Shown: in pieces, positions 1 through 64,000 of the stretch
How positions within the stretch are numbered: position 1 is the stretch's first letter
Layout: each line of letters starts with the position of its first letter
Source of the DNA: an uncultured Gammaproteobacteria bacterium
GTDB lineage: Bacteria; Pseudomonadota; Gammaproteobacteria; UBA9214
Assembly (NCBI GenBank): GCA_942491995.1
Contig: CALOCX010000002.1
Location: 35,758 to 99,757 of the forward strand
DNA length: 64,000 bases
Direction: 5' to 3'
Position numbers and translations under genes: made by a program
The notes under the pieces: generated by a model
The model's input: only the letters and a program-made list of their open reading frames with translations
The model's database searches: none
What the model was told of the DNA's origin: nothing

Positions 1-662
1 CCTTCACTCATGGGCAACAGCGCCAGCGGCCCGGATGCCGTGAAACGTTCGTAGGCAATGTTATTGTGCGGCAGCTGCGGCGTGATGTTGGTAACAATCG
101 CGGTTTGCTGATAGTCGCTGACGACGCTGCCAATGCCAAACTGCCTGCGCAGCGGTGAATCGGCACCATCGGCAGCCACGATGAGACGCCCACTCAGGGT
201 CGTCATGAGTCCCTCATGGGACATATCAACCTCAACGGCTGCAGCTGAGCGTTTTACTTCAGTGACCGTGGCCGGACAGAAAATGTCCAGTCCCTCGATC
301 CTTTTGATGGCATCGGCCAGCACCTGGTCAATGGCGCGCGCCGGAACCACATAGCCAATCGCCGGAAGACCTTCATCGGCGCGATCCATGTGCACCATGC
401 CGAAATGGCCGCGGTCCGAAACATGGATCTGATGGATAGGCGTCGCCGCACTCGCCAGCGAGTCCCACAACTGCAACCCGCCAAAGATGCGCCGCGTACC
501 GTAGGCCAGTGCGATGGCGCGATCGTCATAACCGGCCCCGGTGCGCGTCTCCGGTTCAATGGCCTCGATCAGCGCCAGGCGCAGTCCCTGTCCTGACAAG
601 GCACAGGCGAGACTGGCACCGACCATGCCACCGCCGATAATTATGACGTCATACTGTGTCAT
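1..662 (-). CDS. ubiH: FAD-dependent ubiquinone-biosynthesis monooxygenase, UbiH/UbiI family. Partial: the C-terminus runs off the window start.
   Basis: Minus-strand translation from the ATG at 662 reads MTQYDVIIIGGGMVGASLACAL..., the GxGxxG FAD-binding motif. Its start overlaps the pepP stop by 14 nt, matching the pepP-ubiH operon synteny. It is absent from the ORF track only because it is truncated at the window edge. Confidence 0.75.
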   Translation of the reverse strand, partial: MTQYDVIIIGGGMVGASLACALSGQGLRLALIEAIEPETRTGAGYDDRAIALAYGTRRIFGGLQLWDSLASAATPIHQIHVSDRGHFGMVHMDRADEGLPAIGYVVPARAIDQVLADAIKRIEGLDIFCPATVTEVKRSAAAVEVDMSHEGLMTTLSGRLIVAADGADSPLRRQFGIGSVVSDYQQTAIVTNITPQLPHNNIAYERFTASGPLALLPMSE

Positions 663-2022
663 GGGTCATCAACGCCTCTATGCCGGCAACGGTCCTGGGC
701 ACGGCGTCACTCAATACATCCGGCTCGCCGCGGGTGACCAGCACATCATCCTCGATGCGGATACCGATATTCCACCATTTCCTTGCAACCCCGCGACTGC
801 CGGCAGGAATGTACACGCCTGGCTCAACCGTCAGCACCATGCCCGGCTCCAGCTCACGCCACGCATTCCCGACTTTATAATCACCGACGTCATGCACGTC
901 CATACCCAGCCAGTGACCGGTGCGGTGCATGTAAAATCGCCGGTAGGCATCTTTCCGTATCAGCTCCGCCGGCTTGCCCTTCAGGATACCCAGCTTCACC
1001 AGCCCGCGGGTCAACACCCTGACCGCGGCCTGGTGCGGATCATTCCAGTGGTTGCCGGGAAGGACCTTTTTGATGGCAGCGGTCTGCGCGGCCAGCACCA
1101 CTTCGTACAACTGCTTCTGTGCCTGGCTGAAGCAGCCATTGACCGGGAAGGTACGGGTCACATCAGAGGCATAACAATCGTACTCGGCCCCTGCATCGAT
1201 CAACAGCAGATCACCGTCATTCAGCTGCGCGCTGTTCTCCGTGTAATGCAGGATACAGCCGTTGGCACCGCCACCGACAATGCTTGAATAGGCCGGCACC
1301 ATGCCGGCACGCCGGAATTCGTGCAGCAGCTCGGCCTCTATTTCATACTCCTGCATACCCGGCCGGCAGGCCTGCATGGCACGCGCGTGGGCACGACAGG
1401 CAACCTTGGCAGCCGAGCGCATCACCCGAATCTCCGAGCGACTCTTGTAGAGTCGCATATCATGTAGCAAGTGCTCCAGGGAAACGAACTTGTCAGGTGT
1501 GCGCATGCCGGTGCGTGCGCCCTCACGGAGACGATTAATCCAGTCCATCACGCGCTGGTCGAATTGCGGACGCGAGCCCATGGTGTAGTAAACACGATCA
1601 CAGCTTTCCATCAGCCCGGGAAGAATCTCATCGATATCACCGACAGGAAAGGCGTCGTCGGCATCGAAGGTATCGATTGCCCCCTGGGTACCGGCGCGCT
1701 TGCCTGTCCAGGTCTCCATCTCGGGATCACGTTCGCGGCAAAACAGCAAATACTCACCGTGCGGGCGCTTCGGTATCAGCACCGCGACGGCATCCGGTTC
1801 ACGAAAGCCGGTCAGGTAGTAAAAATCACTGTCCGCCCGGAACGGGAACTCCACGTCCCTGTTGCGCAGTTGCTCCGTGGCCGTTGGAATAATGGCGATC
1901 GAGTTCCTGCCCATCATGCGCATCAGCTGATTGCGGCGGCGGCTGAACTCTTTGCGTGTAATCATGGCGATTCCGGGTCTATTGCAAGCGTGCGCTGGGT
2001 GGCAGTGGCTGTAGCTCTTCAT
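649..2022 (-). CDS. pepP: Xaa-Pro aminopeptidase (aminopeptidase P)
   Basis: 457 aa with the HRTGHWLGMDVHDVGDY metal-binding signature of M24B peptidases, in ygfB-pepP-ubiH synteny. Confidence 0.9.
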   Translation of the reverse strand: MKSYSHCHPAHACNRPGIAMITRKEFSRRRNQLMRMMGRNSIAIIPTATEQLRNRDVEFPFRADSDFYYLTGFREPDAVAVLIPKRPHGEYLLFCRERDPEMETWTGKRAGTQGAIDTFDADDAFPVGDIDEILPGLMESCDRVYYTMGSRPQFDQRVMDWINRLREGARTGMRTPDKFVSLEHLLHDMRLYKSRSEIRVMRSAAKVACRAHARAMQACRPGMQEYEIEAELLHEFRRAGMVPAYSSIVGGGANGCILHYTENSAQLNDGDLLLIDAGAEYDCYASDVTRTFPVNGCFSQAQKQLYEVVLAAQTAAIKKVLPGNHWNDPHQAAVRVLTRGLVKLGILKGKPAELIRKDAYRRFYMHRTGHWLGMDVHDVGDYKVGNAWRELEPGMVLTVEPGVYIPAGSRGVARKWWNIGIRIEDDVLVTRGEPDVLSDAVPRTVAGIEALMTHDTV

Positions 2023-2545
2023 GTAACAGCAACACGCTCATGCGCACATATTCAACAATTTCCATGTAAGCTGCTTCATCCGCATCGTCAGTTGCCTCAT
2101 AGGCAAACCGTGCATGCGAGATCTCGTAAAAGTCCTTCATGACTTCATTGACATTATCCGGCATCTCGGTGTCCTCGCGAAACCCGCCCAGCGCAAGCCC
2201 GTACAAAAATCCGCCACACCACTGGCTCAATGCCTCGGTACGCAGGGACAGGGGGGCGTCATCACCTGGCAGCAACAGGTCGAAGCCGAAGGCGTCATCG
2301 TTGAACTGGCGCAGGATATCGGTGTGCAAGGTGTCCAGCTGCCTGCGAACCTCAGCCGCCGCCGCACTCAGGGTATTCTCGCCAAGCATGTGCGTCAGCC
2401 ACTGTTCCGGCGCCGACTTGCCACTCGCACAGATGATCCCGGCCAGCAGACCATGCGCCTCACTGGCACTCCCTTCCGCAGCCGCGGCAGACAGCGTTTG
2501 TTCGAGTTCAGCATGACTGAGGGGCGATGTATGCGGCAAAATAAA
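1979..2545 (-). CDS. ygfB: UPF0149/YgfB family protein
   Basis: The C-terminus and the HGLLAGIICAS motif match E. coli YgfB. The ORF-track start at 2623 is probably too far upstream; a TTG near 2545 gives the canonical ~185 aa length. Confidence 0.65.
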   Translation of the reverse strand, partial: FILPHTSPLSHAELEQTLSAAAAEGSASEAHGLLAGIICASGKSAPEQWLTHMLGENTLSAAAAEVRRQLDTLHTDILRQFNDDAFGFDLLLPGDDAPLSLRTEALSQWCGGFLYGLALGGFREDTEMPDNVNEVMKDFYEISHARFAYEATDDADEAAYMEIVEYVRMSVLLLHEELQPLPPSARLQ

Positions 2546-2694
2546 ACCTCGTTGAGACTGGTGGTAATCGCTGTATCGCTGCGCCCTGCAGCTGGGCTTA
2601 TGTAGATTACCACACACTGACATCGAACCCCGTTACGCCGCTTCATGTCACTCATGGCATTGACCGTGCAGGACAACCGCACTATATTGACTGC

Positions 2695-2928
2695 ATGACA
2701 AACGAAACGACACCTTCAACGATTGATCTGGAACTCACCCGTCTCGAAGAACAGGTGACCGGTCTGCTGGAAACTGTTGAACGCCTGAGCAAGGAAAACA
2801 GGTCGCTGCGTGCCCAGCAGGATACGATAGCCAATGAACGCGCCAACCTGCTGGAAAAACACGACCAGGTACGCAACCGCGTCGATGCGATCGTGACACG
2901 TCTTAAATCGATGGAGACCGGCGCATGA
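2695..2928 (+). CDS. small coiled-coil protein upstream of zapA (ZapB-like, TIGR02449-type)
   Basis: 77 aa, entirely heptad coiled coil (LELTRLEEQVTGLLETVERLSKENRSLRAQ). Its stop overlaps the zapA start (ATGA), as in Pseudomonas. Confidence 0.5.
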   Translation: MTNETTPSTIDLELTRLEEQVTGLLETVERLSKENRSLRAQQDTIANERANLLEKHDQVRNRVDAIVTRLKSMETGA

Positions 2929-3242
2929 GCAAGGAATCCAACGCCGTCAAGATCCAGATAATGGACAAGGAATACATGGTAACCTGCTCGGATGAAGAGC
3001 GCCCGGAACTGATTGCCTCTGCGGAACATCTCAGCGCCAAGATGTCGGAGATACGTAACAGTGGCAAGGTTGTCGGTGTCGACCGCATTGCCGTCATGGC
3101 AGGTTTAAACATGGCGCATGAGGCCATCAAGTCAGGCTGCGTAGACACTGAACACACGCGATCAACGGCAAGCCGGATCGAGAGCCTGAATTTAAAAATC
3201 GAAGAAACACTGGCGAAATACCGGGAAAGCGAACTTAACTGA
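2925..3242 (+). CDS. zapA: cell division protein ZapA
   Basis: 105 aa. VKIQIMDKEYMVTCSDEERPELIASAEHL...IAVMAGLNMAHE matches the ZapA pattern. Sits in the conserved zapA-ssrS-ygfA arrangement. Confidence 0.8.
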   Translation: MSKESNAVKIQIMDKEYMVTCSDEERPELIASAEHLSAKMSEIRNSGKVVGVDRIAVMAGLNMAHEAIKSGCVDTEHTRSTASRIESLNLKIEETLAKYRESELN

Positions 3243-3267
3243 CGCCACAGACGTCATCACTGATTAA

Positions 3268-3460
3268 ATTTGGGCATCCCCTGTTGTATTCGATAGCGGC
3301 TGAGATCTCCTTGAGCCTAATCACCAATACCGGGGACTAATCTGTTAGCAGTGTGCATGTCTGCCATGAGCGGAAAGCCTTAGTTAGCAGTGCCGTCCCC
3401 CTCTTGAACCTTCGGTTCAGGGGCAACAGTTGCAACGGTACGTACGGAGGATGCCCTCCT
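3268..3460 (+). ncRNA. ssrS: 6S RNA (SsrS)
   Basis: Lies between zapA and ygfA. The 3' region cttgaaccttcggttcaggggcaacag matches E. coli CUUGAACCAAGGGUUCAAGGGUUACAG. The closing stem is gggcatcc...ggatgccc, and the internal ctgagcc and aagccttag elements match 6S RNA. Confidence 0.75.
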
Positions 3461-3505
3461 TATTATTCCATCTGCAGAACTTCCAACCGTCAGCAGGGAC
3501 CGCTC

Positions 3506-4090
3506 ATGTCATCTCCTCGACTGCGCCAGAGCATCCGCCAGCAACGGCGGTCTCTCACCCGGGCCGAGGCAGATGACTGTGCCGAACAATTGGCGCACCG
3601 AACTGCAAGACATGCCCTGGTACTGCAAAGCCAGCGAATAGCTACCTACCTGGCAGCGGACGGTGAGATCGATCCCTACCCGCTGATGCAGTCACTCTGG
3701 GATTCGGGAAAGACCCTTTACCTCCCTGTGCTGGCACCGTTCTCGAACGGTAAACTGTGGTTTGCGGAATTCAACCCGAGGGATATCCTGGTGTTCAACC
3801 GCTTCGGTATACCGGAACCCGTGCGCCGCCGCCTGATCAAACCCAGCGCACTCGACCTGGTATTAACCCCGCTGGTTGCCTTCGACAGCAACGGCCACCG
3901 TATCGGTATGGGCGGTGGCTACTATGACCGCAGCTTTGCTTTCCTGCGCAGACGCCAGTACTGGCGCAAGCCACGCCTGCTCGGGCTTGCGTATGAGTTA
4001 CAGAAACAAACCTCCATTGAACCGAATGACTGGGACATCCCGCTGGATGCCGTTGCAACCGAGGCGCGCATATACCAGACACAGCGCTGA
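3506..4090 (+). CDS. ygfA: 5-formyltetrahydrofolate cyclo-ligase
   Basis: Downstream of ssrS as in E. coli and Pseudomonas. The conserved GMGGGYYDR motif is present. The true start is MSSPRLRQ at 3506, not the track start at 3353. Confidence 0.8.
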   Translation: MSSPRLRQSIRQQRRSLTRAEADDCAEQLAHRTARHALVLQSQRIATYLAADGEIDPYPLMQSLWDSGKTLYLPVLAPFSNGKLWFAEFNPRDILVFNRFGIPEPVRRRLIKPSALDLVLTPLVAFDSNGHRIGMGGGYYDRSFAFLRRRQYWRKPRLLGLAYELQKQTSIEPNDWDIPLDAVATEARIYQTQR

Positions 4091-4142
4091 CAAGGTGTTT
4101 GTGTCTGTATCTTTTTAACAACAACTGCAAGGTGTATTTCGA

Positions 4143-4601
4143 ATGAATTACTGGCTGATGAAATCAGAACCGGATGTTTTTGGTATTGAAGACCTGATAA
4201 AGCGTCCCGATAAAACCGAGCCGTGGGATGGCGTACGTAACTACCAGGCAAGAAACATGATGCGTGATGACATGAAAAAAGGCGACCTGGCTTTCTTGTA
4301 CCATTCGAATTGCAAGGAACCGGGCATTGCAGGAATCATGAAAATTGTGCGTGAAGGTTATCCGGATCACACGGCATTCGATGCAAAAGAAAAATACTTT
4401 GATCCAAAAAGTGATCCGGACAATCCACGCTGGTACATGGTTGATGTGCGTCATGTGCGCACACTGAAACGCATCATCACGCTGACTGAATTAAAAACAC
4501 ACGATGAATTATCCGAGCTGCCACTGGTAAGACGTGGTAACCGATTGTCCGTGATGCCGATCAGCAAGACACACTGGGATTTCATTCTCTCACTCGAATA
4601 A
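4143..4601 (+). CDS. EVE (PUA-like) domain protein
   Basis: 152 aa. MNYWLMKSEPDVFGIEDL...WDGVRNYQARNMMRDDMKKGDLAFLYHSN is typical of the EVE/DUF55 family. Confidence 0.8.
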   Translation: MNYWLMKSEPDVFGIEDLIKRPDKTEPWDGVRNYQARNMMRDDMKKGDLAFLYHSNCKEPGIAGIMKIVREGYPDHTAFDAKEKYFDPKSDPDNPRWYMVDVRHVRTLKRIITLTELKTHDELSELPLVRRGNRLSVMPISKTHWDFILSLE

Positions 4602-5120
4602 CCATGTGCCAGCAAACGTGTTCCGGCAGACATCACGATTGCAATCGACCCTCAAGACTGTCGACTTACTTCACACTCTTGCTACAGGCCACTCTTACAA
4701 ACAAAACATAAGTTCATGTTTGTACTAATAAATGATTTGCGACTGCAATAGCAGGGGTTTGCGCTTTGCTAACGCCATACACGTTCAACATGTCAACTAT
4801 GCCGAACCGCAAGAGCGGTCAGGTAATCTCACATTGTTTGCACTGACGTTGCGACGAAACATTTCATGACGTGCATCGATTTTGTTTTAACGTTACTCAC
4901 ATCGAATGCATTACACATTACCTTCATCATTTGAAACATCATCAGTCGCCTCTCACACAATTGCGTGCAAGTTGTGTCGCACGTTTTTATTTAATTAAAA
5001 GTACGTGTAGCCGCTAACACAGTCGTTCAACCACGTAAACAATTCCACTAAAAAATACTGGTAATTTGTTACTGGTTGTTTATACTCACGTTGGGCTAAC
5101 ACTATGTGGAGGTTGTAAGT

Positions 5121-5507
5121 ATGGCTGCAAAAAAGAAAGTGAAGAGAAAGGTTGCTACCAAGAAGAAGGTAGCTACAAGAAAAGTTGCTGCTAAGAAGAG
5201 AGTAGTAAAGCGTAAGGTAGCTGCCAAGAAGAAGGCAGTGAAACGCAAAGTAGCTACAAAGAAGGTTGCTGCCAAGAAGAAGGCAGTGAAACGCAAAGTA
5301 GCTACAAAGAAGAAAGCAGTAAAACGCAAGGTAGCCACTAAGAAGGTTGCTGCCAAGAAGAAGGCAGTGAAGCGTAAAGTAGCTACAAAGAAGAAAGCAG
5401 TAAAGCGTAAGGTAGCCACAAAGAAGGTTGCTGCCAAGAAGAAGGCAGTGAAGCGTAAAGTAGCTACAAAGAAGAAAGCAGTAAAGCGTAAAGTAGCGCG
5501 ACGGTAG
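5121..5507 (+). CDS. histone H1-like, lysine-rich nucleoid protein (AlgP/Hc1-like [12 protein letters not shown] repeats)
   Basis: GGAGG lies 9 nt upstream of the ATG at 5121. The protein is almost entirely K/A/V/R/T repeats, and the DNA is built of 81-bp tandem units. Confidence 0.7.
5180..5500 (+). repeat. about 4 tandem copies of an 81-bp (27-codon) unit inside the H1-like gene
   Basis: gttgctgccaagaagaaggcagtgaa[a/g]cg[c/t]aaagtagctacaaagaagaaagcagtaaa[a/g]cg[c/t]aaggtagcc recurs at 5224, 5305 and 5386 with only synonymous changes. Confidence 0.8.
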
Positions 5508-5562
5508 AAGAGCCGCCAGCTACTGAATTATCCGGGTTGCATTAGCCTACCCGTGATAAGAA

Positions 5563-5592
5563 AAGCCCGGGCTGATTTGCCCGGGCTTTTTT
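5563..5592. terminator. bidirectional rho-independent terminator between the H1-like gene and ilvA
   Basis: agcccgggc-tgatttg-cccgggct, flanked by an A-run and a T-run. Confidence 0.75.
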
Positions 5593-5621
5593 ATGGGTGA
5601 ATAACAATGATGCCTGTTGAG

Positions 5622-7142
5622 CTAACCGTTACCCAGAAACAGGTTATAGGCCAGACAATCGGTTTCTTCCCAGTAAAGGTACCCCAGTTTATCCAGCGAT
5701 TTCCTGAATTCGCCGTGACTGCTTGCCGGTACCTGTATGCCGACCAGTACACGCCCGTAGTCGGCACCGTGATTGCGATAGTGGAACAGGCTGATATTCC
5801 AGCGCTTGCCCATCGCAACCAGGAAGTTCAATAACGCACCCGGTCGCTCGGGAAACTGGAAGCGATACAACAGTTCATCCCTGAGACCCGGAACCCTGCC
5901 ACCGACCATGTGACGGATATGCAGCTTGGCCAGCTCGCTATCAGTGAGGTCTGCGACGGGATAACCCTCGTCACGCAGCATCTTTACCAGCTCATGCCGC
6001 TCGCTATCTCCATGCTGGAGCTGCACACCTGCAAACACATGCGCCCGTTGCGGGTCCGCATAGCGATAATTGAATTCGGTGATGCCGCGCTTTCCAATCG
6101 AGCGACAAAAGCGTCTGAAACTCCCCGGCTCTTCCGGAATTGTCACGGCCAGCAAGGCCTCACGGCGCTCACCAATCTGCGCCCGTTCTGCCACATGCCG
6201 CAGACGGTCAAAATTCATGTTGGCACCACTGTTGATTGCGACCAGGCTCGCGTCCTGAATACCGGTATCATCGACATAACGTTTCAGCCCGGCCATGGCC
6301 AGCGCACCGGCCGGCTCAAGAATGGCCCGACATTCATCGTAGATATCCTTTATCGCGGCACACATCCCGTCGGTATTCACCAGGATGACATCATCAACAT
6401 ACTCACGGGCGATCCGGTAGGGTTCCTTACCGGCCTGGCGCACGGCAACGCCATCTGCAAAAATACCGACCTGCTTCAGCTTCACACGACGACCACGCTT
6501 CAATGCCTCGTACATGCAGGGTGCTTCATCCGGCTCTACGCCGATCACCTTGACGTCAGGCCGCAATGATTTCACAGCTGCGGCGACACCTGCAATCAGA
6601 CCACCGCCACCCACTGGCACAAAAATGGCGTGCAGGTCGTCCTCGTGCTGATTCAGTATTTCGAGCCCAACCGTTCCCTGGCCGGCGATGACATCCGCAT
6701 CGTCATAGGGATGAATAAAGATCATGCCTCGCTTTTCGGCCTCGGCCGCCGCATAGGCATAGGCTTCATCATAGGTATCACCGGCCAGTTTTATACGCAC
6801 CCCATAATCCCTGACCGACTCAACCTTGATGGACGGTGTGGTCACCGGCATGACAATCAGAGCCTTTATGCCAAGCTTCTGTGCCGCCAGTGCCACGCCC
6901 TGCGCGTGGTTGCCGGCAGATGCCGCAATCACGCCACGCGCACGTTCATCCTGCGAGAGGCCCGATATCTTGTTGTAGGCACCCCGACATTTGAACGAAT
7001 GCACCGGCTGCAGGTCCTCGCGTTTCATCCATACCCGGTTTCCGAGACGCAACGACAGGCGCCTGGCCGCCTCCAGTGGCGTGTTCTGTGCCACGTCATA
7101 GACACGCGAGTCCAGTATCTTCTTCATATAGCGTTTCAACAT
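5622..7142 (-). CDS. ilvA: threonine dehydratase, biosynthetic
   Basis: 506 aa with the PLP-binding HSFKCRGAYNK motif, a catalytic domain and two ACT-like regulatory domains. Confidence 0.9.
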   Translation of the reverse strand: MLKRYMKKILDSRVYDVAQNTPLEAARRLSLRLGNRVWMKREDLQPVHSFKCRGAYNKISGLSQDERARGVIAASAGNHAQGVALAAQKLGIKALIVMPVTTPSIKVESVRDYGVRIKLAGDTYDEAYAYAAAEAEKRGMIFIHPYDDADVIAGQGTVGLEILNQHEDDLHAIFVPVGGGGLIAGVAAAVKSLRPDVKVIGVEPDEAPCMYEALKRGRRVKLKQVGIFADGVAVRQAGKEPYRIAREYVDDVILVNTDGMCAAIKDIYDECRAILEPAGALAMAGLKRYVDDTGIQDASLVAINSGANMNFDRLRHVAERAQIGERREALLAVTIPEEPGSFRRFCRSIGKRGITEFNYRYADPQRAHVFAGVQLQHGDSERHELVKMLRDEGYPVADLTDSELAKLHIRHMVGGRVPGLRDELLYRFQFPERPGALLNFLVAMGKRWNISLFHYRNHGADYGRVLVGIQVPASSHGEFRKSLDKLGYLYWEETDCLAYNLFLGNG

Positions 7143-7256
7143 GTCGGGTACAGTACCAGTTCATTAATTCCGTGACGAGAGGCAAGTAGCCGCTCTCTGG
7201 TCGTGGAGTGCGGCTAGCTGCTATCATCGGCACATATCATAATCAGGGAGCAGCGC

Positions 7257-7913
7257 ATGACACAGGATGAAATGAAGAAAATGGTCGCCGAAGCGGCACT
7301 GGAATATGTTGAAGCCGGCACGATTATCGGCATCGGCACCGGCTCGACGGCAAACCACTTTATAGACAGCCTGGCCACCATCAAGCACAAGATCGATGGC
7401 ACGGTAGCCAGTTCCAATGCCAGCGCGGAACGCCTTGCGTCCCACGGCATCCCGGTACTCGATCTGAATTCTGTCAGTGAATTATCCGTCTATATTGATG
7501 GCGCCGATGAAGCCAACAAGTACCTGCACCTTATCAAGGGTGGTGGTGGTGCACTGACGCGGGAAAAAATCGTCGCCGCCTGCAGCCGCAAGTTCGTGTG
7601 CATTGCCGATGACAGCAAGCTGGTCGATGTGCTGGGCAATTTCCCGCTGCCCATTGAAGTCATCCCGATGGCACGCAGCATGGTTGCCAGGGAACTGGTC
7701 AAGCTTGGCGGCCAACCTGTCTACCGTGAAGGATTTACCACGGATAATGGCAACGTTATTCTCGATGTGCATAACCTTGAAATCATGGAGCCTGTCAAAC
7801 TGGAGCAGGAACTCAATGACATTCCCGGTATCGTGACCGTCGGCCTGTTTGCAAAACGGCCCGCGGATGTTCTGCTACTGGGGGGCAAAGATGGCGTACG
7901 GACACTGACGTAG
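7257..7913 (+). CDS. rpiA: ribose-5-phosphate isomerase A
   Basis: 218 aa with the [13 protein letters not shown]...[11 protein letters not shown] motifs. Confidence 0.9.
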
Positions 7914-7958
7914 CCACATCTGTCCACGGACGCGCCGCCCCTATGGCGCTTCTGGTTC

Positions 7959-8039
7959 GTGTAGGAGCGCCGTCCCCGGCGCGATTCGGAAACACCCGTC
8001 AACATGCAATCAATCGCGCCGGGGACGGCGCTCCTACAC
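7959..8039. repeat. 28-bp perfect inverted repeat (gtgtaggagcgccgtccccggcgcgatt) with a 25-nt spacer, between convergent rpiA and the WD40 gene
   Basis: The arms at 7959-7986 and 8012-8039 are exact reverse complements. GC-rich. Much longer than a typical terminator stem. Confidence 0.8.
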
Positions 8040-8052
8040 CGGTAGATACACT

Positions 8053-9066
8053 TCATTGAATCACTTCGCCGTCACTATCAAGCAACCAGAAACGCACACT
8101 GGCATCGTCACTGGTTGTCGCCAGGTAGCGACCATCTTGAGAAACGGCGATATCGCCGCCACACAGCTCATGCCGCTGGAAGCGGCGTCGCACCTCGCCG
8201 CTCTCTGCGTTCAGAAAATACACGGAACTGTCTGTCTGGCGACTGATGGTTGCCAGCTCGTTTCCGTCATTGATGTATTCTATGGACTTGATGATGCCGC
8301 GATGCTCGGTGGCGATCGTCGTTAACCTACCGTCGTCAAGATCCCATTGATAGAGACGGAACCAGCTACCGCCGGACAACGTTTTCCCATCGGGGGAGAA
8401 TGCCAGCGTCCAGGCATCGGCGGGTGGTGTAGCAAGCTGCCGGGGCATCGCGTCTTCAGACCACAGCACCACGGTGCCGTCTGTACTGCTGGACGCATAG
8501 CGTGCGACACCGGGATCAATGGCAACGGCCTTGACCGCACCCTGGTGCAACTGCTGCTCCTTCAACAAGGTAAAGTCCGCCGCCTTCCACAGGCGCACCG
8601 TGCCGTCATCGTGACCGGTCAGCAGTCGATCGGTTTTAATATCCGCAACCATGTGCGTAACCGCGGACGGTGTCCTGACCTGCTCCAGTAATTGTCCGTC
8701 AATTGCACGCCTGGTTAACAAACCGTCATAACCGGCTGTGACGATCTCGCGATCCGATTTCAGGAAGGCAATACCGTTAACAGAGTCACTGTGTGCAAGC
8801 CAGTGACGAACCTCTCGACCCTGCGGCAGTTGCCACAAACGCACCGTGCCTTCCCAGCCTCCCGATGCCAGCAGGTCACCGGACTCACTGAACGCGACCA
8901 CGCTGCCACCACTATGGGCCTTTTCCTTCACCACGGCCGGTGATTCTTCAGGATGGAAACTGGCGCATGCCGAAAGCAGCAGCACCTGAAAAACCAGAGC
9001 AAGTAGAAGTGACACAGGCGCGCCTTCCTTGCAAGCATTGAAAACAGAATTGCTATAATCTTTCAT
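8053..9066 (-). CDS. WD40-repeat beta-propeller lipoprotein
   Basis: Signal peptide with lipobox LLLSAC, and repeated GTVRLW / DGTVRLW / DGTVVLW WD motifs. Confidence 0.7.
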   Translation of the reverse strand: MKDYSNSVFNACKEGAPVSLLLALVFQVLLLSACASFHPEESPAVVKEKAHSGGSVVAFSESGDLLASGGWEGTVRLWQLPQGREVRHWLAHSDSVNGIAFLKSDREIVTAGYDGLLTRRAIDGQLLEQVRTPSAVTHMVADIKTDRLLTGHDDGTVRLWKAADFTLLKEQQLHQGAVKAVAIDPGVARYASSSTDGTVVLWSEDAMPRQLATPPADAWTLAFSPDGKTLSGGSWFRLYQWDLDDGRLTTIATEHRGIIKSIEYINDGNELATISRQTDSSVYFLNAESGEVRRRFQRHELCGGDIAVSQDGRYLATTSDDASVRFWLLDSDGEVIQ

Positions 9067-9115
9067 CGGTCATGCAGCCAGGTGAAGGAACAAACAGAAC
9101 CGGCGGCGGCCCCAT

Positions 9116-9145
9116 ATGAAAACGGGGCCCTCGGGCCCCGTTGAT
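9116..9145 (-). terminator. rho-independent terminator after porin gene 1
   Basis: On the minus strand: acggggccc-ga-gggccccgt followed by TTTTCAT. Confidence 0.6.
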
Positions 9146-9165
9146 TAAAAATATAATAATGGTTG

Positions 9166-10236
9166 CTAGAAGGTGTGCTTCATACCAAATGACAGCTTTC
9201 TGTCTTTGGAATCGTCCTTGTTGTCGCCAATAGCCGAACAGACATCGTTATCCTGCTGATCGCAGCGGAGCTCACTGTAGCCACCGTAGAGCATGGTACG
9301 CCGGCTCATATGGTGAGTCCCAACCAGCTGCCAGGCATTGTAGTAGGATGCCGTACTGCCACCGCTACCTTCTTCACCGCGTCCAAAGCCAAGATAGGCC
9401 ATGGAGTTACCCAGCGAGGCGGTTGCACCCAGCATCCAGGTGTTGGCGCCATCACCTGAACCATCGGTCTGGTTGTCGCCACGTGCACTGATCAGGCCAT
9501 CATCCCCCTCGTACTGCGCGAAAAAGGAGAACATACCCAGGTCGTACTTGCCACCCACCTTCCAGGCAGAATCATCGCCGCCCGCATCACTGGTAATGTA
9601 GTCTGCGAAGACAAGAAAGGAACCACCCTGCCACTGGCCGCCAATACCCCAGGGGCTGTCGGCGTTTGGATTGTCCTGGTCTTCAGTCTGCACGGTGTAG
9701 TGTGCGCCGGCACCGAGACCATTCCAGGTGGGCGTGTCGTAACGCAGTGTGTTGGTTGCTCGCCCCTGACCGTCCTCGCCTGCACCACGGTGCAAATCAG
9801 ACTGCAGGCCACGATCACGTTGCTGCAGTGCCGTGCGATAGATGGGATCCAGCATGGCGCCGTGTGACTTGTAAACGGTCGAGATGGTACCCGCACGCAG
9901 TTGGCCAAACACCCCGCCCAGTCCCAGCCACTGGTCACGATCGGTGATTGCATTTTTTCCAGAATCAGTAGCACCATTACCATTACGCTCGGTGGTGTCG
10001 TACTGGAAGTCAAGCTTGAACATCGCCTTGAGACCATTACCCAGGTCTTCGCTACCCTTGAAACCAAAAGAACAGGTCGTGCAATTCATATTGATGAAAT
10101 CGCCACCGCCCCCATCCGCATCCTCGTAATCCAGACTGGTATCGATGTGTCCAAATACCACAACGTCTGCGGAGGCCGCACTCATGCCACCCGCGAGGAC
10201 CGCAGCCATCAGGATCGGTAATTGTCTTTTCATCAT
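9166..10236 (-). CDS. outer-membrane porin (Gram-negative porin superfamily), paralog 1
   Basis: Start MMKRQLPILMAAVLAGG (a signal peptide) with GGGGAG as SD. Gly/Asp-rich beta-barrel composition. The C-terminus SFGMKHTF ends in Phe. About 60% identical to the next gene. Confidence 0.7.
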   Translation of the reverse strand: MMKRQLPILMAAVLAGGMSAASADVVVFGHIDTSLDYEDADGGGGDFINMNCTTCSFGFKGSEDLGNGLKAMFKLDFQYDTTERNGNGATDSGKNAITDRDQWLGLGGVFGQLRAGTISTVYKSHGAMLDPIYRTALQQRDRGLQSDLHRGAGEDGQGRATNTLRYDTPTWNGLGAGAHYTVQTEDQDNPNADSPWGIGGQWQGGSFLVFADYITSDAGGDDSAWKVGGKYDLGMFSFFAQYEGDDGLISARGDNQTDGSGDGANTWMLGATASLGNSMAYLGFGRGEEGSGGSTASYYNAWQLVGTHHMSRRTMLYGGYSELRCDQQDNDVCSAIGDNKDDSKDRKLSFGMKHTF

Positions 10237-10361
10237 GCTGTGCTCCCCGGAAACTTCAGAATGCGGCTTACTTGACAAGCCTTGTAATATAAAGATAAAT
10301 CTACTCAATCGTCAACAAAAATGCAACATCAATTTCCATTATGTTGTTATTGAGCAACAGA

Positions 10362-10392
10362 AAAGAAAACGGGGCCAACTGGCCCCGTTTCC
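10362..10392 (-). terminator. rho-independent terminator after porin gene 2
   Basis: On the minus strand: acggggcca-gtt-ggccccgt followed by TTTTCTTTTC. This is the same hairpin family as at 9116 and 33121. Confidence 0.6.
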
Positions 10393-10414
10393 CGGTTCTG
10401 CTCGATACTGCCGA

Positions 10415-11509
10415 TTAGAACGTGTGCTTCATACCCAGCGAGAAATCACTGACCTTGTCGAAGTCATCATAGTCCCGCTGAGCGTAACCGGCATAGACCT
10501 TGGTACGCTTGCTGAGGCTATGTACACCGACGATTTCCCAGTTTTTGGACTTGGTACCCACTGACTCTGTGCCCAACGTACCGTCATCGTAAATAAGCGT
10601 ACCACCGTCGGCATCGTCAGCCTGGCCGTATGCCGCATAGATCAGGTTGTTGCCAAAACCGGCGGTACCACCGACGAACCAGGTATCGGCACCATCACCA
10701 TTGCCAACAACATCCTGGCCGATAACTACACCATCTTTGACGGCAAAGCCCGTGCGCCGACTGATTGCACCACCGTCACCCTCGTACTGTCCGAAGAGGG
10801 CGAACTTGTCGAAGCCCCAACGGCCACCGACCTTCCAGGCGTCGTCGTCGCCACCGGCATCGCTGGTGATGTAGTCAGCAAAGACCAGGAAACCACCGGC
10901 CTGCCAATGGCCACCGATACCCCAGGGGCTGTCGGCGTTCGGATCAGCCTGGTCTTCTTTCTGTACGGTGTAGTGACCGGCTACCTGGAAACCTGCAAAG
11001 GTCGGGCTGTCATAACGGATGGTGTTGGTGGCACGACCCTGAGCCGCGGTATCGCCGGCACCGGTGTGCAGGTTGGACTGCAGACCCCAGTCACGACCCT
11101 GGAGCGCGGTACGGTAGATCGGGTCCAGCATGGCACCGTGAGACTTGTAAACAGTCGAGATGGTACCAATGCGCAGCTTACCGAAGTTGCTGTCAAGACC
11201 TAACCACTGGTCACGATCGGTGATTGCATTATTTCCAATAGGATTAGATCCATTACGCTCGGTGGTGTCGTACTGGAAGTCAATCTTGAAGATCGCCTTC
11301 AGGCCGTTACCCAGGTCTTCACTGCCCTTGAAGCCAAACGAACAAGTGGTACAGGTCAGGTTGTTGAGGGTTTTGTTGCTCTGGTTTTTGTCCTTGCCGC
11401 TGTTAAAACTGGTATCGATGTGACCCATTGCAGTCACGTCAGCAAATGCACTGGACATACCACCCACGAGGGCGGCGCCAATCATTACCGGTAAGATTTT
11501 CTTAATCAT
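10415..11509 (-). CDS. outer-membrane porin, paralog 2
   Basis: Start MIKKILPVMIGAALVGG with AAGGGGA as SD. The C-terminus is DFSLGMKHTF. It is a tandem paralog of 9166..10236. Confidence 0.7.
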   Translation of the reverse strand: MIKKILPVMIGAALVGGMSSAFADVTAMGHIDTSFNSGKDKNQSNKTLNNLTCTTCSFGFKGSEDLGNGLKAIFKIDFQYDTTERNGSNPIGNNAITDRDQWLGLDSNFGKLRIGTISTVYKSHGAMLDPIYRTALQGRDWGLQSNLHTGAGDTAAQGRATNTIRYDSPTFAGFQVAGHYTVQKEDQADPNADSPWGIGGHWQAGGFLVFADYITSDAGGDDDAWKVGGRWGFDKFALFGQYEGDGGAISRRTGFAVKDGVVIGQDVVGNGDGADTWFVGGTAGFGNNLIYAAYGQADDADGGTLIYDDGTLGTESVGTKSKNWEIVGVHSLSKRTKVYAGYAQRDYDDFDKVSDFSLGMKHTF

Positions 11510-12041
11510 GATATTCCCCTTACAGAGTTGAAGTAGAGTTAACAAAGTCACTTGTCATTGCACGCGAGTACTTTACAACAACAAACAGCAAGAACGCAAC
11601 ACTTATTTTCAAAAAAACCACAGACTGCCTTATTGTGTTGTTTTGTTGTCACACCGTGAGGCATGACTCTCTCACCAGCCACTGTTTTCCATAGCTAAAA
11701 TTGTGGAAAGTCACTGTATTTACAGGGAGTTAGAATATTCCTACGGCACAGCAGCCACTCAGCGCCTGAATTGGGTACGCCAGCAGACACTCCGAGAACT
11801 GATGGATGTACATCAATTTCCACGTGTTGCTTACCTACCACAGACCATTATATAGGTACAAAACGACTCTTCCAGAAACGCCTTGGGACAGAAACGAATG
11901 GATGAAGCTAACCATTCCGGCAACCTTTGCGAATGATGCGACCTTCCTGAAAAGCAGCTGCGGCACAACGAAGAAACACCGTTACTGGAACCCGATTAAC
12001 GAGTAGTACACACGGCGCTGAAACATTACAAACCGGCAAAC

Positions 12042-13940
12042 TCAAGGTTCAGTTGAATATCCAAAGCTTTTAGCCCAGGGCTCAAGCAGTGGAACTATTC
12101 CTTTAATCTGATCCTGGTAATTCTTCCATCGTCCGATTGCTTGTGTATATAGACTCTGTGTCACCTGATTATAACTTGGAGTGGTTATCGTCTCCCTCGA
12201 CAATGCTGTCTGCTGAAAATCCAGTAAATGATCATGCCAGGCCAAACCCAGAAAGTTCAGTAGCGGTTCCGCGGCACCTTGCAAGTCATGGACAATATCT
12301 TCATACCTCAAAACTCCAGCATCAAGATCCAGGGCATTGTTGTAATGAACCCAAAGACTCATAACGGCATCATACAAGCTGGCAGATTGCTGCAGGGTCA
12401 GGAAATTCGCCATGGCATCGTTTAATTGAAAGTTCTGCATGAAACAACTCAGCACACAGTCGTACGGATGCCGTAATGCCAGAATGAATTTGGAAGCCGG
12501 GAAAACCCGGTGGATCAAACCAGCGTCAATGATATTCAGGGGCAGTTTGTCGATGACGAGCTTATGCGAACCATCAGGTTCAACATGAGAATTAAGCTCC
12601 TCGAAATATACTTCCCTTAACCCGGCTATCTGTTTGTCATCCAGGTCCGTCAGAAGATCAACTGTCGCGAGACCTCCCATGTGAGTCCGCATAGACTCCA
12701 CCATGTGTTTTTCTTCCACCACCAATACTTCGGGGTGTGACCGTAAAATTGTATCGAGGAGCGTGGTACCCGAGCGGGGGAACCCTACAAGAAATGCCAG
12801 TGAATATTGCCTGGTTGACGACTGTTTTGTGGACCATCTTATCTTCCCGGCATTCGCCCAGGATTCCGAGGTTTTTGATACTCGATCAAAGTAACGCTGC
12901 GCACTGAATTGCTGGCCAGCAGAAAATTGCCTGGCCATATTATTGGTTATCTCGAACTGAGAAAATGCGCTGGAAAACTCGCCAAGCCTGTCATATGTCT
13001 TTGAGAGAAGTTCCGAGTAACGCTGCCTTGTACGCGGCAAGAGTCTTTCGGGAGCTACCAGTTCAAGGAAATCACGAGCAGCTTCAAACTGCTTTTCCCT
13101 ACTGGCAAGCAGCGCCTTGAGAAACAGAAGTTCTGGATGGTTTTTTGGAAGTACCTGCTGTGCGCGATGCAAGGCCTTTTTCAGCTCGGTAACCCTGTTG
13201 TGCTTTTCGTAGAAATCACAAAGGCTGGTATGCGCGATTCCAAGATCAGGCTTGAGCTCGATCGCCTTCTCATAGCTCTCCACCGCCTCCTGCAACTTTC
13301 CAAGATCACAGAGTGCATTGCCGCGGTTGCTGTAAGCCTCGGCATAATCAGGCTTGAGCTCGATCGCCTTCTCATAGCTTTCCAGCGCACCCTCCAGTTG
13401 CCATAGCTCTCTAAGCACATTGCCACGGTTGCTGTAAGCCTCGGCATAATCAGGCTTGAGCTCGATCGCCTTCTCATGGCTCTCCACCGCCTCCTGCAGC
13501 CGCCCAAGGTCACAAAGTGCATTGCCACGGTTGCTGTAAGCCTCGGCATAACCAGGCTTGAACTGGATTGCCTTCTCACAGCTCTTCACCGCATCTTCCA
13601 GCCTCCCTAACTTGTGAAGTGCATTGCCACGGTTGCTGTAAGCATCCGCATAATCAGGTTTGAGCTGGATTGCCTTCTCATAGCTTTCCAGCGCCTGCTG
13701 CAGCTGCCCAAGGTCACAGAGTGCATTGCCACGGTTGCTGTAAGCATCCGCATAATCAGGCTTGAGCTCGATCGCCTTGTTGAATGCCTTGCACTGCCTC
13801 ATGAAACTTGCCTTGCTCCTGGCATGCCACTCCCAGGACATTGAGAATGAATACTGCTTGTGGATAGACCTGGAGTAATTCTCTACAAGCCTGCTCTGTC
13901 TTCGCCACCTGCCCGGAGTGATATAGATTGACCAGGGCAT
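12042..13940 (-). CDS. TPR-repeat protein with a C-terminal sulfotransferase domain (this is the downstream reading frame of a frameshifted gene)
   Basis: At least six 34-aa TPR units (AIELKPDYAEAYSNRGNAL...) are followed by GFPRSGTTLL, the PAPS 5'-PSB motif of sulfotransferases. Confidence 0.7.
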   Translation of the reverse strand: MPWSIYITPGRWRRQSRLVENYSRSIHKQYSFSMSWEWHARSKASFMRQCKAFNKAIELKPDYADAYSNRGNALCDLGQLQQALESYEKAIQLKPDYADAYSNRGNALHKLGRLEDAVKSCEKAIQFKPGYAEAYSNRGNALCDLGRLQEAVESHEKAIELKPDYAEAYSNRGNVLRELWQLEGALESYEKAIELKPDYAEAYSNRGNALCDLGKLQEAVESYEKAIELKPDLGIAHTSLCDFYEKHNRVTELKKALHRAQQVLPKNHPELLFLKALLASREKQFEAARDFLELVAPERLLPRTRQRYSELLSKTYDRLGEFSSAFSQFEITNNMARQFSAGQQFSAQRYFDRVSKTSESWANAGKIRWSTKQSSTRQYSLAFLVGFPRSGTTLLDTILRSHPEVLVVEEKHMVESMRTHMGGLATVDLLTDLDDKQIAGLREVYFEELNSHVEPDGSHKLVIDKLPLNIIDAGLIHRVFPASKFILALRHPYDCVLSCFMQNFQLNDAMANFLTLQQSASLYDAVMSLWVHYNNALDLDAGVLRYEDIVHDLQGAAEPLLNFLGLAWHDHLLDFQQTALSRETITTPSYNQVTQSLYTQAIGRWKNYQDQIKGIVPLLEPWAKSFGYSTEP

Positions 13941-14172
13941 TAATTTGGTCCCGCGAAGGATTTGCAGTCTGAACCTGCGTGGATTGATCGAGCGGTAAAT
14001 CTTTTCGCAGTTTTCTCAGGCCTTTTGTTGCAATCGGGTGATTGGGCTGGTGCTGCAATACCATGTTGTAGAGTTGCAATGCCAGCCTAGCATTACCACG
14101 CTTGATGGCCTTTTTTGCCCGTGATATGGCTTGTTCGATCGTTAATTCTCGAGGGTGAGTCATATGTTGCAC
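13756..14172 (-). CDS. N-terminal TPR segment of the same TPR-sulfotransferase, in the upstream reading frame
   Basis: 138 aa of TPR-like helices. It ends ...GKFHEAVQ exactly where the other frame continues AFNKAIELKPDYA. A single extra G near 13795 separates the two frames. Confidence 0.55.
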   Translation of the reverse strand: MQHMTHPRELTIEQAISRAKKAIKRGNARLALQLYNMVLQHQPNHPIATKGLRKLRKDLPLDQSTQVQTANPSRDQINALVNLYHSGQVAKTEQACRELLQVYPQAVFILNVLGVACQEQGKFHEAVQGIQQGDRAQA

Positions 14173-14323
14173 TCGCCATACTTGATATCTAGTTGATGAT
14201 TTTCAACACCCTTAAGATGAATCACGCTATGCACTCGTTCTACCGGTCGTCGCCATTGCACAACGACGTTCTAACTCGCTGCGCTCACACGTCGAACCCG
14301 AGGTTCTCATCCGAGTCCGCCTA

Positions 14324-14352
14324 AACAAAACCCGCCATGCGGCGGGTTTGGT
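14324..14352 (-). terminator. rho-independent terminator after the rplM-rpsI-tRNA-Gln unit
   Basis: On the minus strand: cccgcc-gcat-ggcggg followed by TTTTGTTT. Confidence 0.7.
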
Positions 14353-14355
14353 TTA

Positions 14356-14429
14356 TGGCTGGCGGACTAGGATTCGAACCTAGATTAGTGGAGTCAGAGT
14401 CCACTGTCCTGCCGTTAGACGATCCGCCA
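14356..14429 (-). tRNA. tRNA-Gln (anticodon CUG)
   Basis: Cloverleaf with a U1:A72 pair (the Gln identity element), T-loop GGTTCGAATCC, anticodon loop CU-CUG-AC, discriminator G and an encoded CCA. Begins 8 nt after the rpsI stop. Confidence 0.85.
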
Positions 14430-14437
14430 AAAGCGGC

Positions 14438-14827
14438 TTAACGTTTGGAGAACTGCGGAGCGCGACGCGCCTTGTGCAGACCGACCTTCTTGCGTTCCAC
14501 CTTACGGGCGTCACGTGTCACAAAGCCTGCTCGCCTCAGGACCGGGCGCAGTTCGTTATCGTATTCAATGAGTGCGCGGGTGATACCATGACGAATAGCA
14601 CCCGCCTGGCCACTCATGCCGCCACCCTTGACGGTAACCGTAATGTCAAAATCACCCAGCATATTGGATGTGTCCAGCGGCTGGCGCACAATCATGCGGG
14701 CGGTTTCACGACCGAAGTAGGTATCAAGAGGACGCTTGTTAACAATGATGTCGCCTTTACCCTTGCGCAGAAAAACCCGTGCAGTTGAAGTTTTACGGCG
14801 TCCGGTACTGTAGTAGGTGTCACTCAT
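14438..14827 (-). CDS. rpsI: 30S ribosomal protein S9
   Basis: 129 aa. The ...[18 protein letters not shown]-terminus is diagnostic. Confidence 0.95.
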
Positions 14828-14900
14828 GCTTTATTCCTGTTGCTGACTTGATTTCGCGTCAGTCAATTCGTTTAACTGGGTTCTGATAATCGGGTGCTGA

Positions 14901-15328
14901 TTAAAAATTCAGTGGCTTTGGCTGCTGGGCAGCATGCTGATGGTCTGGCCCGGCGTAAACCTTCAGCTTGCGAAACATCGCGCGACCCAGCGGGTTCTTC
15001 GGCAGCATACCCTTGACAGCCAGTTCGATAACCCTGCCCGGTGCCTTTTCCTGCATCTTTTCAAAGTTAGCGGACTTCAGGCTACCGATGTAGCCGGTAT
15101 GGTGATAGTACATCTTGTCCGTTGCCTTGCGGCCGGTAACATGCACCTTGTCGGCATTCACCACAACGATGTAATCACCGGTATCGACATGGGGTGTATA
15201 TATAGGCTTGTGTTTTCCGCGCAGGCGGCGTGCGATCTCAGTGGCCAGTCGGCCCAATGTTTTACCTGCAGCATCAACGACATACCAGTCGCGATTCACT
15301 TCGTGTGCTTTTGCGGAAAATGTTTTCA
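14901..15328 (-). CDS. rplM: 50S ribosomal protein L13
   Basis: [20 protein letters not shown] matches the L13 N-terminus. The track start at 15359 is a TTG upstream and is rejected. Confidence 0.9.
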
Positions 15329-15483
15329 TCGGTATTAGCTCGGGATCATGCGAAATCAAAGAGCGGGGATGTTACAAAAGTCGCCGGTAACTTACAAGGT
15401 TTCCATCTGAAACAGCATCTTTAAATTCAGCACATCGCTCCCGGCATCCATGCCTCCCGCGACATGCCTACATCCCTGTAGGC

Positions 15484-15520
15484 AAAAAAAAGCGCGGACC
15501 AATGTGGCCGCGCTTAATAA
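15484..15520 (-). terminator. rho-independent terminator downstream of the ferredoxin gene
   Basis: On the minus strand: agcgcggcca-cattg-gtccgcgct followed by TTTTTTTT. Confidence 0.6.
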
Positions 15521-15740
15521 ACCTCCTTGGGGGGAGGTGGAGGAGCGCTGACTGACCAAATAGGGGGGCAGGCCAATCAGCGTGTTAGTATCTTCTAATA
15601 TAATGTCCTTCTTGTCAAGCCCCAAAGAGGTAATGGATTTCAGATGGCCGTAAAATCTTCTAAGTGATTGATAATATTGGCCAATCGTTAAATATTTGGT
15701 TTTATTAATAATATCAATGGGTTATACGTACACCCCTGTG

Positions 15741-16049
15741 TCAGATTCTCAACCGTTCCACAACCCGCCCGTTCTTCAGATGCTCCTCGATGATCTCGTC
15801 GATATCCTCGCGGTCAACATAGCTGTACCAGACCGATTCCGGGTACACGACTATTACAGGTCCTTCCGCACAGCGATCGAGACATCCCGCGGTATTGATC
15901 CTGACGCCACCCTCGCCGCCAAGCCCCAGTTCCTTGCAGCGTTGCTTGGCATAGTCACGGAGGCCCTGCGCATCGAATCGTTGACAGCAGTCACTGCCAT
16001 CCGCACGCAGATTGGTGCAGAAAAAAACATGATAAGCATAATAAGACAT
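15741..16049 (-). CDS. thioredoxin-like [2Fe-2S] ferredoxin
   Basis: About 102 aa with a four-Cys pattern (C-x-x-x-x-C ... C-x3-C) and VVVYPESVWY, typical of NuoE/Fdx4-type 2Fe-2S ferredoxins. Confidence 0.7.
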   Translation of the reverse strand: MSYYAYHVFFCTNLRADGSDCCQRFDAQGLRDYAKQRCKELGLGGEGGVRINTAGCLDRCAEGPVIVVYPESVWYSYVDREDIDEIIEEHLKNGRVVERLRI

Positions 16050-16102
16050 ATTCAATTAATTCCATCGGGGACGTGTTTACAGGATCATGCTATCTTAATG
16101 CG

Positions 16103-16747
16103 ATGCAAGAACGTAAACAGACTTTTATTGACCGGCTGATTACGCATACCGACCAGGCGTTGCGAACCGTCTTTGGCGAGCCCGTTGGCTCGGGGCGGGA
16201 AAACCCGGCTGAACCAGTCATGGAGCATGAACTCTCGACGGTCGACAAGACCAGGAGCATCCGCCTGATGCGGGTAAACCATGCCGGTGAAGTATGCGCC
16301 CAGGCGCTCTACCAGGGTCAGGCACTGACCGCTCGTCAACATGAAACACGCCAGCAAATGAAACAGGCCGCAATTGAAGAGAATGACCACCTCGCCTGGT
16401 GCCGACAACGCATCAGGGAGCTGGGCGGTCATACCAGCCTGCTTAACCCGATCTGGTATACCGGTTCCCTCGCGATGGGTGCAGCCTCGGGTCTAATGGG
16501 AGACAAATGGAGCCTGGGGTTTCTTGCAGAGACCGAAAACCAGGTTGTCAAACATATTGAGGGTCACCTGCAGCAATTGCCCGCGGACGACGGCAAGTCT
16601 CACGCGATACTGGAACAAATGAAAACCGACGAGGCAAAGCATAAAGCCAGTGCACTGAATGCAGGCGGCACCGCCCTTCCCGACCCGGTTAAAAAAATGA
16701 TGACGCTCGTATCCAGGGTAATGACCTCGACAGCCTCGCGGATTTAA
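16103..16747 (+). CDS. coq7: demethoxyubiquinone hydroxylase Coq7 (di-iron)
   Basis: RVNHAGEVCAQALYQGQ and a second E-x-x-H helix. About 214 aa from MQERKQ. Confidence 0.8.
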   Translation: MQERKQTFIDRLITHTDQALRTVFGEPVGSGRENPAEPVMEHELSTVDKTRSIRLMRVNHAGEVCAQALYQGQALTARQHETRQQMKQAAIEENDHLAWCRQRIRELGGHTSLLNPIWYTGSLAMGAASGLMGDKWSLGFLAETENQVVKHIEGHLQQLPADDGKSHAILEQMKTDEAKHKASALNAGGTALPDPVKKMMTLVSRVMTSTASRI

Positions 16748-16750
16748 GCA

Positions 16751-17554
16751 CTAGCTCGAACTGCGCGACATGTTGCGCCCGTAAAACATCTCCAGCATCT
16801 CCTTCCTGACCTGTGTACGTATCTTGTGCTGCTCGGCATCGGACAATGCTTCCATGCCGACACCAAACAGATAATCACCCAGATCGATGTCCTTCAGCAT
16901 CATCTTGGTATGGAATATGTTTTCCTGGTACACATTGACGTCAATCATCTGGTATTGCTCGCGTGTGTCACGAGACAGAAAGTCCTGTATCGAGTCTATC
17001 TTGTGATCGATAAAATGTTTCCTGCCTCGCACATCGCGCGTAAAGCCGCGTACACGATAGTCAAGAATGACAATATCCGATTCAAAAGTGTGTATCAGAT
17101 AATTCAGTGCCTTCAGGGGCGATACCCGGCCACAGGTTGAGACATCAATATCGACACGGAAGGTGCTGATCCCGTGGTCAGGATGACTTTCAGGATAGGT
17201 ATGCACGGTGATATGGCTCTTGTCCAGATGCGACACCACGGCCTCCGGCAAGGGCCCCGGTGTTGCCGTGTTTGACAGCAGTTCCGAGGCCACCGGTTCC
17301 TCCGAAATCAACATGGTGACGCTGGCGCCCTGCGGATCATAGTCCTGGCGTGCCGTATTCAGAATGTTGGCACCGATAATATTGGCGACGTCATTGAGTA
17401 TATCGGTGAGACGGTCGGCATTATATACCTCGTCTATATACTCGATATATTCTCTGCGGTGAGTCGCCTTTTGCGCATAAGCGATATCGTAAATATTAAA
17501 ACTGAGCGTCTTGGTAAGGTTATTGAAGCCGTGTAATTTAAGTTTTCGCATCAT
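16751..17554 (-). CDS. speD: S-adenosylmethionine decarboxylase proenzyme
   Basis: [22 protein letters not shown]...HTYPESHP is nearly collinear with E. coli SpeD. Confidence 0.9.
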
Positions 17555-17590
17555 CGACCTTCCTGGCAGCAACCACCCGACGGTACCACA

Positions 17591-17986
17591 TCAAACAGTA
17601 ATGGGCGGATGGTAGATAAGCTGTACCACCGTACCTTCGGGGTCTGTGCAGTAGAAACTTCGCGCGCCATCGCGGTGGGTCAGTGGCACAGTCTTGATCA
17701 CAACGTCACTGGCCTTCAGGAACGCATACCAGTCATCGACCTGCGCTTCACTGGCGACAAAGAAGCCCAGATGATCCAGCCGCTGCGCTGATCCATCAGG
17801 ACCGGTATCCGCAACCCGATGCAGCGCCAGGTTGTCATTGCCCGAGGTTAAATAAACATTGTCCGCATCCGGACGCCACTCAACCTCCATGCCAAGCAAT
17901 TCAACGTAGAACCGCTCACAGGCCTCCAGGTCACTGACATTCAGGGCGACGTGCCGCATACCCAGCGTTTTTTGCGGCCGCTGCAT
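17591..17986 (-). CDS. VOC/glyoxalase-family protein
   Basis: 131 aa. GMRHVALNVSDLEACERFY is the glyoxalase-fold N-terminus. Confidence 0.7.
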   Translation of the reverse strand: MQRPQKTLGMRHVALNVSDLEACERFYVELLGMEVEWRPDADNVYLTSGNDNLALHRVADTGPDGSAQRLDHLGFFVASEAQVDDWYAFLKASDVVIKTVPLTHRDGARSFYCTDPEGTVVQLIYHPPITV

Positions 17987-18417
17987 TACCCGGCCCCGGC
18001 GACTGAGTCAACAATCTCGTAATCATGCGTAATTGTTGCCGTCTTGCCAAGCATGATCGATGCAGAACAGTATTTCTCTGCAGAAAGCTCCACGGCACGG
18101 GCAACCTGCCTGTCGGACAAGTCGTGACCGGTTACAACAAAATGCACGTGGATTTGAGTGAACACCTTCGGATCTGTATCAGCACGTGTCGCATCAATAT
18201 CAACCACACAGTCGACAATCTGCTGCCGTGCCTTCCTGAGTATCATCACCACATCAAATGCCGTACAACCCCCCATGCCGAGCAACAGCATCTCCATGGG
18301 GCGAATACCAAGATCACGCCCGCCACTCTCGGGAGGACCATCCATCACCACCGAGTGACCGCTGCCGGATTCCCCGACAAACGTCATTGCCTCAACCCAT
18401 TTAACACGCGCTTTCAT
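17986..18417 (-). CDS. OsmC/Ohr family peroxiredoxin-like protein
   Basis: OsmC fold with two conserved Cys (GGCTAF ... KYCSAS). Start is MKARVKW. Confidence 0.7.
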   Translation of the reverse strand: MKARVKWVEAMTFVGESGSGHSVVMDGPPESGGRDLGIRPMEMLLLGMGGCTAFDVVMILRKARQQIVDCVVDIDATRADTDPKVFTQIHVHFVVTGHDLSDRQVARAVELSAEKYCSASIMLGKTATITHDYEIVDSVAGAG

Positions 18418-18524
18418 TAGTACACCCAACCCTCGAAAAACGTGAATCCTATCACAGTTCAAAGCACCTGGTTGCGGTCTGCCAGCAGCCCTAAAGCTAT
18501 TGCCTGACTGCCCGATAAAGGGTC

Positions 18525-19190
18525 ATGCAAGCACTTCCACTGACATTCGAAGCAAATAACACGCCACTACCGGGTACCGTCAACCCCTGTATTACGCGAT
18601 TCCTTGAACACTGCCACCGCCGCAAATATCCGAACAAGAGCGTCATTATTTACGCAGGCGATCAGCCGGACGTTCTCTACTACATCATCAGTGGCTCGGT
18701 CAGTGTGCTGATCGAGGATGAGGACGGCCACGAGATCGTACTCGCCTACATCAATGCCGGCGGTTTTTTCGGTGAAATGGGACTGTTCGGGGAGAGTCCC
18801 AATCGCAGCGCATGGATACGTACCCGGATTGAATGCGAGGTCGCCGAAATCAGCTATTCGCGTTTCCGTTCACTCGCCAAGGAAGATCCGGATATCCTGC
18901 TGGAACTGACCGCCCAACTGGCCACACGTCTGCGCAAGACCAGTCGCAAGGTCAGTAACCTTGCCTTTCTCGACGTCACCGGGCGCATCGCGCACACCCT
19001 GCTGGAATTATGCAAGGAACCGGATGCGATGACCCACCCGGACGGCATGCAGATCAGGATTACCCGCCAGGAAATTGGGCGTATTGTGGGTTGCTCGCGC
19101 GAAATGGCGGGGCGGGTGCTGAAATCACTCGGTGAACAGGGACATATCTCGGTTAAGGGTAAAACGATTGTTGTATTCGGGACGCGTTAA
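18525..19190 (+). CDS. vfr: cAMP receptor protein CRP/Vfr
   Basis: Near-collinear with CRP/Vfr: the cNMP pocket FFGEMGLF...RSAWIRTR, then the [25 protein letters not shown] and the end [11 protein letters not shown]. Confidence 0.9.
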
Positions 19191-19211
19191 ACCTGCTGGC
19201 CCTGCAGCATC

Positions 19212-20009
19212 CTAGGCAAACAGTTCCGCAAGCCGCTCGCCCGGCTCAGACGCCTTCATAAACGCCTCTCCTACCAGGAACGCATTCACGCCACGCGCGC
19301 GCATCAGGGCCACGTCCTCGACCGTGTGTATACCACTCTCGGTTACCACGATACGGTCTTCAGGAATGTGCTCCAGTAAATCCAGCGTCACATCCAGGCT
19401 GGTTTCAAAAGAACGCAGATCACGGTTATTTATCCCCAGCAAGGGTGCAGGAATCGCCAGCGCACGTTCCAGTTCACCGCCATCATGCACCTCAACCAGG
19501 GCATCCATGCCTAGATGACGGGTCAACTGTAACAACTCCAGTAACATGGCATCATTCAATGCCGCGACGATCAGCAGAACAGCATCAGCACCGAGCACCC
19601 GCGCCTCATACACCTGGTATGGATCAACAATAAAATCCTTGCGCAACACCGGCAGACCACAGGCTGCGCGCGCCTGTTGCAGGTAAGCGTCCGCACCCTT
19701 GAAAAAATCAATATCCGTCAGGACAGACAGACAGGCCGCTCCGCCTTTCTCATAACTCGCGGCTATCTGGCCAGGATCAAAATCCTCACGCAGCAGGCCA
19801 CGGCTTGGCGATGCCTTCTTTATCTCGGCAATGACAGCGGCCTGTCCTGTCTGCAGCTTTTCTTGCAAGCAGTTAATAAAACCGCGTGGCGTCCCCGCCT
19901 CCGCCACACCCCGAGCCAGTTCCTCCATGCCCGTGTTGCGAATACGCTCGTCGATTTCCTCGACCTTGCGTGCAAGAATACGTTTCAGTATATCCGGTGT
20001 ATCACTCAT
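19212..20009 (-). CDS. trpC: indole-3-glycerol phosphate synthase
   Basis: 265 aa. [13 protein letters not shown] is the TrpC N-terminus. Lies in trpEGDC order. Confidence 0.9.
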
Positions 20010-20014
20010 AGCTG

Positions 20015-21031
20015 TCAGACCGTATTGGATGCCTTGATCAATGAAGCAAAGGTCTGTTTTGCCTTGCCGCTGGCGATCACCTCACTGGCCAGATCGACAC
20101 CCTGCTGCAGCGTTGCCATCAGGTCGGCAGCATAGATTGCCGCGCCGGCATTCAGGCAGACGATGTCACGAGCAGGACCGGGCCGGTTATCGAAAACAGC
20201 CTCGATCATTGCCAGGCTCTGTGCAGCATCTGCAACGGCAAGGCTATCAAGACCGGCACGCTGCATACCGAACTCCTCTGGTGTAATGGTATACGTTGAT
20301 ATCTCTCCGTTCCTGAGTTCCGCAACCCGTGTTGCTGCAGCAATACTGATTTCATCCAGACCGTCTTCGGCGTGCACAACAAGTACATGCTGACTGCCGA
20401 GCTGTTTGAGCACCTGCGCCAGCGGTTCAACCCAGTCCGAACTGAACACTCCGAGCACCTGGTTCGGTGCTCCGGCAGGGTTGGTCAATGGACCCAGCAG
20501 GTTGAACAAAGTCCGCACCCGCATTTCCTTGCGCGGACCAATAGCATGCTTCATGGCGCTGTGATGCTGCGGTGCAAACAGGAAGCCGACACCTACCTGG
20601 TCGATACAGGCCGCCACCTGTGCCGGATCAAGATCCAGTTTCACACCGGCCGCCTCCAGCACATCGGCACTGCCGGAACTGCTGGAAACCGAGCGATTGC
20701 CATGCTTTGCGACACGCCCGCCGGCGGCTGCAGTGACAATGGCACTCGCAGTGGAGATATTGAAAGTACTGGCACCGTCACCACCGGTGCCACAGGTATC
20801 CACCAGGTGTGGACCGGAGACGTCAACGGCAGTAGCCAGTTCACGCATGACCCTGGCCGCCGCCGCGATCTCGTCAACCGTTTCACCCTTCATGCGCAAA
20901 CCAACCAGGAAGCCTCCGATCTGTGCGGCTGTTGCCTGCCCGGTCATGATCGAGCGCATCACCATCTCCATCTCGTCGGCACTCAGATCGCGGCGATCGA
21001 TGACGGCCGCAATGGCTGTTGTAATATCCAT
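20015..21031 (-). CDS. trpD: anthranilate phosphoribosyltransferase
   Basis: 338 aa with the GTGGDG motif. Confidence 0.9.
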
Positions 21032-21084
21032 TGATCTGTTCCTGTATTGATTAAACGACTAATCAGTCAAAAGCATACTGATGT

Positions 21085-21666
21085 TCACGTCATACTCAGA
21101 AAATTGCGCAGCAGGTCATGCCCGCAACCGGTCAAGATCGACTCCGGATGAAACTGCACGCCCTCTACCGCCAGCGTCTTGTGTCGCACACCCATAATTT
21201 CGTCCAGTTCTCCGTTGTCAGTCGTCGTCCAGGCGGTCACCTCCAGGCATTCGGGCAGAGTGGCCTGTTCGATCACCAGGGAATGATAACGCGTCGCCTC
21301 AAAGGGATTTGGCAGGCCGTTGAACACCCCCCTGTCGTTATGGGAAATCATGGAGGTCTTGCCATGCATGATCGCACGCGCATGTCCGATGTGACCGCCA
21401 AAGGCCTGACCGATACTTTGATGACCCAGGCACACGCCCAGAATAGGCACACGACCGGCGAACTGTTTTATGGTATCGATGGAAACACCGGCTTCATTCG
21501 GCGTGCACGGACCGGGTGAAATAACGATCTTCGCCGGTTTCAGGTCTTCTATTTCCTGCAGGGTAATCTGATCGTTTCGGTAAACGCGCACATCCGCGCC
21601 AAGTTCACCCAGGTACTGAACAAGGTTGTAGGTAAAGGAGTCATAATTATCGATCATGAGGAGCAT
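21085..21666 (-). CDS. trpG: anthranilate synthase component II (glutamine amidotransferase)
   Basis: 193 aa. [18 protein letters not shown], and the catalytic Cys in GVCLGHQ. Confidence 0.9.
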
Positions 21667-21668
21667 AC

Positions 21669-23156
21669 TCAGTGCCTCCCTTCAAGTCCGCGACAGGCCA
21701 TGGCCACCGCACGGAATATCGCGCGCCCCTTGTTCATGGTTTCTTCCCATTCATTAGCAGGTACAGAGTCCGCGACAATTCCCGCTCCGGCCTGAATATG
21801 CAGGGTTCCATCCTTGATAACAGCAGTACGAATCGCGATCGCCGTGTCCATGTTTCCCGACCATGACAGATAACCCACTGCACCGGCATAGACACCCCGC
21901 TTGACCGGTTCCAGTTCATCGATTATTTCCATGGCACGAATTTTCGGCGCACCACTCACCGTGCCGGCCGGGAAGGTCGCTCGCAGTACATCTATCGCGC
22001 TCATGCCTGGCTGAATGCGGCCAATGACATTGGAAACGATGTGCATGACGTGCGAGTAACGTTCGATGACCATCTTCTCTGTCAACTCGACACTACCCAC
22101 CTTGCTGACCCGTCCGACATCGTTCCGTCCAAGATCGATCAGCATCAGGTGTTCGGCCAGTTCTTTCGGATCTGCCAGCAAATCAAGTTCCAGCATCTTG
22201 TCTTCCGCCTCATCCCTGCCACGCGGGCGGGTACCGGCAATCGGCCTTACTGTCACCACATCATCTTCAAGGTGCACCAGTATCTCGGGCGAGGACCCAA
22301 CGACCTGGAAGTCCCCGAGATTCAGGTAGTACATATAGGGTGACGGATTAAGGTTACGCAATGCGCGGTACAGGTCCAGCGGTGGCGCTGCATACGCTAC
22401 AGACATGCGCTGTGACAGCACCACCTGCATGGCATCGCCTTCCACGATGTAATCCTTGATTCTGCCGACTGCCGCCTCAAAGCCTTCACGCGTGAAACCG
22501 GAAATAAAATCGGTTTCCTCGATCGCCTGATTACCTCCAATATGCGTTTCATAGCCGGACGCTACCAGCCGTAACCGGGTTTCCAGTTCATCCAGTCGGG
22601 CATGACCCTGTGCCCAGGCATCACCCGCTTCGGGATCGACGTGCACAATCAATTGCAGGGTACCTGCGAGATTATCGAAGACCAGCAGTTCATCCGACAC
22701 CATCAGCAGGATATCCGGACAACCTATCAGGTCCGGCTTGTTGAATGTGCCCAGTCGAGGTTCGATATAGCGCACGGTGTCATAACCGAAATAGCCGACC
22801 AGGCCGCCGTTAAAGCGCGGCAAGTCCGGTAACTCCGGAGCCCGGTAGCGCGACTGAAAGGTCTCTATCCATGCCAGCGGGTCATCACAACAGCTCGTTT
22901 CAACCACGACGCCATCCTGCAGCAACGTGACATCGTGATCATTGATGCACAATACTGTCGAACACGGCAGTCCGATGATGGAATAACGCCCCCATTTTTC
23001 GCCGCCATGAACAGACTCAAACAGGTAGGAGTATGGCTTGTCAGCCAGCTTTATAAAGGTACTGACGGGGGTATCGAGGTCAGCAAGCACTTCACGGCTT
23101 ACAGGAATGCGATTGTACCCCTGGCTGGCCAGGGCTTTGAATTGTTCAGGTGTCAT
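21669..23156 (-). CDS. trpE: anthranilate synthase component I
   Basis: Chorismate-binding enzyme signature. The start is taken at MTPEQFKAL. Confidence 0.9.
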
Positions 23157-23279
23157 TACACTCACTTTTGAGAAAACCGGGTTGCACAAGGCGGCAAATC
23201 GAACAGCAGGCATTCTGCCGCCATCGACTGCTGACACGGTGCTGCGTCAGGTTTAACTCTCCAGTGAATTGCATGTTCT

Positions 23280-23954
23280 TCAGGCGGCCTGTTCCAGTAA
23301 TGGCATGATTTCTGTCAGGGTGTCGATCACAGCGTCAGGTGCCGCCTCACGTATATCAACACCGTGATTATAACCATAACTCATGCAAACAATCTGGAAC
23401 CCGGCAGCCCGCGCGGCGGCTACGTCACTGACAGAGTCCCCGATCATCATGGCATCGGCCGGCTGACAGCCAAGTAGTTTCGCAGCGTGCAATAACGGCG
23501 CCGGATCCGGTTTCTTTTTCGTCAAGGTATCACCGCTGATGACAATAGAGAAATCATCATAGATACCGAGATCCTTTAACAGCGGCTCGGTAAATCGTGC
23601 CGCCTTGTTGGTCACGCAGCCGAGGCTGTAATTCGCCGCCTTCAGCCTGTCAAGACCCTCACGGACACCGGGATAGAGGCAGGAGCGCCTGGACGTGTTC
23701 TCTGCGTACAGCTCGAGGAATATCGGGTAGGCACGTTCGAAATCCGCCTCATCCGGTTCACCTCGCAGCGCCCCGACCAATGCCCTTCTGACGAGCCGTT
23801 CGACACCATTGCCCACCCAGTCGCGTACCCGTACTTCACCATGAGGCTCACGTCCGAGCACCGTCATCATCTCATCCACGCAATAGGCGAGATCCGGGAC
23901 GCTGTCGACCAGCGTACCGTCGACATCAATCAGAATCATCTCGGGTTTGCGCAT
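23280..23954 (-). CDS. gph: phosphoglycolate phosphatase (HAD)
   Basis: ILIDVDGTLVDS is HAD motif I. Overlaps the rpe stop. rpe-gph-trp synteny. Confidence 0.8.
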   Translation of the reverse strand: MRKPEMILIDVDGTLVDSVPDLAYCVDEMMTVLGREPHGEVRVRDWVGNGVERLVRRALVGALRGEPDEADFERAYPIFLELYAENTSRRSCLYPGVREGLDRLKAANYSLGCVTNKAARFTEPLLKDLGIYDDFSIVISGDTLTKKKPDPAPLLHAAKLLGCQPADAMMIGDSVSDVAAARAAGFQIVCMSYGYNHGVDIREAAPDAVIDTLTEIMPLLEQAA

Positions 23955-23964
23955 CACGTCAGCC

Positions 23965-24639
23965 TCAGGCAACGGCCTTGGCAATCTCGGCGCGCATGGA
24001 ATCAATGGTCGCCTTGTAGTCATCTGCACCGAATATTGCAGAGCCGGCAACAAAGGTATCCGCACCGGCGGCGGCAATTTCGCCGATATTGTCCACCTTC
24101 ACACCACCATCGATCTCCAGCCGGATATCCAGACCACTGTCATCAATGATCTTGCGGGCCTCACGCAGTTTAACCAGCGCTTCGGGAATAAAACTTTGCC
24201 CGCCAAACCCGGGGTTGACCGACATCAGCAGAATCATGTCGACCTTGTCGATCACATGCTTCAGGTAATCCAGCGGAGTTGCAGGATTAAAAACCAGGCC
24301 GGATTTACACCCGCTTTCGCGTATCAGCATCAGCGAACGGTCAATGTGCTCACTCGCCTCCGGGTGAAAGGTAATGTAGGTGGCGCCTGCCTTGGCAAAA
24401 TCAGGGATAATCCGGTCCACCGGCTTCACCATCAGGTGCACGTCAATATCAGCAGTGACACCGTGGTTGCGCAGTGCCTCGCATACCAGCGGCCCAATCG
24501 TCAGATTAGGCACATAATGATTGTCCATGACATCAAAATGCACAATATCTGCACCGGCATCCAGAACGTGTGTAACCTCGTCTCCCAGGCGGGCAAAATC
24601 CGCTGACAGTATCGATGGTGCAATCTTGTAATCGGCCAT
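23965..24639 (-). CDS. rpe: ribulose-phosphate 3-epimerase
   Basis: 224 aa. [14 protein letters not shown]...[14 protein letters not shown] are the Rpe motifs. Confidence 0.9.
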
Positions 24640-25100
24640 GTTGTTGTCCTCACTCGGAATTTCAAAGGGGTATGCGTAAAAATTTGAAGGCGCACTTTAA
24701 CCCAACAGGGCGGAATTTTCAGCATATAGGGGCCAGAAAATGGCTAAATAAATGCCCGGCCACTCCTGGCATTCATCTCAGCCTGCCGCTGTGACACGCG
24801 CTGGCTGCATTCCTGCTTTCTTTTTAAATGCAAACAGTTATGGGGCATTCTAACAAGCAGCCTGAGAACAAAACGTCACACCCGTAGCATCGTATTTGAA
24901 AAAGGTGATAACCGACAGCAAGGGCCAGACTACCGGGCCAAGCTGTCCAGCAGTCAAACTCGAAAATTAGCCAATACTGAACTGCTTGCCAAGCATGGAT
25001 GCAAGTTTTATAAATGGCGCTATAGCAATCAATTATCACAACATCACTATCCGGCTTGCATCAAACGAGTTGGCAACCTGACCATAAGGGAGAAATTGAA

Positions 25101-25388
25101 ATGGCAAAAACATATCAACCCCGCCTCGGTGACTGGTACCGTTCGATCAATGGAGACAAATTTGAAATTGTTGCACTCGACGAAGATGTTGACACCATGG
25201 AGATCCAGCATTTTGATGGCGCCATCGAGGAAATCGATTTTGACAGCTGGAATGAAATGGAGGTCATCCCGATTGAGCCGCCGGAGGACTGGTCAGGGTC
25301 ACTGGATATTGAGCGGGAGGATTATGGTGTTGACCTTGAATTGACGTCCCCGAACGATCATATCAATCCACTGGACGAGGTTGACTAA
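25101..25388 (+). CDS. small acidic hypothetical protein (it has a paralog at 37398..37628)
   Basis: AAGGGAGA as SD before MAKTYQ. It shares the GxWY...I...DS-W motif with the 76-aa ORF at 37398. Confidence 0.5.
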   Translation: MAKTYQPRLGDWYRSINGDKFEIVALDEDVDTMEIQHFDGAIEEIDFDSWNEMEVIPIEPPEDWSGSLDIEREDYGVDLELTSPNDHINPLDEVD

Positions 25389-25505
25389 CCCCACCACCAC
25401 CTGGAAAGCATATAAAAACAGTCCCTGACCAGACAGGTTAAATAGCACTTAACCGCCTCTGCCTGCTGCCGATAGCCTTGTTAAGGCAACCGCAGGAGAG
25501 GCATC

Positions 25506-25700
25506 ATGGCAGCTATTTATGAAATCGAGAGCGGCACAATCGTGTCGGAAAACAGCGGCATTACCACCATCAAGAACCATGACCAGCTGCCGGAATATGG
25601 CGTTGCCCTGCAGCAGGTTGAGACCACAAGCACAGCTGCAAAGCCCGGTCCCTGTGACGAGTATATGAGCATCATCCGGGAATTGCTGAGAGATCTCTGA
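25506..25700 (+). CDS. small hypothetical protein (64 aa)
   Basis: AGGAGAGG as SD, 5 nt before the ATG. It is preferred over the overlapping minus-strand ORF at 25449..25706. Confidence 0.4.
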   Translation: MAAIYEIESGTIVSENSGITTIKNHDQLPEYGVALQQVETTSTAAKPGPCDEYMSIIRELLRDL

Positions 25701-25702
25701 GT

Positions 25703-26500
25703 TCACTCACCGACGCGCAACAACAAACCGCGCTGACGCGCACTGTTAAACGCAAGCAGGAATGCACCTGCTCCCAGCAGCAGGTAAATAATATTCAAGG
25801 CGGCGGCCTGCCACATCAGGTCGCCGCGAAAATCGTGTTCAAACATCAGCGCACGCATTCCCTCGAACACGTGACTGGACGGCAGGAACCAGGCGACTCG
25901 CTGAAGCCATTCCGGCAACACCGCTATCGGGTAGTAGATACCACTGATGGGCGCAATCGCAAAAATCGACACCCAGGCAAAACTTTCTGCACCCAGCCCG
26001 AAGCGCAGTACCAGCCCTGATACCAGCAGGCCGATCGCCCACCCCATCACCAGCAAACTCGCAAAAAATCCGAGCAGCGGCAAACCCAGCCCGAAAATTG
26101 AAAAGTCATACAGCGGAATTGCCAGCAAGGCTGCACCGCCGATACCTGTCAGCGTACGCAGCAGGCTAATGGTCAGTAATGCGCCAATCAGTTCGGACAC
26201 CCGCAAGGGACTGACGAAAAGGTGACCCAGGTTGCGAGAATACATCTCCTCGAAGAATGCCAGTGACACACCCAGGTGCGCACGAAACAGGACATCCCAG
26301 AGCAACACGGCCGCCATCAACACACCGGAAGCCTGGGCGACCCAGGTGCTGTTGGTCACGAAAAATTGACTGATGAACCCCCACAATATCAATTGCACGG
26401 CGGGCCAGTAAAACAGTTCCAGGATGCGCGGCCAGGAACCCCGCAGCAGATAGATATAGCGCAGCACCATGGCATAGATACGCTCCATTGACTTCATCAA
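25703..26500 (-). CDS. ABC-2 type transporter permease
   Basis: 265 aa with six predicted TM helices. Overlaps the ATPase gene stop. Confidence 0.8.
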   Translation of the reverse strand: MMKSMERIYAMVLRYIYLLRGSWPRILELFYWPAVQLILWGFISQFFVTNSTWVAQASGVLMAAVLLWDVLFRAHLGVSLAFFEEMYSRNLGHLFVSPLRVSELIGALLTISLLRTLTGIGGAALLAIPLYDFSIFGLGLPLLGFFASLLVMGWAIGLLVSGLVLRFGLGAESFAWVSIFAIAPISGIYYPIAVLPEWLQRVAWFLPSSHVFEGMRALMFEHDFRGDLMWQAAALNIIYLLLGAGAFLLAFNSARQRGLLLRVGE

Positions 26501-27255
26501 TCAGGCACCGCATTCCCGACCCGTCCGGTATCACGGGCAACATCAATGAACACGTCTTCCAGGGTGGCGCGTCCATAACGCCGCAACAGAAAATCCGGTG
26601 ACCCACGGTCAACCAGCCGTCCGCTGCGCATCATGATTACATCATCACAGAGACGCTCGACCTCCAGCATATTATGCGTTGCCATCAGCAGTGTCGCACC
26701 ACTGTCTTGCTGGTAGTCACGCAATAACTGGCGGATAGATGCAGCCGTATCGGGGTCGAGCGAGGCCGTCGGTTCGTCAAGCAAGAGTACTTCAGGCCTG
26801 TTCAGCAGTGACTTGGCCAGTGCCACGCGCGTCTTTTGTCCAGCCGAGAGTGAACCGCAGGCACGATCCATGAAAGCAACAATATCAAGCTGGGCGGCCA
26901 GATCCACAAGACGCTGTTTCAGCTGTTTTATTCCATACAAACGACCGTAGATCGAGAGGTTCTCCCTGACCGTCAGCCGCTGCGGCAGATCCACATAGGG
27001 TGAGGAGAAGTTGATGCGACCCAGCACCTGGTAGCGTTGCTTGCGCATATCCGTACCGAGAATAGAAAGCCTGCCCGCTGACGGCAGTAACAGCCCCAGC
27101 AGCATTGACAACACGGTTGTTTTACCAGCGCCGTTGCCACCCAGCAATGCACAGATAGTACCACCGTCAATACTGAAACTGACGGCATCAACGGCCAGCA
27201 CATCATCGTAGTACTTGCTAACCGCCTGCAATTCAATCACCGCCGAGCTTGTCAC
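26497..27255 (-). CDS. ABC transporter ATP-binding protein
   Basis: Walker A GGNGAGKTT, signature LSAGQKTRV, Walker B LLLDEP. The probable GTG start overlaps the Rieske stop (GTGA). Confidence 0.85.
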   Translation of the reverse strand: MTSSAVIELQAVSKYYDDVLAVDAVSFSIDGGTICALLGGNGAGKTTVLSMLLGLLLPSAGRLSILGTDMRKQRYQVLGRINFSSPYVDLPQRLTVRENLSIYGRLYGIKQLKQRLVDLAAQLDIVAFMDRACGSLSAGQKTRVALAKSLLNRPEVLLLDEPTASLDPDTAASIRQLLRDYQQDSGATLLMATHNMLEVERLCDDVIMMRSGRLVDRGSPDFLLRRYGRATLEDVFIDVARDTGRVGNAVPD

Positions 27256-27256
27256 G

Positions 27257-27622
27257 TCAGCAGCTGTCCTTGGGGAAATCACGAGGCAGCACCACGACCT
27301 CACCGGCATCGACAGCCACCGGTACTGACGTTAGCCGGTCCCCCGCACAGGGGCCTGCGACACAGTAACCATCAGTTATACGGAACAAAGCCGCATGCGT
27401 TGCACACTGGATGTAGTCCTTGTCGAGACTCAGGAACTGGTCTGGCATCCAGTCCAGGGGGGCACCCGTATGTGGGCAGCTGTTCAGGTAAGCGAAAACC
27501 TGCTGTCCGAGGCGCACAATAAATACGTCGCGCAACTGTCCATTCACACCCATCACCAGCCCGCGGCTATCGGGGTCATTTAACGCATCAAGCTGACAGA
27601 CAACCGTCCGGCCGGGCATATT
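27257..27622 (-). CDS. Rieske [2Fe-2S] domain protein
   Basis: CPHTGAPL ... CATHAALF are the Rieske CxH...CxxH ligands. Confidence 0.7.
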   Translation of the reverse strand, partial: NMPGRTVVCQLDALNDPDSRGLVMGVNGQLRDVFIVRLGQQVFAYLNSCPHTGAPLDWMPDQFLSLDKDYIQCATHAALFRITDGYCVAGPCAGDRLTSVPVAVDAGEVVVLPRDFPKDSC

Positions 27623-27771
27623 CATTGACCGGGTGGCCAGACATCGATTGCTGCTGGCAGGCGCTTGCAAGGATAATGAAGTCCAGACATACCGGCAGAC
27701 TACGGGCGTCTGCGGTTTTGTCAACCACTGGCAAAGACCGGGAGTTGGCTAAACAGTTTTACAGCGCGTGT

Positions 27772-30700
27772 TCAGTGCTCGCGGACAACACGAAATCCGA
27801 GGTTGTCGAGACGTGTATCCTGGTCATATTGGCTGCGCTTGGCATTGCGCAGTGAGTCTAGCGGACTGGTGTAGGCGCCGCCCCGTACGACCCGCATGGC
27901 GCATTCGGGAAACTGCCATGAGCTGCCATCTACCGGTGCACCATGGTAGCTGCCATGATAACAGTCAGACGTCCATTCCTGGACATTGCCGGTTACATCA
28001 TGCAGGCCGAAATCATTGGCTTCAAAGCTGCCCACAGGTGCCGTGCGCAGACTGTCCCACTCACTGCCACAGTCAAAGCAATTTGCATGAAGATTGTTAC
28101 TGTCATCATGCCACCAGAAACTGGCGACACTGCCGGCACGGGTGAAATACTCCCACTCGGCTTCTGATGGCAAACGGTATATCTGCCCTGTCTGCTCTGT
28201 AAGCCAGCGGGCATAGGCACGCGCATCATCCCAGGAAACATTGATCACCGGGCGCCCGCCACGGCCCCAGGACTCGTCATAAGGCAGCCGACGACCTGTC
28301 GCTCGCGCAAACCTGTCATATTCTTCGAATGTAACTTCATATTTACCGACAGAAAAGGCAGCCACATTCACCCGATGCCGCGGCCCCTCGTCAAAATTCA
28401 GAGAATTTCCAACACTACCCATTTCATAGCTGCCAGCCGGCAGCTCAACCATCACCGGACCCTGGCCACCAAGCTGGAGCTTTTCACGGTAGGAACGGCC
28501 GGCGACTACAGGCGCCAGGGACATCACGTCAACAGCCTCATCAGCCTGTGGTTGTAACTGTTCCTTATCAGGTACTGACGTCTGTACCGTGACATGTTCC
28601 ACAGCCGGCGGAGATTCCTGAACAGTTGCCGCAACTTGCTCGATTTCCATTTCCACAGACGCGGCGGCCGGTTGTACTTCAGTTGCAGGTGATTCACTGA
28701 TAACAATCGCTTCGGGTTCAGCCACCGGCTGCGTAACAACGGGTAATTGTCGCCCTGCGTCGTTGTCAAACAGCGGGACATCCACACCGAAAAACAGCCA
28801 GCCAGCCAGCGCACACGCAGTCACTGTACACAACCCGATTGCAGCACCAAGCCAGCGCCACTGCTTGTTTTCACGCCTGTCATCTACCGCGGAACGCTTC
28901 TGGCTGTCCTGCTCCCGGTCCACCGGGGTTACTGGCAATACTGCCTGCCGTGCTTTCGGTCCAGGCCCCGGGTGCCCGGATACTGCTTCAAGCTTGTCAA
29001 GGGACGGTACATGTAGCGGCTCGCTCGACACCTCCCCGGAATCCAGTTGCTGCCGGAGCGCGTCACGTTCCTGCTGCAGCTTGTCGCGAGCGGCTTCCGC
29101 CTCGGCTCTCAAGCGCAACGCAATCTCAACGTTCTTCTTGCTTTCATTCAGCTCATTGCGTAATTTTGCGGGGTCTTCGACCTGTTCGCCAACCCCCATA
29201 AGACCACGTGCGACCTCTACCTCACCACGCAAGGCATTCATCCTGTCGCGCAGTGACTGCTGCTCCTCAAGCGCTGCATCCCGTTCTTCTGTGTACTGCT
29301 TGAGCTGTGATTCGAGCTGTGAAATAGTTGCTACCGCCTGCCGGTTTTGTTCTTCCATCAAGTCGACATCGACCTTCCTGCGGTCTTTTTCCTGACGGGC
29401 GAGCACGGCAATTTCTTCGTGTGCCTTTTTCAGTTCCTGCTGAAGCCTGTCAATCTGGTCTTCAGTTTCTACATGCTCTGCAAGCAGTTCCCGGACGCGT
29501 TCCTGCTCCTCCTGTCTTGCTGCATTGCGGGCCTGCTCAATAGCACCATTATGATTGGACAGATTTGTTTCATGCTCTGTCGCGATTGAAGCAAGCTGCT
29601 CCTTCAACTCGCGCTGGCGTGCGGCCATCTCAGACCGCTCTTCCGCACGTGCCTGCCGTTCAGCATGCAGTTGTTCCCGCAAATTATCGACATCTTCACG
29701 CGCACCTTCGCGGTCCTTCTGATGGTCCGTCGTCTGTTGCTCGACTTTTTTTCGCAGCCTGTCTATTTGCCCCTGCAGCTCTTTTTCATTGTCGTTTTTG
29801 CGTGTCAGGTCCTCATGCGCTTTCTGCACAGACAACTTGTTCTCTTCCTCGAGCGCCTTCGCCCGTTCTTCCTGCTGTTCGAGCTGCAGACGCAGGTCGC
29901 TCAGCTGCTGTTGTAATATGTCACGTTCCTGCTGAAATGCTTCAGACTCACTCCCGTGCAGTGCCAGCTGTTCCTGCAGAGAACTCAGATGCGCATCCTT
30001 TTCCTCATTTGACTGTTCAACAGCACTTGTCTTTTCCCTGGCCTCCTGCAACTGCGACTGTAACTGCTGGAGTTGCTCATTCGAAGCAGATGCCAGTGAC
30101 TCCGCCTCCTGTTTCAGTGACTCTATCCCGCTTTGCAGTTGCTGTTTCTGCGCCTCACTATCAGCGTGTTGTTGCTGTAGCTGTTCACGCTCCGCCATCA
30201 CGGCCTGCAACTCATCATCCTGTCTGGACCGATCCTGCTTGAGTTCAAGCTGCTTGATCTCAAGTTGCTCAATCCTTTCATTTGATTTGTCGAGCTGTGC
30301 TTTAAGTTCTGCCTCAAGTGCAGACTTGTCTTCGCTGGATTGCAGCAACGCCAGTGACAACTCCTCGCGGAGCGTGGTCACAACCTGCTGCTCGCCATCC
30401 AGCACCTGCTGCAACGCAGCCCGCTCGGCCTCCCATTCCGACTGCTGCCGCTGGGCGGCCTCTTCCGAGGCCTGCCTGTCTGCCAGCAGGTTTTCCAGCT
30501 GCTCCCTTTGCTCTTCCTGTTGCACACCGGCATCACGCAATTCGGTGCGTAATATCTCGTTATCCCGCTGCAGCGCCTGCAGCTGGCCCGAGAGTGCAGA
30601 GTTGTCTGCCTCCAGTCCGGACACCTGCCCCGATTTCTCATTGAGTTGCGCCGAAACCTCGGCAAACTCATGCTTGAGATGGTCAAGTTCCTCTCTTAAA

Positions 30701-32100
30701 GTGTCGGATAAAGTCGTTTGCTGCTGCAAACGCTCGTCAAATTCCTTTTCTGCGAGCTGCTCCTGCAACCGTCCAAGTTGCTGTTCATAGTCACTGGCGC
30801 GCCCGGAGAATTCTTCCTGGAGTGCCTGATACCGTTCCTGCAGCAGTGCTTCAGCTGCAGCTGCCTGCTGGTTCACCATAACGTCTACCGCAGATTCTGA
30901 TCCAACGGGGGCATCCTGAGCGTCGCCCGCAGGGCTGCCGTCAGCATCTGATTGCCCGGCAAACCCGGAACTCCCACCGTCAAAATCGACAACCTCTGCA
31001 AGTACCTCGATGGAATCTGCCGCATCTTCCCCGTCCACAGGCTCGTTGGCACTGCCTGACAGGCCGGGGATGCCTCCCTCCAGCACATACACATCAAAGC
31101 CCTTGTGACTTAACAGGAAAGCGGCTGATTCGCTGCGCCGTCCGGTGTCACAACAAATGATGTATTTCGAGTTGAAAACCAGTTCTGACAGTTCATCCCG
31201 CAAGCGGAATAAAGGAATGTTGACACTGTCTTCGAAGGCACCGTTCTCATATTCATCCGCCGTCCTGACATCCACCCAGACGGCACCATCATCCACCATG
31301 GCTGCGGCCTGTTCGTAATCCACCCGCTTGACCAACTGATTTTTCAGTAACTCCACAAAGTCCTTCTTCGCCAGCCGCATCAATAAGCCGTCAGTCAACA
31401 TTGATACTGTGGCATTACGCCTGGTGTTGGACACCAGGGCATCCTCACCAAAGGAATCGCCTTCGCCCAGTTCAGCCAGCAATTGTGGCTCATCACCGGG
31501 GGATTCCTGCCTGGTTACCACACAACGGCCTTCATGAAGGGTGTAGAAATAATCGCCGTTATCCCCCTGGCGTATAACCGTGTCACCTGCCTTAACCGGT
31601 AGCGATTCCATCTTGATCAACAGGCTCTGGATCATCGAGGGCGGTATCTTTATAAACACTTCAGACTGAAGGACGCGCGTCATCCAGTCTTTATTCGTTT
31701 CTGCACCGATTTCTACCACTTCCGCCGTACTGGATTGATCCCATGTCAGAAAGACATCGAGCAGGCTGGAGTCGATCTTCGCGATCACGACCTTTTTAAC
31801 GGCTCTCGCTGACAGTGATCGGGGTTGCTGGTTGGCAATCGGATAGCGGCTTATATCCGTACCAGCCTCGACTTCACTGGTCACCTTCCTGAAACCGTCA
31901 ATCAGGTTAACCTTGCCTTCCAGCAGATAGATTGACTGGTTATCCCTGTCTCCCTTGCGGAACAGGTAGTGCCCTGCCAGCACTTCCTCGATGATGATTT
32001 TCTCCGACACTTCCCTGAAGCGTTCCGCAGATAGCGCATTCAGCGGCACCAACTCTTGCAGAAGCTTGCTATCCACCGTTAATTTCTTCGCTGCGCGCAT
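27772..32100 (-). CDS. giant multidomain membrane signalling protein: 2x cNMP-binding, rhodanese, ~600-aa coiled coil, one TM helix, and a C-terminal FGE-sulfatase (SUMF1-like) domain
   Basis: N-terminal CAP-type effector domains (GEGDSFGEDALV...RRNATV). Rhodanese loop YIICCDTGRRS. A Q/E/L/R-rich heptad region from about aa 440 to 1040. TM helix WRWLGAAIGLCTVTACALAGWLFFGV. C-terminal LPSEAEWEYFTRAG...RVVRGGAYTS is the FGE/SUMF1 hallmark. AGGTGA SD before the ATG at 32100. Confidence 0.85.
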   Translation of the reverse strand: MRAAKKLTVDSKLLQELVPLNALSAERFREVSEKIIIEEVLAGHYLFRKGDRDNQSIYLLEGKVNLIDGFRKVTSEVEAGTDISRYPIANQQPRSLSARAVKKVVIAKIDSSLLDVFLTWDQSSTAEVVEIGAETNKDWMTRVLQSEVFIKIPPSMIQSLLIKMESLPVKAGDTVIRQGDNGDYFYTLHEGRCVVTRQESPGDEPQLLAELGEGDSFGEDALVSNTRRNATVSMLTDGLLMRLAKKDFVELLKNQLVKRVDYEQAAAMVDDGAVWVDVRTADEYENGAFEDSVNIPLFRLRDELSELVFNSKYIICCDTGRRSESAAFLLSHKGFDVYVLEGGIPGLSGSANEPVDGEDAADSIEVLAEVVDFDGGSSGFAGQSDADGSPAGDAQDAPVGSESAVDVMVNQQAAAAEALLQERYQALQEEFSGRASDYEQQLGRLQEQLAEKEFDERLQQQTTLSDTLREELDHLKHEFAEVSAQLNEKSGQVSGLEADNSALSGQLQALQRDNEILRTELRDAGVQQEEQREQLENLLADRQASEEAAQRQQSEWEAERAALQQVLDGEQQVVTTLREELSLALLQSSEDKSALEAELKAQLDKSNERIEQLEIKQLELKQDRSRQDDELQAVMAEREQLQQQHADSEAQKQQLQSGIESLKQEAESLASASNEQLQQLQSQLQEAREKTSAVEQSNEEKDAHLSSLQEQLALHGSESEAFQQERDILQQQLSDLRLQLEQQEERAKALEEENKLSVQKAHEDLTRKNDNEKELQGQIDRLRKKVEQQTTDHQKDREGAREDVDNLREQLHAERQARAEERSEMAARQRELKEQLASIATEHETNLSNHNGAIEQARNAARQEEQERVRELLAEHVETEDQIDRLQQELKKAHEEIAVLARQEKDRRKVDVDLMEEQNRQAVATISQLESQLKQYTEERDAALEEQQSLRDRMNALRGEVEVARGLMGVGEQVEDPAKLRNELNESKKNVEIALRLRAEAEAARDKLQQERDALRQQLDSGEVSSEPLHVPSLDKLEAVSGHPGPGPKARQAVLPVTPVDREQDSQKRSAVDDRRENKQWRWLGAAIGLCTVTACALAGWLFFGVDVPLFDNDAGRQLPVVTQPVAEPEAIVISESPATEVQPAAASVEMEIEQVAATVQESPPAVEHVTVQTSVPDKEQLQPQADEAVDVMSLAPVVAGRSYREKLQLGGQGPVMVELPAGSYEMGSVGNSLNFDEGPRHRVNVAAFSVGKYEVTFEEYDRFARATGRRLPYDESWGRGGRPVINVSWDDARAYARWLTEQTGQIYRLPSEAEWEYFTRAGSVASFWWHDDSNNLHANCFDCGSEWDSLRTAPVGSFEANDFGLHDVTGNVQEWTSDCYHGSYHGAPVDGSSWQFPECAMRVVRGGAYTSPLDSLRNAKRSQYDQDTRLDNLGFRVVREH

Positions 32101-32745
32101 ATTCACCTGGTTCAGAATTCAGTGATCGTCGTTATTTACCCCGTTCACGGGGCCCCGCCACGGCACTACACCGCACCTTGTTTATCGGCAAAAACAGCTT
32201 GAAATTAAGGAGATGAACTGTGCGGCAAGAGACGCGTAACAGGATGCAGGACACGACAGGATCAACGCCTCGCAGCACATTGGCGGTGATCAGTCTGCAA
32301 CCGCTAGCAGGCTATCGGCCACCAAGGTGAATTGCTGCACAGCGTTATACATCGCGCAAAATTAACTATATTTATGTTTAATATCAGTTGGTTGGACTAT
32401 ATCTCGGATATCAATGTCTAGTAAAAAGCAGGACCCGGTTAACATGTGGCAACGCTGTAGAAGTATCTGGCCACCTGCCACCAGGACTGCCGGCAACATC
32501 ACTGGCGGTCATCGTGACACGCTATAACCATTCACCCTGCATACTCTGACAACAATGTGGTTGCCGGGTCGTCAACAGACACATGACAGAACACACCGAA
32601 TAAACATCCATGCCGCCGTCTGCCGTATGGCGCTGAAGTACTGCTATAGAAGGTGTTTTATTAAATTAAAACCCTTTAACATTTCTATTATTGTGCTATC
32701 TTACGCGTGCTATTAATTTCACCACCTGAAGAGGAGCGACAACGA

Positions 32746-33105
32746 ATGGCTGTAAAAAAGAAAGCGACCACCAAAAAGAAGACCGCCGCAAAGGCAGCAA
32801 TGAAACCTACCACCAAGTCTGAAACACTCAACTACATCGCCGAAGCAACCGAACTGACCAGAAAAGACGTGGGTGCCGTTTTTGATGCGCTCTCGGCCCT
32901 TATCAAGCGCGACCTCAAGGGCAGAGGGAGGCCTGGTGTTTATACGGTTCCCGGCCTGATGAAGATCAAGGTCGTTCGTAAACCGGCTACCAGGGCACGC
33001 AAGGGTACAAACCCGTTCACTGGTGAAGAAATGATGTTCAAGGCAAAGCCGGCGCGCAATGTCGTAAAGGTACTGCCATTGAAAGGCCTGAAGGAAATGG
33101 TCTGA
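32746..33105 (+). CDS. HU/IHF-family DNA-binding protein with a lysine-rich N-terminal tail
   Basis: MAVKKKATTKKKTAAKAAMKPTTK tail, then the HU fold (SETLNYIAEATELTRKDV...VPGLMKIKVVRKPATRARKGTNPFTGEEMMFKAKPA). Confidence 0.75.
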   Translation: MAVKKKATTKKKTAAKAAMKPTTKSETLNYIAEATELTRKDVGAVFDALSALIKRDLKGRGRPGVYTVPGLMKIKVVRKPATRARKGTNPFTGEEMMFKAKPARNVVKVLPLKGLKEMV

Positions 33106-33120
33106 TTCTGCATATAAATT

Positions 33121-33150
33121 AAACGGGGCTGTTCGCGGCCCCGTTTTTTC
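33121..33150 (+). terminator. rho-independent terminator after the HU-like gene
   Basis: acggggc-tgttcgc-ggccccgt followed by TTTTTTCTC. Confidence 0.75.
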
Positions 33151-33187
33151 TCATCCTGCAAGAGCAGAAAGTGCAACGCCGCGACGA

Positions 33188-33640
33188 CTAGCCACCACTC
33201 TCCTGCAGTCTGGTTCTGATGAACTGCTTGTGCGGCACATACAGGAGATCCGCCACCTTCCTGACAAGATGCTCTTCATGTTTGTCAACATGGCCATCAG
33301 CAAATGTCACTTCCCATAACAGCCTGATTAATTCTATTCTTTCCTCAAGACTGCATTCAGTGGTTATCAGGCGGGTCAACGGATACAGCGACGTCATGTT
33401 ATCCGCATGACTCTCGGCAGCTTCCGAAATTTCAAGGGCCCGCCTCGCTGACACAGCAAAATAGCGTTCAATGATGCGCAGTATGACCTGCTCCTCTTTG
33501 TCACTGGTGTCGTAATCGGCACGCGCGACCTCCATTAACAATGCGACCGTCGCCATCCGCAGTGCCTCATCACGGTCGAGCGACTCTTCCTGCGCTGTGC
33601 AGATAGCCTTCTTCAACAGTCCCTGGATGGTGCCAAACAT
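33188..33640 (-). CDS. TerB-family (tellurite-resistance/DjlA N-domain-like) protein
   Basis: 150 aa. The helical TerB fold pattern LLMEVARADYDTSDKEE...LIRLLWEVTFADGHVDKHEEHLVRKVADLL. Confidence 0.65.
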   Translation of the reverse strand: MFGTIQGLLKKAICTAQEESLDRDEALRMATVALLMEVARADYDTSDKEEQVILRIIERYFAVSARRALEISEAAESHADNMTSLYPLTRLITTECSLEERIELIRLLWEVTFADGHVDKHEEHLVRKVADLLYVPHKQFIRTRLQESGG

Positions 33641-33650
33641 GAGTTCCGGA

Positions 33651-33962
33651 CTAGTTTATGTGTCTGTCGCTTTGATAAAGACCCTGATCGAAGTCTGTAA
33701 AAAACTCGTCGAGCAAGGGATGGCTGACGGGTTCATTACTGCTATCCTGCGTCAGATTTCGTTCTGCTACATAGGTCTCGCTACCCGCATCATGCACCAG
33801 CACGTGATACCAGGGTTCATCCCTGGGTGGCCGACTTTTTGCAACCTGCTCATACCAGTCATCAGAACCCAGAAACTCCGGGTCCACATCCACAACCACA
33901 CCGCGGTAATCGAACAGGCGGTGCTGGATACATTGACCAATCGAGAATTTTGCCTGTTTCAT
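33651..33962 (-). CDS. hspQ: heat-shock protein HspQ (YccV-like hemimethylated-DNA-binding domain)
   Basis: MKQAKFSIGQCIQHRLFDYRGVVVDVDPEF... matches HspQ. Confidence 0.8.
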   Translation of the reverse strand: MKQAKFSIGQCIQHRLFDYRGVVVDVDPEFLGSDDWYEQVAKSRPPRDEPWYHVLVHDAGSETYVAERNLTQDSSNEPVSHPLLDEFFTDFDQGLYQSDRHIN

Positions 33963-34094
33963 ATTAAACCCCGCTCATATTGCGCAGAAAATTTTCATTA
34001 CCTGTAAGACCTGAAAAGTGTGGCAAAGTTCGCCCGTCATATTCAGTTGCGTATAATAAACAACACCCCCTGGAAGCAACTGCGAGCAGACTTC

Positions 34095-34577
34095 ATGAAT
34101 AAACCGCAAACCATTGGTGCAAACAAGGTTATCACCATGCAATATTCACTCACCAATAGCAGCGGTGTTGTGGTTCGTGAGGCGTGTGGCAAACCAGTGA
34201 CCTATCTGCATGGCGCCGGTGCATTGTTTCCAAAACTGGAGCGCGAACTGGAATCACACTGCGTCGGTGACATTGTCACCGCACGGTTATTACCTGAAGA
34301 TGCCTTCGGAAAGCGTGACGTTGAGCTATTGCACCAGATTCCGCTGGTGGAACTGCCACCGGGAGATAACGTTGAAGTTGGCGGCCGGCTCATCGGCAAG
34401 GATGAAGAAGGCAATGAGATCACTTTTGCAGTGACTGCAATAGAAGATGGCATTGCCAGGCTCGATGGCAATCATCCGCTGGCAGGACAATCGCTTGTCT
34501 TCGAGGTCGAGATCCAGGGTATCCGCGACGCCACGGCGAAAGAAATTCGTGCCGGCAGGGCCAGCGACCCGTCCTAG
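34095..34577 (+). CDS. FKBP-type peptidyl-prolyl cis-trans isomerase (SlyD/FkpB-like)
   Basis: KVITMQYSLTNSSGVVV...HPLAGQSLVFEVEI: an FKBP domain with an IF insert. Confidence 0.8.
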   Translation: MNKPQTIGANKVITMQYSLTNSSGVVVREACGKPVTYLHGAGALFPKLERELESHCVGDIVTARLLPEDAFGKRDVELLHQIPLVELPPGDNVEVGGRLIGKDEEGNEITFAVTAIEDGIARLDGNHPLAGQSLVFEVEIQGIRDATAKEIRAGRASDPS

Positions 34578-35245
34578 CGCTCCATCAGGAAGCGGGTGCC
34601 CTGATAGTTAAGCTGGATGCTGTCCTCATTAATCGCTTCGACCACCGCGCCGCTCTCCAGCATCCCGCCTTCACGAAACTTCTGCAGGTCAACCAGGATA
34701 AAACGTCGTGCCGGGTCATCGTCATACACATGAACATCGATGTGCGGCAGGACAAGGCTACTGCGAAACTCCAGCGGCAGATCATCCCAGTATGGCACGC
34801 CATGTGAGGACGCGGGTGCCGGCGCTGCACTGACGGGCGGTTGCCGTTCATAGGCTGGCGCTGCAGTCACTGCCGCTGCCGGCATTTGCTGTACGACAGG
34901 CGCTGGACTTCGCACGACAGGCGGCAAATAGACCGGCTCTCTTGGTCGCGTGATATTGCGTGACGGCTGCACGGCAGCACTATCCGCCCTGGGAACCACA
35001 CGTTCAGGCAGCTGTTTGGCAACACCGGGGAAAGAGGCTTGCGGCGGCACAGCCACATCATCATTGCGCCCCAGCAGTACCGCCAGCAATACGCCATTGA
35101 CAATCAGCAGAGCTATCACCCCCCACACCCAGCGATAGGAACGCTGCCGGCGTCGCTCACCCCAATGGGCCGTCTCCAGGTCAGGAACATCACCCAGTGT
35201 GCGTTCACGATCAGCTTTTTTCAGTGCTTCGAGAATATAGGACAT
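34574..35245 (-). CDS. gspB: type II secretion system protein GspB/ExeB
   Basis: The N-terminus MSYILEALKKADRER is diagnostic. One TM helix and a Pro/Ala-rich periplasmic region. Immediately downstream of gspA. Confidence 0.7.
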   Translation of the reverse strand: MSYILEALKKADRERTLGDVPDLETAHWGERRRQRSYRWVWGVIALLIVNGVLLAVLLGRNDDVAVPPQASFPGVAKQLPERVVPRADSAAVQPSRNITRPREPVYLPPVVRSPAPVVQQMPAAAVTAAPAYERQPPVSAAPAPASSHGVPYWDDLPLEFRSSLVLPHIDVHVYDDDPARRFILVDLQKFREGGMLESGAVVEAINEDSIQLNYQGTRFLMER

Positions 35246-35252
35246 GGCAAAT

Positions 35253-36941
35253 TCAGTATGACTGGACCGACAGCAGCGGCACCCCTTCGCGGCCAGACGC
35301 GGTATTTAAATGAATCATGGTGTGCTTGCCAACGACACCATCCGCCACCAGGCCATGATCGCGCTGGAACGTCAGGACTTCGCGTTGCAGCGCATAATCA
35401 AACATCAGCGGGTCCTGTGCCGGTATAACCACACCCAGCGCAATCTCAAGCTGGCTGCGCATCCATGAGACCACCGGATCGCGGTCGCCAACGCGGAGAT
35501 ACAGGCGACCACCCGGTGGTGTCTGCAATAACAGGGTAAAATCACCATACCAGCTGCGCTCGATCTGCTCGGTCGGAAGCCGGTACAATTCATCGCCGAT
35601 GAGCACTTCCGCCACCGAGTCATCAAGGTGCAGCAGTACCACCGGCACGCGTATGCCATTGTCAGCAACCAGTGTCAGTATCGCAGGTCGGTCGAACTGT
35701 CGCAGGGTATTCCAGTTACCCTCTTCATCCAGGCACAGCAGGCCATACTGTTTGGCAAAATCGCAATAATCCGGATTGGCACTTTCCGGCAGCACCACCG
35801 ACCAGAGCGCAAACAATTCCGTCCAGGCGGAACGCTCATAGGAACTGTCAGCGGCTGCCAGCAGGTCTGCCAGTGATGGCTGTTCCGCTTCCTCCTCAAC
35901 CGCGGCCGCAGCCTCTTCGACAGGTCGCTGCTGTTCCATCGCAGCAACCACTGCAGCGCTACTGTCCGTTGCAGATAAGCTGGCCGGCTTATCCGTTACC
36001 GCGGCTGCTGTTACTGTTTCACCGTCAGGACGCTTCCAGGGCTGGTACCACGCAGCCACGGCAATCACCAGCAGCAACGACAGCGCACCCAGCAACAAAG
36101 GCAGCCGGCTGCGATGAATAGTTTCATCGCTATCGACGGCCAGCACCTCGCTGGCAGCCTTTTTGACAACCTTTACATCCACCTGGGTCTTGCCCTCAAC
36201 ATAGGCACCCAGCATGGAACGATCACTGAGGACATTGATCAGCCGCGGTATACCACCGGACAGCTGCTGTATCTTGTCAACCGCACGTTTGTTAAAGACT
36301 GTCTGGCTGGAACCGCAGATCTGCAAGCGATGCTTGATATAGGCGCTGGTCTCGTCACGGCTGATCGGCTCAAGGTGATAGCGTGCCGTAACTCGCTGAG
36401 CGAGCTGTCGCATATCATCGCGCGCCAACAGGGTACGCAGCTCCGGCTGCCCGATTAAAATAATCTGCAACAGCTTCTGGGTGGCCGTCTCCAGGTTAGT
36501 CAGCAGGCGCACCTGTTCCAGCACGTCGGTGCTCAGGTTCTGTGCCTCATCAATAATCAGCACCGTGTGCCGGCCGCGCGCGTAGGCATCAAGCAAGTAG
36601 CGGTTGAGCACGTCGGTGAGCAATTTGACACTTACATTATCAGCATCGTAGCTCACGCCTAGTTCATCGCAGACCGTGGCAATCAGCTCGATGGACGTGA
36701 CCTTGGGATTCAGTACCACCGCAAGATCCACATTCTCCGGTATCTGTTCCAGCAAACAGCGACAGATGGTCGTCTTGCCGGTTCCCACCTCGCCGGTCAA
36801 CTGCACAAAACCACCGCCGTCACCCAGGCCGTAGAGTAAATGAGCCAGCGCCTCTCGATGACGCGCACTCATGTACAGGAAGCGCGGGTCAGGCGTTATG
36901 GAAAACGGCCGTTCGGTCAGATTGAAATGCTCAAGATACAT
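35253..36941 (-). CDS. gspA: type II secretion ATPase-like protein GspA/ExeA (AAA+ with a C-terminal peptidoglycan-binding domain)
   Basis: Walker A GEVGTGKTT, a TM segment, and a C-terminal PG_binding_1 motif (DYALQREVLTFQRDHGLVADGVVGKHT). Confidence 0.8.
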   Translation of the reverse strand: MYLEHFNLTERPFSITPDPRFLYMSARHREALAHLLYGLGDGGGFVQLTGEVGTGKTTICRCLLEQIPENVDLAVVLNPKVTSIELIATVCDELGVSYDADNVSVKLLTDVLNRYLLDAYARGRHTVLIIDEAQNLSTDVLEQVRLLTNLETATQKLLQIILIGQPELRTLLARDDMRQLAQRVTARYHLEPISRDETSAYIKHRLQICGSSQTVFNKRAVDKIQQLSGGIPRLINVLSDRSMLGAYVEGKTQVDVKVVKKAASEVLAVDSDETIHRSRLPLLLGALSLLLVIAVAAWYQPWKRPDGETVTAAAVTDKPASLSATDSSAAVVAAMEQQRPVEEAAAAVEEEAEQPSLADLLAAADSSYERSAWTELFALWSVVLPESANPDYCDFAKQYGLLCLDEEGNWNTLRQFDRPAILTLVADNGIRVPVVLLHLDDSVAEVLIGDELYRLPTEQIERSWYGDFTLLLQTPPGGRLYLRVGDRDPVVSWMRSQLEIALGVVIPAQDPLMFDYALQREVLTFQRDHGLVADGVVGKHTMIHLNTASGREGVPLLSVQSY

Positions 36942-37397
36942 ATCGTGTCAATGTGCAGCCCGTTACGGCTGTTCGCTTGCGGCCCGGGGCAGATCGGCCA
37001 TTCCCTCGCATACTCGCTGCCAGTGCCATTGGCCCCGAATGAGCGGAAAACCGTACCATACCCGTGAAAGCGAATAATATCCTTTCTTTACTGCCTGTTG
37101 CGACACGAATCGTGTTTTATTCAAGCACGACGGCGGTAACCGTCAGCAACCTGGCGACTGGGCTGGAACGTGAACAATGAAGGGTTTGAAAAATCGTGAC
37201 AGCCATAGACATGCACGCCTATCTGCATCAAGCAGGCAGGCCATTATTTTGACGATTGGAACGATGGGCCCATCGAGGCAAGCAGCGAGTGGCTGGCGAG
37301 GGTGGTGACAACAGAGGGACAGATGTAACTTTATCGCGCTGGAAAGCGCCCTGCCCCCGCATGACTGCGGGCACAGGGCATAGCCGTGACAGATTAT

Positions 37398-37628
37398 TCA
37401 GAAATCCCGGGCAACCTCATCATGCGGCTCTGCATTGACCGGGGAGTGCAGCACCAGGTCCATGCCATGCCAGCTATCAACGTCGATTGAGTCGCGCTTG
37501 CCGCTGATATCCTCCAGCACGATGCGGCGTCGTTTGCCGGCCAGATAGACAATTGCACGAACCTGTATCAATTGCCCGGAGAAATTACTGTACCAGTAGC
37601 CGGGAATCGGTTTTTGTTGCAGCAGCAT
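37398..37628 (-). CDS. small hypothetical protein, paralog of 25101..25388
   Basis: GGAGG as SD. PIPGYWYSNFSGQLIQV...IDVDSWHGMDLV is paralogous to GDWYRSINGDKFEIV...IDFDSWNEMEVI. Confidence 0.5.
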   Translation of the reverse strand: MLLQQKPIPGYWYSNFSGQLIQVRAIVYLAGKRRRIVLEDISGKRDSIDVDSWHGMDLVLHSPVNAEPHDEVARDF

Positions 37629-37750
37629 CCTGCCTCCATGCTCCAGGATTCAAGCCTCCTGGCAGACTGTTATTTTTATCAACGCCACTGAGCGGCGACT
37701 TAGGTATATTTATAGACAAACAACAGCCTTACTGCAATCGGTCGAAGGTA

Positions 37751-38476
37751 CTAGCCGCACTTGGATTCACCACAATTCAGGCAGGTCAGGCAACCATCCA
37801 TCTTTACCGCGGCCTTGGTATGACACTTGATGCACAGTTGCGCACCTTCCGGAAACTCGCCATCGTCCTGCTTGCCCGGTGTGCCCTTGCCTGTGCCCGC
37901 AGCGGCCTCAAACTGGACGCGTTTCTCGGCAATCAGTTTTTTCTGGTGCTCATCAAGGCCATCATCCTTCAGCAAACCAATCATGCGCATATGGCACTCG
38001 ATGGCATCACCGATCTCGGCAACCAGGGAGGGCATGTACTTGCCGCCTTTCTTGAAATAACCACCACGAGGATCGAACACCGAACGCAACTCTTCCACCA
38101 GAAAGGTCACATCCCCACCCTTTCTGAACACGGCTGAAATAATCCGCGTCAATGCCACGATCCACTGGAAGTGGTCCATGTTCTTGGAGTTGATGAATAT
38201 TTCAAACGGGCGACGCAATTCATTCTCAGTGCCATTATTCAGAATGATGTCGTTGATCGTCACATACAGGGCATGCTCGGACAGCGGCGTCTTGACCTTG
38301 TAGGTCGAGCCGATCAACATCTCCGGACGCATCAGCTTTTCATGCAGTTGCACCACGTTATCTTCAGCCTGCGGCTTTGCAACCGCCGCGGCCGACGTGG
38401 TGTCTGCAGCAGCATCCGCTTCGCCGTTGCCGCCAACCTTGTAAGCTACAATTTTCCTGTCAATTTGTATTGCCAT
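37751..38476 (-). CDS. nrdJb: class II ribonucleotide reductase, small split component NrdJb (TSCPD domain with a C-terminal Zn ribbon)
   Basis: Directly downstream of nrdJa. The C-terminus is CIKCHTKAAVKMDGCLTCLNCGESKCG. A split NrdJ also occurs in Pseudomonas. Confidence 0.75.
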   Translation of the reverse strand: MAIQIDRKIVAYKVGGNGEADAAADTTSAAAVAKPQAEDNVVQLHEKLMRPEMLIGSTYKVKTPLSEHALYVTINDIILNNGTENELRRPFEIFINSKNMDHFQWIVALTRIISAVFRKGGDVTFLVEELRSVFDPRGGYFKKGGKYMPSLVAEIGDAIECHMRMIGLLKDDGLDEHQKKLIAEKRVQFEAAAGTGKGTPGKQDDGEFPEGAQLCIKCHTKAAVKMDGCLTCLNCGESKCG

Positions 38477-38511
38477 GGGTTTCTCCTGCGTATTCGTGTC
38501 TCTGCGGTGAT

Positions 38512-40665
38512 TCAGAACTTGCCGTAATAGCCTTCTTTCAGGGCATCATAGAGATTCGCGGCGGTGTGCATCTCACCGTCGTATTCGACCTCTTCATTGC
38601 CCTTGAGACTGACCTTGGAACCGTCGTCGAGCGTAAATTCATAGACGGTATTTTCCAGGTCCTCGCCTTTCACCAGCACACCCTGGAAGGCTTCCGGGTT
38701 AAAACGGAAGGTGGTACAGCCCTTCAGGCCCTTTTCATAGGCATAGCGGTAGATATCCTTGAACTCCTCAAACGGGTACTCGGTAGGGACATTGGCGGTC
38801 TTGGAGATGGAGGAATCCACCCACTTCTGCGCTGCCGCCTGGATGTCGACATGCTGTTTTGGCGTCACATTATCCGCCGCGATGAAATAATCCGGTAACG
38901 AATGCCCCTCGCCCTCCATACTCGCCGTGGCCTCGGCATTGACCAGTTCCCGGTAGGCAAGCAATTCAAACGAAAACACGTCCACCTTTTCCTTGGTCTT
39001 GCGTCCCTCCCGTATGACGTTACGGAAGTAGTGGTGCGCAAAGCTTGGCTCGATACCGTTACTGGCATTGTTGGCAAGCGACAGGGAGATGGTACCGGTG
39101 GGCGCAATCGAGCTGTGATGCGTAAAACGGGCACCGGTTTCCGCCAGTTGCCGTGTCAACTCGGGAGCGACCTCGGCGACGCGCTGCATGTAGCGGCTGT
39201 ACTTGGCATGCAACACCTTGCCCTTGACGAAATCTCCGGGCAGGTAGCCGTCACGGCGCATCTCCGGACGTTTGCGCAGCATCTCCTCGGTCACCTCGAA
39301 GTCCTCGTCCATGATCGGAGCAGGTCCCTTCTCCTTTGCCAGGTCGAGGGCAACCTGCCAGCCGGTGATGGCCAGTTCACGACTGACGCGTTCAGTAAAT
39401 TCGAGGGACGCCGCCTCGCCATACTTCATGCGCAACATGGTGGCCGTGGAACCCAGTCCCAGGAACCCCATGCCGTGACGGCGCTTGTTCATGATCGCCT
39501 CGCGCTGACCGTCCAGCGGCAGGCCATTGATCTCGACGACGTTATCGAGCATGCGCGTAAAGATGGCAACGACCTTGCGGAATTCCTCCCAGTCGAACTC
39601 GGCCTGCTCGGTAAACGGGTTGCGCACGAACTTGGTCAGGTTGACCGAGCCCAGCAGACAGGAACCGTACGGCGGCAGCGGCTGCTCGCCACAGGGGTTG
39701 GTGGCGCGGATATTTTCACAGAACCAGTTGTTGTTCATCTCGTTGACCTTGTCGATGAGAATGAACCCCGGTTCAGCGAAATCATAAGTAGAACTCATGA
39801 TCATGTCCCAGAGGCGCTGCGCCGGCACTGTCTTGTAGATGCGGCACGCAACCAGACCGGCATTGTTGGCAATGTAATCACCCTTGTAGGGCCACTCACG
39901 CCATACGATCTGTTGCGGATCGTGCAGATCGATACTGTCATCAAGTTCCTTGCGGTTGATTGGAAAGGCCAGTGGCCACTCATCCCGGTTCCTGACCGCA
40001 TCCATGAACTCGGTCGTGATCAGCAGCGACAGGTTGAACTGGCGCAGGCGGCCGTCTTCACGCTTGGCACGAATAAAATCCAGGACATCCGGGTGGCCCA
40101 CATCGAAGGTCGCCATCTGTGCACCACGCCGGCCACCGGCCGAGGACACGGTAAAACACATCTTGTCGTAGATGTCCATGAACGACAGCGGACCCGAGGT
40201 ATAGGCACCGGCACCGGAGACATAGGCCCCCTTGGGACGCAGCGTGGAGAACTCGTAACCGATGCCGCAACCGGCCTTCAGTGTCAGACCGGCTTCGTGC
40301 ACCTTTTCGAGAATATTGTTCATGGAGTCCTGCACCGTGCCGGAGACTGTGCAGTTAATGGTCGAAGTTGCCGGCTTGTGTTGCTGCGCACCGGCATTGG
40401 AGGTGATACGCCCTGCCGGAATGGCACCATGACGCAACGCCCACAGGAATTCCTTGTGCCAGAGCTCGCGAAGCTCCGGCGTGGCTTCAACATCGGCGAG
40501 CGCCCGGGCAACACGCTGGTAGGTCGAGTCGATGGTGTCATCCACCGGCGTGCCGTCTTTGGCCTTCAGGCGGTACTTGGTCTCCCATATATCCTGCGAG
40601 GCAGGCTGCAATGGAATATCAGCGACGCTGGTCGGTACAGCTTCGAGATGCGCAGTCGTTGTCAT
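38512..40665 (-). CDS. nrdJa: adenosylcobalamin-dependent ribonucleoside-diphosphate reductase, NrdJa
   Basis: 717 aa. RNR barrel motifs (NPCGEQPL, the thiyl Cys loop). Lacks the C-terminal part, which nrdJb carries. Confidence 0.9.
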   Translation of the reverse strand: MTTTAHLEAVPTSVADIPLQPASQDIWETKYRLKAKDGTPVDDTIDSTYQRVARALADVEATPELRELWHKEFLWALRHGAIPAGRITSNAGAQQHKPATSTINCTVSGTVQDSMNNILEKVHEAGLTLKAGCGIGYEFSTLRPKGAYVSGAGAYTSGPLSFMDIYDKMCFTVSSAGGRRGAQMATFDVGHPDVLDFIRAKREDGRLRQFNLSLLITTEFMDAVRNRDEWPLAFPINRKELDDSIDLHDPQQIVWREWPYKGDYIANNAGLVACRIYKTVPAQRLWDMIMSSTYDFAEPGFILIDKVNEMNNNWFCENIRATNPCGEQPLPPYGSCLLGSVNLTKFVRNPFTEQAEFDWEEFRKVVAIFTRMLDNVVEINGLPLDGQREAIMNKRRHGMGFLGLGSTATMLRMKYGEAASLEFTERVSRELAITGWQVALDLAKEKGPAPIMDEDFEVTEEMLRKRPEMRRDGYLPGDFVKGKVLHAKYSRYMQRVAEVAPELTRQLAETGARFTHHSSIAPTGTISLSLANNASNGIEPSFAHHYFRNVIREGRKTKEKVDVFSFELLAYRELVNAEATASMEGEGHSLPDYFIAADNVTPKQHVDIQAAAQKWVDSSISKTANVPTEYPFEEFKDIYRYAYEKGLKGCTTFRFNPEAFQGVLVKGEDLENTVYEFTLDDGSKVSLKGNEEVEYDGEMHTAANLYDALKEGYYGKF

Positions 40666-40779
40666 GTGTGAATTATCCTCCCGATAATTTTTAGGTTCTT
40701 TATTAGAAGTACTGACATTGCCTGCTACCCAAGCCCCGCATATGTGGGCACCCCTGCAGACAATTGGTCAAATCTTTAA

Positions 40780-40795
40780 ACACTACATCTTGTGT
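40780..40795. promoter_or_regulatory. NrdR box (acactacatcttgtgt) upstream of nrdJa
   Basis: 14 of 16 match to the NrdR consensus acaCwAtATaTwGtgt. Lies 115 bp upstream of the nrdJa start. Confidence 0.55.
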
Positions 40796-40938
40796 TCAGC
40801 GGACAAAGAATAGGCAGCCGCAGACGGCCTGTCAATATTATTTTATATCGGCATTAATTACTTTATTTTTCAATTGCTTACACTCTTAGATCAGACAAGC
40901 CGAGCGGTGTCAAGAGGCAATTCAGGCATAGCAGCGAA

Positions 40939-40954
40939 ACACTATATATTGTGT
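40939..40954. promoter_or_regulatory. NrdR box (acactatatattgtgt), perfect consensus
   Basis: 16 of 16 palindromic match to the NrdR consensus, in the nrdJ upstream intergenic region. Confidence 0.6.
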
Positions 40955-41019
40955 TTCTAATATTTACTGCTAGCGCTTGATTTAGCACCGGATTGGCCTG
41001 TCAGCAGGCCTGCCCGGGG

Positions 41020-41724
41020 CTAGTGGGGGTGGGCATGATGCCCATGTCCGGCAGGATTCGCAAGCAACATCATGACCCCCATAAGGATCACCAGCAGGCC
41101 GGCGACCAGCCTGATTCGCGGGTCCTGTACCAGGCGCTTGAGGCTATTGAACGCAAGCCCCATGGTAATCATTACCGGCAAGGTACCCAGCCCGAAAGCC
41201 AGCATGATGCTGCCGCCAGCCGCCGCGGAACCACTTGTCAGTGCCAGCGCCAGTACCGCATAGACCATGCCGCAGGGCAACCAGCCCCAAACCAGCCCCA
41301 GCAGGTAAGCCTGGCCGGTACTGCGAACCGGGACGAAGCGCCGCCCCAGGGGTTCGATATATTTCCACAGCCGCGCCCCTGCCTGCTCCAGGTACAGCAA
41401 TGAGTGCCACCAGCCGGCCAGATAAATACCAAACAGGATCATGATGACACCCGCCACGATACGGCCCACCGGAAAACCCTCCAGCACCCCCGTCTCGCCC
41501 AACTGTTGTCCGAACAGACCCAGCAGCACGCCGGCAACCGTGTAGCTGCTGATGCGGCCGGTATTGTAGGCCAGCTGCGCGGCCACCAGGCGCCGGCGCG
41601 AGGTCTGTACATCCAGCGACAAGCCGGAACTCAGTGCGCCCACGATACCGCCGCACATACCGATACAATGGGTACCGCCAAGCAGGCCAACCAGGAATGC
41701 TGCAGTCAGGGATTCAATATTCAT
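41020..41724 (-). CDS. DsbD_2/UreH-like family membrane protein with an HCxxMCGG motif, associated with the cco cluster
   Basis: Polytopic membrane protein. GGTHCIGMCGGIVGAL lies in TM1. Just downstream of ccoH (fixH). Confidence 0.55.
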   Translation of the reverse strand: MNIESLTAAFLVGLLGGTHCIGMCGGIVGALSSGLSLDVQTSRRRLVAAQLAYNTGRISSYTVAGVLLGLFGQQLGETGVLEGFPVGRIVAGVIMILFGIYLAGWWHSLLYLEQAGARLWKYIEPLGRRFVPVRSTGQAYLLGLVWGWLPCGMVYAVLALALTSGSAAAGGSIMLAFGLGTLPVMITMGLAFNSLKRLVQDPRIRLVAGLLVILMGVMMLLANPAGHGHHAHPH

Positions 41725-41837
41725 AGGGGTCTCGTTTAACACCATCCAGCCAGCACGGCACAGGATCAATCACGGCAGACACACATCTTTGCCATCGCTG
41801 CGGCATGACTAACCATGTTTTGAATGAACGTCTGCGG

Positions 41838-42362
41838 TCACTTCAATGCCGGTAACCCGGCCTCTTCCATCGGCAATAGCAGCGTCGTTTCCGTTTGCGG
41901 GATCCGCATACTGCCCGAGAGTCGCCAGTCATCGGCCTCCAGTTGCAGGTACCAGTTGCCACGGGTCAGCTCATCGATGGCACCCGCATACACACCGTCA
42001 CCGCTATGTTGCAGGACAAGCACCTGGTCATACCCGGCCTGTGTGGGATGCAGCAGCGTAAAGGTCAGCGTCGCCGGTGATTCGATGAGAGCGCTCTCCA
42101 GTAACAACCGCACGCGATTATCCTGCAGATCAATGTCGATACTTGCCTTGAGCTGATAGCGCGCCGCTGCCGCGTCACGGGCCAAATCCATGTTGATGGC
42201 CTTGCCGCGCTTGTAGTAGTCATCGACCACCAGTCCATCAGCCGTACTCACCGCCTTGTAGATGGTGAACATGCTGGCGATGACAGCCGTCATGGGCAAG
42301 GAGATCATCAACCATACCCAGGGCTCGCGGTACCAGGGCCTTTTTGGATTCTGTGCAGTCAT
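41838..42362 (-). CDS. ccoH: cbb3 oxidase assembly protein CcoH/FixH
   Basis: 174 aa. N-terminal TM helix (PWVWLMISLPMTAVIASMFTIY) and the FixH fold. Located after ccoG. Confidence 0.75.
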   Translation of the reverse strand: MTAQNPKRPWYREPWVWLMISLPMTAVIASMFTIYKAVSTADGLVVDDYYKRGKAINMDLARDAAAARYQLKASIDIDLQDNRVRLLLESALIESPATLTFTLLHPTQAGYDQVLVLQHSGDGVYAGAIDELTRGNWYLQLEADDWRLSGSMRIPQTETTLLLPMEEAGLPALK

Positions 42363-42446
42363 AATTTAATAAACTTCCTTCATACATACAATTCGGTTTG
42401 AGCCAGCAGGTCGGCACTCAGAGTACAGATTCTTTTGACTTCGTGT

Positions 42447-42898
42447 TTCGCCCATTAGGGCGAGGTACTTTTCTTTGCTCCGCCAAAGAAAAGTACCCAA
42501 AAGAAAGGCGATCCCGGAGGCTTGCCCGCTACGCGGGTTTCCTGCGCTTCTCGAAAAGCCCGGCGCTCGCGCAACTCGCTACGCTCAAACAGGGCGCGAG
42601 CGTCATCCGGACTTTACTGCGATGCTCGGCTGCGCCAGACGGGTGGGGAAATTCAAAACCAACCCCCAGATACAGCCTCCTCATTCCCGTTTGCACTCAC
42701 CGAGTACCGCAGCCAGTCCGGGATCAAGGCGCGCACCCTGTTTGAGGCAGGTTTACCTGCCGAGTTGTGCGCGCCCCCGGAGTGGCGAGGAACGCAGGGG
42801 ATCGGCGCAGCCGATGAGTGCAGCCGGGCTGCCCTTCTCTTTGGGTACTTTCTCTTGGGCACTCAAGAGAAAGTACCTCGCCCGAACGGGCGAAATAA
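42447..42898. mobile_element. MITE-like non-coding element (~450 bp) with ~75-bp imperfect terminal inverted repeats, each containing nested hairpins
   Basis: The left end tttcgcccattagggcgaggtacttttctttgctccgccaaagaaaagtacccaaaagaaagg matches the reverse complement of the right end (tttcgcccgttcgggcgaggtactttctcttgagtgcccaagagaaagtacccaaagagaagg). No credible ORF inside. Inserted between ccoH and ccoG. Confidence 0.5.
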
Positions 42899-42909
42899 GC
42901 GGATAAAAT

Positions 42910-44325
42910 CTACTGTGGCCCCAGGAACCTGGCATTTTCCCTTGCAATCAGCGCAGCATCATCCGTAGCAACCAGTTCAAAGACAACATCACTGCTACGC
43001 ACCTCAAGGTCAGCCTCATCGGCACGCAGGCGCACCGGTAACTCCATGACCCCGCCGGATTCAACCTCGATGATATCCATATCCTTGTGTAGCGTGAGGC
43101 CCGGGATACCCGATACACTCAGATCATACTGATGTGCCCTGTCGTCCATGTTGAGGATCTTCAGAATGTAGACATTCTCGATCAACCCGTCGGTGGTTTC
43201 CCGATACAGCGTGTTACGGTCACGGATAACATCCAGCCCCAGCGAGATGCGCTGACTAAATGAATATGCAAAGGCCACCATGATAGCCAGCAGTATCACC
43301 GCGTAAATAATGATGCGCGGCCTGATGACGTGCGTCTTGCCGCCCTTCATGGCATGTTCCGTGGTGTACTTGATGAGCCCCCGCTCATAGCCCATCTTGT
43401 CCATCACATCATCACAGGCATCGATACAGGCCGAACAGGCAATACACTCGTATTGCAGGCCATCACGAATATCGATACCGGTCGGACAGACCTGTACACA
43501 CAAGGTGCAGTCAATACAGTCACCCAGTCCCTTGGTGGCGGGATCGTCGCTGCGCTTGCGCGAGCCGCGCGGTTCGCCACGCGTGGGTATATAGGAAACG
43601 ATCAGGGTGTCCTTGTCGAACATGGCGCTCTGGAAGCGCGCATAGGGACACATGTACTTGCACACCTGTTCGCGCATGAAGCCGGCGTTCCCGTAGGTCG
43701 CGAAGCCATAGAAAATAACCCAGAAGGTTTCCCAGGGGCCGAGGTTGAATGTCAGCAAGCGCTGACCCAGCTCGATGATAGGGGTGAAATAGCCGACGAA
43801 GGTAAATCCGGTCCAGGCCGCAAAGGCAATCCAGAGAAAATGCTTGGTGGCCTTGATGCGGAACTTGCGTGCACTCATGGGCAGGGCATCGAGCTTCTGC
43901 TGTTTCATGCGGTCACCCTCGACCTTGCGCTCGATCCACAGGAAGGCCTCGGTCCACACGGTCTGCGGGCAGGCATAGCCACACCAGATACGCCCGGCCA
44001 GCGCGGTGACGAAGAACAGCGTCAGGCCGGCGATAATCAGCAGCAGCGCCAGGTAGAAAAAGTCCTGCGGCCAGAGCGTGATGAAGAAGATATGAAACTT
44101 GCGCGCCGGCAGGTCCAGCAACAGCGCCTGGTGACCGTCCCAGCGCAGCCACGGCAGGATGTAGTAAACACCGAGCAGCCCGAGCACGCCAAGCACCCGC
44201 AGGCGTGCAAACAGCCCATGCACCTCACGCGGATAGATCTTCTCCGCCTTGGCGTAGAGGGATTGCTCGATCTGCTCGTCAGACCGGGGGGCCTTGGTGG
44301 GCCCGGTTGCGTCGGGGTTCGTCAT
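42910..44325 (-). CDS. ccoG: cbb3 oxidase accessory protein CcoG/FixG (4Fe-4S ferredoxin-type)
   Basis: 471 aa. CIDCTLCVQVCPTGIDIRDGLQYECIACSACIDAC ferredoxin motifs plus TM helices. Confidence 0.9.
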   Translation of the reverse strand: MTNPDATGPTKAPRSDEQIEQSLYAKAEKIYPREVHGLFARLRVLGVLGLLGVYYILPWLRWDGHQALLLDLPARKFHIFFITLWPQDFFYLALLLIIAGLTLFFVTALAGRIWCGYACPQTVWTEAFLWIERKVEGDRMKQQKLDALPMSARKFRIKATKHFLWIAFAAWTGFTFVGYFTPIIELGQRLLTFNLGPWETFWVIFYGFATYGNAGFMREQVCKYMCPYARFQSAMFDKDTLIVSYIPTRGEPRGSRKRSDDPATKGLGDCIDCTLCVQVCPTGIDIRDGLQYECIACSACIDACDDVMDKMGYERGLIKYTTEHAMKGGKTHVIRPRIIIYAVILLAIMVAFAYSFSQRISLGLDVIRDRNTLYRETTDGLIENVYILKILNMDDRAHQYDLSVSGIPGLTLHKDMDIIEVESGGVMELPVRLRADEADLEVRSSDVVFELVATDDAALIARENARFLGPQ

Positions 44326-44334
44326 ACTGGCCGC

Positions 44335-44607
44335 TTACTGGTCCCGGGAACCCGGGTTTTGTCGCATGCAGTTGGTGATCGCAAAATACAGGGTACCGAT
44401 TCCCGAGATGGCTGTTATCAGCCAGAACACCAGGAAGCCGATGGTATACATCCCCAGGCGGCTGATTTCAGTCTGCTCGCCGAAGGGGTACAGGTCGTCC
44501 GGGTCAAAGGCGGAAAAAAACAGCCCGGTGACGACAATCGCCACCAGGAAGGACGGCCACAGTACCGCTATGCACTTCTGCATCCCGGGTACCTGTTTCT
44601 CCGCCAT
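44335..44607 (-). CDS. small membrane protein between ccoP and ccoG (hypothetical)
   Basis: 90 aa with two TM helices. GGAG as SD. Confidence 0.45.
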   Translation of the reverse strand: MAEKQVPGMQKCIAVLWPSFLVAIVVTGLFFSAFDPDDLYPFGEQTEISRLGMYTIGFLVFWLITAISGIGTLYFAITNCMRQNPGSRDQ

Positions 44608-44633
44608 GGTGTTCTCCGCGACCTGAGCCCGCG

Positions 44634-45557
44634 TTACTCTTCTTCCAGTTGTTCCTGTCCGGTGGACAGGCTGTAAACATAGGCGGCAAGCAGGTGAACC
44701 TTGTCCTCCCCAAGGAAATCCCGGTGTGGCGGCATAACACCATTACGACCCATGGCCAGGGTCTCCATTACCGCTTTAGTGGAACCACCATAGAGCCAGA
44801 TATTGTCGGTCAGGTTGGGGGCACCCAATGCCTGGTTACCGGTACCATCAGCGCCATGGCAGGCCACGCACAACATCTGGTACTTCTCAGCAGCGCGTGC
44901 AACGGCCGCCTCATCGACATCACGGCCGCTGAGGCTGAACACATATTCCGCCATATCCGCGACACCGTCATCACCACCAAGGGCATCTTTCCAGGCTGGC
45001 ATGACGCCACTGCGACCGTTCAGGAGGGTCGTCTCGATAGCTTCCGGGGAACCACCATAGAGCCAGTCGTTGTCGCGCAGGTTCGGAAAGCCGCGTGCAC
45101 CGCGCGCGTCGGAGCCATGGCAGGTCGCACAGTAGTTCACGAACAGGCGCTCACCCATGCGACGCGCATCCGGATCGGCAGCGACCGCAGCGATGGGCAT
45201 GTCCTGGTATTTCTTGAACAGCGGGCCGTACTTCGCATCGGCGAAATCCATCTCGTGCTGGTACTGCCCCAGCGAGGTCCAGCCCAGCAGGCCCTTGAAG
45301 GTACCCAGCCCGGGATACAGCACCAGGTAACCAATACCGAAGAACAGCGTGAAGTAGAACATGTTCAGCCACCAGCGTGGCAACGGGTTGTTGAGCTCAA
45401 CCAGATCGCCGTCCCATACATGGTCCATCTCCTTACCCTCGTCTTCCGGCTTGATGGCGCCCGACAACCAGCGAATCAAGAGAAAGCAGGCCAGGATACT
45501 GGCGGCGGTTAAAACAGTGATGTACCAGTTCCAGAAGCTGCTGGTGAAATCAGCCAT
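44634..45557 (-). CDS. ccoP: cbb3-type cytochrome c oxidase subunit III (diheme cytochrome c)
   Basis: Two CxxCH motifs (CATCHG, CVACHG). Start MADFTSSFWNWYI overlaps the ccoQ stop. Confidence 0.9.
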   Translation of the reverse strand: MADFTSSFWNWYITVLTAASILACFLLIRWLSGAIKPEDEGKEMDHVWDGDLVELNNPLPRWWLNMFYFTLFFGIGYLVLYPGLGTFKGLLGWTSLGQYQHEMDFADAKYGPLFKKYQDMPIAAVAADPDARRMGERLFVNYCATCHGSDARGARGFPNLRDNDWLYGGSPEAIETTLLNGRSGVMPAWKDALGGDDGVADMAEYVFSLSGRDVDEAAVARAAEKYQMLCVACHGADGTGNQALGAPNLTDNIWLYGGSTKAVMETLAMGRNGVMPPHRDFLGEDKVHLLAAYVYSLSTGQEQLEEE

Positions 45558-45729
45558 GGGAATTCTCCTTGGACGTTTTTTCTGTCGGCTTGTCATCCTC
45601 GTGAAAAGGAATATTTGCCGCCTCATCAAAATCTTGCTTGCGTTTGCTGCTCCAGGCCCAGATAACGATACCGACGAACAACACCAGTACCACCACGGTC
45701 CAGATCGATTGAATCAGGGCATTATCCAT
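45550..45729 (-). CDS. ccoQ: cbb3-type oxidase subunit CcoQ (59 aa)
   Basis: MDNALIQSIWTVVVLVLFVGIVIWAWSSKRK... is a single-TM small subunit in the canonical N-O-Q-P position. It is not in the ORF track because it is under 60 aa. Confidence 0.6.
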   Translation of the reverse strand: MDNALIQSIWTVVVLVLFVGIVIWAWSSKRKQDFDEAANIPFHEDDKPTEKTSKENSHG

Positions 45730-45732
45730 GCC

Positions 45733-46347
45733 TCATCTCCGGGTCTTGATCGCCGTACCCATACCCTGCAAGTAAGCGATCACGGCATCCATCTCGGTCT
45801 TGCCTTCCAGCGCCTGTGGTGCATTGGCGATATCTTCATCGCTGTAGGGGGCGCCCAGCAGGCGCAGTACTTCCAGCTTGCGCTGAATATTGCTGGCATC
45901 GGCTGCATTTTCCGCCAGCCAGGGGTAACCTGGCATGATGGATTCGGGCACCACATCACGCGGGTTGATCAGGTGCACGCGGTGCCATTCATCGCTGTAG
46001 CGAGTGCCGACACGCGCCAGATCCGGTCCGGTGCGCTTCGAGCCCCACTGGAACGGCCGGTCGTAGACATATTCGCCGGCAACCGAGTAATGCCCGTAGC
46101 GCTCGGTCTCGGCACGGAACGGACGAATCATCTGCGAATGGCACAGGTAACAGCCCTCCCGAACATACACATCGCGCCCTGCCAGCCGCAGCGGGCTATA
46201 GGGTTCCAGGCCGGCCACCGCTTCCGTGGTCGATGTCTGGAAGAACAGCGGTACGATCTGCACCAGCCCGCCAATGGATATCGTGATGATGATCAGAATG
46301 ATCATCAGGCCGACATTCTTCTCGATCTTATCGTGTCCAGCTGCCAT
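45733..46347 (-). CDS. ccoO: cbb3-type cytochrome c oxidase subunit II (monoheme)
   Basis: 204 aa. CYLCHSQ heme motif. Confidence 0.9.
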
Positions 46348-46358
46348 ATCCTGTCTCC

Positions 46359-47780
<1,422 letters not shown>

Positions 47781-47897
47781 GCCGCACTCCCTTTTTTGTT
47801 ACATCTAACAGTGAGTTGTACTGATAAAACAGCGGGTTACACCGCTACACAATAATAATAAATTAAGAAAATTCTAACATTCTCTCATACTTCAACG

Positions 47898-48500
47898 CTA
47901 GCGCGTGAACTGGGGTTCCAGCCCCATACCCCAGAGAATCGCGGTTGTCGCCAGCAGCGCAACGAAGGCCACCAGACCGACTGCCAGCACGGCACTGGAG
48001 AACAGAAAACCACGGTCCTCGGAAATCCCCATCATGACGGGCACACCGGTATAGAGCAGGTAAACCGTGTAGGCCAGTGCCGGAATTCCAACCACCATGT
48101 TGATCCACAATACCGGGTAGAGCTCCATCAGGCCGATGAGAAACAACGGCGTGGCCGTGTAGGCCGCCAGTACCACGCACTGCGACAGCTGCACATCCGC
48201 GCCGTAGGTGTTACCCATCCAGTGAATCATCCAGCCGATAGAGAAAACGCCCACCAGCATGGCAAGGTAGTAAAGCACTGCAATCAGCCCTGCGCTGGCG
48301 AGGGTCAGCTTGATGGGATCACCGGCACCGATCTGCCAACCGAACTGGGTGGTACCGATAAATCCGGAAATGGCCGGGATGGCCGCAAGGATCATGACGT
48401 GTACTGCATAGCACTTGCCTATGGTGCATTCATCATCGCGAATGGCTTCCCATTCACGTTTTGGATTGGTAAACAAGCCCCAGACGTGTTGTAGCACCAT
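47898..48500 (-). CDS. Yip1-domain membrane protein
   Basis: 200 aa with five TM helices. A Yip1/DUF1282-like N-terminus (WGLFTNPKREWEAI). Confidence 0.65.
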   Translation of the reverse strand: MVLQHVWGLFTNPKREWEAIRDDECTIGKCYAVHVMILAAIPAISGFIGTTQFGWQIGAGDPIKLTLASAGLIAVLYYLAMLVGVFSIGWMIHWMGNTYGADVQLSQCVVLAAYTATPLFLIGLMELYPVLWINMVVGIPALAYTVYLLYTGVPVMMGISEDRGFLFSSAVLAVGLVAFVALLATTAILWGMGLEPQFTR

Positions 48501-48609
48501 TGCTGTTCTCTCCTCAATTTTTTGCTGATGGTCGGTGACCCGCCAGTCACATTCATAGAGACTGGCGGGTCAACACCCTAGCTCATGGCTGCGATCTAAA
48601 AATGTGCAA

Positions 48610-49281
48610 TCAGAACTTCTTGCCGACGGTGATCAAGTACACCCACGGGTCGATACTCACATTAAATTTTTCTTTATAGTTAAGGTCGGAAACCTTTAAT
48701 GTTGCGTCGGTATCGATATCCATATAGTAGATCTGTCCACCGATCATCCAGTCATTCCCCAGGTCGTAGTCGAGGCCTATCTCTCCGGCCAGCCCCCAGG
48801 AGTCGTCCAGATCGAGCTTGCCACCAAGGTCCTTCAGATCACCCTTGGTATTGGTATCGAAGAAATTCGTGTAGTTGACACCCACACCGACATAGGGGTG
48901 AAATTTGCTGCCGGTGTCAAAGTGCCACTGCACGGTGAGTGTCGGTGGGAGGTGCTTGGTATCGGCGCAGGTTCCGAAGTCTGAGATTATGCCACCCTTA
49001 CAGTCGATATCATGCTTGAACGGCCAGGCAGCCAGCAGTTCGATACCGATATTATTGGTCGCCATGTAGGTACCATTGAGGCCGAGGCTCCAGGCACTGT
49101 CTGCCTCGACCTTGCCACCATTAGTACCCGGGACTTTTCCGTCACCGGTCGGATAGACCCCAGCCGCACCGGCCCGAACAATCCAGTCACCCGCCTGATA
49201 GGCACTGGCCGTCGATACCGTCAACAGCGAACCACCGGCAAGTAATACAACACTGAGTGTCTTCACAAGTACTGATTTCAT
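48610..49281 (-). CDS. ompW: outer membrane protein OmpW
   Basis: 223 aa. Signal peptide and the OmpW 8-strand barrel. C-terminus ...VGKKF. Confidence 0.85.
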   Translation of the reverse strand: MKSVLVKTLSVVLLAGGSLLTVSTASAYQAGDWIVRAGAAGVYPTGDGKVPGTNGGKVEADSAWSLGLNGTYMATNNIGIELLAAWPFKHDIDCKGGIISDFGTCADTKHLPPTLTVQWHFDTGSKFHPYVGVGVNYTNFFDTNTKGDLKDLGGKLDLDDSWGLAGEIGLDYDLGNDWMIGGQIYYMDIDTDATLKVSDLNYKEKFNVSIDPWVYLITVGKKF

Positions 49282-49387
49282 TGAGATTTTCTCCCTATAT
49301 CATCGTTATGGATGGTGACAGCGCATGGCAGACGCCGCTGAATTTTTTTAACCCGAAGGATTATCTTTTCATGTTTCCCAAAAGATA

Positions 49388-49401
49388 TTGATCTATATCA
49401 A
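49388..49401. promoter_or_regulatory. FNR/Anr box TTGAT-ctat-ATCAA between the divergent ompW and ccoI
   Basis: Perfect match to the FNR consensus TTGAT-N4-ATCAA, in the 137-bp divergent intergenic region. Confidence 0.6.
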
Positions 49402-49418
49402 ATGATCTTGAAATACTA

Positions 49419-51995
49419 ATGCATTCGGGAATGACGCGAGAGACAATACGCTATGCTACGCACACCCCGGCAACGGCTATGCCTTGTTCACCACCCGGAA
49501 CACCCGCCTGTATCTTCAACGTGAATTCAATTGAACCATCAACCACCCGGACAGCCGCAACGGACGAGAAGGCAGACTGTTTTCACTGTGGCCTGCCCAT
49601 CCCGCGCGGACTGTCCCTGAGCGTGACCATCAATGGCCGTGACGAGCCGATGTGCTGTTACGGCTGCCAGGCCGTCGCGCAGGCCATCGTCGACTCCGGC
49701 AATGTCGATTTCTACCGGCATCGCACCGCGCCCTCACCGAAAGGCGAGGAGCTGCTGCCGGACTTCATTCGCCAGACCCGTGTCTATGACCACCCTGAAA
49801 TCCAGAAAACCTTTGTGCGCACGACCGCCGAGCACCAGCGGGAAGCCTCGCTGATACTGGAAGGCATCACCTGTGCCGCCTGTGTATGGCTGAATGAGCG
49901 ACACGTGGCACAACTGCCGGGTGTGCTGGATGTACAGGTCAACTACTCAACCCACCGCGCACGGGTACGCTGGGATAACACCCGGATACAACTCAGCGAC
50001 ATCTTGCAGGCGATTCACCATATCGGCTACAGCGCCCATCCCTACGACCCGCAGCAGCAGCAACTGGCCTTTGAACGTGATCGCCGCAACCAGTTACGGC
50101 GTCTTGGCATTGCCGGCGTGCTGGGCATGCAGGTGATGGTGTTATCCGTTGCCCTGTATGCCGGCGGCTGGTCCGGCATGGAAGCCGGCTTCAAAACCTT
50201 TTTCCGCTGGGTCGGCCTGCTGCTGACCACGCCGGTACTGCTGTATTCCGGCGCGCCGTTTTTTCGTGGTGCCTGGCGCGACCTGCGCAACCGCAGCGTT
50301 GGCATGGATGTACCGGTCGCGCTCGGCATTCTGGTCGCCTTCGCGGGCAGCGTGCATGCCAGCTGGACCGGTCACGGCGAGGTCTACTATGACTCGGTGG
50401 TGATGTTTATTTTCTTCCTGCTGGCAAGCCGCTATTTTGAACTCATGGCGCGCAAGCGCGGCGCGGAAACACTGGAACAACTCAGCCGTGCCCTGCCCGC
50501 CATGGCGACACGGATTGTCGTGACCGAAAACGGGGAACAGCAGGACGTCATCCCGCTCACCGAGCTGGAAGCCGGTGACAGCGTGCTGGTGAGGCCGGGT
50601 GAAACCGTCCCGGCCGACGGTACTGTCACGGCTGGCGAGTCCAGTGTCACCGAAGCCTTGCTGACGGGTGAAAGCACGCCGATCGGCAAGCATCAGGGGT
50701 CACGCCTCATCGGCGGCAGCATCAACATTGAAAGCCCGTTATACCTGCGTGTCGAGCAAGTCGGCCTGGATACGGTGCTGGCCGAGATCGTGCGGCTGCT
50801 GGAGCAGGCACAGAACGAGAAACCTGCCATCACCCGTCTCGCTGATCGTGTTGCCAGCTGGTTTGTCGCTGCGGTGCTGGTGATTGCCGCCGCCGTTGGC
50901 ATTTACTGGTGGCAACAGGCGCCCGACAGCTGGTTACCGATCCTGGTATCGGTACTGGTGGTGACCTGCCCGTGCGCGCTGTCACTGGCGACACCGACGG
51001 CGATCAGTGCCGCCACCGGGACCATGCTCAGTCACGGCCTGCTGACGATTCGCAGCCACAGCCTGGAAACGCTGGCTCGCAGCAGCCACGTCATCTTTGA
51101 CAAGACCGGCACCCTGACGTTTGGCACGCCGGTCATCAGCCGCATCCTGTGCCTGTCGCATCTGGATGAAAGGACCGTACTCGGGATCGCGGCGGCACTG
51201 GAACAGCAATCCGAACACCCCGCTGGCAAGGCCATCGCTGCAGCCGCTGCCGGTGGCAAACCACTTGCCGCCAGCGACTTCAAAAACTTTCCCGGTGCCG
51301 GCGTCAGTGCCTGCATAGGAGAACAGCAGTGGTTTATCGGTAATGCTGAATTCATTGCCGCACACACGGACGCCAGTAGCGACGGTCTCCCGGCCGATAT
51401 CGGCTATGGCACTCGCGTGCTGCTGGCCGACACACGCCAGCTACACGCGCTGTTCCTGCTCAGTGACGCCATCAGGGAGGAAGCGCCCGCGGTCGTCAAG
51501 GCACTGCAGCACGCCGGCAAGCAGGTGTTCCTGATGAGCGGCGACAACAGGGCGGCGGCACAACAACTCGCCACCGAGGCCGGTATCACGAACGTGCAGG
51601 GCGGCATGACGCCGGCAGACAAGCTGCACCAGGTACAGGCCTTGCAGCAGCAGGGCGCGGTGGTGGCCATGGTGGGTGACGGCATCAATGACGCACCGGT
51701 ACTGGCGGCCGCCGACGTGTCCATCGTCATGCGCGATGCCGCCCACATCAGCCAGGCCAGCGCGGACATGGTATTACTCTCCAACAAGCTCGATGCACTC
51801 ACCAGTGGCATCCTGCTGTCACGCAAGACCCTGCGCATAATCAAGCAGAACCTTTCCTGGGCCGTGGGTTACAATCTGGTTGCGCTGCCGGCAGCCGCAC
51901 TGGGCTATGTCGCACCCTGGATGGCGGCCATCGGCATGTCATCCAGCTCGTTGCTGGTGGTACTCAATGCCCTGCGACTGACCCGGAACAAATAA
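49419..51995 (+). CDS. ccoI: copper-translocating P-type ATPase CcoI/FixI
   Basis: CFHCGLPIP N-terminal motif, an HMA-like domain, CPC, DKTGTLT, GDGINDAP. The start is uncertain; the ATG at 49431 or 49479 is possible. Confidence 0.9.
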   Translation: MHSGMTRETIRYATHTPATAMPCSPPGTPACIFNVNSIEPSTTRTAATDEKADCFHCGLPIPRGLSLSVTINGRDEPMCCYGCQAVAQAIVDSGNVDFYRHRTAPSPKGEELLPDFIRQTRVYDHPEIQKTFVRTTAEHQREASLILEGITCAACVWLNERHVAQLPGVLDVQVNYSTHRARVRWDNTRIQLSDILQAIHHIGYSAHPYDPQQQQLAFERDRRNQLRRLGIAGVLGMQVMVLSVALYAGGWSGMEAGFKTFFRWVGLLLTTPVLLYSGAPFFRGAWRDLRNRSVGMDVPVALGILVAFAGSVHASWTGHGEVYYDSVVMFIFFLLASRYFELMARKRGAETLEQLSRALPAMATRIVVTENGEQQDVIPLTELEAGDSVLVRPGETVPADGTVTAGESSVTEALLTGESTPIGKHQGSRLIGGSINIESPLYLRVEQVGLDTVLAEIVRLLEQAQNEKPAITRLADRVASWFVAAVLVIAAAVGIYWWQQAPDSWLPILVSVLVVTCPCALSLATPTAISAATGTMLSHGLLTIRSHSLETLARSSHVIFDKTGTLTFGTPVISRILCLSHLDERTVLGIAAALEQQSEHPAGKAIAAAAAGGKPLAASDFKNFPGAGVSACIGEQQWFIGNAEFIAAHTDASSDGLPADIGYGTRVLLADTRQLHALFLLSDAIREEAPAVVKALQHAGKQVFLMSGDNRAAAQQLATEAGITNVQGGMTPADKLHQVQALQQQGAVVAMVGDGINDAPVLAAADVSIVMRDAAHISQASADMVLLSNKLDALTSGILLSRKTLRIIKQNLSWAVGYNLVALPAAALGYVAPWMAAIGMSSSSLLVVLNALRLTRNK

Positions 51996-52004
51996 ACCGA
52001 TCTT

Positions 52005-52217
52005 ATGGAAGTTCTCTATCTGCTGATTCCCGTATCGCTGGTCTTCGTCGGCTTGATTGCGTGGGTGTTTCTCTGGGCCGTGCGGTCCGGCCAGTTCGAT
52101 GACATGGAAGGTCCGGCACACCAGATTTTGATGGATGATGATGGCCCGGTTAGCGGGCAACAGAGCGAGGAAGACGCCGACGAGGACGCCGGGAAAGCGT
52201 CATCTAGACCTGAATGA
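52005..52217 (+). CDS. ccoS: cbb3 oxidase maturation protein CcoS/FixS
   Basis: MEVLYLLIPVSLVFVGLIAWVFLWAVRSGQFDDMEGPAHQILMDDD is the classic CcoS. Confidence 0.8.
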   Translation: MEVLYLLIPVSLVFVGLIAWVFLWAVRSGQFDDMEGPAHQILMDDDGPVSGQQSEEDADEDAGKASSRPE

Positions 52218-52404
52218 CCAGCTGGATCACCGACTTGGCGGCAAAACCGACCAGCCCCAGTCCCAGGGAGATGAAGATCATCGCGGTGCCATAACGGCCG
52301 GCACCGGATTCCTTGGCCAGCTTGTACATGATGAAGACCATGTACAGCATCAGGCCGCCCACGCCCAGCGTCAGGGACAGGCTCTCGAAGGTTTCAATAG
52401 TCAC
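52204..52404 (-). CDS. small two-TM membrane protein (DUF2788-like), GTG start
   Basis: 66 aa, hydrophobic, with a KLAKESGAGRYG loop. Confidence 0.4.
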   Translation of the reverse strand: MTIETFESLSLTLGVGGLMLYMVFIMYKLAKESGAGRYGTAMIFISLGLGLVGFAAKSVIQLVIQV

Positions 52405-52421
52405 TAGTGCAGATGTGTCCT

Positions 52422-52694
52422 TTATTCACTGGCCGCGAGGTGATAGATGCGCGAAAAGCCCTTGCCGGCGAGCAGCCGCGCGGCGCGGGCACTGCGGACT
52501 TCACTGGCCCCGTAGACGATCACCGGGCGTCGACTGTTGAGACGCTTGTGTTCATAGCACAGCGCATCAACCGGGATATTGAGCGCCCCGGGGAGGCGAT
52601 GCCGTCTGCAATCGGCCGACGGGCGCACATCGAGCAGTTGGCCACCGCAGGCCAGCAAGTCTTCGGCATGCTCGGGAGATAACGTTCCGCTCAT
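52422..52694 (-). CDS. single-domain rhodanese-like protein lacking the catalytic cysteine
   Basis: LLDVRPSADCRRHRLPGALNIP...PVIVYGASEVRSARAARLL. The active-site loop has Gly where Cys is expected. Confidence 0.6.
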   Translation of the reverse strand: MSGTLSPEHAEDLLACGGQLLDVRPSADCRRHRLPGALNIPVDALCYEHKRLNSRRPVIVYGASEVRSARAARLLAGKGFSRIYHLAASE

Positions 52695-52723
52695 GGCGCG
52701 ACACACCGTCTGGATGGCGAGGC

Positions 52724-52876
52724 TCACTGTTCGTCACCCGGCTCTACATCGTGCCCGGCACCAGCTTTGTTGTCTCTCGACATCACGCAGCCGTTGATGA
52801 TGCACTTCTTGATAAACATCACCATCGCGACCGCAAACACAACAAAAGCAGTGATCGTCAAACTATCGATGTACAT
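52724..52876 (-). CDS. 50-aa putative membrane peptide (MYIDSLTITAFVVFAVAMVMFIKKCIINGCVM...)
   Basis: GGAGGTG as SD, 6 nt before the ATG. One TM helix and a CxxxxC pair. Below the ORF-track length cutoff. Confidence 0.4.
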   Translation of the reverse strand: MYIDSLTITAFVVFAVAMVMFIKKCIINGCVMSRDNKAGAGHDVEPGDEQ

Positions 52877-53058
52877 GGCACACCTCCGGTTCATAATCAA
52901 ACTACAGTTTGCAATTATATTATCATATTCTAATATATTGTCAATCTATTAAAACAACTGCTTACAAGCCATCTATGGAAGAAACGGGTGCATATACCTG
53001 CCCGGAATAGCCCCCTGGAGATTGTTACTTGCCGGGCTTCAGCCCCGGCGGTTCACGG

Positions 53059-54807
53059 TCACGACCCGGCCCCGTCCGGCGGGGTGTTGGCAATCAGGTA
53101 CATGGGCCGGTCCGGCGGCATGCCTTCCGCGAAGAAAAAAGGCACCTCAGCGGGGTTATTGAACAAGCGCTCGAAGTATTTCGGTTCGATCAGGATGTAG
53201 GACAGCGTGTCCGTCTCCTGCATTATTCGCATCAGTTCGGCCTCGTTCACCTCCGGCACCCGTCGGTCCAGGTAGAAGCCGTATTCTTCGTCCCAGGAAC
53301 GATACATATAGACAGGCCGCTCCCCGACCAGGCTGGCGATGGCAGCGATATAGGGACGGGTATCCTCCCTGACACTGTTGATGGACTGCATCATGAACAG
53401 CATAAAGGCCAGCAAGATCCCCTGGAACACGATGTACAGGCGGATCAGCGGCGGCCGCTCGCGGAGGGTCCAGCCGTACCCCCACAGTCCGCCCAGCAGC
53501 AAGATGCCCCCAAGGATGTAATGCCGCCATTGTCCCAGGGTAGCCAGATAGGGTCTGGCCTCCTCCAGCCGTTCCGGACCCAGCGAGTCCTTCAGCCAGG
53601 TCCCGGGCCACTCTGAAGAGAGAATCTGCGGGATGAGTGCAAGCAGCAGTAGCAGGACCAGCGCCGTTCCGCTGGTCACCAGGAACACCCGGCGCAACGA
53701 TCGGGGGCGGATCGTCAGGCTAAGGTAGCCGGCCACGAGCCAGGCAGCGGCCGGATAGAGCGGCAGGATGTAATCGCTGCGCTTGATCCCGGAGAGCGAG
53801 AAGAACAGCAGTATCCAGAGAATATAGACCACCAGCAGACCCTCGACCCCGGCGCGTCTGGACCGGTCGCGCAGCACCTGGTAGATGATCACCGGTATGA
53901 ACAGTGCCCAGGGGAAGAAGCCCCACAGAAAGTGCATCGGATATTGCCAGCCGGGCTGCCGCTGGAAGGTCGTGAACTCAAGCGCGCTGAACAGATTGCC
54001 AAAGCGCGACAGGTTTTCCTCAAGGATGAACCAGCGGAAAAAGTGACCCTCGGTGATGACGGACGCGTAAACGAACCAGGGCAGTGCAAGCGCCAGAAAC
54101 AGCAGCATGCCCCTGCCGAGGAACACCCTGGACAGTTCCCGGAAGGCACCCTGCAGCAGCAGGAACAGAAACACCGGGACGCCGGTAACAATGAAGCCCA
54201 CCGGTCCCTTGGTCATCACCGCCAGGGCGGCCGCAATGAAAAACAGGTAATAGCCGTGATTCCGTCCCCCGACCTCCCGCTCGGGCGACACCCAGTAGCC
54301 GGCGAATGACACGATCGCGGCAAAGGCGAGCAGGCACAGCATCAGGTCCATGCGCGCCATTTGCGCCATCCCGATCACCTTGGGACTGGTGACCAGAATG
54401 GCGGCGGCCAGCAACAGCGGGGTCCGTTGACCACGCTCCTGTGGCAGCAGCCGGAACATCAGCATGAGCAATACCACGCTAACCAGTGAGGGCAATCGGG
54501 CGGCCAGTTCCCAATGCGCCCCGGTCACGGATCTGGCCAGTCCAATGGTCCAGAAATAGAGAGGCGGTTTGTCGTAGTCCTCCGCCCCGTTCATGTGGTT
54601 GACGCCCCAGTCACCAAGCAACAGGAACTGCCGGGCGATCTCCGCGGACTCCGCCTCCAGGGTGCCGTTCAGTGCCCGGACTGAAGCCTGCCAGACGACC
54701 ACCCCGAGCAACAGCAGGATGATCGCCAGGGGAATGATGGCCGGAAGTCCTGAACGGTCGTCAGACGAGGCGCTTGCATCGCCTGAAAAGTGCGGCTGGC
54801 TTGTCAT
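53059..54807 (-). CDS. family 39 glycosyltransferase (ArnT/PMT-like)
   Basis: 582 aa, polytopic. YDKPPLYFW is the GT39/ArnT signature loop. Confidence 0.8.
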   Translation of the reverse strand: MTSQPHFSGDASASSDDRSGLPAIIPLAIILLLLGVVVWQASVRALNGTLEAESAEIARQFLLLGDWGVNHMNGAEDYDKPPLYFWTIGLARSVTGAHWELAARLPSLVSVVLLMLMFRLLPQERGQRTPLLLAAAILVTSPKVIGMAQMARMDLMLCLLAFAAIVSFAGYWVSPEREVGGRNHGYYLFFIAAALAVMTKGPVGFIVTGVPVFLFLLLQGAFRELSRVFLGRGMLLFLALALPWFVYASVITEGHFFRWFILEENLSRFGNLFSALEFTTFQRQPGWQYPMHFLWGFFPWALFIPVIIYQVLRDRSRRAGVEGLLVVYILWILLFFSLSGIKRSDYILPLYPAAAWLVAGYLSLTIRPRSLRRVFLVTSGTALVLLLLLALIPQILSSEWPGTWLKDSLGPERLEEARPYLATLGQWRHYILGGILLLGGLWGYGWTLRERPPLIRLYIVFQGILLAFMLFMMQSINSVREDTRPYIAAIASLVGERPVYMYRSWDEEYGFYLDRRVPEVNEAELMRIMQETDTLSYILIEPKYFERLFNNPAEVPFFFAEGMPPDRPMYLIANTPPDGAGS

Positions 54808-54843
54808 GGAAGTGAGCTATTTGAAAGGTGTGCGCTTGCAGTG

Positions 54844-54880
54844 CCTGCTGCATGCTGCATGCTGCATGCTGCATGCTGCG
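54844..54880. repeat. heptanucleotide microsatellite (gctgcat) x ~5, upstream of the GT39 gene
   Basis: cctgctgcatgctgcatgctgcatgctgcatgctgcg, located 40-70 bp upstream of the GT39 ATG. Confidence 0.8.
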
Positions 54881-54966
54881 CAATTCTAGCAGCTGAACGG
54901 CTCCATACAAGCGCCCGCCCCTATTGCCAGCATGGCCTAAAATTGCCTTAAGGTGCAGCAGCTATT

Positions 54967-57900
54967 TCACGTCGTCAGGCGTCGATAGATATCCGACACC
55001 TTCAGCGGTAACTTGCGCACCTCGTCGATCACGGTGTAGTTCACGGCACCGTACATGTGCGGCAGATAGTCACGTGCCTCGGTGTCGATGGTGATACAAA
55101 AGGAATGGATGCCGCTACGCTTGGCCTCGATCAGTGCCTGGCGGGTATCCTCGATGCCATAGGCGCCACGGTAGGTGTCATAGTCATCGGGCTTGCCGTC
55201 GGAGAGCGTGATCAGCAGCTTGGTGCGTGCCTCCACCTCGTTCAGGAGGTGCGACAGGTGCCGGATGGTGACGCCCATGCGCGTATAGTCCTTCGGCCTG
55301 ATACCGCTGATGCGGCCGCGCACGGTGTCATCGTAGTGTTCATCAAAACGTTTCACCCGGTACACCTCGCAGCGCTTGCGTGTCATGCCGGAAAAACCGT
55401 AAATCGCATAGCGGTCCCCGAGCGTCTCCAGCGATTCGCATAACAGTACCAGCGACTCGCGCTCGGCATCGTTGATCCAGCCCTTGGTGGAACCGCTCAT
55501 ATCCACCATGAACATCACCGCGATATCGCGTTCCAGCTTGTGCATCTTGGTGAAGACACGCTCGGACATTTCCAGACCCATAGTTGTGTCAGCCCAGGAC
55601 TCGACCAGGGCATCGATGTCGACGTTGTCACCATAGGGTTGCTTCTTCAGCAACTTGTCCTCGCCGCGCAGTGCCTCGAAAGTGCGCCGCAGGTGCCCGG
55701 CGAGGCCACGGTACTTGTTGAGGGTGTCAGTGACGAAACTGTCGTCCAGCGGACTGACTTCCAGCTCGCGCAGCACCGTCCAGTTCTTGCGGTAATGCTG
55801 GCGCTCGTAGTCCCACTCGTTGTACAGGAACGCACCCTCCTCATGGTAGGTGCCCTTCCAGACGTCCTCGACACTGCGCTCACCGATGTCGTCTGCAACA
55901 TAGGCGCCGTCACCGGCCGCATACAAATATTCTTCCGGTATTTCACCGAGGTCCTGGATGATGGACGCCATGGTGCCCTTGACGTTATCCGGTGGCTTGA
56001 TCGGCTTGCCATCGAGCTGCATTTCATAGCTCTTGCCATTCTGATCTTCATTCGACTCGACCTCGCGCAATTCGAATGGCAAGCGGCGCCCGTCAGTCTC
56101 CTCGCTGTCGTCATGCTCATCCTCCCCTGCCTCATCCTGCGCATCTTCAATAGCCGTCAACTCCTGCTCGAGTCGCAACAGATGCAGGCGGAACAGCTGC
56201 TTGTCAGCCGCAATGCGCGCGGCACGCACCTTGTCGACCACCTCCGGACGCATCACACCCTGGTAGATCGTACCCGCAGGCACCGGGCCACCCGCAAGAC
56301 GCTGCAGCCACAGCAGCGTGTCCTCGACACACGCATCCGCATGTGAAAGCTGTTCCGCGGCAGCCAGCCAGTCGTCCTGCAGCGCCTGCTCAGTGTCGTT
56401 GCGAAAGCGCGCGAGTTGTCGGTAGACTCCCGGCAGCATGTCGCGAATACGCGCGTCCAGACGCAACGTCTCCAGCGCATGAAAACAGGCCAGCGCTGCC
56501 TCGGGGTCGGCATAGCGGCCGAACACCTGCGACGGCTCGATGCGCCAGCTACCGAACCAGGTCTGCGCCCACAGGTGCACCAGCATCACCTTGTAAAGCT
56601 GAAAATTTTCCTCGTGACCCGCATAGCGGTTGATGCTGGCGGGCAGGTAAATGGTTTCGGTATCCGTGTAACACTGCTCGGCGCACTCGATCTTCAGGCG
56701 GCGTCCGTTAAGACCCTGCACAAACATCTCCAGCACATTGACGACATCATCAAAGGCCACACCGCTGGTACGCGCCTTGTGGGCACGTGCAAAACTCTCC
56801 ACGTCCCTGAACGCGACCACCGCCGGGTGCAGACCGCGTGTGTCGTAGATATCCATGCAGGACAGTAGCCAGGCCTCGACACCGTCTGCATCCATCATCC
56901 GTAACGCCGGACACACATGCGAGGCAAAGTTCAGCGCCATGCCGGAACTGGTACGCGCCACGACACTGACCCAGTGCAGCACGAAATCCTGCTGTTCACG
57001 CGGGAATTCGGCGAGCGCGCGTGCCGGCTCCTCGGCGGCACCCAGCGAGATCATGTGAATATCGAGACGCTCCTCGAGTTGCGCGGCCGTCAACGGCAGA
57101 CCACCGGTTTGCAGAAACTCGGTCTCGTCATACCAGCGCGCCGCGACACCGGCCGGCAACACGCGTCCATCGCGGGTACTGACACCAAGCTGCAACGGCT
57201 CGATGGTGCCACCGGGCAGCACCTCGCGCAGCAATTGCCCAAGCCCCTCGGCCTTCCAGGTGGTGGCGCCACTGTCCGTCGACAGCCACACGCCGAGACA
57301 TTGTTTGGTGACCAGGCGTGGCAGGTATTTGACCAGCTTGGCCATGTCCACCTCGCGGTCCCACATCTGGCCCTTCGGGCCATATCCGACAGGCGGAATC
57401 GGTAAAATGATGACATCGAAGCGCCGCTGGCGACGCAGCAACTCCTCGACGAAGTCGATGACGTCATCGTGCACGTACTCGACCTGCGCCTCACCGGCAG
57501 TGGCACGACTCAAGGCAAGCATCTCCGCACTGGCATCGACGTGCACCACCGACGCACCCGCGCGTAACGCCTGTGCCGTGACATAGCCATTGCCGGCAAA
57601 CAGGTTCAGTACCTGGATATCATCGAGGTCGTAACAGCCCTCGATACGCTGACGCAACCATTCGGCACAGGAAATGTCGCGTCCGTGCAGACCGACGCGG
57701 CCGCGGTCATCGAGACGGCAGATGACCTGTTGATCGCCGAGACTGACGCTCCACTCGCGTAACAGGCCACTGCGGGTCGGCTCCCAGTGACGCTGCACAC
57801 CGACATCTGCAACATAGATCCAGTCGGCATCCCAGTGCGCACTGGCCGGCTCGCCACTTGCCAGACGATCCGGGCTTTCCACCAGGTATTCACCCCAGCG

Positions 57901-58008
57901 CTCCAGCTTGCGGCCGGCACCGAAATCGATCAGCTCATAATCGCCCAGCGGGGTCTGCACCCGTGCATCACGGGTATCGGATTCGGAAACAGTGGGAAGC
58001 TGAACCAT
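54967..58008 (-). CDS. fusion protein: N-terminal RlmI/YccW-like class I SAM methyltransferase domain, then a NorD/CbbO-like region, then a C-terminal von Willebrand A domain
   Basis: The N-terminus (VLNLFAGNGYVTAQALRAGASVVHVDASAEMLALS...RFDVIILPIPPVG) matches the Methyltrans_SAM/RlmI pattern. The C-terminus MFMVDMSGSTKGW...ITLSDGKPDD...CITID is a VWA domain with a MIDAS (DxSGS) motif. Confidence 0.75.
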   Translation of the reverse strand: MVQLPTVSESDTRDARVQTPLGDYELIDFGAGRKLERWGEYLVESPDRLASGEPASAHWDADWIYVADVGVQRHWEPTRSGLLREWSVSLGDQQVICRLDDRGRVGLHGRDISCAEWLRQRIEGCYDLDDIQVLNLFAGNGYVTAQALRAGASVVHVDASAEMLALSRATAGEAQVEYVHDDVIDFVEELLRRQRRFDVIILPIPPVGYGPKGQMWDREVDMAKLVKYLPRLVTKQCLGVWLSTDSGATTWKAEGLGQLLREVLPGGTIEPLQLGVSTRDGRVLPAGVAARWYDETEFLQTGGLPLTAAQLEERLDIHMISLGAAEEPARALAEFPREQQDFVLHWVSVVARTSSGMALNFASHVCPALRMMDADGVEAWLLSCMDIYDTRGLHPAVVAFRDVESFARAHKARTSGVAFDDVVNVLEMFVQGLNGRRLKIECAEQCYTDTETIYLPASINRYAGHEENFQLYKVMLVHLWAQTWFGSWRIEPSQVFGRYADPEAALACFHALETLRLDARIRDMLPGVYRQLARFRNDTEQALQDDWLAAAEQLSHADACVEDTLLWLQRLAGGPVPAGTIYQGVMRPEVVDKVRAARIAADKQLFRLHLLRLEQELTAIEDAQDEAGEDEHDDSEETDGRRLPFELREVESNEDQNGKSYEMQLDGKPIKPPDNVKGTMASIIQDLGEIPEEYLYAAGDGAYVADDIGERSVEDVWKGTYHEEGAFLYNEWDYERQHYRKNWTVLRELEVSPLDDSFVTDTLNKYRGLAGHLRRTFEALRGEDKLLKKQPYGDNVDIDALVESWADTTMGLEMSERVFTKMHKLERDIAVMFMVDMSGSTKGWINDAERESLVLLCESLETLGDRYAIYGFSGMTRKRCEVYRVKRFDEHYDDTVRGRISGIRPKDYTRMGVTIRHLSHLLNEVEARTKLLITLSDGKPDDYDTYRGAYGIEDTRQALIEAKRSGIHSFCITIDTEARDYLPHMYGAVNYTVIDEVRKLPLKVSDIYRRLTT

Positions 58009-58082
58009 GAAGCTGCTTAAATAGCGCAGGATAAGCGCGCAAGCGTGTGGTCAAGGGGCCAGATTACTTGATAGCGACCCGC

Positions 58083-58418
58083 TCAGCTACAACCCTTGGG
58101 TCGTGGCAAACCGGCGATCTTGTTGGCGCATTTAATCAGGCCAGTGGGAAACAGTGAGTAGATATACTTCTGATCACTGCGGTCCTTGCCATACTTCTGC
58201 TTCATCAACTTGGAGAAGGCACGTGGCTCGCATACAGTTCCGTTTTCCTGGAAATACTCACGCGCCAGGTTAATGATATCCCAGTGCTCCTGGGTGAGTT
58301 CGTCGATCTTCTCGTTTTTTGCAATCTGGTGCGCCAGCTCCTCGCTCCACTCATCCAGATTTTCCAGCCAGCCAGCCTCGCTCAACTGGATCGTCTTGCC
58401 ATCTACGACTGCTTCCAT
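58083..58418 (-). CDS. dsrC: DsrC/TusE-family sulfur-relay protein with both C-terminal cysteines
   Basis: The C-terminal arm CANKIAGLPRPKGCS has the Cys-x10-Cys pair of DsrC-type proteins. Confidence 0.75.
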   Translation of the reverse strand: MEAVVDGKTIQLSEAGWLENLDEWSEELAHQIAKNEKIDELTQEHWDIINLAREYFQENGTVCEPRAFSKLMKQKYGKDRSDQKYIYSLFPTGLIKCANKIAGLPRPKGCS

Positions 58419-58875
58419 TGTTATTGCCTCATGTCGTTAATCAGATTTGGTATGGCAGGGATATTACTACGGACAGGCCACACATGCGTCCCTAGTATAA
58501 ATGGGGTTAAAAAGGGGCAAAACATGTTTGCTCATTGCATCATTCGGCTGGCAACAAAGGAGCGTGCCGGCATGTTGTTTGTGTCTGCTTTCATTCAGGC
58601 TGTCTGCCCGAATCTCATGCAGCCGGAATATCGATCAAGACCCGGTACCTGACGATATAATAATCGGCCGCTGCAGTGAGCACGCACTCCGCGGCCTGCC
58701 AGAGCACCCGTTCACAAGCGCTGCAATGAACGGCATCATGCCGTCGACGCAGAGTATGATTCATCACCATTGATTTTATTCAAGTTTCTGTCGCTTTTGC
58801 CGTCAGCCTCCATGCCCTCGCATACCTGCCGACCACTGCCTGTGCGCGAAAAGATAGATTACCCGGGGATCTGGC

Positions 58876-61329
58876 TTGCAACTGCAATCAAAAATTCTGC
58901 TACTGCTGATACCACTGATTATCATACCCATCCTGGTATTGGGCTGGATGGCCTATAACCTGCTGATGGAGGATGCCCGCGACCGCACCCGCTACCAGGT
59001 GACGACCCTGCTGGAGCAGATTGAGTCACAAACGGAGACACAGTTACGCACCGCCCGCGCCAATGCCAGCCTGTTTGCAAGCACCACACTGATTGAACAA
59101 TACATCCGGGCACAATCGTCATCCAGAGATACCCACAAACTGGAACAACAGGTGATGAACCTGCTGTTCAATTACCAGCTGGCCTATCCCGAATATTACG
59201 AAATTCGCATCCTCAGCCGTGACGGCAAGGAGCAGATAAGGTCGGTACTGGGTAAAGGTGACAACCGGGCAACGGACGAATCATCAAGCGGCTATTTCAT
59301 AGAGGCGGGCAACAATCCTGACATCACCTATACCACTTTTTTTCGCAACCCGGACAACGGCCAGCCGGCACTGCTGACCAGCAAGCCATTATATCTGTTA
59401 AACAAAAGAGGCGCTCACACATACAAAGAACTCTATGGTTACTTGATGTTAACGATCGACCTCGGCTTTCTGGAGGCGCAGGCCGAAAACAAAAATGTAG
59501 CCGAGAATGGCGAGGTCTTTTTCACCGATGAGAGTGGCACCATCCTGTTTCATCCCTCGGCCGAACTGATTGGAAAACAGTTACCTGCCGACCTGTTCAG
59601 CAAGGCAAGACGGCATGCCAATGGCGCTAACAGCATAGAGGCACAGTACAGGGGCAAAGACGCCCACTTCCAGTCCATAAAACTGCATGACCGGGTGTAT
59701 GCCTTTGTTGCCCATCATGAGGATGAATTGCTGGTAAAAAGTATCAGCCTGGGACACACGGTTACCGTCATAACATTCCTTGCCATCCTGCTCGCCACAG
59801 CCTTCCTGTTCGGCATCCTCAGGAAGCTGCTGATCAAACCCATTCAAAAACTCAGCCAGGCCGCCAGGGAAATCGGACGTGGACATGTGCTGATACCGAT
59901 TGATATTGATTCCAGTGATGAAATCGGCGACCTGGCGACAACGTTCCGGGAAATGGGGGAGAACCTGCATCATCACCATGAACAGGTGCGTTACGTGGCC
60001 TATCATGACAGCCTGACAGGACTTCCCAACCGGTTGATGTTCATGGACTACCTGAACAGGGCAACAACAGAAGCGCGGCGTGACCTGCAGGGACTGGCCG
60101 TACTGTTCCTGGATATCGACAACTTCAAACGCATCAACGACACCCTTGGCCATCATTCCGGTGACAAGTTGCTGGAAGTATTTGCCGACAGGCTTTCGCG
60201 ACATCTGCGCGGCACAGATATCATCTCCCACACCAGCGAGGGAAACGCCTCCAGGGTGCTCGCGCGACTGGCAGGCGACGAGTTCATTATTTTACTGCCG
60301 CGAGCCAGGGGAGGTGTCGAGGCACAAAAGGTCGCCAGCCGTATACTCAAGTCGCTCGCGGAGCCCTTTATCATCCACTCGCAGGAACTGCATGTCAGCA
60401 CCAGTATCGGCATCGCCATCTACCCGGACGATGGCATCACGGCAGGTGAGCTTTTGAAGCACGCGGATATAGCGATGTATCACGCAAAAAAACTGGGGCG
60501 CAACAACTTTCAGTTCTATTCCAAAAAACTGAATGAAGAATCGGCTAAAAAGCTCAAGATAGAGAACAGGCTGCGTCATGCACTGGAAAACAATGCACTG
60601 GAATTATATTACCAGCCGCAGGTGAATCTCGTGACCGGGAAACTTTCGGGTGTCGAGGCATTGTTACGCTGGGAAGACGCTGAACTGGGCAAGGTATCGC
60701 CGGCAGTGTTTGTACCCATTGCCGAGGAATATGGCCTGATTGTGGATATCAGCGAGTGGGTCATTAACGAGGCCTGTCGCCAGACACAACGATGGATAAC
60801 GGCGTTTAATGTGCCCATCACCATGTCCATCAACATATCTGCCGTACATTTTAATGGCAACAATCTGGAATCCATGATTGCAAGTGCCCTGAAGATCAGC
60901 GGACTGAACCCCGGGTATCTGGAACTGGAACTGACAGAAACCAGCATCCTCCAGGACCTGAGCCAGGCAACCGAAACCCTCCACAATTTCAAGCGTATGG
61001 GGCTGCAGCTGGCACTGGACGATTTCGGCACCGGCTATTCATCGCTCAGTTACCTGATGAAACTTCCCTTTGACAAGCTGAAAATTGACCAGAGTTTTAT
61101 TTCTAACCTGAAGAAAGAAACCAAGGGCACGGCCATCGTTGCAGCCATCATCAGTATGTCCCATAGCCTCGGCATGAAGGTGATTGCCGAAGGTGTGGAA
61201 CTGGAAGAACACATGCAGATGCTGCTGCAGATGCGCTGTGACCAGGTCCAGGGGTTTTACATCTCGCACCCAATGCCCGCCGCAAAATTCGAGGATTTCA
61301 TCCGGCACAGAGCGAAACAAAGCGCGTAA
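58876..61329 (+). CDS. membrane sensor with GGDEF (variant AGDEF) and EAL domains
   Basis: Two TM helices flank a periplasmic sensor region. HAMP-like linker. GGDEF domain with RLAGDEFIILL. EAL domain motifs EALLRW, ELTET, DDFGTGYSSL, KIDQSF. Probable TTG start. Confidence 0.8.
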   Translation: MQLQSKILLLLIPLIIIPILVLGWMAYNLLMEDARDRTRYQVTTLLEQIESQTETQLRTARANASLFASTTLIEQYIRAQSSSRDTHKLEQQVMNLLFNYQLAYPEYYEIRILSRDGKEQIRSVLGKGDNRATDESSSGYFIEAGNNPDITYTTFFRNPDNGQPALLTSKPLYLLNKRGAHTYKELYGYLMLTIDLGFLEAQAENKNVAENGEVFFTDESGTILFHPSAELIGKQLPADLFSKARRHANGANSIEAQYRGKDAHFQSIKLHDRVYAFVAHHEDELLVKSISLGHTVTVITFLAILLATAFLFGILRKLLIKPIQKLSQAAREIGRGHVLIPIDIDSSDEIGDLATTFREMGENLHHHHEQVRYVAYHDSLTGLPNRLMFMDYLNRATTEARRDLQGLAVLFLDIDNFKRINDTLGHHSGDKLLEVFADRLSRHLRGTDIISHTSEGNASRVLARLAGDEFIILLPRARGGVEAQKVASRILKSLAEPFIIHSQELHVSTSIGIAIYPDDGITAGELLKHADIAMYHAKKLGRNNFQFYSKKLNEESAKKLKIENRLRHALENNALELYYQPQVNLVTGKLSGVEALLRWEDAELGKVSPAVFVPIAEEYGLIVDISEWVINEACRQTQRWITAFNVPITMSINISAVHFNGNNLESMIASALKISGLNPGYLELELTETSILQDLSQATETLHNFKRMGLQLALDDFGTGYSSLSYLMKLPFDKLKIDQSFISNLKKETKGTAIVAAIISMSHSLGMKVIAEGVELEEHMQMLLQMRCDQVQGFYISHPMPAAKFEDFIRHRAKQSA

Positions 61330-61636
61330 TCAGCACTCCAGCAACACGCAACACCCGCCTTCATGTTCCCGCTGACACGGGCGCGATAAACCCGAAGCCT
61401 GTCTCATCCCGCGGGGACATTATCTTTCCCCTGGCGCACACCGTAATATCTTTCCGGGCCGGGGATTTCCATCAGTCGAAAACTGCCGGGTAACTGCGAC
61501 ACATCCGCTGTATCATAACGGGGTTGGAAACCAGCATGAATAATTACCATTAATTACCAACCCTAAAGTCGATCCTCACGAGATATCGCTGCGCAAACAT
61601 GCATCCAGGCAGAAAACAGGTTGCGGACGGACACCC

Positions 61637-62311
61637 ATGAAAACTTTTCTTGGCCTGCTGATCGTAGCCCTGATCGCGGTCGGCTTGCTGTTTTTCAACA
61701 GCAACGAACAAGCCGGTAACGAGCAACGCAACAATCAGCCGGTGACCGGCCTGCCCTGGCAGATCGAGAGACTAGCGGACGGGGATACGCGGGTGTTCGG
61801 CATCACGCTCGGGCAGACCACGCTCGGCGAGGCCATCGGCTTGCTGGGCGACGACATGAAGCTCGCGCTCATCGCGGCACCGCAAGAGAGTGGCACGGTA
61901 GAGGCCTATTACAGCCACCATTCCGCCGGCCCGATCACGGGCAAGATGATCCTGGTACTGGATATCCCTGCCGCTGTGCGCTCACCCCTGCGGCAACGGG
62001 CGTTTCAGGAAGGCGGCACGCGCAGGTATCGCCTGCATCCCGATGACCTCGCGATCGCCTACCAGGCACCTGTCAGGGTTATCAACTTCATGCCAAGCTT
62101 CAACCTGGACGAGGAAATCGTGCAGGCCCGTTTCGGCACACCCGCCGAGGTCATTCAGGTCGGGGAACAGCAGCAACACTGGCTCTACCCGGACAAGGGG
62201 CTGGACCTCATCCTCAACGCGGACGGCAAGGAGGTGTTGCAATACCTGCGTCCCGATGAATTCAGTGCGCACCGCGGGCAGATACAGCAGACACCCTCAA
62301 GCAGTGAATAA
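61637..62311 (+). CDS. hypothetical exported protein
   Basis: 224 aa with an N-terminal signal/anchor (MKTFLGLLIVALIAVGLLFF). No recognisable motifs. Confidence 0.5.
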   Translation: MKTFLGLLIVALIAVGLLFFNSNEQAGNEQRNNQPVTGLPWQIERLADGDTRVFGITLGQTTLGEAIGLLGDDMKLALIAAPQESGTVEAYYSHHSAGPITGKMILVLDIPAAVRSPLRQRAFQEGGTRRYRLHPDDLAIAYQAPVRVINFMPSFNLDEEIVQARFGTPAEVIQVGEQQQHWLYPDKGLDLILNADGKEVLQYLRPDEFSAHRGQIQQTPSSSE

Positions 62312-62359
62312 GCCGGCAGTGTAAAACGAGCACCCTGCCGCGTTGATGCCGTACAGGCC

Positions 62360-63196
62360 TTATCCCCGCAGGGCCCTGGCGTGATAGGCCAGGTGCTCGC
62401 CAATGAAGGTGGCAATGAAATGGTAGCTGTGGTCATAACCTTCCTGCATGCGCAAGGTAAGTGAACCGCCCTGCTCTGCATAGGCCGCCTGCAGGTCCTG
62501 TGGATACAGATGCACGGCCAGGAACTCGTCAGCAGTGCCCTGGTCGATTAATGCCGGCATGGGGCTGTGCCCGGCCCTGACCAGTTCGGTGGCATCCCAG
62601 GCCTTCCACTGTTCCTCGTCTTCCCCCAGGTAAGCTTCAAAACACCCCTCACCCCAGGGCGATTTAACAGGGTGACAGATCGGTGAGAAAGCGGAAACGG
62701 AACGGTAGGCATCGGCCTCCTTCAATGCGCAGATCAAGGCACCGTGCCCACCCATGGAATGACCACTGATGGACTTGACGCCGGGCAGCACCGGCAAATG
62801 TGCCTCGATCAATGCCGGCAACTCCGCAGTGACGTAGTCATACATGCGGTAATGCGTTGACCAGGGTGCCTGCGTGGCATTGATATAAAAGCCGGCCCCC
62901 TTGCCCAGATCGTATTCATCCGGTTCGTCTGCCACGTCAGCACCACGGGGGCTGGTGTCCGGCATCACCAGGGCCAGCCCGAGTTCTGCGGCATAACGCT
63001 GTGCACCGGCCTTGGTGCGGAAATTGTCATCGGTGCAGGTCAGACCCGACAGCCAGTAGACAGCAGGGACTTTTTCCGTCTCGGCCTGTGGTGGCAGATA
63101 AGCGGAAAACGTCATACTGCACTGACAGCTGCTGGACGGATGCCGGTAGCGGTTCAGCCAGCCACCGAATTCCTTGATGCTTTCGATTTGCTTCAT
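62360..63196 (-). CDS. frmB: S-formylglutathione hydrolase (esterase D)
   Basis: 278 aa. The GHSMGGHGA nucleophile elbow, and an N-terminus matching FghA/FrmB. Confidence 0.9.
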   Translation of the reverse strand: MKQIESIKEFGGWLNRYRHPSSSCQCSMTFSAYLPPQAETEKVPAVYWLSGLTCTDDNFRTKAGAQRYAAELGLALVMPDTSPRGADVADEPDEYDLGKGAGFYINATQAPWSTHYRMYDYVTAELPALIEAHLPVLPGVKSISGHSMGGHGALICALKEADAYRSVSAFSPICHPVKSPWGEGCFEAYLGEDEEQWKAWDATELVRAGHSPMPALIDQGTADEFLAVHLYPQDLQAAYAEQGGSLTLRMQEGYDHSYHFIATFIGEHLAYHARALRG

Positions 63197-63207
63197 GACT
63201 AAAAGCC

Positions 63208-64000
<793 letters not shown>

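Follow-up and report, generated by a model that had tools for sequence, protein, structure and literature searches.

The window analysed here, a 64,000-nucleotide stretch of DNA from an uncultured gammaproteobacterium, carries a short gene for a lysine-rich protein made almost entirely of tandem repeats. The product is extremely basic, stands alone and has no detectable globular domain, and by analogy with known H1-like proteins it probably acts in the manner of the C-terminal tail of histone H1 or of chlamydial Hc2, binding DNA and compacting the nucleoid. The gene is real, is under protein-level constraint and is not part of a larger coding region. It belongs to a family whose conserved properties are the position, the start, the promoter, the reading frame and the charge density, and no particular sequence or geometry. 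The features of this locus and of a second gene for a basic DNA-binding protein are listed in Table 1.

Table 1. Features of the lysine-rich gene locus and of the HU-family gene, in positions of the window.
Feature	Position	Strand	Basis and details
AT-rich spacer from the EVE-domain gene to the promoter; mostly unconserved	4602..5049	+	GC content; cross-species alignment
Putative promoter core	5050..5096	+	A-tract 5050-5055; CTGGTAATTTGT 5058-5069; TTGTTTATACTCA with -10-like TATACT 5081-5086; weak -35
Shine-Dalgarno GGAGG, 8 nt before the ATG	5108..5112	+	Read from the sequence; conserved in the alignment
Lysine-rich repeat protein CDS, 128 aa	5121..5507	+	ORF; synonymous variation in units 2-4; syntenic orthologues in about 20 species
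81-bp (27-codon) tandem array	5169..5497	+	Units 5169-5249 (diverged), 5250-5330, 5331-5411, 5412-5492
Intrinsic terminator hairpin	5559..5592	.	-26.3 kcal/mol, z -6.1; 0/200 shuffles as stable; flanked by A-run and T-run
HU-family DNA-binding protein, 119 aa	32746..33105	+	PF00216; Lys-rich tail residues 1-22, HU fold 23-119
HU-gene terminator	33121..33146	+	-18.7 kcal/mol, z -4.0

The 128-aa product contains only six residue types (K54 A28 V24 R13 T8 M1), with 52% lysine plus arginine and a pI of about 12. It consists of 16 residues followed by four 27-residue units and a terminal VARR. Tandem Repeats Finder identified the underlying array with a period of 81 bp, 4.1 copies, 90% matches and a score of 490, and bears out the initial annotation of this ORF as a near-pure repeat product encoded by about four 81-bp units. 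The program also reported sub-periods of 33 and 48 bp, which appear because each 81-bp unit is the sum of a 16-aa and an 11-aa module, both terminated by KRK. Units 2-4 (5250-5492) are identical at the protein level, and all seven of their variable sites are synonymous changes at third codon positions. Only 23.5% of single-base changes per unit are synonymous, so the chance probability of seven synonymous sites out of seven is about 4e-5. Unit 1 is older than units 2-4, and it differs from the other units by 16-18 nt and by four amino acids. The earlier statement that the units differ only synonymously is thus correct for units 2-4 and does not extend to unit 1.

Single-sequence AlphaFold modelling predicted one long helix for the 128-aa protein (pLDDT 92.9, pTM 0.34). 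Charged clusters recur in the window protein with a period of 5.4 residues, and its helical moment at 100 degrees is 0.04. An amphipathic helix or coiled coil was considered and ruled out by this moment and by the presence of proline every 7-8 residues in several orthologues. Orthologues that contain proline cannot share the predicted long helix, and the model is therefore taken only as a sign that the protein has no globular fold. Charge periods of 4.1 to 6.9 residues occur among the orthologues; as both this period and the presence of proline vary, no specific binding geometry is conserved.

Relatives of the gene were obtained by synteny with the neighbouring EVE-domain gene (4143..4601; Pfam EVE, 208 bits) and by a DNA pattern derived from the conserved promoter. 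The EVE-domain protein was used to fetch 80 species loci, and a Lys-rich repeat ORF was found in the same position and on the same strand in about 20 of them (19-20). These ORFs encode proteins of 45-156 aa and follow the EVE gene at a distance of about 190-820 bp. The proteins always start with MA[ATVI][KR][KR]K and usually end with R or K. Among the carriers are MAGs labelled Ectothiorhodospiraceae, Chromatiales or Gammaproteobacteria, and also the cultured Thiohalophilus thiocyanatoxydans DSM 16326, whose orthologue (L087, 7261-7623) is accompanied by a TATACT -10 element, a GGAGG sequence and a terminator. The repeated DNA units are lineage-specific, with lengths of 21, 24, 30, 36, 39, 42, 51, 54, 60, 63, 81 or 84 bp and 2.3-14.3 copies, and in the 21 orthologues all repeat periods are multiples of three. 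The unit peptides also differ by lineage (e.g. RKKAAPK, KKKVAKKKA and KRKTKRKV).

Searches by sequence did not recover these relatives. A word-indexed search of 5.8 billion proteins returned zero matches to the 128-aa protein at E <= 1e-3, a PDB sequence search found nothing, and, by exact look-up, neither the window protein nor any of nine orthologues is present in the protein collection. The full HMMER scan of 1.84 billion representatives yielded 15 matches, all of them longer unrelated proteins with Lys-rich tails, comprising adenylate kinase, Hsp20, L17 and Hc2-like giants. Such a failure of homology searches is expected because the sequence is of low complexity. In the best Lys-rich matches (P0139, P0141, P0146 and P0147), the similar region is a C-terminal tail on adenylate kinase, Hsp20 or ribosomal protein L17; elsewhere, widely differing proteins carry this same polycationic module.

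The promoter-derived DNA pattern retrieved 18 metagenome contigs, to which the loci L001, L014 and L015 were added for the allele set. In the clade sharing the promoter, complete alleles encode 70, 91, 99, 102, 111, 117, 123, 124, 128, 130, 132 and 155 aa; several of these length variants come from metagenome assemblies, probably short-read ones, in which near-identical 81-bp units may be collapsed, so that the five-unit allele and the length differences between species are robust and the exact counts for single contigs are less so. The most direct comparison is between L104 (128 aa) and L095 (155 aa), whose flanks are 99.6% identical over 750 bp. In the coding sequence they differ by nothing but one additional, exact 81-bp unit. 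In the flanks, both share 97.6-98.4% identity with the window. In another pair, L096 (124 aa) and L101 (102 aa), the upstream DNA is 100% identical over 500 bp and the genes differ by 66 bp; the 22 residues concerned correspond to two 11-aa modules, with an additional K/R change at the junction. The allele of L001 (flanks 99.6% identical) keeps the four units of the window and has a single substitution, A34P. Overall, the alleles are mosaics of 9-, 11-, 16- and 17-residue modules, all of which end in KRK. The initial annotation had proposed that such arrays change length, and had named a strain comparison of copy number as the check. Both pairs of metagenome-assembled alleles support the proposal, and copy number is not invariant among close relatives, whose products range from 70 to 155 aa.

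The whole spacer between the EVE gene and the lysine-rich gene (4602-5120, 519 bp) has a GC content of 42%, compared with 55.4% for the window, which places it in the lowest 0.6% of windows. In an alignment across species only the final ~85 nt 5' of the ATG can be aligned. Eight species with EVE proteins of 76-88% identity share about 65 invariant columns, nearly all of them in these last ~85 nt. The conserved blocks follow each other in the order A-tract, CTGGTAATTTGT, TTGTTTATACTCA with TATACT, TTGGGC, the Shine-Dalgarno sequence and ATGGC. The exact 12-mer CTGGTAATTTGT has a single occurrence in the window and precedes the true start codon by 63 nt in the window, L001, L014 and L015, and with one mismatch in L020. 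In the L016 group, the motif is found 45-46 nt from an upstream ATG (MQWRF...), which is equivalent to 63-64 nt from the true start.

A consensus promoter scan found no canonical sigma-70 site at the lysine-rich gene. From the conserved blocks we infer a sigma-70-family promoter with a weak -35 element, an UP-like A-tract and a leader of ~30 nt. Transcription is predicted to start ~7 nt past the -10 element TATACT. This element, together with the weak -35, could possibly be of the sigma-S type; a sigma-54 reading of CTGGTAATTTGT was dismissed by inspection, on the basis of spacing. The promoter core is far better conserved than the coding sequence or the remaining spacer, and it occupies the same position in L014-L025, L082 and L084. 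Its conservation suggests that a dedicated regulator exists or that expression is under very strong selection. The spacer also contains an inverted repeat, TACAAACA-N13-TGTTTGTA, at 4696-4724, ~95 nt past the stop codon of the EVE gene and partly conserved in L014 and L015, which could serve as a weak terminator or as a site of protein binding.

The hairpin downstream of the lysine-rich gene is located between this gene and the convergent ilvA gene on the minus strand, and is therefore probably a bidirectional terminator. It was missed by a pattern scan, probably because the stem includes part of the T-run, and was confirmed by folding. A permissive Rfam search of the lysine-rich locus gave only sub-threshold matches, which fell on this hairpin. 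According to the initial annotation, both this gene and the HU-family gene have strong hairpin terminators and long AT-rich upstream regions. Folding confirms the terminators of both genes. The AT-rich upstream region is pronounced for the 519-bp spacer and weaker for the HU gene, the upstream region of which has 47.9% GC over 639 bp, about the 5th percentile of windows.

We also asked whether the 128-aa protein can be assigned to a described family. The Pfam model PF07382 (HC2) matches it with 19.9 bits (E 8.6e-4) against a gathering threshold of 40, and the NCBIfam equivalog model NF038053 (hist_H1_lk_Burk) with 24.1 bits (E 3.5e-5) against a cut-off of 80; both weak matches span nearly the full length of the protein. 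Among ten orthologues, none matches PF07382 at E <= 0.1, and nine have no match to NF038053 at the same level, L014 scoring 16.7 bits. There is no Pfam linker-histone (H1/H5) match at E <= 0.1, and the whole protein is repeat. AlgP is recognised by a helical N-terminal domain of ~124 aa followed by KPAA repeats; here the repeats begin at residue 2 and the window allele has no KPAA. The phasin-H1 fusion PhaF is not a match either, as no phasin was found with Pfam or NCBIfam and the protein has no non-repeat region. More generally, neither database detected a globular domain. The initial annotation had called the product AlgP/Hc1/BpH1-like; membership of the Hc2, BpH1 or AlgP families is not supported, with both curated models far below their cut-offs and no AlgP or PhaF N-terminal domain present. 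The notion of a stand-alone protein resembling an H1 tail fits its six-residue composition and in-frame tandem DNA repeats. In the H1-like lysine-rich repeat class, which is defined by function and not by homology, proteins have more than 40% Lys+Arg, spaced by Ala, Val or Pro along almost their full length, and in-frame tandem repeats of variable number, and the 128-aa protein has 52% and an 81-bp unit in 4.1 copies that varies among metagenome-assembled alleles. As the Hc2 and Burkholderiales models score so far below their cut-offs, the analogy rests on composition and architecture.

The same locus settles the question, raised earlier, of whether the ORF is a mis-split piece of a larger AlgP-type or PHA-granule protein. 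The ORF is preceded by an in-frame stop codon (TAA, 5097-5099) 24 nt before its ATG, which excludes that the product is the C-terminal end of a longer AlgP- or PhaF-type polypeptide. A conserved promoter and a Shine-Dalgarno sequence also precede the gene directly, and the start MA[ATV]KKK is common to about 40 alleles and orthologues.

In the mechanism that we propose, the gene would be transcribed alone from its strongly conserved promoter, translated from a strong Shine-Dalgarno sequence and ended by a strong terminator. The Lys/Arg clusters, spaced every ~5.4 residues, would attach to the phosphate backbone of DNA regardless of its sequence, and the resulting neutralisation of charge would bring about compaction or bridging of the nucleoid. 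Whole modules of the in-frame array would be added or removed by unequal recombination or by slippage during replication, so that populations would carry length variants of differing total charge, and each lineage would homogenise its own repeat unit.

DNA is the presumed partner of this polycation by analogy with Hc2 and BpH1. It is not the sole candidate ligand, because like repeats target polyP granules (AlgP) or specific mRNAs (PhaF). In the main rival reading, the same polycation could chiefly serve as a coat or spacer of polyP granules, like AlgP, or as an RNA or ribosome binder that tunes translation in the way of the KPAA tail of PhaF, and we consider this rather unlikely. AlgP is found at polyP granules through its Lys-rich repeat domain (PMC9239181), and the C-terminal domain of PhaF binds specific transcripts and activates translation (PMC12818456). 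In the library of 1.84 billion proteins, the best matches are Lys-rich tails carried by ribosomal protein L17, adenylate kinase and Hsp20, an indication that such tails serve several cellular contexts. However, AlgP and PhaF own a second, structured domain as a second attachment, and the window protein has none; no polyphosphate, PHA or ribosome gene was seen among eight large ORFs scanned in the 64-kb window; and the precedents that are fully stand-alone, Hc2 and BpH1, are DNA binders. A more far-reaching version, which seems to us quite unlikely, is that the syntenic family is not a nucleoid protein and represents a free polycationic 'tail without a body', a scaffold of polyphosphate- or RNA-rich condensates in sulfur-oxidiser-type Gammaproteobacteria, in which the repeat number would set the size or spacing of condensates and a dedicated regulator of growth phase or starvation would act on the invariant promoter core.

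The preferred reading of a DNA-binding, H1-tail-like protein was also weighed against two further explanations. True homology by common descent with Hc2 of Chlamydia or BpH1 of Burkholderiales could account for the weak matches to PF07382 and NF038053 over nearly the whole length, and for the similar architecture and repeat-number variation. Against it, the scores are 19.9 versus 40 bits and 24.1 versus 80 bits, nine of the ten orthologues match neither model at E <= 0.1, and the tenth, L014, reaches just 16.7 bits with NF038053. At such a composition, similarity by descent is indistinguishable from convergence, and neither synteny nor a non-repetitive segment common with the Burkholderiales or Chlamydia genes was seen; we regard common descent as very unlikely. 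It is extremely improbable that the ORF does not encode a functional protein and is a by-product of a purine-rich DNA satellite with a role at the DNA or RNA level, or with none. Low complexity would fit a satellite, as would the 72.6% purine content of the coding strand, an antisense ORF of 111 aa that is also open, and the lack of significant homologues in sequence searches. Yet a satellite would not explain why the periods of all 21 orthologues are multiples of three and the variable sites of units 2-4 all synonymous, why the ATG, the Shine-Dalgarno sequence, the promoter and the terminator are conserved, or why the frame and the Lys-rich product were kept though the DNA unit was replaced many times.

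The second basic protein of the window is encoded 27 kb away. Its match to Pfam PF00216 (Bac_DNA_binding) reaches 54.4 bits over residues 23-119, with a cut-off of 22.4, and places it in the HU/IHF family; together with a basic tail of ~22 residues (MAVKKKATTKKKTAAKAAMKPT) this agrees with its initial description as an HU-fold protein with a Lys-rich N-terminal tail. No DNA repeats underlie the tail, which is conserved in nine of nine relatives aligned, including the cultured Thiohalobacter. At E <= 1e-5 the protein has 6153 homologues, which carry the names 'HU family DNA-binding protein' or 'nucleoid DNA-binding protein'. In PDB, the protein matches pA104R and HU proteins, and its closest solved structure is pA104R of African swine fever virus (ASFV; E 8e-10), nearer than any bacterial HU in PDB. 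It thus resembles ASFV pA104R in having the HU fold and, so far as the available description of that protein goes, Deinococcus HU, which is also said to have a Lys-rich basic N-terminal extension. The gene encodes an ordinary HU-family protein, and its 27-kb proximity to the lysine-rich gene has no special meaning. The co-occurrence of two Lys-rich tails in one window, presented earlier as notable, loses its weight given the size of the HU family and the conservation of the tail in all nine relatives. In a related MAG, the HU relative P0041 and the lysine-rich gene L014 are probably located on one contig (CAVOZZ010000004.1, 244,833 bp).

Several other features were observed in the window. A 6S RNA (Rfam RF00013, 83 bits) is located at 3275-3454 on the plus strand, between zapA and the gene for 5-formyltetrahydrofolate cyclo-ligase. 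Its position implies that the 245-aa GTG ORF at 3353..4090 is over-extended at the 5' end; the corresponding gene is called as 194 aa in L001. The second in-frame repeat array of the window belongs to a TPR and sulfotransferase protein (12042-13940, minus strand) and consists of 102-bp (34-codon) DNA repeats at 13245-13778, with 5.2 copies and 82% identity, which encode the TPR part of the protein. Directly upstream of the HU gene and divergent from it is the gene of a 1444-aa multidomain protein (27772-32106, minus strand) that combines cNMP-binding domains and a rhodanese domain with a very long coiled-coil-like stretch rich in Gln/Glu and, at the C terminus, an FGE-sulfatase domain. At 54842-54879, the heptanucleotide GCATGCA (minus strand) is repeated in 5.4 copies (96%), 35-70 nt before the start codon of the gene for a PMT-like glycosyltransferase (53059..54807, minus strand), and this repeat could be a candidate slipped-strand expression switch.

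With the lysine-rich gene, the small group of bacterial H1-like proteins gains a clear example from the environment. The gene represents a family that is defined by its position after an EVE-domain gene, and not by its sequence; this family occurs in many uncultured Gammaproteobacteria and in a few cultured ones, and is captured by no Pfam or NCBIfam model. The gain or loss of whole units is directly visible between natural alleles. This kind of protein and its repeat-number variation are already known in Chlamydia, Bordetella, Burkholderia and Pseudomonas, and the family leaves the current understanding of H1-like repeat proteins unchanged. With Thiohalophilus thiocyanatoxydans DSM 16326 as a cultured carrier, the tuning of DNA, polyP or RNA binding by tail length is open to experiment, a question common to AlgP, PhaF, Hc2 and BpH1.

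Among known systems, the C-terminal domain of eukaryotic linker histone H1 is similar in composition, with Lys, Ala and some Thr and Val, in being predicted to have no globular fold and presumably in condensing DNA through charge neutralisation. In contrast to linker histone H1, the window protein has no winged-helix globular domain, and there is no sign of common descent. Hc2 acts as a condensing protein at a late stage in an obligate intracellular parasite, whereas the window gene belongs to a gammaproteobacterial chromosome of free-living type, where it follows an EVE-domain gene. Hc2 (HctB) of Chlamydia trachomatis is, like the window protein, a stand-alone protein formed nearly entirely by Lys/Ala/Arg-rich repeats with basic clusters every ~5 residues. 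Its size variants, from 165 to 237 aa, arise by duplication or deletion of whole 36-aa repeat elements arranged in a mosaic (PMC2848022). The window protein shares with Hc2 the mosaic structure, here of KRK-ended modules, and the change of one whole unit between alleles, and differs in the length of the unit, 27 aa (16+11) versus 36 aa.

BpH1, the Bordetella counterpart of Hc2, and the Burkholderia H1-like proteins bind DNA as Hc2 does, and all of them have size variants that result from repeat number, with 182 to 206 aa in BpH1 and 14 size variants in Burkholderia (PMC2848022). BpH1 and the Burkholderiales H1-like proteins (NF038053) are also small, stand-alone, Lys/Ala-rich and variable in size from strain to strain; unlike the window protein they are found in Betaproteobacteria, and no common gene neighbourhood was seen. 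AlgP and PhaF of Pseudomonas aeruginosa resemble the window protein in their Lys-rich tandem repeats, H1-tail composition, clonal repeat variation and polyanion binding (DNA, polyP, RNA); for AlgP, repeat peptides bind DNA and the algP repeats vary clonally (PMC9239181). AAPKRK-type units of the orthologues L016, L018, L020, L022 and L025 are near KPAA, while the window allele has no proline, unlike the KPAA repeats of AlgP and PhaF. Moreover, the repeats are preceded by a helical N-terminal domain of 124 aa in AlgP (352 aa) and by a phasin domain in PhaF, whereas the window protein is repetitive from its start and contains no other domain. Judged by analogy, the resemblance of the window protein to Hc2, BpH1 and the AlgP tail is one in kind, through composition and architecture.

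Follow-up and report, generated by a model that had tools for sequence, protein, structure and literature searches.

Does a pair of overlapping open reading frames on the minus strand of DNA from an uncultured gammaproteobacterium represent two genes, or one gene interrupted by a single base, and, if so, did the interruption arise in the cell or in the assembly? The locus lies in a stretch of 64,000 nucleotides, hereafter the window, and was first singled out by a prediction made from the sequence alone, in which a gene combining a TPR array with a sulfotransferase domain was held to be split by one extra G. The main features are as follows.

12042..14163, minus strand: interrupted gene for a TPR protein with a predicted TPST-like sulfotransferase domain, 706 aa after removal of one G
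14163 or 14172..13756, minus strand: ORF A, the N-terminal module and helix A of TPR unit 1
13940 or 13802..12042, minus strand: ORF B, TPR units 2-7 and the sulfotransferase domain
13787..13788, minus strand: one-base insertion, GG against a single G in all relatives, located by alignment to these relatives

ORF A measures 138 aa when read from a GTG at 14172 and 135 aa from an ATG at 14163, and it stops at 13756. The longest form of ORF B (632 aa) begins at an ATG at 13940; the public gene call takes the ATG at 13802 and gives 586 aa. The two frames overlap over 13940..13756. ORF A runs to ...GKFHEAVQ, continues for ten out-of-frame residues (GIQQGDRAQA) and then stops, and the start of ORF B likewise consists of out-of-frame sequence. 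The original prediction described a 138-aa ORF (13756..14172) and a 632-aa ORF resuming in the +1 frame, and this is what we find: the 138-aa ORF ends in ...GKFHEAVQGIQQGDRAQA, and ORF B (12042..13940) carries ...KAFNKAIELKPDYA and the longer stretch ...KAFNKAIELKPDYADAY..., both in the +1 frame relative to ORF A. Deletion of one G produces a continuous ORF of 706 aa from ATG 14163, or 709 aa from GTG 14172.

ORF A and ORF B are two pieces of a single gene. Searched with the repaired protein, the databases return P0001 (709 aa, 95% identity) and nine more single-ORF homologs of 672-723 aa at 70-81% identity. The proposal of one gene joining a TPR array to a PAPS-type sulfotransferase is borne out by three intact relatives, whose nucleotide identities to the window are 99.6%, 96% and about 84%, and by 20 aligned full-length orthologs. 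The closest of these relatives, L005 (the 85-kb contig_39259 of ENA ERZ25039514), was reached through the S9 protein of the window; it is 99.6% identical to window positions 20826..8437 and holds an intact 706-aa gene. Compared base by base over 12.4 kb, the window and L005 differ by 47 mismatches and two indels, the extra G at 13788 and an extra C in L005; within the gene, the extra G is the sole indel between the two. L001, a JGI metagenome contig (identical to L002) that supplies the DNA of P0001, shows 96% nucleotide identity to the window and an intact gene of 709 aa. In L016, which encodes an 81% ortholog at about 84% nucleotide identity, the gene is intact at 706 aa and its 2181-nt alignment contains a single gap, and L003, a Gammaproteobacteria MAG with a 78% ortholog, has an intact gene of 675 aa. 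The window gene aligns collinearly with its intact counterparts in L005, L001, L003 and L016.

These alignments also bear on the possibility that two separate genes evolved here, one for a small TPR protein and one for a sulfotransferase. Gene callers do give two genes here, and many homologs are N-terminal fragments on contigs of less than 1 kb. Yet a search for split orthologs by alignment found none: the junction ...EAVQAFN[KR]AIELKPDY... is unbroken in all full-length orthologs (672-748 aa), and continuous in 20 out of 20 of those aligned. The ten-residue tail of ORF A and the start of ORF B, moreover, are both out of frame, and as far as the aligned sequences tell, a conserved two-gene arrangement is refuted.

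The insertion falls between a CAA (Gln) and a GCA (Ala) codon, after ...EAVQ and before AFNKAIEL..., inside TPR unit 1. An extra G had been proposed near 13795, and it does explain the break; it can be placed more exactly as a change from G to GG at 13788/13787, where the closest relatives read GTGCAA-GCATTC. The strings gtgcaaGGcattcaac / GTGCAAGGCATTCAAC begin at 13794, with the GG at 13788/13787. A programmed +1 ribosomal frameshift, or another form of recoding, could in principle make the full-length protein from such a sequence, as a +1 shift anywhere in the overlap of frames (13940..13756) would fuse the ORFs and an upstream AGGAG is present at about 13820-13816. We give this explanation next to no chance, since the gene is in a single frame in the 99.6%, 96% and more distant relatives and the shift is therefore not conserved. 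At GUG CAA G GCA (13794-13785), furthermore, a +1 shift leaves the P-site tRNA no way to re-pair, and the site contains neither a stop nor a rare codon, with the nearest AGGAG about 28 nt upstream. The prfB frameshift, by comparison, has an upstream Shine-Dalgarno spacing of roughly 3 nt. A programmed +1 gene of the prfB type was rejected on two counts: the orthologs do not conserve the shift, and a slippery site with a close Shine-Dalgarno sequence is absent.

The insertion had also been linked to the repetitive nature of the gene, which is organized as follows.

13245..13778, minus strand: tandem TPR-coding array of 102-bp (34-aa) units, from Tandem Repeats Finder
13857-13755, minus strand: TPR unit 1, divergent, which holds the frameshift
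13754-13653, minus strand: TPR unit 2
13652-13551, minus strand: TPR unit 3
13550-13449, minus strand: TPR unit 4
13448-13347, minus strand: TPR unit 5
13346-13245, minus strand: TPR unit 6
13244-13143, minus strand: TPR unit 7, degenerate

Tandem Repeats Finder, the check suggested with the original prediction, reports a period of 102 with 5.2 copies and 82% matches over 13245..13778, and a separate repeat search finds five in-register copies at 102-nt spacing. The units are TPRs by the Pfam TPR_1 model, which matches six stretches (E 3.8e-63; 207 bits, cutoff 27.8). The positions first proposed for the units, between about 13240 and 13750, were roughly right, and the true boundaries lie at 13245, 13347, 13449, 13551, 13653 and 13755. 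Near-identity of the units at the DNA level, on the other hand, was overstated: units 2-6 are 77.5-92.2% identical in pairs, in line with the 82% matches of Tandem Repeats Finder, and unit 1 shares 50-58% DNA identity with the others. The longest exact repeats are of 52 nt (13324-13375 = 13426-13477) and 41 nt (13618-13658 = 13720-13760).

Recent unit duplication or gene conversion, which had been read from this similarity, does not agree with the divergence of the units. Synonymous divergence between units (dS 0.24-0.64) exceeds that separating the gene from its 96% relative L001 (dS 0.116), which makes the duplications older than the split of these lineages. Positional orthology is kept as well: identity is 91-99% to the positional orthologs in L001 and mostly 74-88% to paralogs, and for units 1-3, 5 and 6 the best match is the positional counterpart in L001, unit 4 being tied with unit 6 (91.2% each). 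Even units 4 and 6, the two paralogs most alike (92% identical), have a dS of 0.31. Neither the dS values nor the positional comparison between the window and L001 gave any sign of ongoing homogenisation. A change of a whole unit becomes visible only at the distance of the 78% ortholog in L003, which has one unit fewer (675 vs 709 aa, exactly 34 aa); gain or loss of whole units does occur, on a longer time scale.

A repeat-mediated misassembly of TPR units would be a further way to break the gene, and the 52- and 41-nt exact repeats could indeed mislead short-read assemblers. The inserted G, however, falls within unit 1, the most divergent of all, 9 nt beyond the array delimited by Tandem Repeats Finder and 27 nt away from the closest long exact repeat. 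Its flanks match L005 and L001 unit for unit, with six units in each and no discrepancy on the scale of 102 nt. A simple duplication of G to GG with flanks collinear with the relatives argues against misassembly at the level of units, and the location of the G outside the array means that the repeats, contrary to what had been suggested, do not explain the frameshift. Whether by an evolved pair of genes or by misassembled repeats, an account of the locus along these lines is highly improbable.

Apart from the insertion, the coding sequence is intact and, as shown by its substitution pattern, constrained. Compared with L001, dN/dS is 0.20, indicating purifying selection, and a comparison with the relatives for a second lesion in the gene found none. 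Against L005 there are no substitutions in the 125 codons upstream of the break, and three synonymous and three non-synonymous ones downstream. An established pseudogene was considered and rejected: there is one lesion only, the dN/dS is 0.20, and the lesion is found in one contig rather than being common to related genomes. Elsewhere in the window, a search for other frameshifts brought up overlapping same-strand ORF pairs at 649/1979, 23280/23965 and 26497/27257, all of which prove to be distinct genes, their Pfam domains complete; gene lengths in the window match those of the sister contig.

How widely is the broken allele distributed? The 135-aa product (P0206) and the 586-aa product (P0208) have exact matches on one NCBI contig only, of 118,646 bp. 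Several other proteins of the window map uniquely to this same contig, which is evidently the source of the window itself. An exact look-up of the 632-aa and 138-aa forms in the public collection gave no match, the forms present there being those of 586 aa and 135 aa. The rest of the 90% cluster consists of intact proteins (706, 706, 709, 723 and 748 aa) and of shorter fragments on contigs of 1-2 kb. A search with ORF A for fragments bearing the out-of-frame tail in independent assemblies found none above 76% identity; with no other N-terminal fragment beyond this level, no independent assembly covers the split allele. Among JGI metagenome contigs, a pattern allowing either G or GG returned only the known intact contig (L001 = L002), and a scan of contigs from species-representative genomes returned only the 78% ortholog L003 and one irrelevant TPR match. 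Near-identical contigs come from the runs SRR21856588, SRR21856587 and ERR9670067 and from JGI 3300045962 and 3300037397. The insertion is private to this contig, and the normal state in the population is an intact ORF of 706 aa.

Two origins remain to be weighed. Most likely, the extra G stems from an error in the consensus of the assembly behind this contig, a reading to which the available sequences would lend about an even chance. In its favour are the private nature of the insertion, the lack of decay in the gene and the private breaks seen in sister assemblies. In L005, the extra C splits a glyoxalase gene (35 + 109 aa) whose copy in the window is intact (131 aa) and apparently intact in L003 too, where a 131-aa ORF occupies the syntenic position; in L016 it is a WD40 gene that is frameshifted. 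Private one-base breaks that hit different conserved genes in related MAG contigs form the pattern expected of consensus errors. Against an error stands the otherwise clean record of the window: over about 48 kb aligned with contig_39259 (L005, L007, L011), with some 200 substitutions and six one-base indels, this G is its only coding indel.

The same comparison feeds the competing explanation, to which we assign a probability somewhat short of even, that the insertion is a genuine, very recent frameshift private to one strain, giving rise to a newborn pseudogene or to two products of 135 aa and 586 aa, the latter from ATG 13802. Two of the six one-base indels are coding, the G at 13788 and the C in the L005 glyoxalase gene, and four are intergenic (37154, 37702, 42823 and 42905). 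Indels are thereby enriched in non-coding DNA, with four of six in about 12% of the sequence (binomial with uniform placement, P = 0.003). Such a bias resembles real polymorphism filtered by selection and thus points to genuine indel variation between strains. Aligned over 16.9 kb with short contigs of independent origin (L006, L008-L010, L013-L015), the window showed no indels; position 13788 lies outside the span of all of them. The assembly is otherwise clean, and a start site is at hand: ATG 13802, which the public gene call selects, overlaps the stop of ORF A by 47 nt and is preceded at 13 nt by the Shine-Dalgarno-like AGGAG at about 13820-13816. Were the insertion real, its sequence context would allow translation to begin anew at this ATG. 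Against a real mutation count the presence of the allele on one contig only, the want of a second lesion or of relaxed constraint, the similar private breaks in other genes of sister assemblies, and the content of the part truncated off, an N-terminal module upstream of the break that holds the family-invariant residues G87 and P104. Natural homologs of 597 aa were considered as support for a functional 586-aa product and rejected; they keep the N-terminal module and have fewer TPRs, so that a 586-aa product would miss a conserved part that shorter homologs retain.

The case is an ordinary private one-base frameshift in a known gene family. Its importance hardly extends beyond annotation hygiene: the two ORFs should become one frameshifted TPR-sulfotransferase gene, with the site flagged. 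Near-identical MAG contigs of one population each carry private single-base breaks, and isolated frameshifts in MAGs should therefore not be taken for biology without reads. Frameshift aside, the family combining TPRs with a TPST-like sulfotransferase domain is widespread in sulfur-oxidising and symbiotic Gammaproteobacteria and could merit study.

What the intact protein would do is suggested by its C-terminal part, which contains the following elements.

12117..12794, minus strand: sulfotransferase domain, residues 457-682 of the repaired protein, by Pfam PF13469 and PF00685
12785..12756, minus strand: 5'-phosphosulfate-binding motif GFPRSGTTLL, from motif reading and alignment to TPST2
12473..12447, minus strand: 3'-phosphate-binding-type motif RHPYDCVLS, from motif reading and alignment to TPST2

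PF13469 (Sulfotransfer_3) matches residues 457-644 with 104.4 bits (cutoff 27), and PF00685 scores 38.3 against 22. The sulfotransferase motifs are intact, lie downstream of the break and are invariant in the 20 orthologs. In the alignment to TPST2, GFPRSGTTLL corresponds to GVPRSGTTLM, LRHPYDCVLS to VRDGRASVHS, and the acidic pair in VVEEK to that in CGEET, which includes E99, the catalytic base of TPST2. We infer a PAPS-dependent, TPST-like sulfotransferase, for which tyrosine may be the acceptor. An AlphaFold model of the 95% ortholog shows paired helices in the TPR part (pLDDT about 85-97) and a poor sulfotransferase domain (pLDDT 35-80), so that a fold search informs on the TPR part only; the best Foldseek matches of the modelled TPR region are OGT (1w3b, E 4.4e-17) and SPINDLY (7y4i, E 1.5e-16). 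The protein would accordingly be pictured as a cytoplasmic enzyme in which an N-terminal TPR superhelix of about six canonical and some degenerate units is fused to a C-terminal PAPS-dependent TPST-like domain. By analogy with OGT and SPINDLY, the superhelix may bind a protein or peptide substrate and present it to the sulfotransferase domain. A literature search on TPR-fused bacterial sulfotransferases found nothing specific, and no demonstrated substrate for any member.

The neighbourhood of the gene is conserved. In L003 the gene order is the same as in the window, rplM-rpsI-tRNA-Gln-TPR-sulfotransferase-porin-porin, and the two porin genes that follow the gene in the window (10415..11551 and 9166..10308) have counterparts at this place in L003, L005 and L016. 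One further feature precedes the gene.

14356..14429: tRNA-Gln, ahead of the gene

A strong hairpin with a U-tract after the tRNA-Gln was spotted by eye and then folded (dG -20 kcal/mol). A scan of consensus promoters and terminators brought up nothing relevant. Preceded as it is by a tRNA-Gln and a hairpin with U-tract, the TPR-sulfotransferase gene probably has its own promoter.

Among known systems, the nearest is the 'tetratricopeptide repeat-containing sulfotransferase family protein' of NCBI, found in Gammaproteobacteria, with the same architecture and 44-95% identity over the full length. Members such as P0049 (Solemya velum gill symbiont), P0002 (MAG Gammaproteobacteria bacterium ALSabin.191) and P0013 (symbiont of Taylorina sp.) share with the present gene an N-terminal module, a TPR array, linker helices and a Sulfotransfer_3 domain. 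The number of TPRs in the family varies in steps of 34 aa, and the present gene differs in having its ORF broken by one additional base. Among proteins of solved structure, the C-terminal domain is closest to human TPST2 and TPST1 (PDB 3ap1, 9wwe, 5wri; E 1.6e-10 to 1.7e-06), which have in common with it the GxPRSGTTL motif (5'-PSB), an EE pair after the first strand, a DK/NK-xP motif and the R...S 3'-phosphate-binding motif. TPSTs, however, are Golgi-lumenal type II membrane proteins devoid of TPRs, whereas the present protein has a TPR array and no evident N-terminal signal or membrane segment.

RaxST of Xanthomonas oryzae is TPST-related and is encoded in the raxX-raxSTAB cluster; it is not known to carry a TPR domain. 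Its activity as a bacterial tyrosine sulfotransferase has been characterised biochemically (PMC4892823, PMC4216712), and it reportedly sulfates the secreted peptide RaxX and the outer-membrane protein Omp1X (PMC4892823). Like the protein predicted here, it is bacterial, cytoplasmic and PAPS-dependent, and the reported Omp1X substrate may be set beside the two porin genes adjoining the present gene. This parallel allows a bolder reading, which we consider quite unlikely, in which the G is real, the family consists of bacterial protein (tyrosine) sulfotransferases with porins as substrates, and gain and loss of TPR units retargets these substrates. If it were true, the porin adjacency in the window, L003, L005 and L016 would hint at porin substrates, comparable to the reported pair of RaxST and Omp1X, and the window would show a naturally occurring allele, either loss-of-function or truncated at its N-terminus, that segregates in a wild population.

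OGT and SPINDLY, finally, resemble the present protein in placing an N-terminal TPR array ahead of a C-terminal transferase, and in many sequence matches the same TPR array is joined to OGT-type or methyltransferase domains. The likeness to OGT and SPINDLY is one of architecture only, these being GT41 glycosyltransferases and the present protein a predicted sulfotransferase.

The TPR-sulfotransferase homologs retrieved with the N-terminal piece of the split gene (P0214-P0294) include dozens of genes that are known only as N-terminal fragments of 80-210 aa, carried by contigs that are mostly shorter than 1 kb, which suggests that breaks inside these TPR arrays are common in short-read assemblies. 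In a lysine-rich ORF of the window (5106..5507, plus strand), copies of an 81-bp tandem repeat, about 90% identical to one another, occupy approximately 5166..5497. There the alignment to contig_17623 of another assembly (L012) contains a compensating pair of 81-nt gaps, consistent with an ambiguity in repeat register.

Gene breaks are also present in related assemblies, in the counterparts of two genes of the window:

17591..17986, minus strand: glyoxalase-family gene, 131 aa, unbroken in the window
8053..9066: WD40 protein gene

In the sister assembly (L005; ERZ25039514 contig_39259), an extra C at 2941, corresponding to about 17887 in the window, splits the glyoxalase-family gene into 35 + 109 aa, and a 131-aa ORF occupies the syntenic position in the gammaproteobacterial MAG locus L003. 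This break is the mirror image of that in the TPR-sulfotransferase gene of the window. The WD40-repeat ortholog in L016 (ERZ25039508 contig_18757) is frameshifted at about 1601 into 225 + 110 aa.

The TPR-sulfotransferase gene is directly followed downstream by two tandem paralogs of the Gram-negative porin family (Porin_4), whose DNA sequences share about 75% identity:

9166..10308, minus strand: porin gene
10415..11551, minus strand: porin gene

The same adjacency is seen in L003, L005 and L016, with the TPR-sulfotransferase gene inverted relative to the porin genes in the last of these. Within the porin gene at 10415..11551, window and L005 differ by a 7-nt block substitution (10570-10576). 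All non-coding indels relative to the sister assembly fall in the intergenic stretches 36941..37751 and 42362..42910, among which lies a small hypervariable patch (37212-37230). Relative to L012, identity drops sharply over 7193..8475, at the end of contig_17623, with numerous small indels and mismatches; either the strains have diverged here, or the other assembly may have resolved the end of its contig poorly.

Further elements of the window are:

3275..3454, plus strand: 6S RNA (SsrS) gene, full length (Rfam RF00013, 83 bits)
14322..14350, minus strand: GC-rich hairpin with U-tract, immediately 3' of tRNA-Gln (dG -20 kcal/mol, z -3.2)
27772..32106, minus strand: gene for a 1444-aa protein

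The hairpin was not picked up by a consensus terminator scan. The 1444-aa protein has an ortholog on the sister contig (L007) that combines cNMP-binding, rhodanese and FGE-sulfatase (formylglycine-generating-enzyme-like) domains, an uncommon fusion.

Follow-up and report, generated by a model that had tools for sequence, protein, structure and literature searches.

A predicted bitopic membrane protein joining tandem cyclic-nucleotide-binding domains, a rhodanese, a long coiled-coil stalk and a PvdO-like domain in Gammaproteobacteria

What might a single protein do that carries two cyclic-nucleotide-binding (CNB) domains, a rhodanese, a very long coiled coil, a transmembrane (TM) helix and an FGE-type domain? 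The question is raised by one ORF in the window, that is, the whole stretch of 64,000 nucleotides from an uncultured gammaproteobacterium that was analysed here. The initial annotation suggested a cyclic-nucleotide-controlled sulfur-transfer module, coupled through its stalk to an FGE-like domain on the other side of the membrane. The features discussed below are collected in Table 1.

Table 1. Features of the ORF and of its neighbours, with positions in the window.
Feature	Position	Strand	Basis
Whole ORF, 1442 aa and stop codon	27772..32100	minus	single open frame, uninterrupted
CNB-A, aa ~10-123, non-canonical cNMP-binding fold	31732..32073	minus	Pfam, AF2, conservation
CNB-B, aa ~139-255, canonical cNMP-binding	31336..31686	minus	Pfam, PDB sequence matches, Foldseek
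Single-domain rhodanese, aa ~258-346	31063..31329	minus	Pfam, E 7e-14
Rhodanese active-site loop C316-C317-D-T-G-R-R-S323	31132..31155	minus	fits C-x-x-G-x-R-[ST]
Acidic Gly/Asp-rich variable linker, aa ~350-409	30874..31053	minus	charge, column identity
Distal coiled-coil stalk, aa ~410-760, variable in sequence and length	29821..30873	minus	heptad periodicity
Membrane-proximal conserved helical block, aa ~761-1030	29011..29820	minus	column identity, periodicity
Single TM helix, aa ~1083-1106, N-in/C-out	28783..28854	minus	hydropathy, positive-inside statistics
Predicted periplasmic Pro/Glu/Gln/Ala-rich variable linker, aa ~1107-1205	28486..28782	minus	column identity ~0.17
PvdO-like FGE-fold domain, aa ~1206-1442, predicted periplasmic	27775..28485	minus	Pfam PF03781, structure 5hha
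Family-specific CxxC, C1341-F-D-C1344 within A-N-C-F-D-C-G-S	28069..28080	minus	alignment
Small Rieske [2Fe-2S] protein, downstream, operon-like neighbour	27257..27622	minus	Pfam Rieske
HU-like DNA-binding protein, divergent, Lys/Ala-rich N-terminal tail	32707..33105	plus	Pfam Bac_DNA_binding

Pfam, hydropathy and periodicity confirmed the five parts in the order originally read: two cNMP-binding domains, a rhodanese, a heptad-periodic stalk of ~620 aa, one TM helix and an FGE-fold domain. The anticipated profile matches were all found, far above the Pfam gathering cut-offs: cNMP_binding in two stretches (E = 1.3e-28), Rhodanese at residues 263-346 and FGE-sulfatase at residues 1215-1440 (E = 1.2e-57). 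The motifs YIICCDTGRRS and EAEWEYFTRAG...RVVRGGAY are both present in the translated ORF. An alternative GTG two codons upstream of the ATG would give 1444 aa, and the ATG start is supported because homologues begin with MRAAKK. Several split MAG copies (L019, L023, L026, L035, L059 and L067), in which FGE-coding sequence lies downstream of a truncated ORF, could suggest that misassembly made a chimeric ORF, or that a frameshift fused what are really two or three separate genes. However, the same three Pfam domains stand in one ORF in more than 100 full-length homologues (40-97% identity), which are independent and come from different assemblies and sources. The architecture is also shared by 72 of the 150 diverse representatives, the best 150 of 1,344 clusters (50% identity) obtained at E <= 1e-30. 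The full-length homologues indicate that the ORF is a genuine gene and exclude a fusion artefact, and the chimeric reading is effectively refuted. The split copies, five of the six carrying an MFD isolate prefix, are more simply explained as exceptions caused by assembly frameshifts.

The domains co-occur widely elsewhere, with the full architecture in more than 300 metagenome proteins. The head is encoded in 420 species-representative genomes, all Gammaproteobacteria, with Thiohalobacter, Thiogranum, Sedimenticola and Ectothiorhodospiraceae among the named taxa. The family is large and uncharacterised, its members are mostly uncultured, and its named relatives are sulfur oxidisers. In the literature searched we found no characterised member and no characterised protein with the same combination, as the initial annotation had supposed. 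The databases, however, already hold the architecture in abundance under generic automatic names, so it is new only for characterised proteins. The whole tri-domain head is covered in all 150 representatives. Besides the 72 with stalk, TM helix and FGE domain, 41 have a stalk only, 11 a stalk with a TM helix near the C-terminus, 11 the head only, and 14 exceed 380 aa with no scored stalk. Judged by sequence, the conserved functional unit of the family is the N-terminal head, comprising the tandem CNB domains and the rhodanese.

The CNB pair resembles the tandem cyclic-nucleotide-binding module of PKA-R and PKG. CNB-B contains the best Pfam cNMP stretch (169-254) and matched PKG and PKA-R among PDB sequences (E = 1e-26 to 1e-17). 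Its cassette reads F217-G218-E219...R228-N229-A230-T231, with F, G and E each present in 149 of the 150 representatives and R228 in 146. CNB-A lacks the F-G-E motif and has a longer phosphate-binding-cassette loop; Pro93-Arg94 and Gly80 are invariant in it, P93 being found in 149/150 and R94 in 147/150 representatives. CNB-B being canonical and CNB-A non-canonical, CNB-B is presumably the putative cAMP/cGMP site. A Foldseek search with the AF2 model of the head gave PKG/PKA-R tandem CNB structures as best matches (E = 8e-20). The model has a domain-level pLDDT of ~80 (75-88 for CNB-A) and a pTM of 0.37, at which inter-domain geometry is not reliably predicted, so the gating step proposed below is purely one that we infer. 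The R-N-A cassette variant of CNB-B is unusual, and PDB titles among the Foldseek matches show that some CNB domains bind nucleosides.

The single-domain rhodanese follows directly on the CNB pair, and the catalytic cysteine initially noted in it, expected to form the persulfide, is intact and conserved. C317 fits the sulfurtransferase loop C-x-x-G-x-R-[ST], the D277-V278-R279 motif is near-invariant, and weak NCBIfam matches lead to GlpE, PspE, ThiI-C and MoeB rhodanese modules. C317 is invariant among close homologues and kept in 131 of the 150 diverse representatives. In ~13% of diverse head-family members it is replaced by Ser or Gly with the CNB-B cassette still perfect; some of the family therefore carry a rhodanese that cannot work as a sulfurtransferase, a point in favour of binding or regulation as its role. 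Such a role would suit a structural landmark or hub protein like FimV, HubP or TipN, fixed in the envelope by its periplasmic domain, whose stalk and head recruit partners, whose localisation or binding is controlled by cNMP and whose rhodanese is non-catalytic. The long variable coiled coil and the interchangeable type of membrane anchor are consistent with this, as is the position of a stand-alone head paralogue, whose gene immediately follows an SPFH/Band-7 and NfeD membrane-scaffold pair at 7 of 10 loci. Pseudomonas aeruginosa CbpA, which reportedly localises to the pole in a cAMP-dependent manner, offers a parallel. PMC11139211 refers to CbpA as the second cAMP effector of this organism. 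However, 70 of 73 FGE-bearing forms keep Cys317 together with the full loop, and neither varies in the close clade, which points to catalysis in this lineage; we regard a hub with a non-catalytic rhodanese as rather unlikely here.

The coiled coil, first put at ~600 aa, was borne out by the periodicity of family-averaged hydrophobicity, with a best period of 3.5 residues (z = 18.2 for residues 410-760 and 7.7 for 761-1030) and z of ~0 in the head and in the FGE domain. It is better described as two parts, a variable distal one (401-760; column identity 26-44%, weak SMC matches) and a conserved membrane-proximal block (761-1030; 55-76%), which is heptad-periodic with E/R-rich stretches. The block had no match in Pfam or the PDB and is detectable in the closer clade only (20 of 73 FGE-bearing representatives). 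Fully extended, the stalk would measure ~90 nm. The linker between rhodanese and stalk carries a net charge of -13 per 50 aa, at a column identity of 0.17 with 32% gaps. The protein has one hydrophobic segment, in keeping with 117 of 120 homologues, whose only TM helix lies 340-390 aa before the C-terminus. Across 194 sequences the flanks of the helix hold on average 3.20 K+R on the N-side versus 0.85 on the C-side, the N-side being richer in 87%. These statistics agree with the topology first proposed, in which the cNMP-binding domains, rhodanese and stalk are predicted to be cytoplasmic and the FGE-fold domain lies across the membrane, in the predicted periplasm.

Domain order and topology would allow a transmembrane signalling device, in which the cNMP/rhodanese part is allosterically coupled through coiled coil and TM helix to the FGE-like domain, inside-out or outside-in. 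Within the clade, conservation is high in the 270 aa of stalk nearest the membrane as well as in the periplasmic domain, whose invariant CxxC could be a sensing or redox site. However, stalk length varies three-fold across the family (365-1122 aa) with no mod-7 phase preference, and the TM helix, juxtamembrane segments and flanking linkers, which are flexible and Pro/Gly-rich on both sides, are the least conserved parts (column identity 0.17-0.34). To our knowledge, signalling helices run to tens of residues, far short of stalks of 600-1100 aa. Moreover, some orthologues that stand in the same HU / gene / (PfkB) / Rieske arrangement have no FGE domain (L058 from Thiohalobacter thiocyanaticus, L051 and L039/L040). 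The heads of these long forms share 66-76% identity with those of the FGE-bearing proteins nearest to them, which indicates that the loss is secondary; every such orthologue keeps the head, and what remains at the C-terminus is a TM helix plus low-complexity tail or else a short basic tail. Taken together, the variable stalk length, the poorly conserved TM and juxtamembrane regions and the FGE-less orthologues favour a tethered cNMP-regulated rhodanese or scaffold over transmembrane allostery, and the coupling initially proposed appears unlikely. Forms without a TM helix finish in short tails, basic and hydrophobic (...GLFGRLLGRG, ...GRLFRKK), which look like amphipathic membrane-targeting sequences.

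The closest solved relative of the C-terminal domain is PvdO (E = 6.9e-42, versus ~1e-21 for FGE). Where human FGE has Cys336 and Cys341, the alignment shows a Ser and a gap; lacking this Cu-binding pair, the domain is not a Cys-oxidising FGE and cannot generate formylglycine. Of the two functions first offered for it, Cys oxidation thus falls away, and ligand binding stays among the most likely roles. Neither is it a PvdO equivalog: the NCBIfam PvdO model gives it 168 bits, and the cut-off is 500. Four Cys are conserved in this outer domain: C1380 and C1400 (at least 95%) are common to the family and PvdO, whereas the CxxC C1341/C1344, at least 95% conserved among 74 FGE-bearing representatives, is T..A in PvdO and has no counterpart in the ToxD and human FGE sequences of the alignment either. 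With column identities of 60-82%, the domain and its CxxC are under strong purifying selection, and in this clade the domain clearly has some specific task that a tether model does not explain. The fold also serves elsewhere without FGE chemistry. PorK, a structural ring protein, is among the solved FGE-fold relatives. In Tsi3 the FGE fold serves as a non-enzymatic binder (bioRxiv 10.1101/2021.05.21.445229).

The strong conservation and the four Cys could also mean that the protein is primarily a periplasmic enzyme, PvdO-like or a CxxC-dependent oxidoreductase with a substrate in the periplasm, and that its cytoplasmic part does no more than regulate how abundant it is, how it oligomerises or where it is placed. 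On genetic evidence PvdO is needed for an oxidation step, but the purified protein was inactive with no detectable cofactor, leaving PvdO without demonstrated catalytic activity in vitro (PMC6206403). Homologues bear the database label 'SUMF1/EgtB/PvdO family nonheme iron enzyme'; however, besides the missing FGE Cys pair, Pfam found no DinB-type domain, needed by EgtB, in the ORF, and no pyoverdine cluster was found near the gene. Given also that syntenic orthologues lose this domain and never the head, a primarily enzymatic periplasmic role is quite improbable.

The reading we favour, with a probability of about 0.5, is a bitopic inner-membrane protein in which a cNMP-regulated rhodanese head is held by a tether stalk and a C-terminal anchor, and a second messenger controls a membrane-localised step. 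The head would sit at the tip of the long coiled coil, which is presumably dimeric. The stalk would serve as spacer and tether, and through its conserved membrane-proximal block as an interaction platform, rather than as an allosteric wire. The C-terminal end would anchor the assembly, here by the TM helix and the PvdO-like domain. The likeliest tasks of that domain are binding or anchoring in the periplasm, or redox or metal chemistry based on the CxxC. Nucleotide on CNB-B would move its C-terminal lid helix, which is predicted to run straight into the rhodanese, and this movement would control whether partners can reach Cys317 or the rhodanese surface. The level of second messenger could in this way control membrane-localised sulfur transfer or partner recruitment. 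A candidate partner is the putatively co-transcribed Rieske protein, often with a PfkB kinase.

The neighbourhood was initially read as support for a link between cyclic nucleotides and sulfur, through Vfr, DsrC-like and sulfotransferase genes in the window, but this did not hold up. vfr adjoins trpCDG-trpE-gph-rpe, a vfr-trp arrangement that P. aeruginosa has too, and it lies near the ORF only through this housekeeping gene order. The distance to the DsrC-like gene is 26 kb, and no significant CRP-type site was found upstream of the gene. The Rieske protein, in turn, had a tblastn match in 49 of 80 loci, and at 42 of the 50 loci that could be evaluated its gene is no more than ~1.2 kb downstream. 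A PfkB kinase gene often stands between the two; in a relative with ~43% head identity, the gene is followed by an 8-bp gap, PfkB, a 4-bp overlap and Rieske. No minus-strand terminator was found in the window between the ORF and the Rieske gene, whose likely start is a Met at ~27622 (mechanical TTG start, 27724). The HU-like gene is the most conserved neighbour (63 of 80 loci, plus L081), and the Rieske and HU synteny could simply come from vertical descent of a housekeeping region that is stable.

The stalk protein, as we call the 1442-residue product counted from its ATG codon, is encoded by one uninterrupted ORF. An alternative GTG start lies two codons 5' of this ATG, and the ATG start is favoured because homologues begin MRAAKK. 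Searching the product against Pfam recovered three families, each far over its threshold, with cNMP_binding placed in two stretches. One hydrophobic segment only was found, and the region from about residue 410 to 1020 is Pro/Gly-poor and abundant in Q, E, L, R, and A. Along the chain, the conservation profile showed three conserved blocks, namely the head (CNB-A, CNB-B, and rhodanese), a membrane-proximal helical block, and the FGE-fold domain, with variable spacers between them. The initial annotation had listed five parts: two cyclic-nucleotide-binding (CNB) domains, a rhodanese, a coiled coil, one TM helix, and an FGE-type domain. The Pfam matches, which it had anticipated, the single hydrophobic segment, and the family-averaged heptad periodicity described below confirm that all five are real. 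Its interpretation, a cNMP-controlled sulfur-transfer module coupled through the stalk to an FGE-like domain across the membrane, was only partly supported.

Features of the stalk protein, its window, and related loci. Residue numbers (aa) are those of the stalk protein; other positions are those of the window unless a homologous locus (L0xx) is named.
Feature	Position	Strand	Observation
Stalk-protein ORF	27772-32100	-	1442 aa
cNMP_binding (PF00027)	two stretches		Pfam E 1.3e-28; 99.3 bits, cut-off 27.5
Rhodanese (PF00581)	aa 263-346		Pfam E 7e-14; 52.6 bits, cut-off 22.2
FGE-sulfatase (PF03781)	aa 1215-1440		Pfam E 1.2e-57; 196 bits, cut-off 23.3
Head	aa 1-350		Column identity about 0.6-0.8
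Acidic linker	aa 361-400		Column identity 0.17
Distal stalk	aa 401-760		Column identity 0.26-0.44
Membrane-proximal helical block	aa 761-1030 (29011-29820)		Column identity 0.55-0.76
TM helix and both flanking linkers	aa 1041-1200		Column identity 0.16-0.34
Hydrophobic segment	~aa 1083-1106		
FGE-fold domain	aa 1201-1440		Column identity 0.61-0.82
CxxC motif (A-N-C-F-D-C-G-S)	28069-28080		C1341-x-x-C1344
CRP/Vfr-like match upstream of stalk-protein gene	32326-32341		GGTGAATTGCTGCACA; 2 mismatches
HU-family gene	32707-33105	+	
TerB-domain gene	33188-33640		
DUF6763 gene	25056-25388	+	110 aa
CRP/Vfr-like palindrome	18441-18456		CGTGAATCCTATCACA; 1 mismatch
crp/vfr gene	18525-19190		
WD40 beta-propeller protein	8053-9066	-	337 aa
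Two tandem porin genes	9166-11551		
TPR-sulfotransferase fusion	12042-13940	-	632 aa
PMT-family glycosyltransferase gene	53059-54807		
1013-aa ORF	54967-58008	-	Weak methyltransferase domain, residues 133-202 of the ORF
DsrC-like gene	58083-58418		
PfkB-family kinase, L015	15394-16275		
PfkB-family kinase, L058	about 14250-15149		
PfkB-family kinase, L081	10230-11087		
FGE-less orthologue, L058	10001-14053		

Residues 1-255 matched the tandem CNB domains of PKG and PKA regulatory subunits (PKA-R) by sequence (E 1e-26 to 1e-17). An AF2 model of the head, built from a 106-sequence alignment (pLDDT 71.6, about 80 within domains; pTM 0.37), matched the same proteins by fold in Foldseek (E about 1e-19), confirming the tandem arrangement. 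A run with a 12-sequence alignment gave a mean pLDDT of 47 and an unusable model. The AF2 head was unreliable in its inter-domain arrangement, and nothing is therefore concluded from it on how CNB-B and the rhodanese touch. Conservation of the cassettes was counted in representatives of the best 150 of 1,344 clusters, obtained by clustering the head family at 50% identity. CNB-B carries the canonical G-E...R-[STA]-A type of cassette as F217-G218-E219 and R228-N229-A230, from which ligand binding is predicted, and the cassette is near-invariant (F217-G218-E219 in 149/150, R228 in 146/150, and N229 in 128/150). In CNB-A the F-G-E is missing and the cassette loop is longer by four residues, yet P93 is kept in 149/150 and R94 in 147/150 representatives, and this domain is therefore non-canonical but still under constraint.

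The rhodanese follows CNB-B directly, and its loop, C317-D-T-G-R-R-S323, fits the six-residue C-x-x-G-x-R-[ST] sulfurtransferase pattern. All close-clade members have C317, as do 131 of the 150 diverse representatives and 70 of the 73 FGE-bearing ones; representatives without it carry Ser or Gly at this position together with a perfect CNB-B cassette. That about 13% of the wider family have lost Cys317 suggests a rhodanese able to act without catalysis. Scores against the NCBIfam rhodanese modules were all far under the cut-offs (for example, GlpE at 32 bits versus 102). Pfam found no HTH_Crp domain in the stalk protein, which sets it apart from CRP/FNR proteins, whereas the window's own Crp/Vfr does carry a C-terminal helix-turn-helix.

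An exhaustive HMMER search with the head alone (E <= 1e-30) yielded the 1,344 clusters, and the best 150 all span the whole tri-domain head, at lengths of 340-1870 aa. Stalk, TM helix, and FGE domain were combined in 72 of the 150, stalk alone was present in 41, and 11 had a stalk and a TM helix near the C-terminus without FGE. A further 11 were head only (<=380 aa), 14 exceeded 380 aa with no stalk scored, and 1 had stalk and FGE with no TM scored. In some forms without a TM helix the C-terminus is a short basic, hydrophobic tail (...GIGRLFRKK, ...GLFGRLLGRG, ...GLVAGLFGGRRRR) that appears to resemble an amphipathic membrane-targeting sequence. Two syntenic orthologues, L058 from Thiohalobacter thiocyanaticus Hrh1 and L051, lack the TM helix and FGE domain, and their tails, GGLVAGLFGGRRRREES and RRGLFGRLLGRGEDE, have a MinD-type amphipathic membrane-targeting look; the FGE domain is kept in MAGs labelled Thiohalobacter sp. 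(L062, L071, and L072). Loci L039 and L040 also lack FGE but keep a TM helix, with a low-complexity tail. Head identity between the FGE-less forms and their nearest FGE-bearing relatives is 66-76%, and the TM/FGE part was therefore secondarily lost in at least two lineages.

Scanning one genome per species with a head-specific alignment as the query placed the head in 420 loci of species-representative genomes. The records listed among them are mostly labelled Gammaproteobacteria, and named carriers are Ectothiorhodospiraceae, Sedimenticola, Thiogranum, and Thiohalobacter/Thiohalobacterales, among which T. thiocyanaticus Hrh1 is in culture. Out of 322 matches, more than 100 metagenome or MAG proteins are listed with the full architecture, at 40-97% identity. 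These carry automatic names only, such as 'SUMF1/EgtB/PvdO family nonheme iron enzyme', and diverse family members likewise bear generic automatic names. The family is abundant and already in databases under misleading names, and the quoted one is misleading here even should the mechanism discussed below be wrong. In six MAG loci (L019, L023, L026, L035, L059, and L067) the gene is split into a truncated ORF with FGE-coding sequence further downstream; 5 of the 6 carry the MFD isolate prefix, and the splits are probably assembly frameshifts, not true gene fission. The gene also lies on contigs labelled 'Halobacteria archaeon' or 'Bathyarchaeota' (L026, L032, L035, L036, and L066). L026 and L035 show the gammaproteobacterial gene order HU, TerB, Rieske, rpe, and the archaeal labels are very likely binning or labelling errors.

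Heptad analysis of the stalk as a single sequence was patchy and marginal in most windows, and a family-averaged profile was therefore needed. Hydrophobicity averaged over 108 aligned homologues gave a best period of exactly 3.5 residues, with z = 18.2 for residues 410-760 and 7.7 for residues 761-1030; z was about 0 for the head and the FGE-fold domain. Self-BLAST of the stalk detected no internal repeats. Within the stalk, the membrane-proximal block is conserved like globular domains and has E/R-rich stretches with few hydrophobic positions. It gave no match in Pfam or in a PDB search, could be recognised in the closer clade alone (20 of 73 FGE-bearing representatives), and may be an unrecognised interaction module. 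Charge bias was computed over 194 TM-bearing family sequences: K+R averages 3.20 in the 15 residues N-terminal to the helix and 0.85 on its C-side, and the N-side has more in 87% of them. This bias, the N-terminal cNMP-binding domains, and the conserved Cys in the C-terminal domain point to an N-in/C-out topology. The FGE-like domain is accordingly predicted to lie across the membrane from the cNMP/rhodanese part, as had been proposed.

The same proposal had the head coupled to the FGE-like domain through the stalk, and here the evidence points the other way. The distance from rhodanese to TM helix in FGE-bearing members ranges from 365 to 1122 aa (median 897), and stalk length shows no preferred value modulo 7 in these members. 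Conservation is lowest in the TM helix and in the Pro/Gly-rich linkers on either side of it, and orthologues without the periplasmic domain exist. We therefore consider allosteric coupling through the stalk unlikely.

Among solved structures, the C-terminal domain comes nearest to the pyoverdine-maturation protein PvdO (dihydropyoverdine dehydrogenase; 5hha, E 6.9e-42 over its full length), with ToxD second and FGE after it (about 1e-21). The domain keeps the FGE structural motifs RLPxExEWE, GNxxEW, RGG, and GFR. FGE requires two active-site Cys that bind Cu(I) (bioRxiv 10.1101/2021.05.21.445229). In a phmmer alignment (GGAYTSPLD---SLRNAKRSQ), the Cu-binding Cys336 and Cys341 of human FGE align to a Ser and a gap, and the missing pair rules out FGE chemistry and the Cys-oxidising role that had been offered for this domain; PvdO itself has no demonstrated activity in vitro (PMC6206403). 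The nearest NCBIfam model was that of PvdO (NF051459), at 167.7 bits against an equivalog cut-off of 500, and EgtB (64 versus 360), OvoA (48 versus 400), and GldK (TIGR03525; 78 versus 350) also fell below theirs. EgtB-type sulfoxide synthases complete their active site with an N-terminal DinB_2-type domain alongside the FGE-fold domain, and Pfam found no such domain in the stalk protein. From the structure matches, the Cys pair, the NCBIfam scores, and the missing DinB domain, we consider this an FGE-fold, PvdO-like domain that is not an orthologue of FGE, PvdO, EgtB, or PorK. No pvd genes (pvdMNO, pvdP) or T9SS genes were present among the window ORFs scanned and no T6SS genes nearby; the neighbours are instead HU, TerB, Rieske, ABC-2 transporter, and rpe-gph-trp genes.

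At least 95% conservation across 74 diverged FGE-bearing representatives was seen for each of four Cys (C1341, C1344, C1380, and C1400). PvdO has C1380 and C1400 in common with the stalk protein. The C1341-x-x-C1344 motif is family-specific: PvdO has T..A there, and the motif is missing in the aligned ToxD and human FGE sequences. An FGE fold can serve as a non-catalytic binder, as in Tsi3 (bioRxiv 10.1101/2021.05.21.445229). If the domain were a pure tether, the strong constraint on it would be left unexplained.

All long forms, including the FGE-less L058, L051, and L039/L040, occupy one chromosomal slot, with the order divergent HU-like gene, stalk-protein gene, optional PfkB kinase, small Rieske protein, optional ABC-2 transporter, DUF6763, and rpe-gph-trpE. 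A Rieske gene lies within about 1.2 kb downstream in 42 of 50 evaluable loci (counted from the locus table), and in the window it is directly downstream with no predicted terminator between. At L081, a locus with about 43% head identity, the gene is followed after an 8-bp gap by PfkB, which overlaps the Rieske gene by 4 bp, and the divergent HU gene is found again. On this gene order the Rieske protein is the best candidate functional partner of the stalk protein; alternatively, the linkage may reflect conserved vertical synteny of the slot. Scanning for promoters and terminators returned weak consensus matches only. PADLOC found no family at E <= 1e-3 for the stalk protein or its Rieske and TerB neighbours, and a defence-system reading was therefore rejected.

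The PfkB-family kinase, which by eye resembles ketohexokinase, lies between the stalk-protein and Rieske genes in about half of related loci and is missing from the window. Of the neighbours, the HU-family protein is conserved most consistently (63 of 80 loci); its gene diverges from the stalk-protein gene across a 600-bp intergenic region, and the protein has a Lys/Ala/Thr-rich, histone-H1-like N-terminal extension (MAVKKKATTKKKTAAKAAMKPTTK...). Between the Rieske/ABC genes and rpe, 47 of 80 related loci encode the DUF6763 protein. A separate clade of short head paralogues (head-only or short-stalk, 390-470 aa; L046, L050, L053, L064, L066, L068, L075, and L078) is found elsewhere, right after SPFH/Band-7 and NfeD and before a DjlA-like gene. 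Their cluster reads SPFH/Band-7, NfeD, head paralogue, small lipoprotein-like ORF, DjlA-like (TerB and DnaJ), and APH-family kinase. The main locus, too, has a TerB-domain gene nearby, which may be coincidence.

These analyses show that the cNMP-sensor/rhodanese head is conserved, that the stalk is heptad-periodic and differs greatly in length, and that the C-terminal membrane anchors are interchangeable. In the stalk protein's clade they also show strong conservation of a periplasmic, PvdO-like domain that bears a CxxC. We infer that a membrane-tethered, probably dimeric stalk would present a cNMP-regulated rhodanese. Ligand on CNB-B would shift its C-terminal helix (aa 245-255), and since this helix runs straight into the rhodanese, its movement would act as a gate on Cys317 or on a surface that binds partners. 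The periplasmic domain would hold the protein in place, as an anchor or positioning element, or supply a CxxC redox or metal site. A bolder version, to which we give roughly one chance in twelve, is a new class of second-messenger effector in which cNMP gates a persulfide-carrying rhodanese and the ruler-like coiled coil sets its distance from the membrane. In the FGE-bearing clade, the invariant CxxC of the PvdO-like domain would then be the opposite end of a relay for thiols, sulfur, or metal. Such a relay would link cytoplasmic sulfur trafficking (Rhd, TusA, DsrE, and DsrC) and the co-encoded Rieske Fe-S protein to periplasmic sulfur in sulfur-oxidising Gammaproteobacteria.

Very few bacterial cAMP/cGMP effectors are known outside CRP-type transcription factors. 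In most bacteria, global regulation by cAMP runs only through CRP (reviewed in PMC11139211). Our analysis defines a large family in which a PKA-R-like tandem sensor is joined directly to a rhodanese. If cNMP does gate the rhodanese, this would be the first direct link from cyclic-nucleotide signalling to persulfide/sulfur trafficking, and also a new use of the FGE/PvdO fold, as the CxxC-bearing foot that a giant stalk protein has in the periplasm. Taken singly, the domains are ordinary, and it is the conserved cNMP-rhodanese fusion that should be notable to specialists in second messengers and sulfur trafficking. Direct tests of the hypothesis are feasible: the head, at 350 aa, is compact and soluble, and cultured T. 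thiocyanaticus Hrh1 carries an FGE-less orthologue.

Literature searches for the cNMP, rhodanese, and FGE combination returned nothing relevant and no characterised member was found, in line with the view that no characterised protein has it. Judged by sequence, the closest characterised relatives are all single-domain: PKA-R/PKG for the CNBs, GlpE/PspE-type rhodaneses, and PvdO for the FGE fold. The stalk protein fails the defining tests for FGE, PvdO, EgtB, PorK, and CRP, and we classify it with the non-CRP bacterial cNMP receptors and the co-opted FGE-fold proteins. Like PKA-R and PKG, it has two consecutive CNBs, the second with a canonical F-G-E...R-x-A cassette. It differs in lacking a kinase, inhibitor sequence, and docking domain, in having a rhodanese as output domain, in a CNB-A without F-G-E, and in a CNB-B cassette that reads R-N-A, whereas PKA and PKG cassettes read R-A-A or R-T-A. 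CbpA (PA4704) of P. aeruginosa, as reportedly described by Endoh and Engel in 2009, has a degenerate N-terminal and a canonical C-terminal CAP domain, is similar to PKA-R, lacks a DNA-binding domain, and shows cAMP-dependent polar localisation. Compared by description only, it is like the stalk protein in this degenerate-plus-canonical design; we know of no rhodanese, coiled coil, TM helix, or FGE domain in it. CbpA has been cited as the second cAMP effector of P. aeruginosa (PMC11139211).

The rhodaneses GlpE, PspE, and those of ThiI, MoeB, and CoA-disulfide/persulfide reductase share the PF00581 fold and the six-residue loop with the stalk protein; in the latter the rhodanese, whose activity is predicted, is fused to a cNMP sensor and stalk. 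PvdO resembles the C-terminal domain in lacking the FGE Cys pair, in the two common Cys, and in its periplasmic location (predicted for the stalk-protein domain). PvdO is soluble, secreted, and without CxxC, whereas the stalk-protein domain is membrane-anchored, lies outside a pvd gene context, and carries the CxxC. A Glu residue of PvdO is reportedly essential for forming pyoverdine. FGE/SUMF1 shares the PF03781 fold and structural motifs and differs in the catalytic Cys336/Cys341 that the stalk protein lacks, its sequence match being far weaker than that of PvdO. Tsi3 (T6SS immunity) and PorK/GldK (T9SS ring) reuse the FGE fold as a periplasmic binder or scaffold without FGE chemistry; PorK matches the C-terminal domain at E 4.6e-16, and the stalk protein belongs to neither family. 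The bitopic polar hub or landmark proteins FimV, HubP, and TipN are built alike: a domain that anchors them in the envelope, a single TM helix, a long and variable spacer in the cytoplasm, and an interaction module at the end. Their likeness to the stalk protein is one of analogy, with no sequence similarity found, and the stalk protein differs from FimV/HubP in its reversed polarity and the lack of a LysM domain.

The remaining window is housekeeping, including ccoNOP-ccoG-fixH-ccoI, a class II RNR, gspAB, and ribosomal proteins. A cyclic-nucleotide and sulfur link had been suggested from the Vfr, DsrC-like, and TPR-sulfotransferase genes of the window, and we rejected these genes as support for it. 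The DsrC-like gene lies 26 kb and the TPR-sulfotransferase gene 14 kb from the stalk-protein gene. The vfr gene adjoins trpCDG, the same arrangement as in P. aeruginosa, and its presence therefore reflects conserved gene order and is no evidence of a link. The sole CRP/Vfr-like match upstream of the stalk-protein gene, GGTGAATTGCTGCACA, was not significant, because the whole window contains 16 such matches, fewer than in shuffles (mean 32). The best palindrome of this kind, CGTGAATCCTATCACA, sits in the 62-bp gap between an OsmC-like gene and vfr, a position that would fit vfr autoregulation. Among other genes, the 1013-aa ORF, whose sole Pfam match is the methyltransferase domain, adjoins the PMT-family glycosyltransferase gene and lies just before the DsrC-like gene, and the tandem porin genes lie between those for the bacterial WD40 protein and the TPR-sulfotransferase.

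Follow-up and report, generated by a model that had tools for sequence, protein, structure and literature searches.

The segment that separates ccoG from ccoH in the window, the 64-kb stretch of DNA analysed here, is best read as one resident copy of a dispersed repeat that is non-coding and not autonomous, a head-to-head dimer of the REPIN, BIME or foldback-MITE kind that would act in single-stranded form and be maintained through its single-stranded fold; we give this reading a probability of about 0.5. The basic module of the repeat family is a structured unit of about 215 nt that exists alone or as a head-to-head dimer, and the element in the window is such a dimer. The family is apparently undescribed so far. 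Literature searches with sequence strings of the element, and on MITEs in Comamonadaceae, returned no relevant report. Rfam scans of 17 family loci at the gathering threshold matched no family to the element, RF02421 being the only match and lying beside one copy, and a permissive scan (E ≤ 10) of positions 41500–44000 of the window gave chance-level matches only.

The symmetric core of the element spans positions 42446–42895, bounded by TTTCGCCC and GGGCGAAA, and the limits of the MITE-like element proposed in the initial annotation (42447–42898) were thus 1–3 nt off. An inverted-repeat search has identified arms of 85 nt at 42433–42517 and 42824–42908 that are 71% complementary without gaps. 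Gapped alignment of the 75-nt ends gives an identity of about 85% (60 of ~71 aligned positions), the value originally reported; in five shuffles of 6 kb, the best inverted repeat of this length matched at only 36–39 of 75 positions. The two palindromes noted within each end correspond to hairpins H1 and H2. The H1 palindromes are CGCCC-ATTA-GGGCG at 42449–42462 and CGCCC-GAAC-GGGCG at 42879–42892, and H2 is formed by GGTACTTTTCTTTG/CAAAGAAAAGTACC at 42464–42497 and by GGTACTTTCTCTTG/CAAGAGAAAGTACC at 42844–42877, a pattern with a chance expectation of 0.00 in the window. Pfam confirms the flanking genes, both outside the element and on the minus strand: ccoG (FixG; Fer4_18, 3e-43; FixG_C, 5e-30) lies upstream at 42910–44325, and ccoH (FixH, 1e-39) downstream at 41838–42362. 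The start of ccoH is called about 15 nt further in by relatives (169 aa).

The left unit is read on the plus strand. A T-rich TTTTGAC motif with a spacer (42433–42445) is reached by the inverted arms and belongs to a weak inverted-repeat extension beyond the core, out to 42433 and 42908; other copies carry (G)TAC..TTTTTTAC(C)-N5-7 at the matching offset. The left H1 hairpin, TTTCGCCC-ATTA-GGGCGA, occupies 42446–42463, and its stem can be extended through G-U pairs into GGTAC; in the inward direction this makes a terminator-like hairpin with a T-run behind it. The left H2 (42464–42497) is a perfect 14-bp stem composed of a 5-bp spacer helix, GGTAC/GTACC, and a 9-bp helix, TTTTCTTTG/CAAAGAAAA, that is all-pyrimidine on one strand and all-purine on the other, closed by the loop CTCCGC. 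It is followed at 42498–42511 by a linker C, the purine tract D (AAAAGAAA), which mirrors the H2 purine arm, and GGCG(A), which complements the 3' half of the H2 loop; tract D and GGCG(A) are the third strand and the second stem of a predicted pseudoknot. A small variable hairpin, hp3 (CCCGC-TAC-GCGGG, 42525–42537), is longer in two family loci (L039 and L054) through an insertion that preserves pairing. The RNAalifold consensus then places a long irregular helix, P4, at 42541–42629, in which box 1 (CCTGCGCTTCTCG, 42541–42553) pairs with box 3 (CTGCGATGCTCGG, 42617–42629) around a variable stem, and the conserved loop is AACTCG...CTCAAACA.

A variable centre without strand assignment (42644–42690) separates the two inverted units; it has the lowest conservation in the alignment of full-length copies, and the length variation and deletions of relatives fall here. 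The body of the right unit (42691–42830, minus strand) repeats the left unit in inverted and diverged form, boxes and helices being shared, and in the family alignment the right units of five loci (L083, L136, L074, L039 and L054) align with left units. The right third-strand tract and its pseudoknot partner (42831–42843, minus strand) read GCCC-TTCTCTTT-G on the plus strand and C-AAAGAGAA-GGGC on the minus strand, where AAAGAGAA is the mirror of the purine arm CAAGAGAAAG and the loop TGCCC is the pairing partner of GGGCA. The right H2 (42844–42877, minus strand), GGTACTTTCTCTTG/CAAGAGAAAGTACC, is again a perfect 14-bp stem. The right H1, TCGCCC-GAAC-GGGCGA followed by AA (42878–42895, minus strand), lies 15 nt downstream of the ccoG stop, and a weak outer extension, ATTTTATCCGCTTA on the minus strand (42896–42908), abuts the ccoG stop codon. 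The interior was initially described as lacking a plausible ORF and having further stem-loops, and this description stands: it is an imperfect palindrome containing inverted repeats, and single-base indels between copies together with compensatory base-pair changes indicate that it does not encode protein. The full segment folds into a single long hairpin (z = −10.7 against shuffles). Selection on the 450-nt hairpin as a whole was considered and rejected, arm-to-arm mismatches being mostly transversions with no G-U bias (124 versus 111).

No second copy was found within the 64-kb window, and copies of the element and its end motif occur at many unrelated loci elsewhere. The initial annotation had regarded a single-copy sequence with no inverted ends elsewhere as evidence against a mobile repeat, and the multi-copy expectation has been borne out. 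The exact 19-base end motif occurs at at least 120 loci, several per genome, a count that is a lower bound from a scan biased towards one motif variant. Its carriers, among the matches listed, are Comamonadaceae, Rhodocyclaceae, Gammaproteobacteria and some Clostridia, and the family is also present in Pasteurella, Aeromonas, Burkholderia and many uncultured Gammaproteobacteria. Cultured carriers include Curvibacter sp. PAE-UM, Acidovorax temperans DSM 7270, Paracidovorax wautersii DSM 27981, Polaromonas sp. JS666, Comamonas sediminis, Uliginosibacterium sp. H1, P. multocida and the B. cepacia complex. Whole-length copies that are 85–89% identical occur at unrelated loci of other gammaproteobacterial MAGs, and their similarity ends abruptly at TTTCGCCC and GGGCGAAA. 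No match was found among 2.9 million viral contigs or in 5,426 E. coli genomes. Family elements range from 190 to 650 bp, and every placement examined is intergenic. Their orientation shows no significant relation to local GC skew (31 of 51 and 14 of 22). The paired-unit architecture is found at 48 loci, dimers being present in Comamonadaceae and Gammaproteobacteria, and solo units of about 215 nt have sharp ends, so that what had been called terminal inverted repeats are in fact two inverted copies of a unit that also occurs alone. Three miniature forms (L065, L126 and L135) retain the two end modules and nothing else. The outermost termini vary by subfamily, and the subterminal structure is conserved.

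The helices of the unit covary throughout. In the family alignment, 95.1% of helix cells are paired compared with 75.5% in shuffles, both sides have changed in 25 of the 38 pairs, and the covariation score of 0.474 exceeds those of shuffles (0.123) and of slid controls (at most 0.095). The H1 stem appears in the compensatory variants CGCCC/GGGCG, GCGCC/GGCGC, CGGCC/GGCCG and CGTCC/GGACG, and the two helices of P4 (helices 4 and 5) are 99% and 91% paired with both-sided changes in 11 of 17 pairs. The 9-bp part of H2 shows almost exclusively U-A to C-G exchanges in either direction, preserving strand purity, whereas the other helices flip freely through all four pair types. The third strand obeys a mirror rule: positions 1–7 follow it in 73–80 of 82 unique variants, the score of 593 matches stands against 465 ± 10.6 after shuffling, with none of 2000 shuffles reaching 593, and true mirror covariation is seen in at least six variants. 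The possibilities that this tract is a direct repeat or serves as an alternative pairing partner were rejected, only 6 and 10 of 82 matching, respectively, at informative positions, and inspection revealed no consistent complement in T-rich tracts elsewhere, such as the outer flank or the partner unit. The complementarity between the H2 loop and the downstream sequence averages 4.86 nt compared with 2.64 ± 0.21 in shuffles, and four of the five pseudoknot pairs show compensatory changes.

These covariation patterns suggest that, in single-stranded form, the conserved outer part of each unit folds into H1, H2, the mirror third strand and a loop stem, the second pseudoknot stem being formed by 4–7 nt of the H2 loop with sequence past the third strand. 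The conserved head of the unit is thus modelled as an H-type pseudoknot with 8–9 possible base triples. On the outward strand the head module would read CGCC-UUUCUUUU-G-GGUAC-UUUUCUUUG-loop-CAAAGAAAAGUACC, an order compatible with a major-groove triplex of U.A-U and C+.G-C triples in RNA or DNA, in which a 1-nt linker would cross the deep groove over the conserved spacer helix of 5 bp. It is possible, and we propose it tentatively, that the head represents an undescribed fold shared across phyla, in which a pyrimidine strand of 8–9 nt lies in the groove of the 14-bp hairpin through continuous U.A-U and C+.G-C triples, with spacer and linker tuned to A-form geometry, and which forms in RNA transcribed outward from a selfish or commensal repeat and serves as a recognition handle for a copying enzyme or as a stability element. 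The evidence on the strand that folds is mixed. On the inward strand, non-Watson-Crick pairs in H2 are A.C (n = 27) more often than G.T (n = 8), counts from related sequences that may represent only 7–8 independent events, and this excess implies that wobble pairs are kept on the outward strand. By contrast, H1 has TT/GG flanks that can pair solely as G-U and only on the inward strand, in conflict with the asymmetry of H2.

The three consecutive homopyrimidine/homopurine tracts, the third mirroring the purine strand, are a hallmark of intrastrand triplexes, and the BoxC/PIT/TMECO repeats of E. coli form such triplexes (PMC4666352). The order of pyrimidine tract, loop, purine tract, loop and mirrored purine tract is the class II intrastrand arrangement (PMC4666352), and it is conceivable, though quite unlikely, that the element is a DNA-level non-B structure of the BoxC/PIT type, an intrastrand purine-motif triplex or H-DNA with cruciforms in DNA that is single-stranded or supercoiled, with no role in RNA and with local instability (deletions, inversions and a hotspot for insertion) as its main effect. 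In agreement with this, the copy at ccoG–ccoH frequently suffers internal deletions and has undergone an inversion, other elements are inserted at the H2 loop or apex at four loci (L029, L017, L016 and L100), and the TMECO sites of E. coli likewise form inverted pairs with an excess of intergenic change (PMC4666352). The helix geometry, on the other hand, indicates that a 1-nt linker cannot span the covarying 5-bp GGTAC/GTACC helix in a B-type duplex, so that the hairpin extension and the triplex would be mutually exclusive in DNA. A triplex alone also leaves unexplained why the rest of the ~215-nt unit, with P4, the boxes and the conserved loops, covaries, and how the copies have spread. The TMECO consensus, CCCTCNCCC-N3-6-GGGNGAGGG-N3-GGGNGAGGG, is not matched by the head, which is A/T-rich and unrelated.

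The element probably landed in the ccoG–ccoH spacer long ago. It fills this spacer in each of the eight CcoH types of relatives (71–92% identity), in both orientations, two loci (L134 and L139) being inverted relative to the window; internal deletions are frequent among these copies, and the end modules survive the loss of the interior. In more distant relatives the spacer is either empty (L137, CcoH 66% identity) or occupied by a different element (L138, CcoH 70% identity), and both spacers have diverged so far from the window that the insertion point cannot be located with single-base precision. The position is thus conserved in relatives, a feature that the initial annotation had listed on the side of a single-copy ccoG 3' UTR; the single-copy part of that alternative has failed. 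In addition, metagenome contigs that carry the identical ccoH are interrupted within the element, as is usual for assemblies at repeats. The element at ccoG–ccoH is 95, 92, 88 and 80% identical where the third codon positions of ccoH are 83, 72, 63 and 60% identical, and conservation above the synonymous sites of ccoH would be explained at least as well by selection in place for a host function as by a purely selfish repeat.

It has therefore to be considered whether the family is mainly an RNA module useful to the host, in which the inward hairpin and U-run attenuate transcription, the knotted fold blocks 3'-to-5' exonucleases, the ratio of upstream to downstream product (ccoNOQP-G versus ccoH) is thereby set and copies are selected in place. 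We regard this as rather unlikely. Besides the long retention at ccoG–ccoH and the persistence of the end modules, it draws on the terminator-like character of both ends (four sites compared with 1.0 ± 1.1 expected), although these flags depend on the weak G-U extension of H1 into GGTAC, and termination may be weak because the T-run begins 4–5 nt past the strong part of the H1 stem. In solo units, H1 adjoins the 3' end of the gene reading into the unit in 22 of 28 cases, and members lie within operons between aceF and lpdA in B. cepacia, between dapF and DUF484/xerC in P. multocida, and, in a Clostridia MAG, between the ABC-transporter genes for the binding protein and the ATPase. The placement of H1 beside a gene 3' end, however, means that the mRNA of that gene holds the inward strand and not the triplex-favoured outward strand; on the inward strand the third tract is rich in purines, and triplexes of the purine motif, unlike those of the pyrimidine motif, do not form in RNA (PMC4666352). 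Nor do dimers show an orientation bias relative to flanking genes (6 convergent, 16 tandem and 5 divergent), some lying between divergent genes. Relatives live without the element or with an unrelated one in its place, and BoxC/PIT elements showed neither promoter nor terminator activity (PMC4666352).

In the cco operon itself, the element may cause partial termination at the inward hairpin and T-run after ccoG, protect the upstream ccoNOQP-G message, or both. A structured RNA that affects ccoH, as initially suggested, is accordingly a possible local side effect, but the same element adjoins unrelated genes elsewhere, so that cco regulation cannot explain the existence of the sequence, and a dedicated cco-specific regulatory RNA is unlikely. 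Since the spacer serves as a landing pad for unrelated elements, the expression of ccoH must tolerate large structured inserts.

The preferred reading, a dispersed repeat maintained through its single-stranded fold, supposes that an ancestor of the clade received the element in a permissive spacer immediately beyond the stop codon of ccoG and that persistence, inversion or re-insertion and partial deletion followed. Either a putative trans-acting copying enzyme would recognise the fold, or the fold would be a roadblock at the 3' ends of transcripts, or both would apply, and the family would be maintained in this way. Mobility is inferred from the distribution alone, as neither a target-site duplication nor an exact pair of empty and filled sites nor a mobilising enzyme was found. 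The flanks of 16 gamma-type and 27 beta-type copies showed none of the target-site duplications that the initial annotation had proposed to seek at other copies, a result weakened by the uncertain outermost termini of these copies. Pfam revealed no transposase, TnpB or RAYT-like partner in 17 ORFs between or beside units (Y1_Tnp, 0 of 17), and no transposase-bearing relative with the same ends was present in 8-kb blocks around about 120 matches. Distant inverted units enclose genes for TIR-domain, AbiJ-like, PNPOx or uncharacterised proteins, and the genes adjoining solo units, including one IS30-like gene (L106), are unrelated to the element.

These results bear on one of the origins offered initially, a MITE, here in its canonical form, that is, a deletion derivative of an insertion sequence with a DDE transposase whose ends are recognised as double-stranded DNA, which makes target duplications and in which the hairpins are incidental. 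We consider such an origin quite unlikely. Several traits of the family do agree with it: inverted ends around a short non-coding segment that lacks an ORF, many intergenic copies at several dispersed loci per genome, presence/absence differences between relatives such as L137 and L138, and inverted unit pairs 1–3 kb apart that flank unrelated cargo like mobile cassettes devoid of transposase. The absence of duplications from the copies listed above and of a transposase between or beside any pair examined speaks against it, as do the sharply bounded single units with one 'end', which are common, and the termini, which differ among subfamilies around a conserved subterminal structure. Covarying helices, a pseudoknot and a mirror tract would be superfluous in a transposon end that is recognised in double-stranded form. 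The label MITE is only partly right, and as stated it is unsupported. The other label offered, a REP/BIME-like repeat, is the better of the two, the unit being intergenic and found singly and as inverted pairs.

Extragenic repeats are common, mostly as short hairpins with no sign of higher-order structure. Here a large family shares a head whose three strands covary as a triple helix anchored by a pseudoknot requires, and the comparative evidence for a natural triplex is stronger than for BoxC of E. coli. Formation in RNA would make the fold a long bacterial triple helix, one that may contribute to RNA survival or to copying of the element, and as a stability element it would be a bacterial counterpart of eukaryotic and viral triple-helix elements. 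If it forms in DNA, it would provide a defined model of triplex-driven instability and hotspot behaviour. For annotation, the family breaks metagenome assemblies and yields long spurious ORFs, and it merits masking or annotation.

Among known systems, REP, BIME and REPIN elements resemble the family in being non-coding and intergenic with many copies per genome and no encoded enzyme, in having a palindromic unit that stands alone or in inverted pairs able to form a long hairpin, and in persisting vertically at a site for a long time, being targeted by other insertion sequences and occurring within operons. A REP, however, is a hairpin of 20–40 nt, whereas the unit here is about 215 nt long and contains a pseudoknot besides several covarying helices; its heads are TTTCGCCC..GGGCGAGGTAC instead of the GTAG type, and no RAYT (Y1 transposase) gene is seen beside any copy. 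REPs are usually species-specific, whereas a motif of 19–24 nt is common to several phyla here. MITEs, foldback elements and mobile cassettes are likewise small, ORF-less and dispersed with inverted ends, and have larger versions with cargo genes, but neither a target-site duplication nor a parent insertion sequence was found here, each inverted end is a complete structured unit that is also found by itself, and the termini are subfamily-specific around a conserved subterminal structure. With the PATEs of IS200/IS605 the family shares the importance of subterminal hairpins over terminal bases, the lack of target-site duplication and, probably, a strand-specific single-stranded form; PATEs, however, have no inverted ends, and neither TnpA/TnpB nor a conserved flanking tetranucleotide was seen near the element. 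RF02421 (Bp1_684), a predicted Burkholderia sRNA, matches the aceF–lpdA locus of B. cepacia (L124, 2398–2509, minus strand) on the outward-reading strand of a family member and overlaps H1 and the first H2 arm; its model lies mostly outside the element, excluding H2, the third strand and the body of the unit, and it does not match the window.

BoxC/PIT/TMECO repeats are also intergenic, have the same order of pyrimidine, purine and purine tracts (class II), sometimes form inverted pairs and show local intergenic deletions (PMC4666352). By the 5'-to-3' definitions of that work, the complement of class II is class IV, and class III is listed there as the complement of TMECO (PMC4666352). The element differs from the G/C-rich BoxC in being A/T-rich (T-A.A, or U.A-U on the other strand), in its true mirror covariation, its pseudoknot-stem anchor and its 5-bp spacer helix, and in that the triplex tract is merely the head of a much larger unit. 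H-type pseudoknots with U.A-U triples are known from telomerase RNA and the SAM-II and preQ1-II riboswitches, and triple helices from ENE and MALAT1. The outward strand of the family would follow the same plan, namely stem 1, a U-rich loop 1, stem 2, stem 1' and stem 2', with loop 1 parallel to the purine strand of stem 2, its register allowing U.A-U and C+.G-C triples. The family is related to these RNAs neither in sequence nor through Rfam, and the setting is a repeat element instead of a riboswitch, telomerase, or viral or lncRNA stability element; the predicted triplex, with its 8–9 triples, would be longer than theirs.

The ccoG–ccoH spacer of the window carries a non-coding element, the symmetric core of which spans 42446-42895, between the Pfam-identified genes ccoG (42910-44325, minus strand; preceded by ccoNOQP) and ccoH (41838-42362, minus strand). 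The initial annotation described inverted ends about 85% identical with two hairpins in each, and gapped alignment and a repeat search confirm this. The 75-nt ends share 60 identities over about 71 aligned positions (about 85%), compared with at most 39/75 for shuffled sequence, and the repeat search finds 85-nt inverted arms at 42433-42517 and 42824-42908 (71% ungapped). Each end consists of a small outer GC hairpin, H1 (42449-42462 and 42879-42892), and a perfect 14-bp hairpin next inward, H2 (42464-42497 and 42844-42877), a pattern with a chance expectation of 0.00 in the window. The interior is an imperfect palindrome too and, taken as a whole, the segment forms a single long hairpin (z = -10.7). 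Past ccoH lie genes for a DsbD_2-family membrane protein (41020-41769) and a class II-type ribonucleotide reductase (38512-40665), both on the minus strand by Pfam, and not ccoI or ccoS. This neighbourhood and a conserved 90-residue ORF without a Pfam match between ccoP and ccoG (44335-44607, minus strand) are both kept in all relatives fetched.

The 64-kb window contains this one copy only. An exact scan with CGCCCNNNNGGGCGAGGTACTTT over one genome per species yields at least 120 loci; among the matches listed, carriers include Comamonadaceae (Acidovorax, Curvibacter, Hylemonella, Polaromonas, Comamonas), Rhodocyclaceae, many uncultured Gammaproteobacteria and several Clostridia, and single genomes often hold several loci. 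BLAST of the 480-bp segment against these listed loci recovers full-length copies at 89% (L074), 87% (L031) and 85% (L020) identity and others at 70-73% (L083, L002, L039, L054). L020 and L031 come from one MAG, and L074 shares a contig with locus L126, 214 kb away from the cco operon. In a multiple alignment of full-length copies, the likeness starts at TTTCGCCC and stops at GGGCGAAA, and the flanks are unrelated. A structured RNA dedicated to cco or ccoH, the other explanation offered by the initial annotation, is unlikely as the primary one. Two metagenome contigs with identical CcoH both break off inside the left end of the element (L121 1-41, L122 1-80). These are assembly breaks, typical of a repeat, and imply that the element is multi-copy in those samples. 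In plasmid and chromid records, blastn finds the H2 module in Variovorax, Ralstonia, Burkholderia, Aeromonas, Pseudoalteromonas and Pasteurella, at sites including the aceF–lpdA and dapF–DUF484/xerC spacers; none was found in viral contigs or E. coli genomes. In the B. cepacia aceF–lpdA spacer, a match to Rfam RF02421 (Bp1_684, a predicted Burkholderia sRNA; L124 2398-2509, minus strand, 118.8 bits) lies on the outward-reading strand of a family member and overlaps its H1 and first H2 arm.

The state of the spacer was followed through contigs fetched with CcoH homologues (percentages are CcoH identity to the window). A full-length element is present in L131 (92%) and in L132 and L133 (84%), an internally deleted one in L126 (89%), and one head, the conserved outer module of a unit, plus one H1 in L127-L130 (89%). 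The element has the opposite orientation in L134 (73%) and L139 (71%), is deleted in one and full in the other of the conspecific L135 and L136 (71%), is replaced by a different inverted-repeat element in L138 (70%), and is absent from the 127-bp spacer of L137 (66%). Therefore, the element is an insertion, old within the clade, and elements of more than one kind use the spacer as a landing pad. The L138 element (720-990, about 270 bp) has near-perfect inverted ends of about 24 nt (TGTGGTGTAACGAATAACGTG.AC) with CTAG on both sides. L135 (1600-1670) and L136, two samples with the same CcoH protein, are separated by a deletion of about 270 bp between short TCCGG repeats with a 24-nt tandem duplication, showing that the interior is unstable within a species. 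Element identities of 95, 92, 88 and 80% stand against 83, 72, 63 and 60% at ccoH third positions, and in other genomes copies that are not orthologous match just as closely (85-89%). This excess conservation over synonymous sites could reflect selection in place, hotspot replacement, or the slow replicator dynamics that have been proposed for REPINs.

An end-module profile finds 48 inward-facing end pairs 100-900 bp apart and many single ends. The Rhodocyclaceae type is a solo unit of about 215 nt with a sharp boundary on either side; in the Comamonadaceae type and the gamma type of the window two units face each other. The two units of the gamma-type dimer consistently differ: TTTTCTTTG marks the A end and TTCTCTT the B end, which gives the dimer a polarity. 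Miniature forms keep just the two heads (L065, L126, L135), and in their outermost 15-60 nt the inverted ends differ from one subfamily to another. Some copies bear one or two tandem partial heads just outside the complete element (L131 200-262, L132 320-420, L031 5145-5170, L020 4735-4775), each with a GC hairpin (H1) followed by GGTGCTTCTTTTACC without the second arm; these may mark where earlier copies once lay or where insertion recurred at one position. In one Burkholderiales MAG, an extra repeat of at least 150 nt precedes the unit in all six copies (L007, L014, L061, L079, L107, L120), most of them at contig ends, and thus the family is mosaic there. Other copies, including one from Clostridia, carry a multi-hairpin insert of about 90-110 nt in the H2 apex (L017 6705-6800, L100, L016 1500-1690) and retain the H2 base and the downstream purine tract.

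As judged from an RNAalifold run on 33 diverse units, with counts made on the named structure, the single-strand structure of the unit appears to be under selection. Paired cells amount to 95.1% compared with 75.5% after shuffling, the covariation score is 0.474 compared with 0.123 shuffled and at most 0.095 in slid controls, and 25 of the 38 pairs have changed on both sides. The structure comprises H1; H2, with its 5-bp spacer helix and 9-bp pyrimidine/purine helix; a pseudoknot stem that pairs the 4-7 nt after the purine tract with the 3' half of the H2 loop; and a long, irregular helix, P4. The pseudoknot stem has compensatory changes in 4/5 pairs (versions include TCGCC/GGCGA, GCGGCC/GGCCGC, GTGCCC/GGGCAC and GGCGACC/GGTCGCC). 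In P4, two conserved boxes CTGCGnTnCTCG pair with each other and enclose conserved T.T and C.T mismatches, a variable stem and a loop, AACTCG-(variable hairpin)-CTCAAACA. Selection for pairing between the two arms of the dimer is rejected, since arm-to-arm mismatches are mostly transversions and G-U and A-C are nearly balanced (124 vs 111).

An intramolecular triplex requires a mirror repeat of the homopurine strand beside its duplex. Right after H2 and one C lies a purine tract of 8-9 nt that reads 5' to 3' as the H2 purine arm reads 3' to 5'. At positions 1-7, 73-80 of the 82 unique variants obey the mirror rule, with 593 matches observed against 465 +/- 10.6 with partners shuffled, and at least six covarying versions exist (AAAAGAAA, AAAGAAAA, AAAGAGAA, AAAAGAA, AAAGAAAG, AAAAAGAA). 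A direct repeat fails at informative positions (6/82 and 10/82), and solo units offer the tract no Watson-Crick partner. The 9-bp part of H2 shows essentially only U-A to C-G exchanges, so one arm is all-pyrimidine and the other all-purine, whereas other helices use all four pair types. By the classes defined for E. coli BoxC/PIT/TMECO repeats (PMC4666352), the inward strand (reading into the unit from H1), ordered pyrimidine, purine, mirror purine, would be class II, purine motif; the outward strand, ordered Hoogsteen pyrimidine, pyrimidine, purine, would be class IV, pyrimidine motif. RNA forms pyrimidine-motif triplexes and not purine-motif ones (PMC4666352). Once the pseudoknot stem is included, the parts of the outward strand follow in the order stem 1, U-rich loop 1, stem 2, stem 1', stem 2'; loop 1 and the purine strand are parallel, and their register holds from the junction on. 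By general helix geometry, one nucleotide should be able to cross the deep groove over 5-6 bp in A-form RNA and not in B-DNA. Such bridging would account for a linker conserved at 1 nt and for the 5-bp spacer helix, itself covarying (GGTAC/GTACC, CTTAC/GTAAG, GTTCC/GGAAC, GTGAC/GTCAC, CCTAC/GTAGG).

The evidence on strand and polymer is mixed. Non-Watson-Crick pairs of H2 read on the inward strand are A.C in 27 cases and G.T in 8 (82 unique hairpins, not independent, p = 0.002), favouring the outward strand. The TT...GG flanks of H1, which are invariant, can pair on the inward strand only, as G-U, and make both ends resemble inward-facing terminators, which counts against the outward strand. 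The H1-side gene points into solo units in 22/28; dimers have no preferred direction with respect to genes, their orientation against GC skew gives no significant result, and wobble pairs in interior helices are too few to tell the strands apart.

No mobilising enzyme was found among ORFs between distant inverted units, which encode TIR-domain, AbiJ-N-terminal-domain, PNPOx-like and unknown proteins, or beside solo units, where the ORFs are ordinary genes. Inward-facing pairs 1-3 kb apart (L021 4987-7695, L040 4106-7110, L082 5408-7417, L063 4669-6300, L073 4644-6365, L097 2844-4392) enclose small accessory genes, including a BrnA-like plus a PNPOx-like one and several without a Pfam match, which look like cargo, partly defence-like, carried or trapped. 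In L029 (1535-1560), a unit is broken exactly in the H2 loop by an insert that starts TGTATGGACCGCAGAC and encodes MPWSTRDTMSLREEFIALANHEGANRRELCRRFGISPQTGYKW, presumably an IS481-family transposase. Copies in L026 (about 950) and L058 (about 1650) are broken at H2 too, suggesting that H2 is an insertion target.

The MITE or REP label of the initial annotation stands in part. In the way it works, the element resembles a REPIN/BIME or a foldback MITE, but it differs from a canonical MITE in that no target-site duplication was seen around the copies examined and no parent element was found, and from REPs in unit size and head motif. It matches no Rfam family and does not match the TMECO consensus. 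An incomplete search of the searchable literature returned no prior description of it. In its head the element is similar to intrastrand triplex repeats of the BoxC type and, for the outward strand, to triple-helix pseudoknots found in known RNAs.
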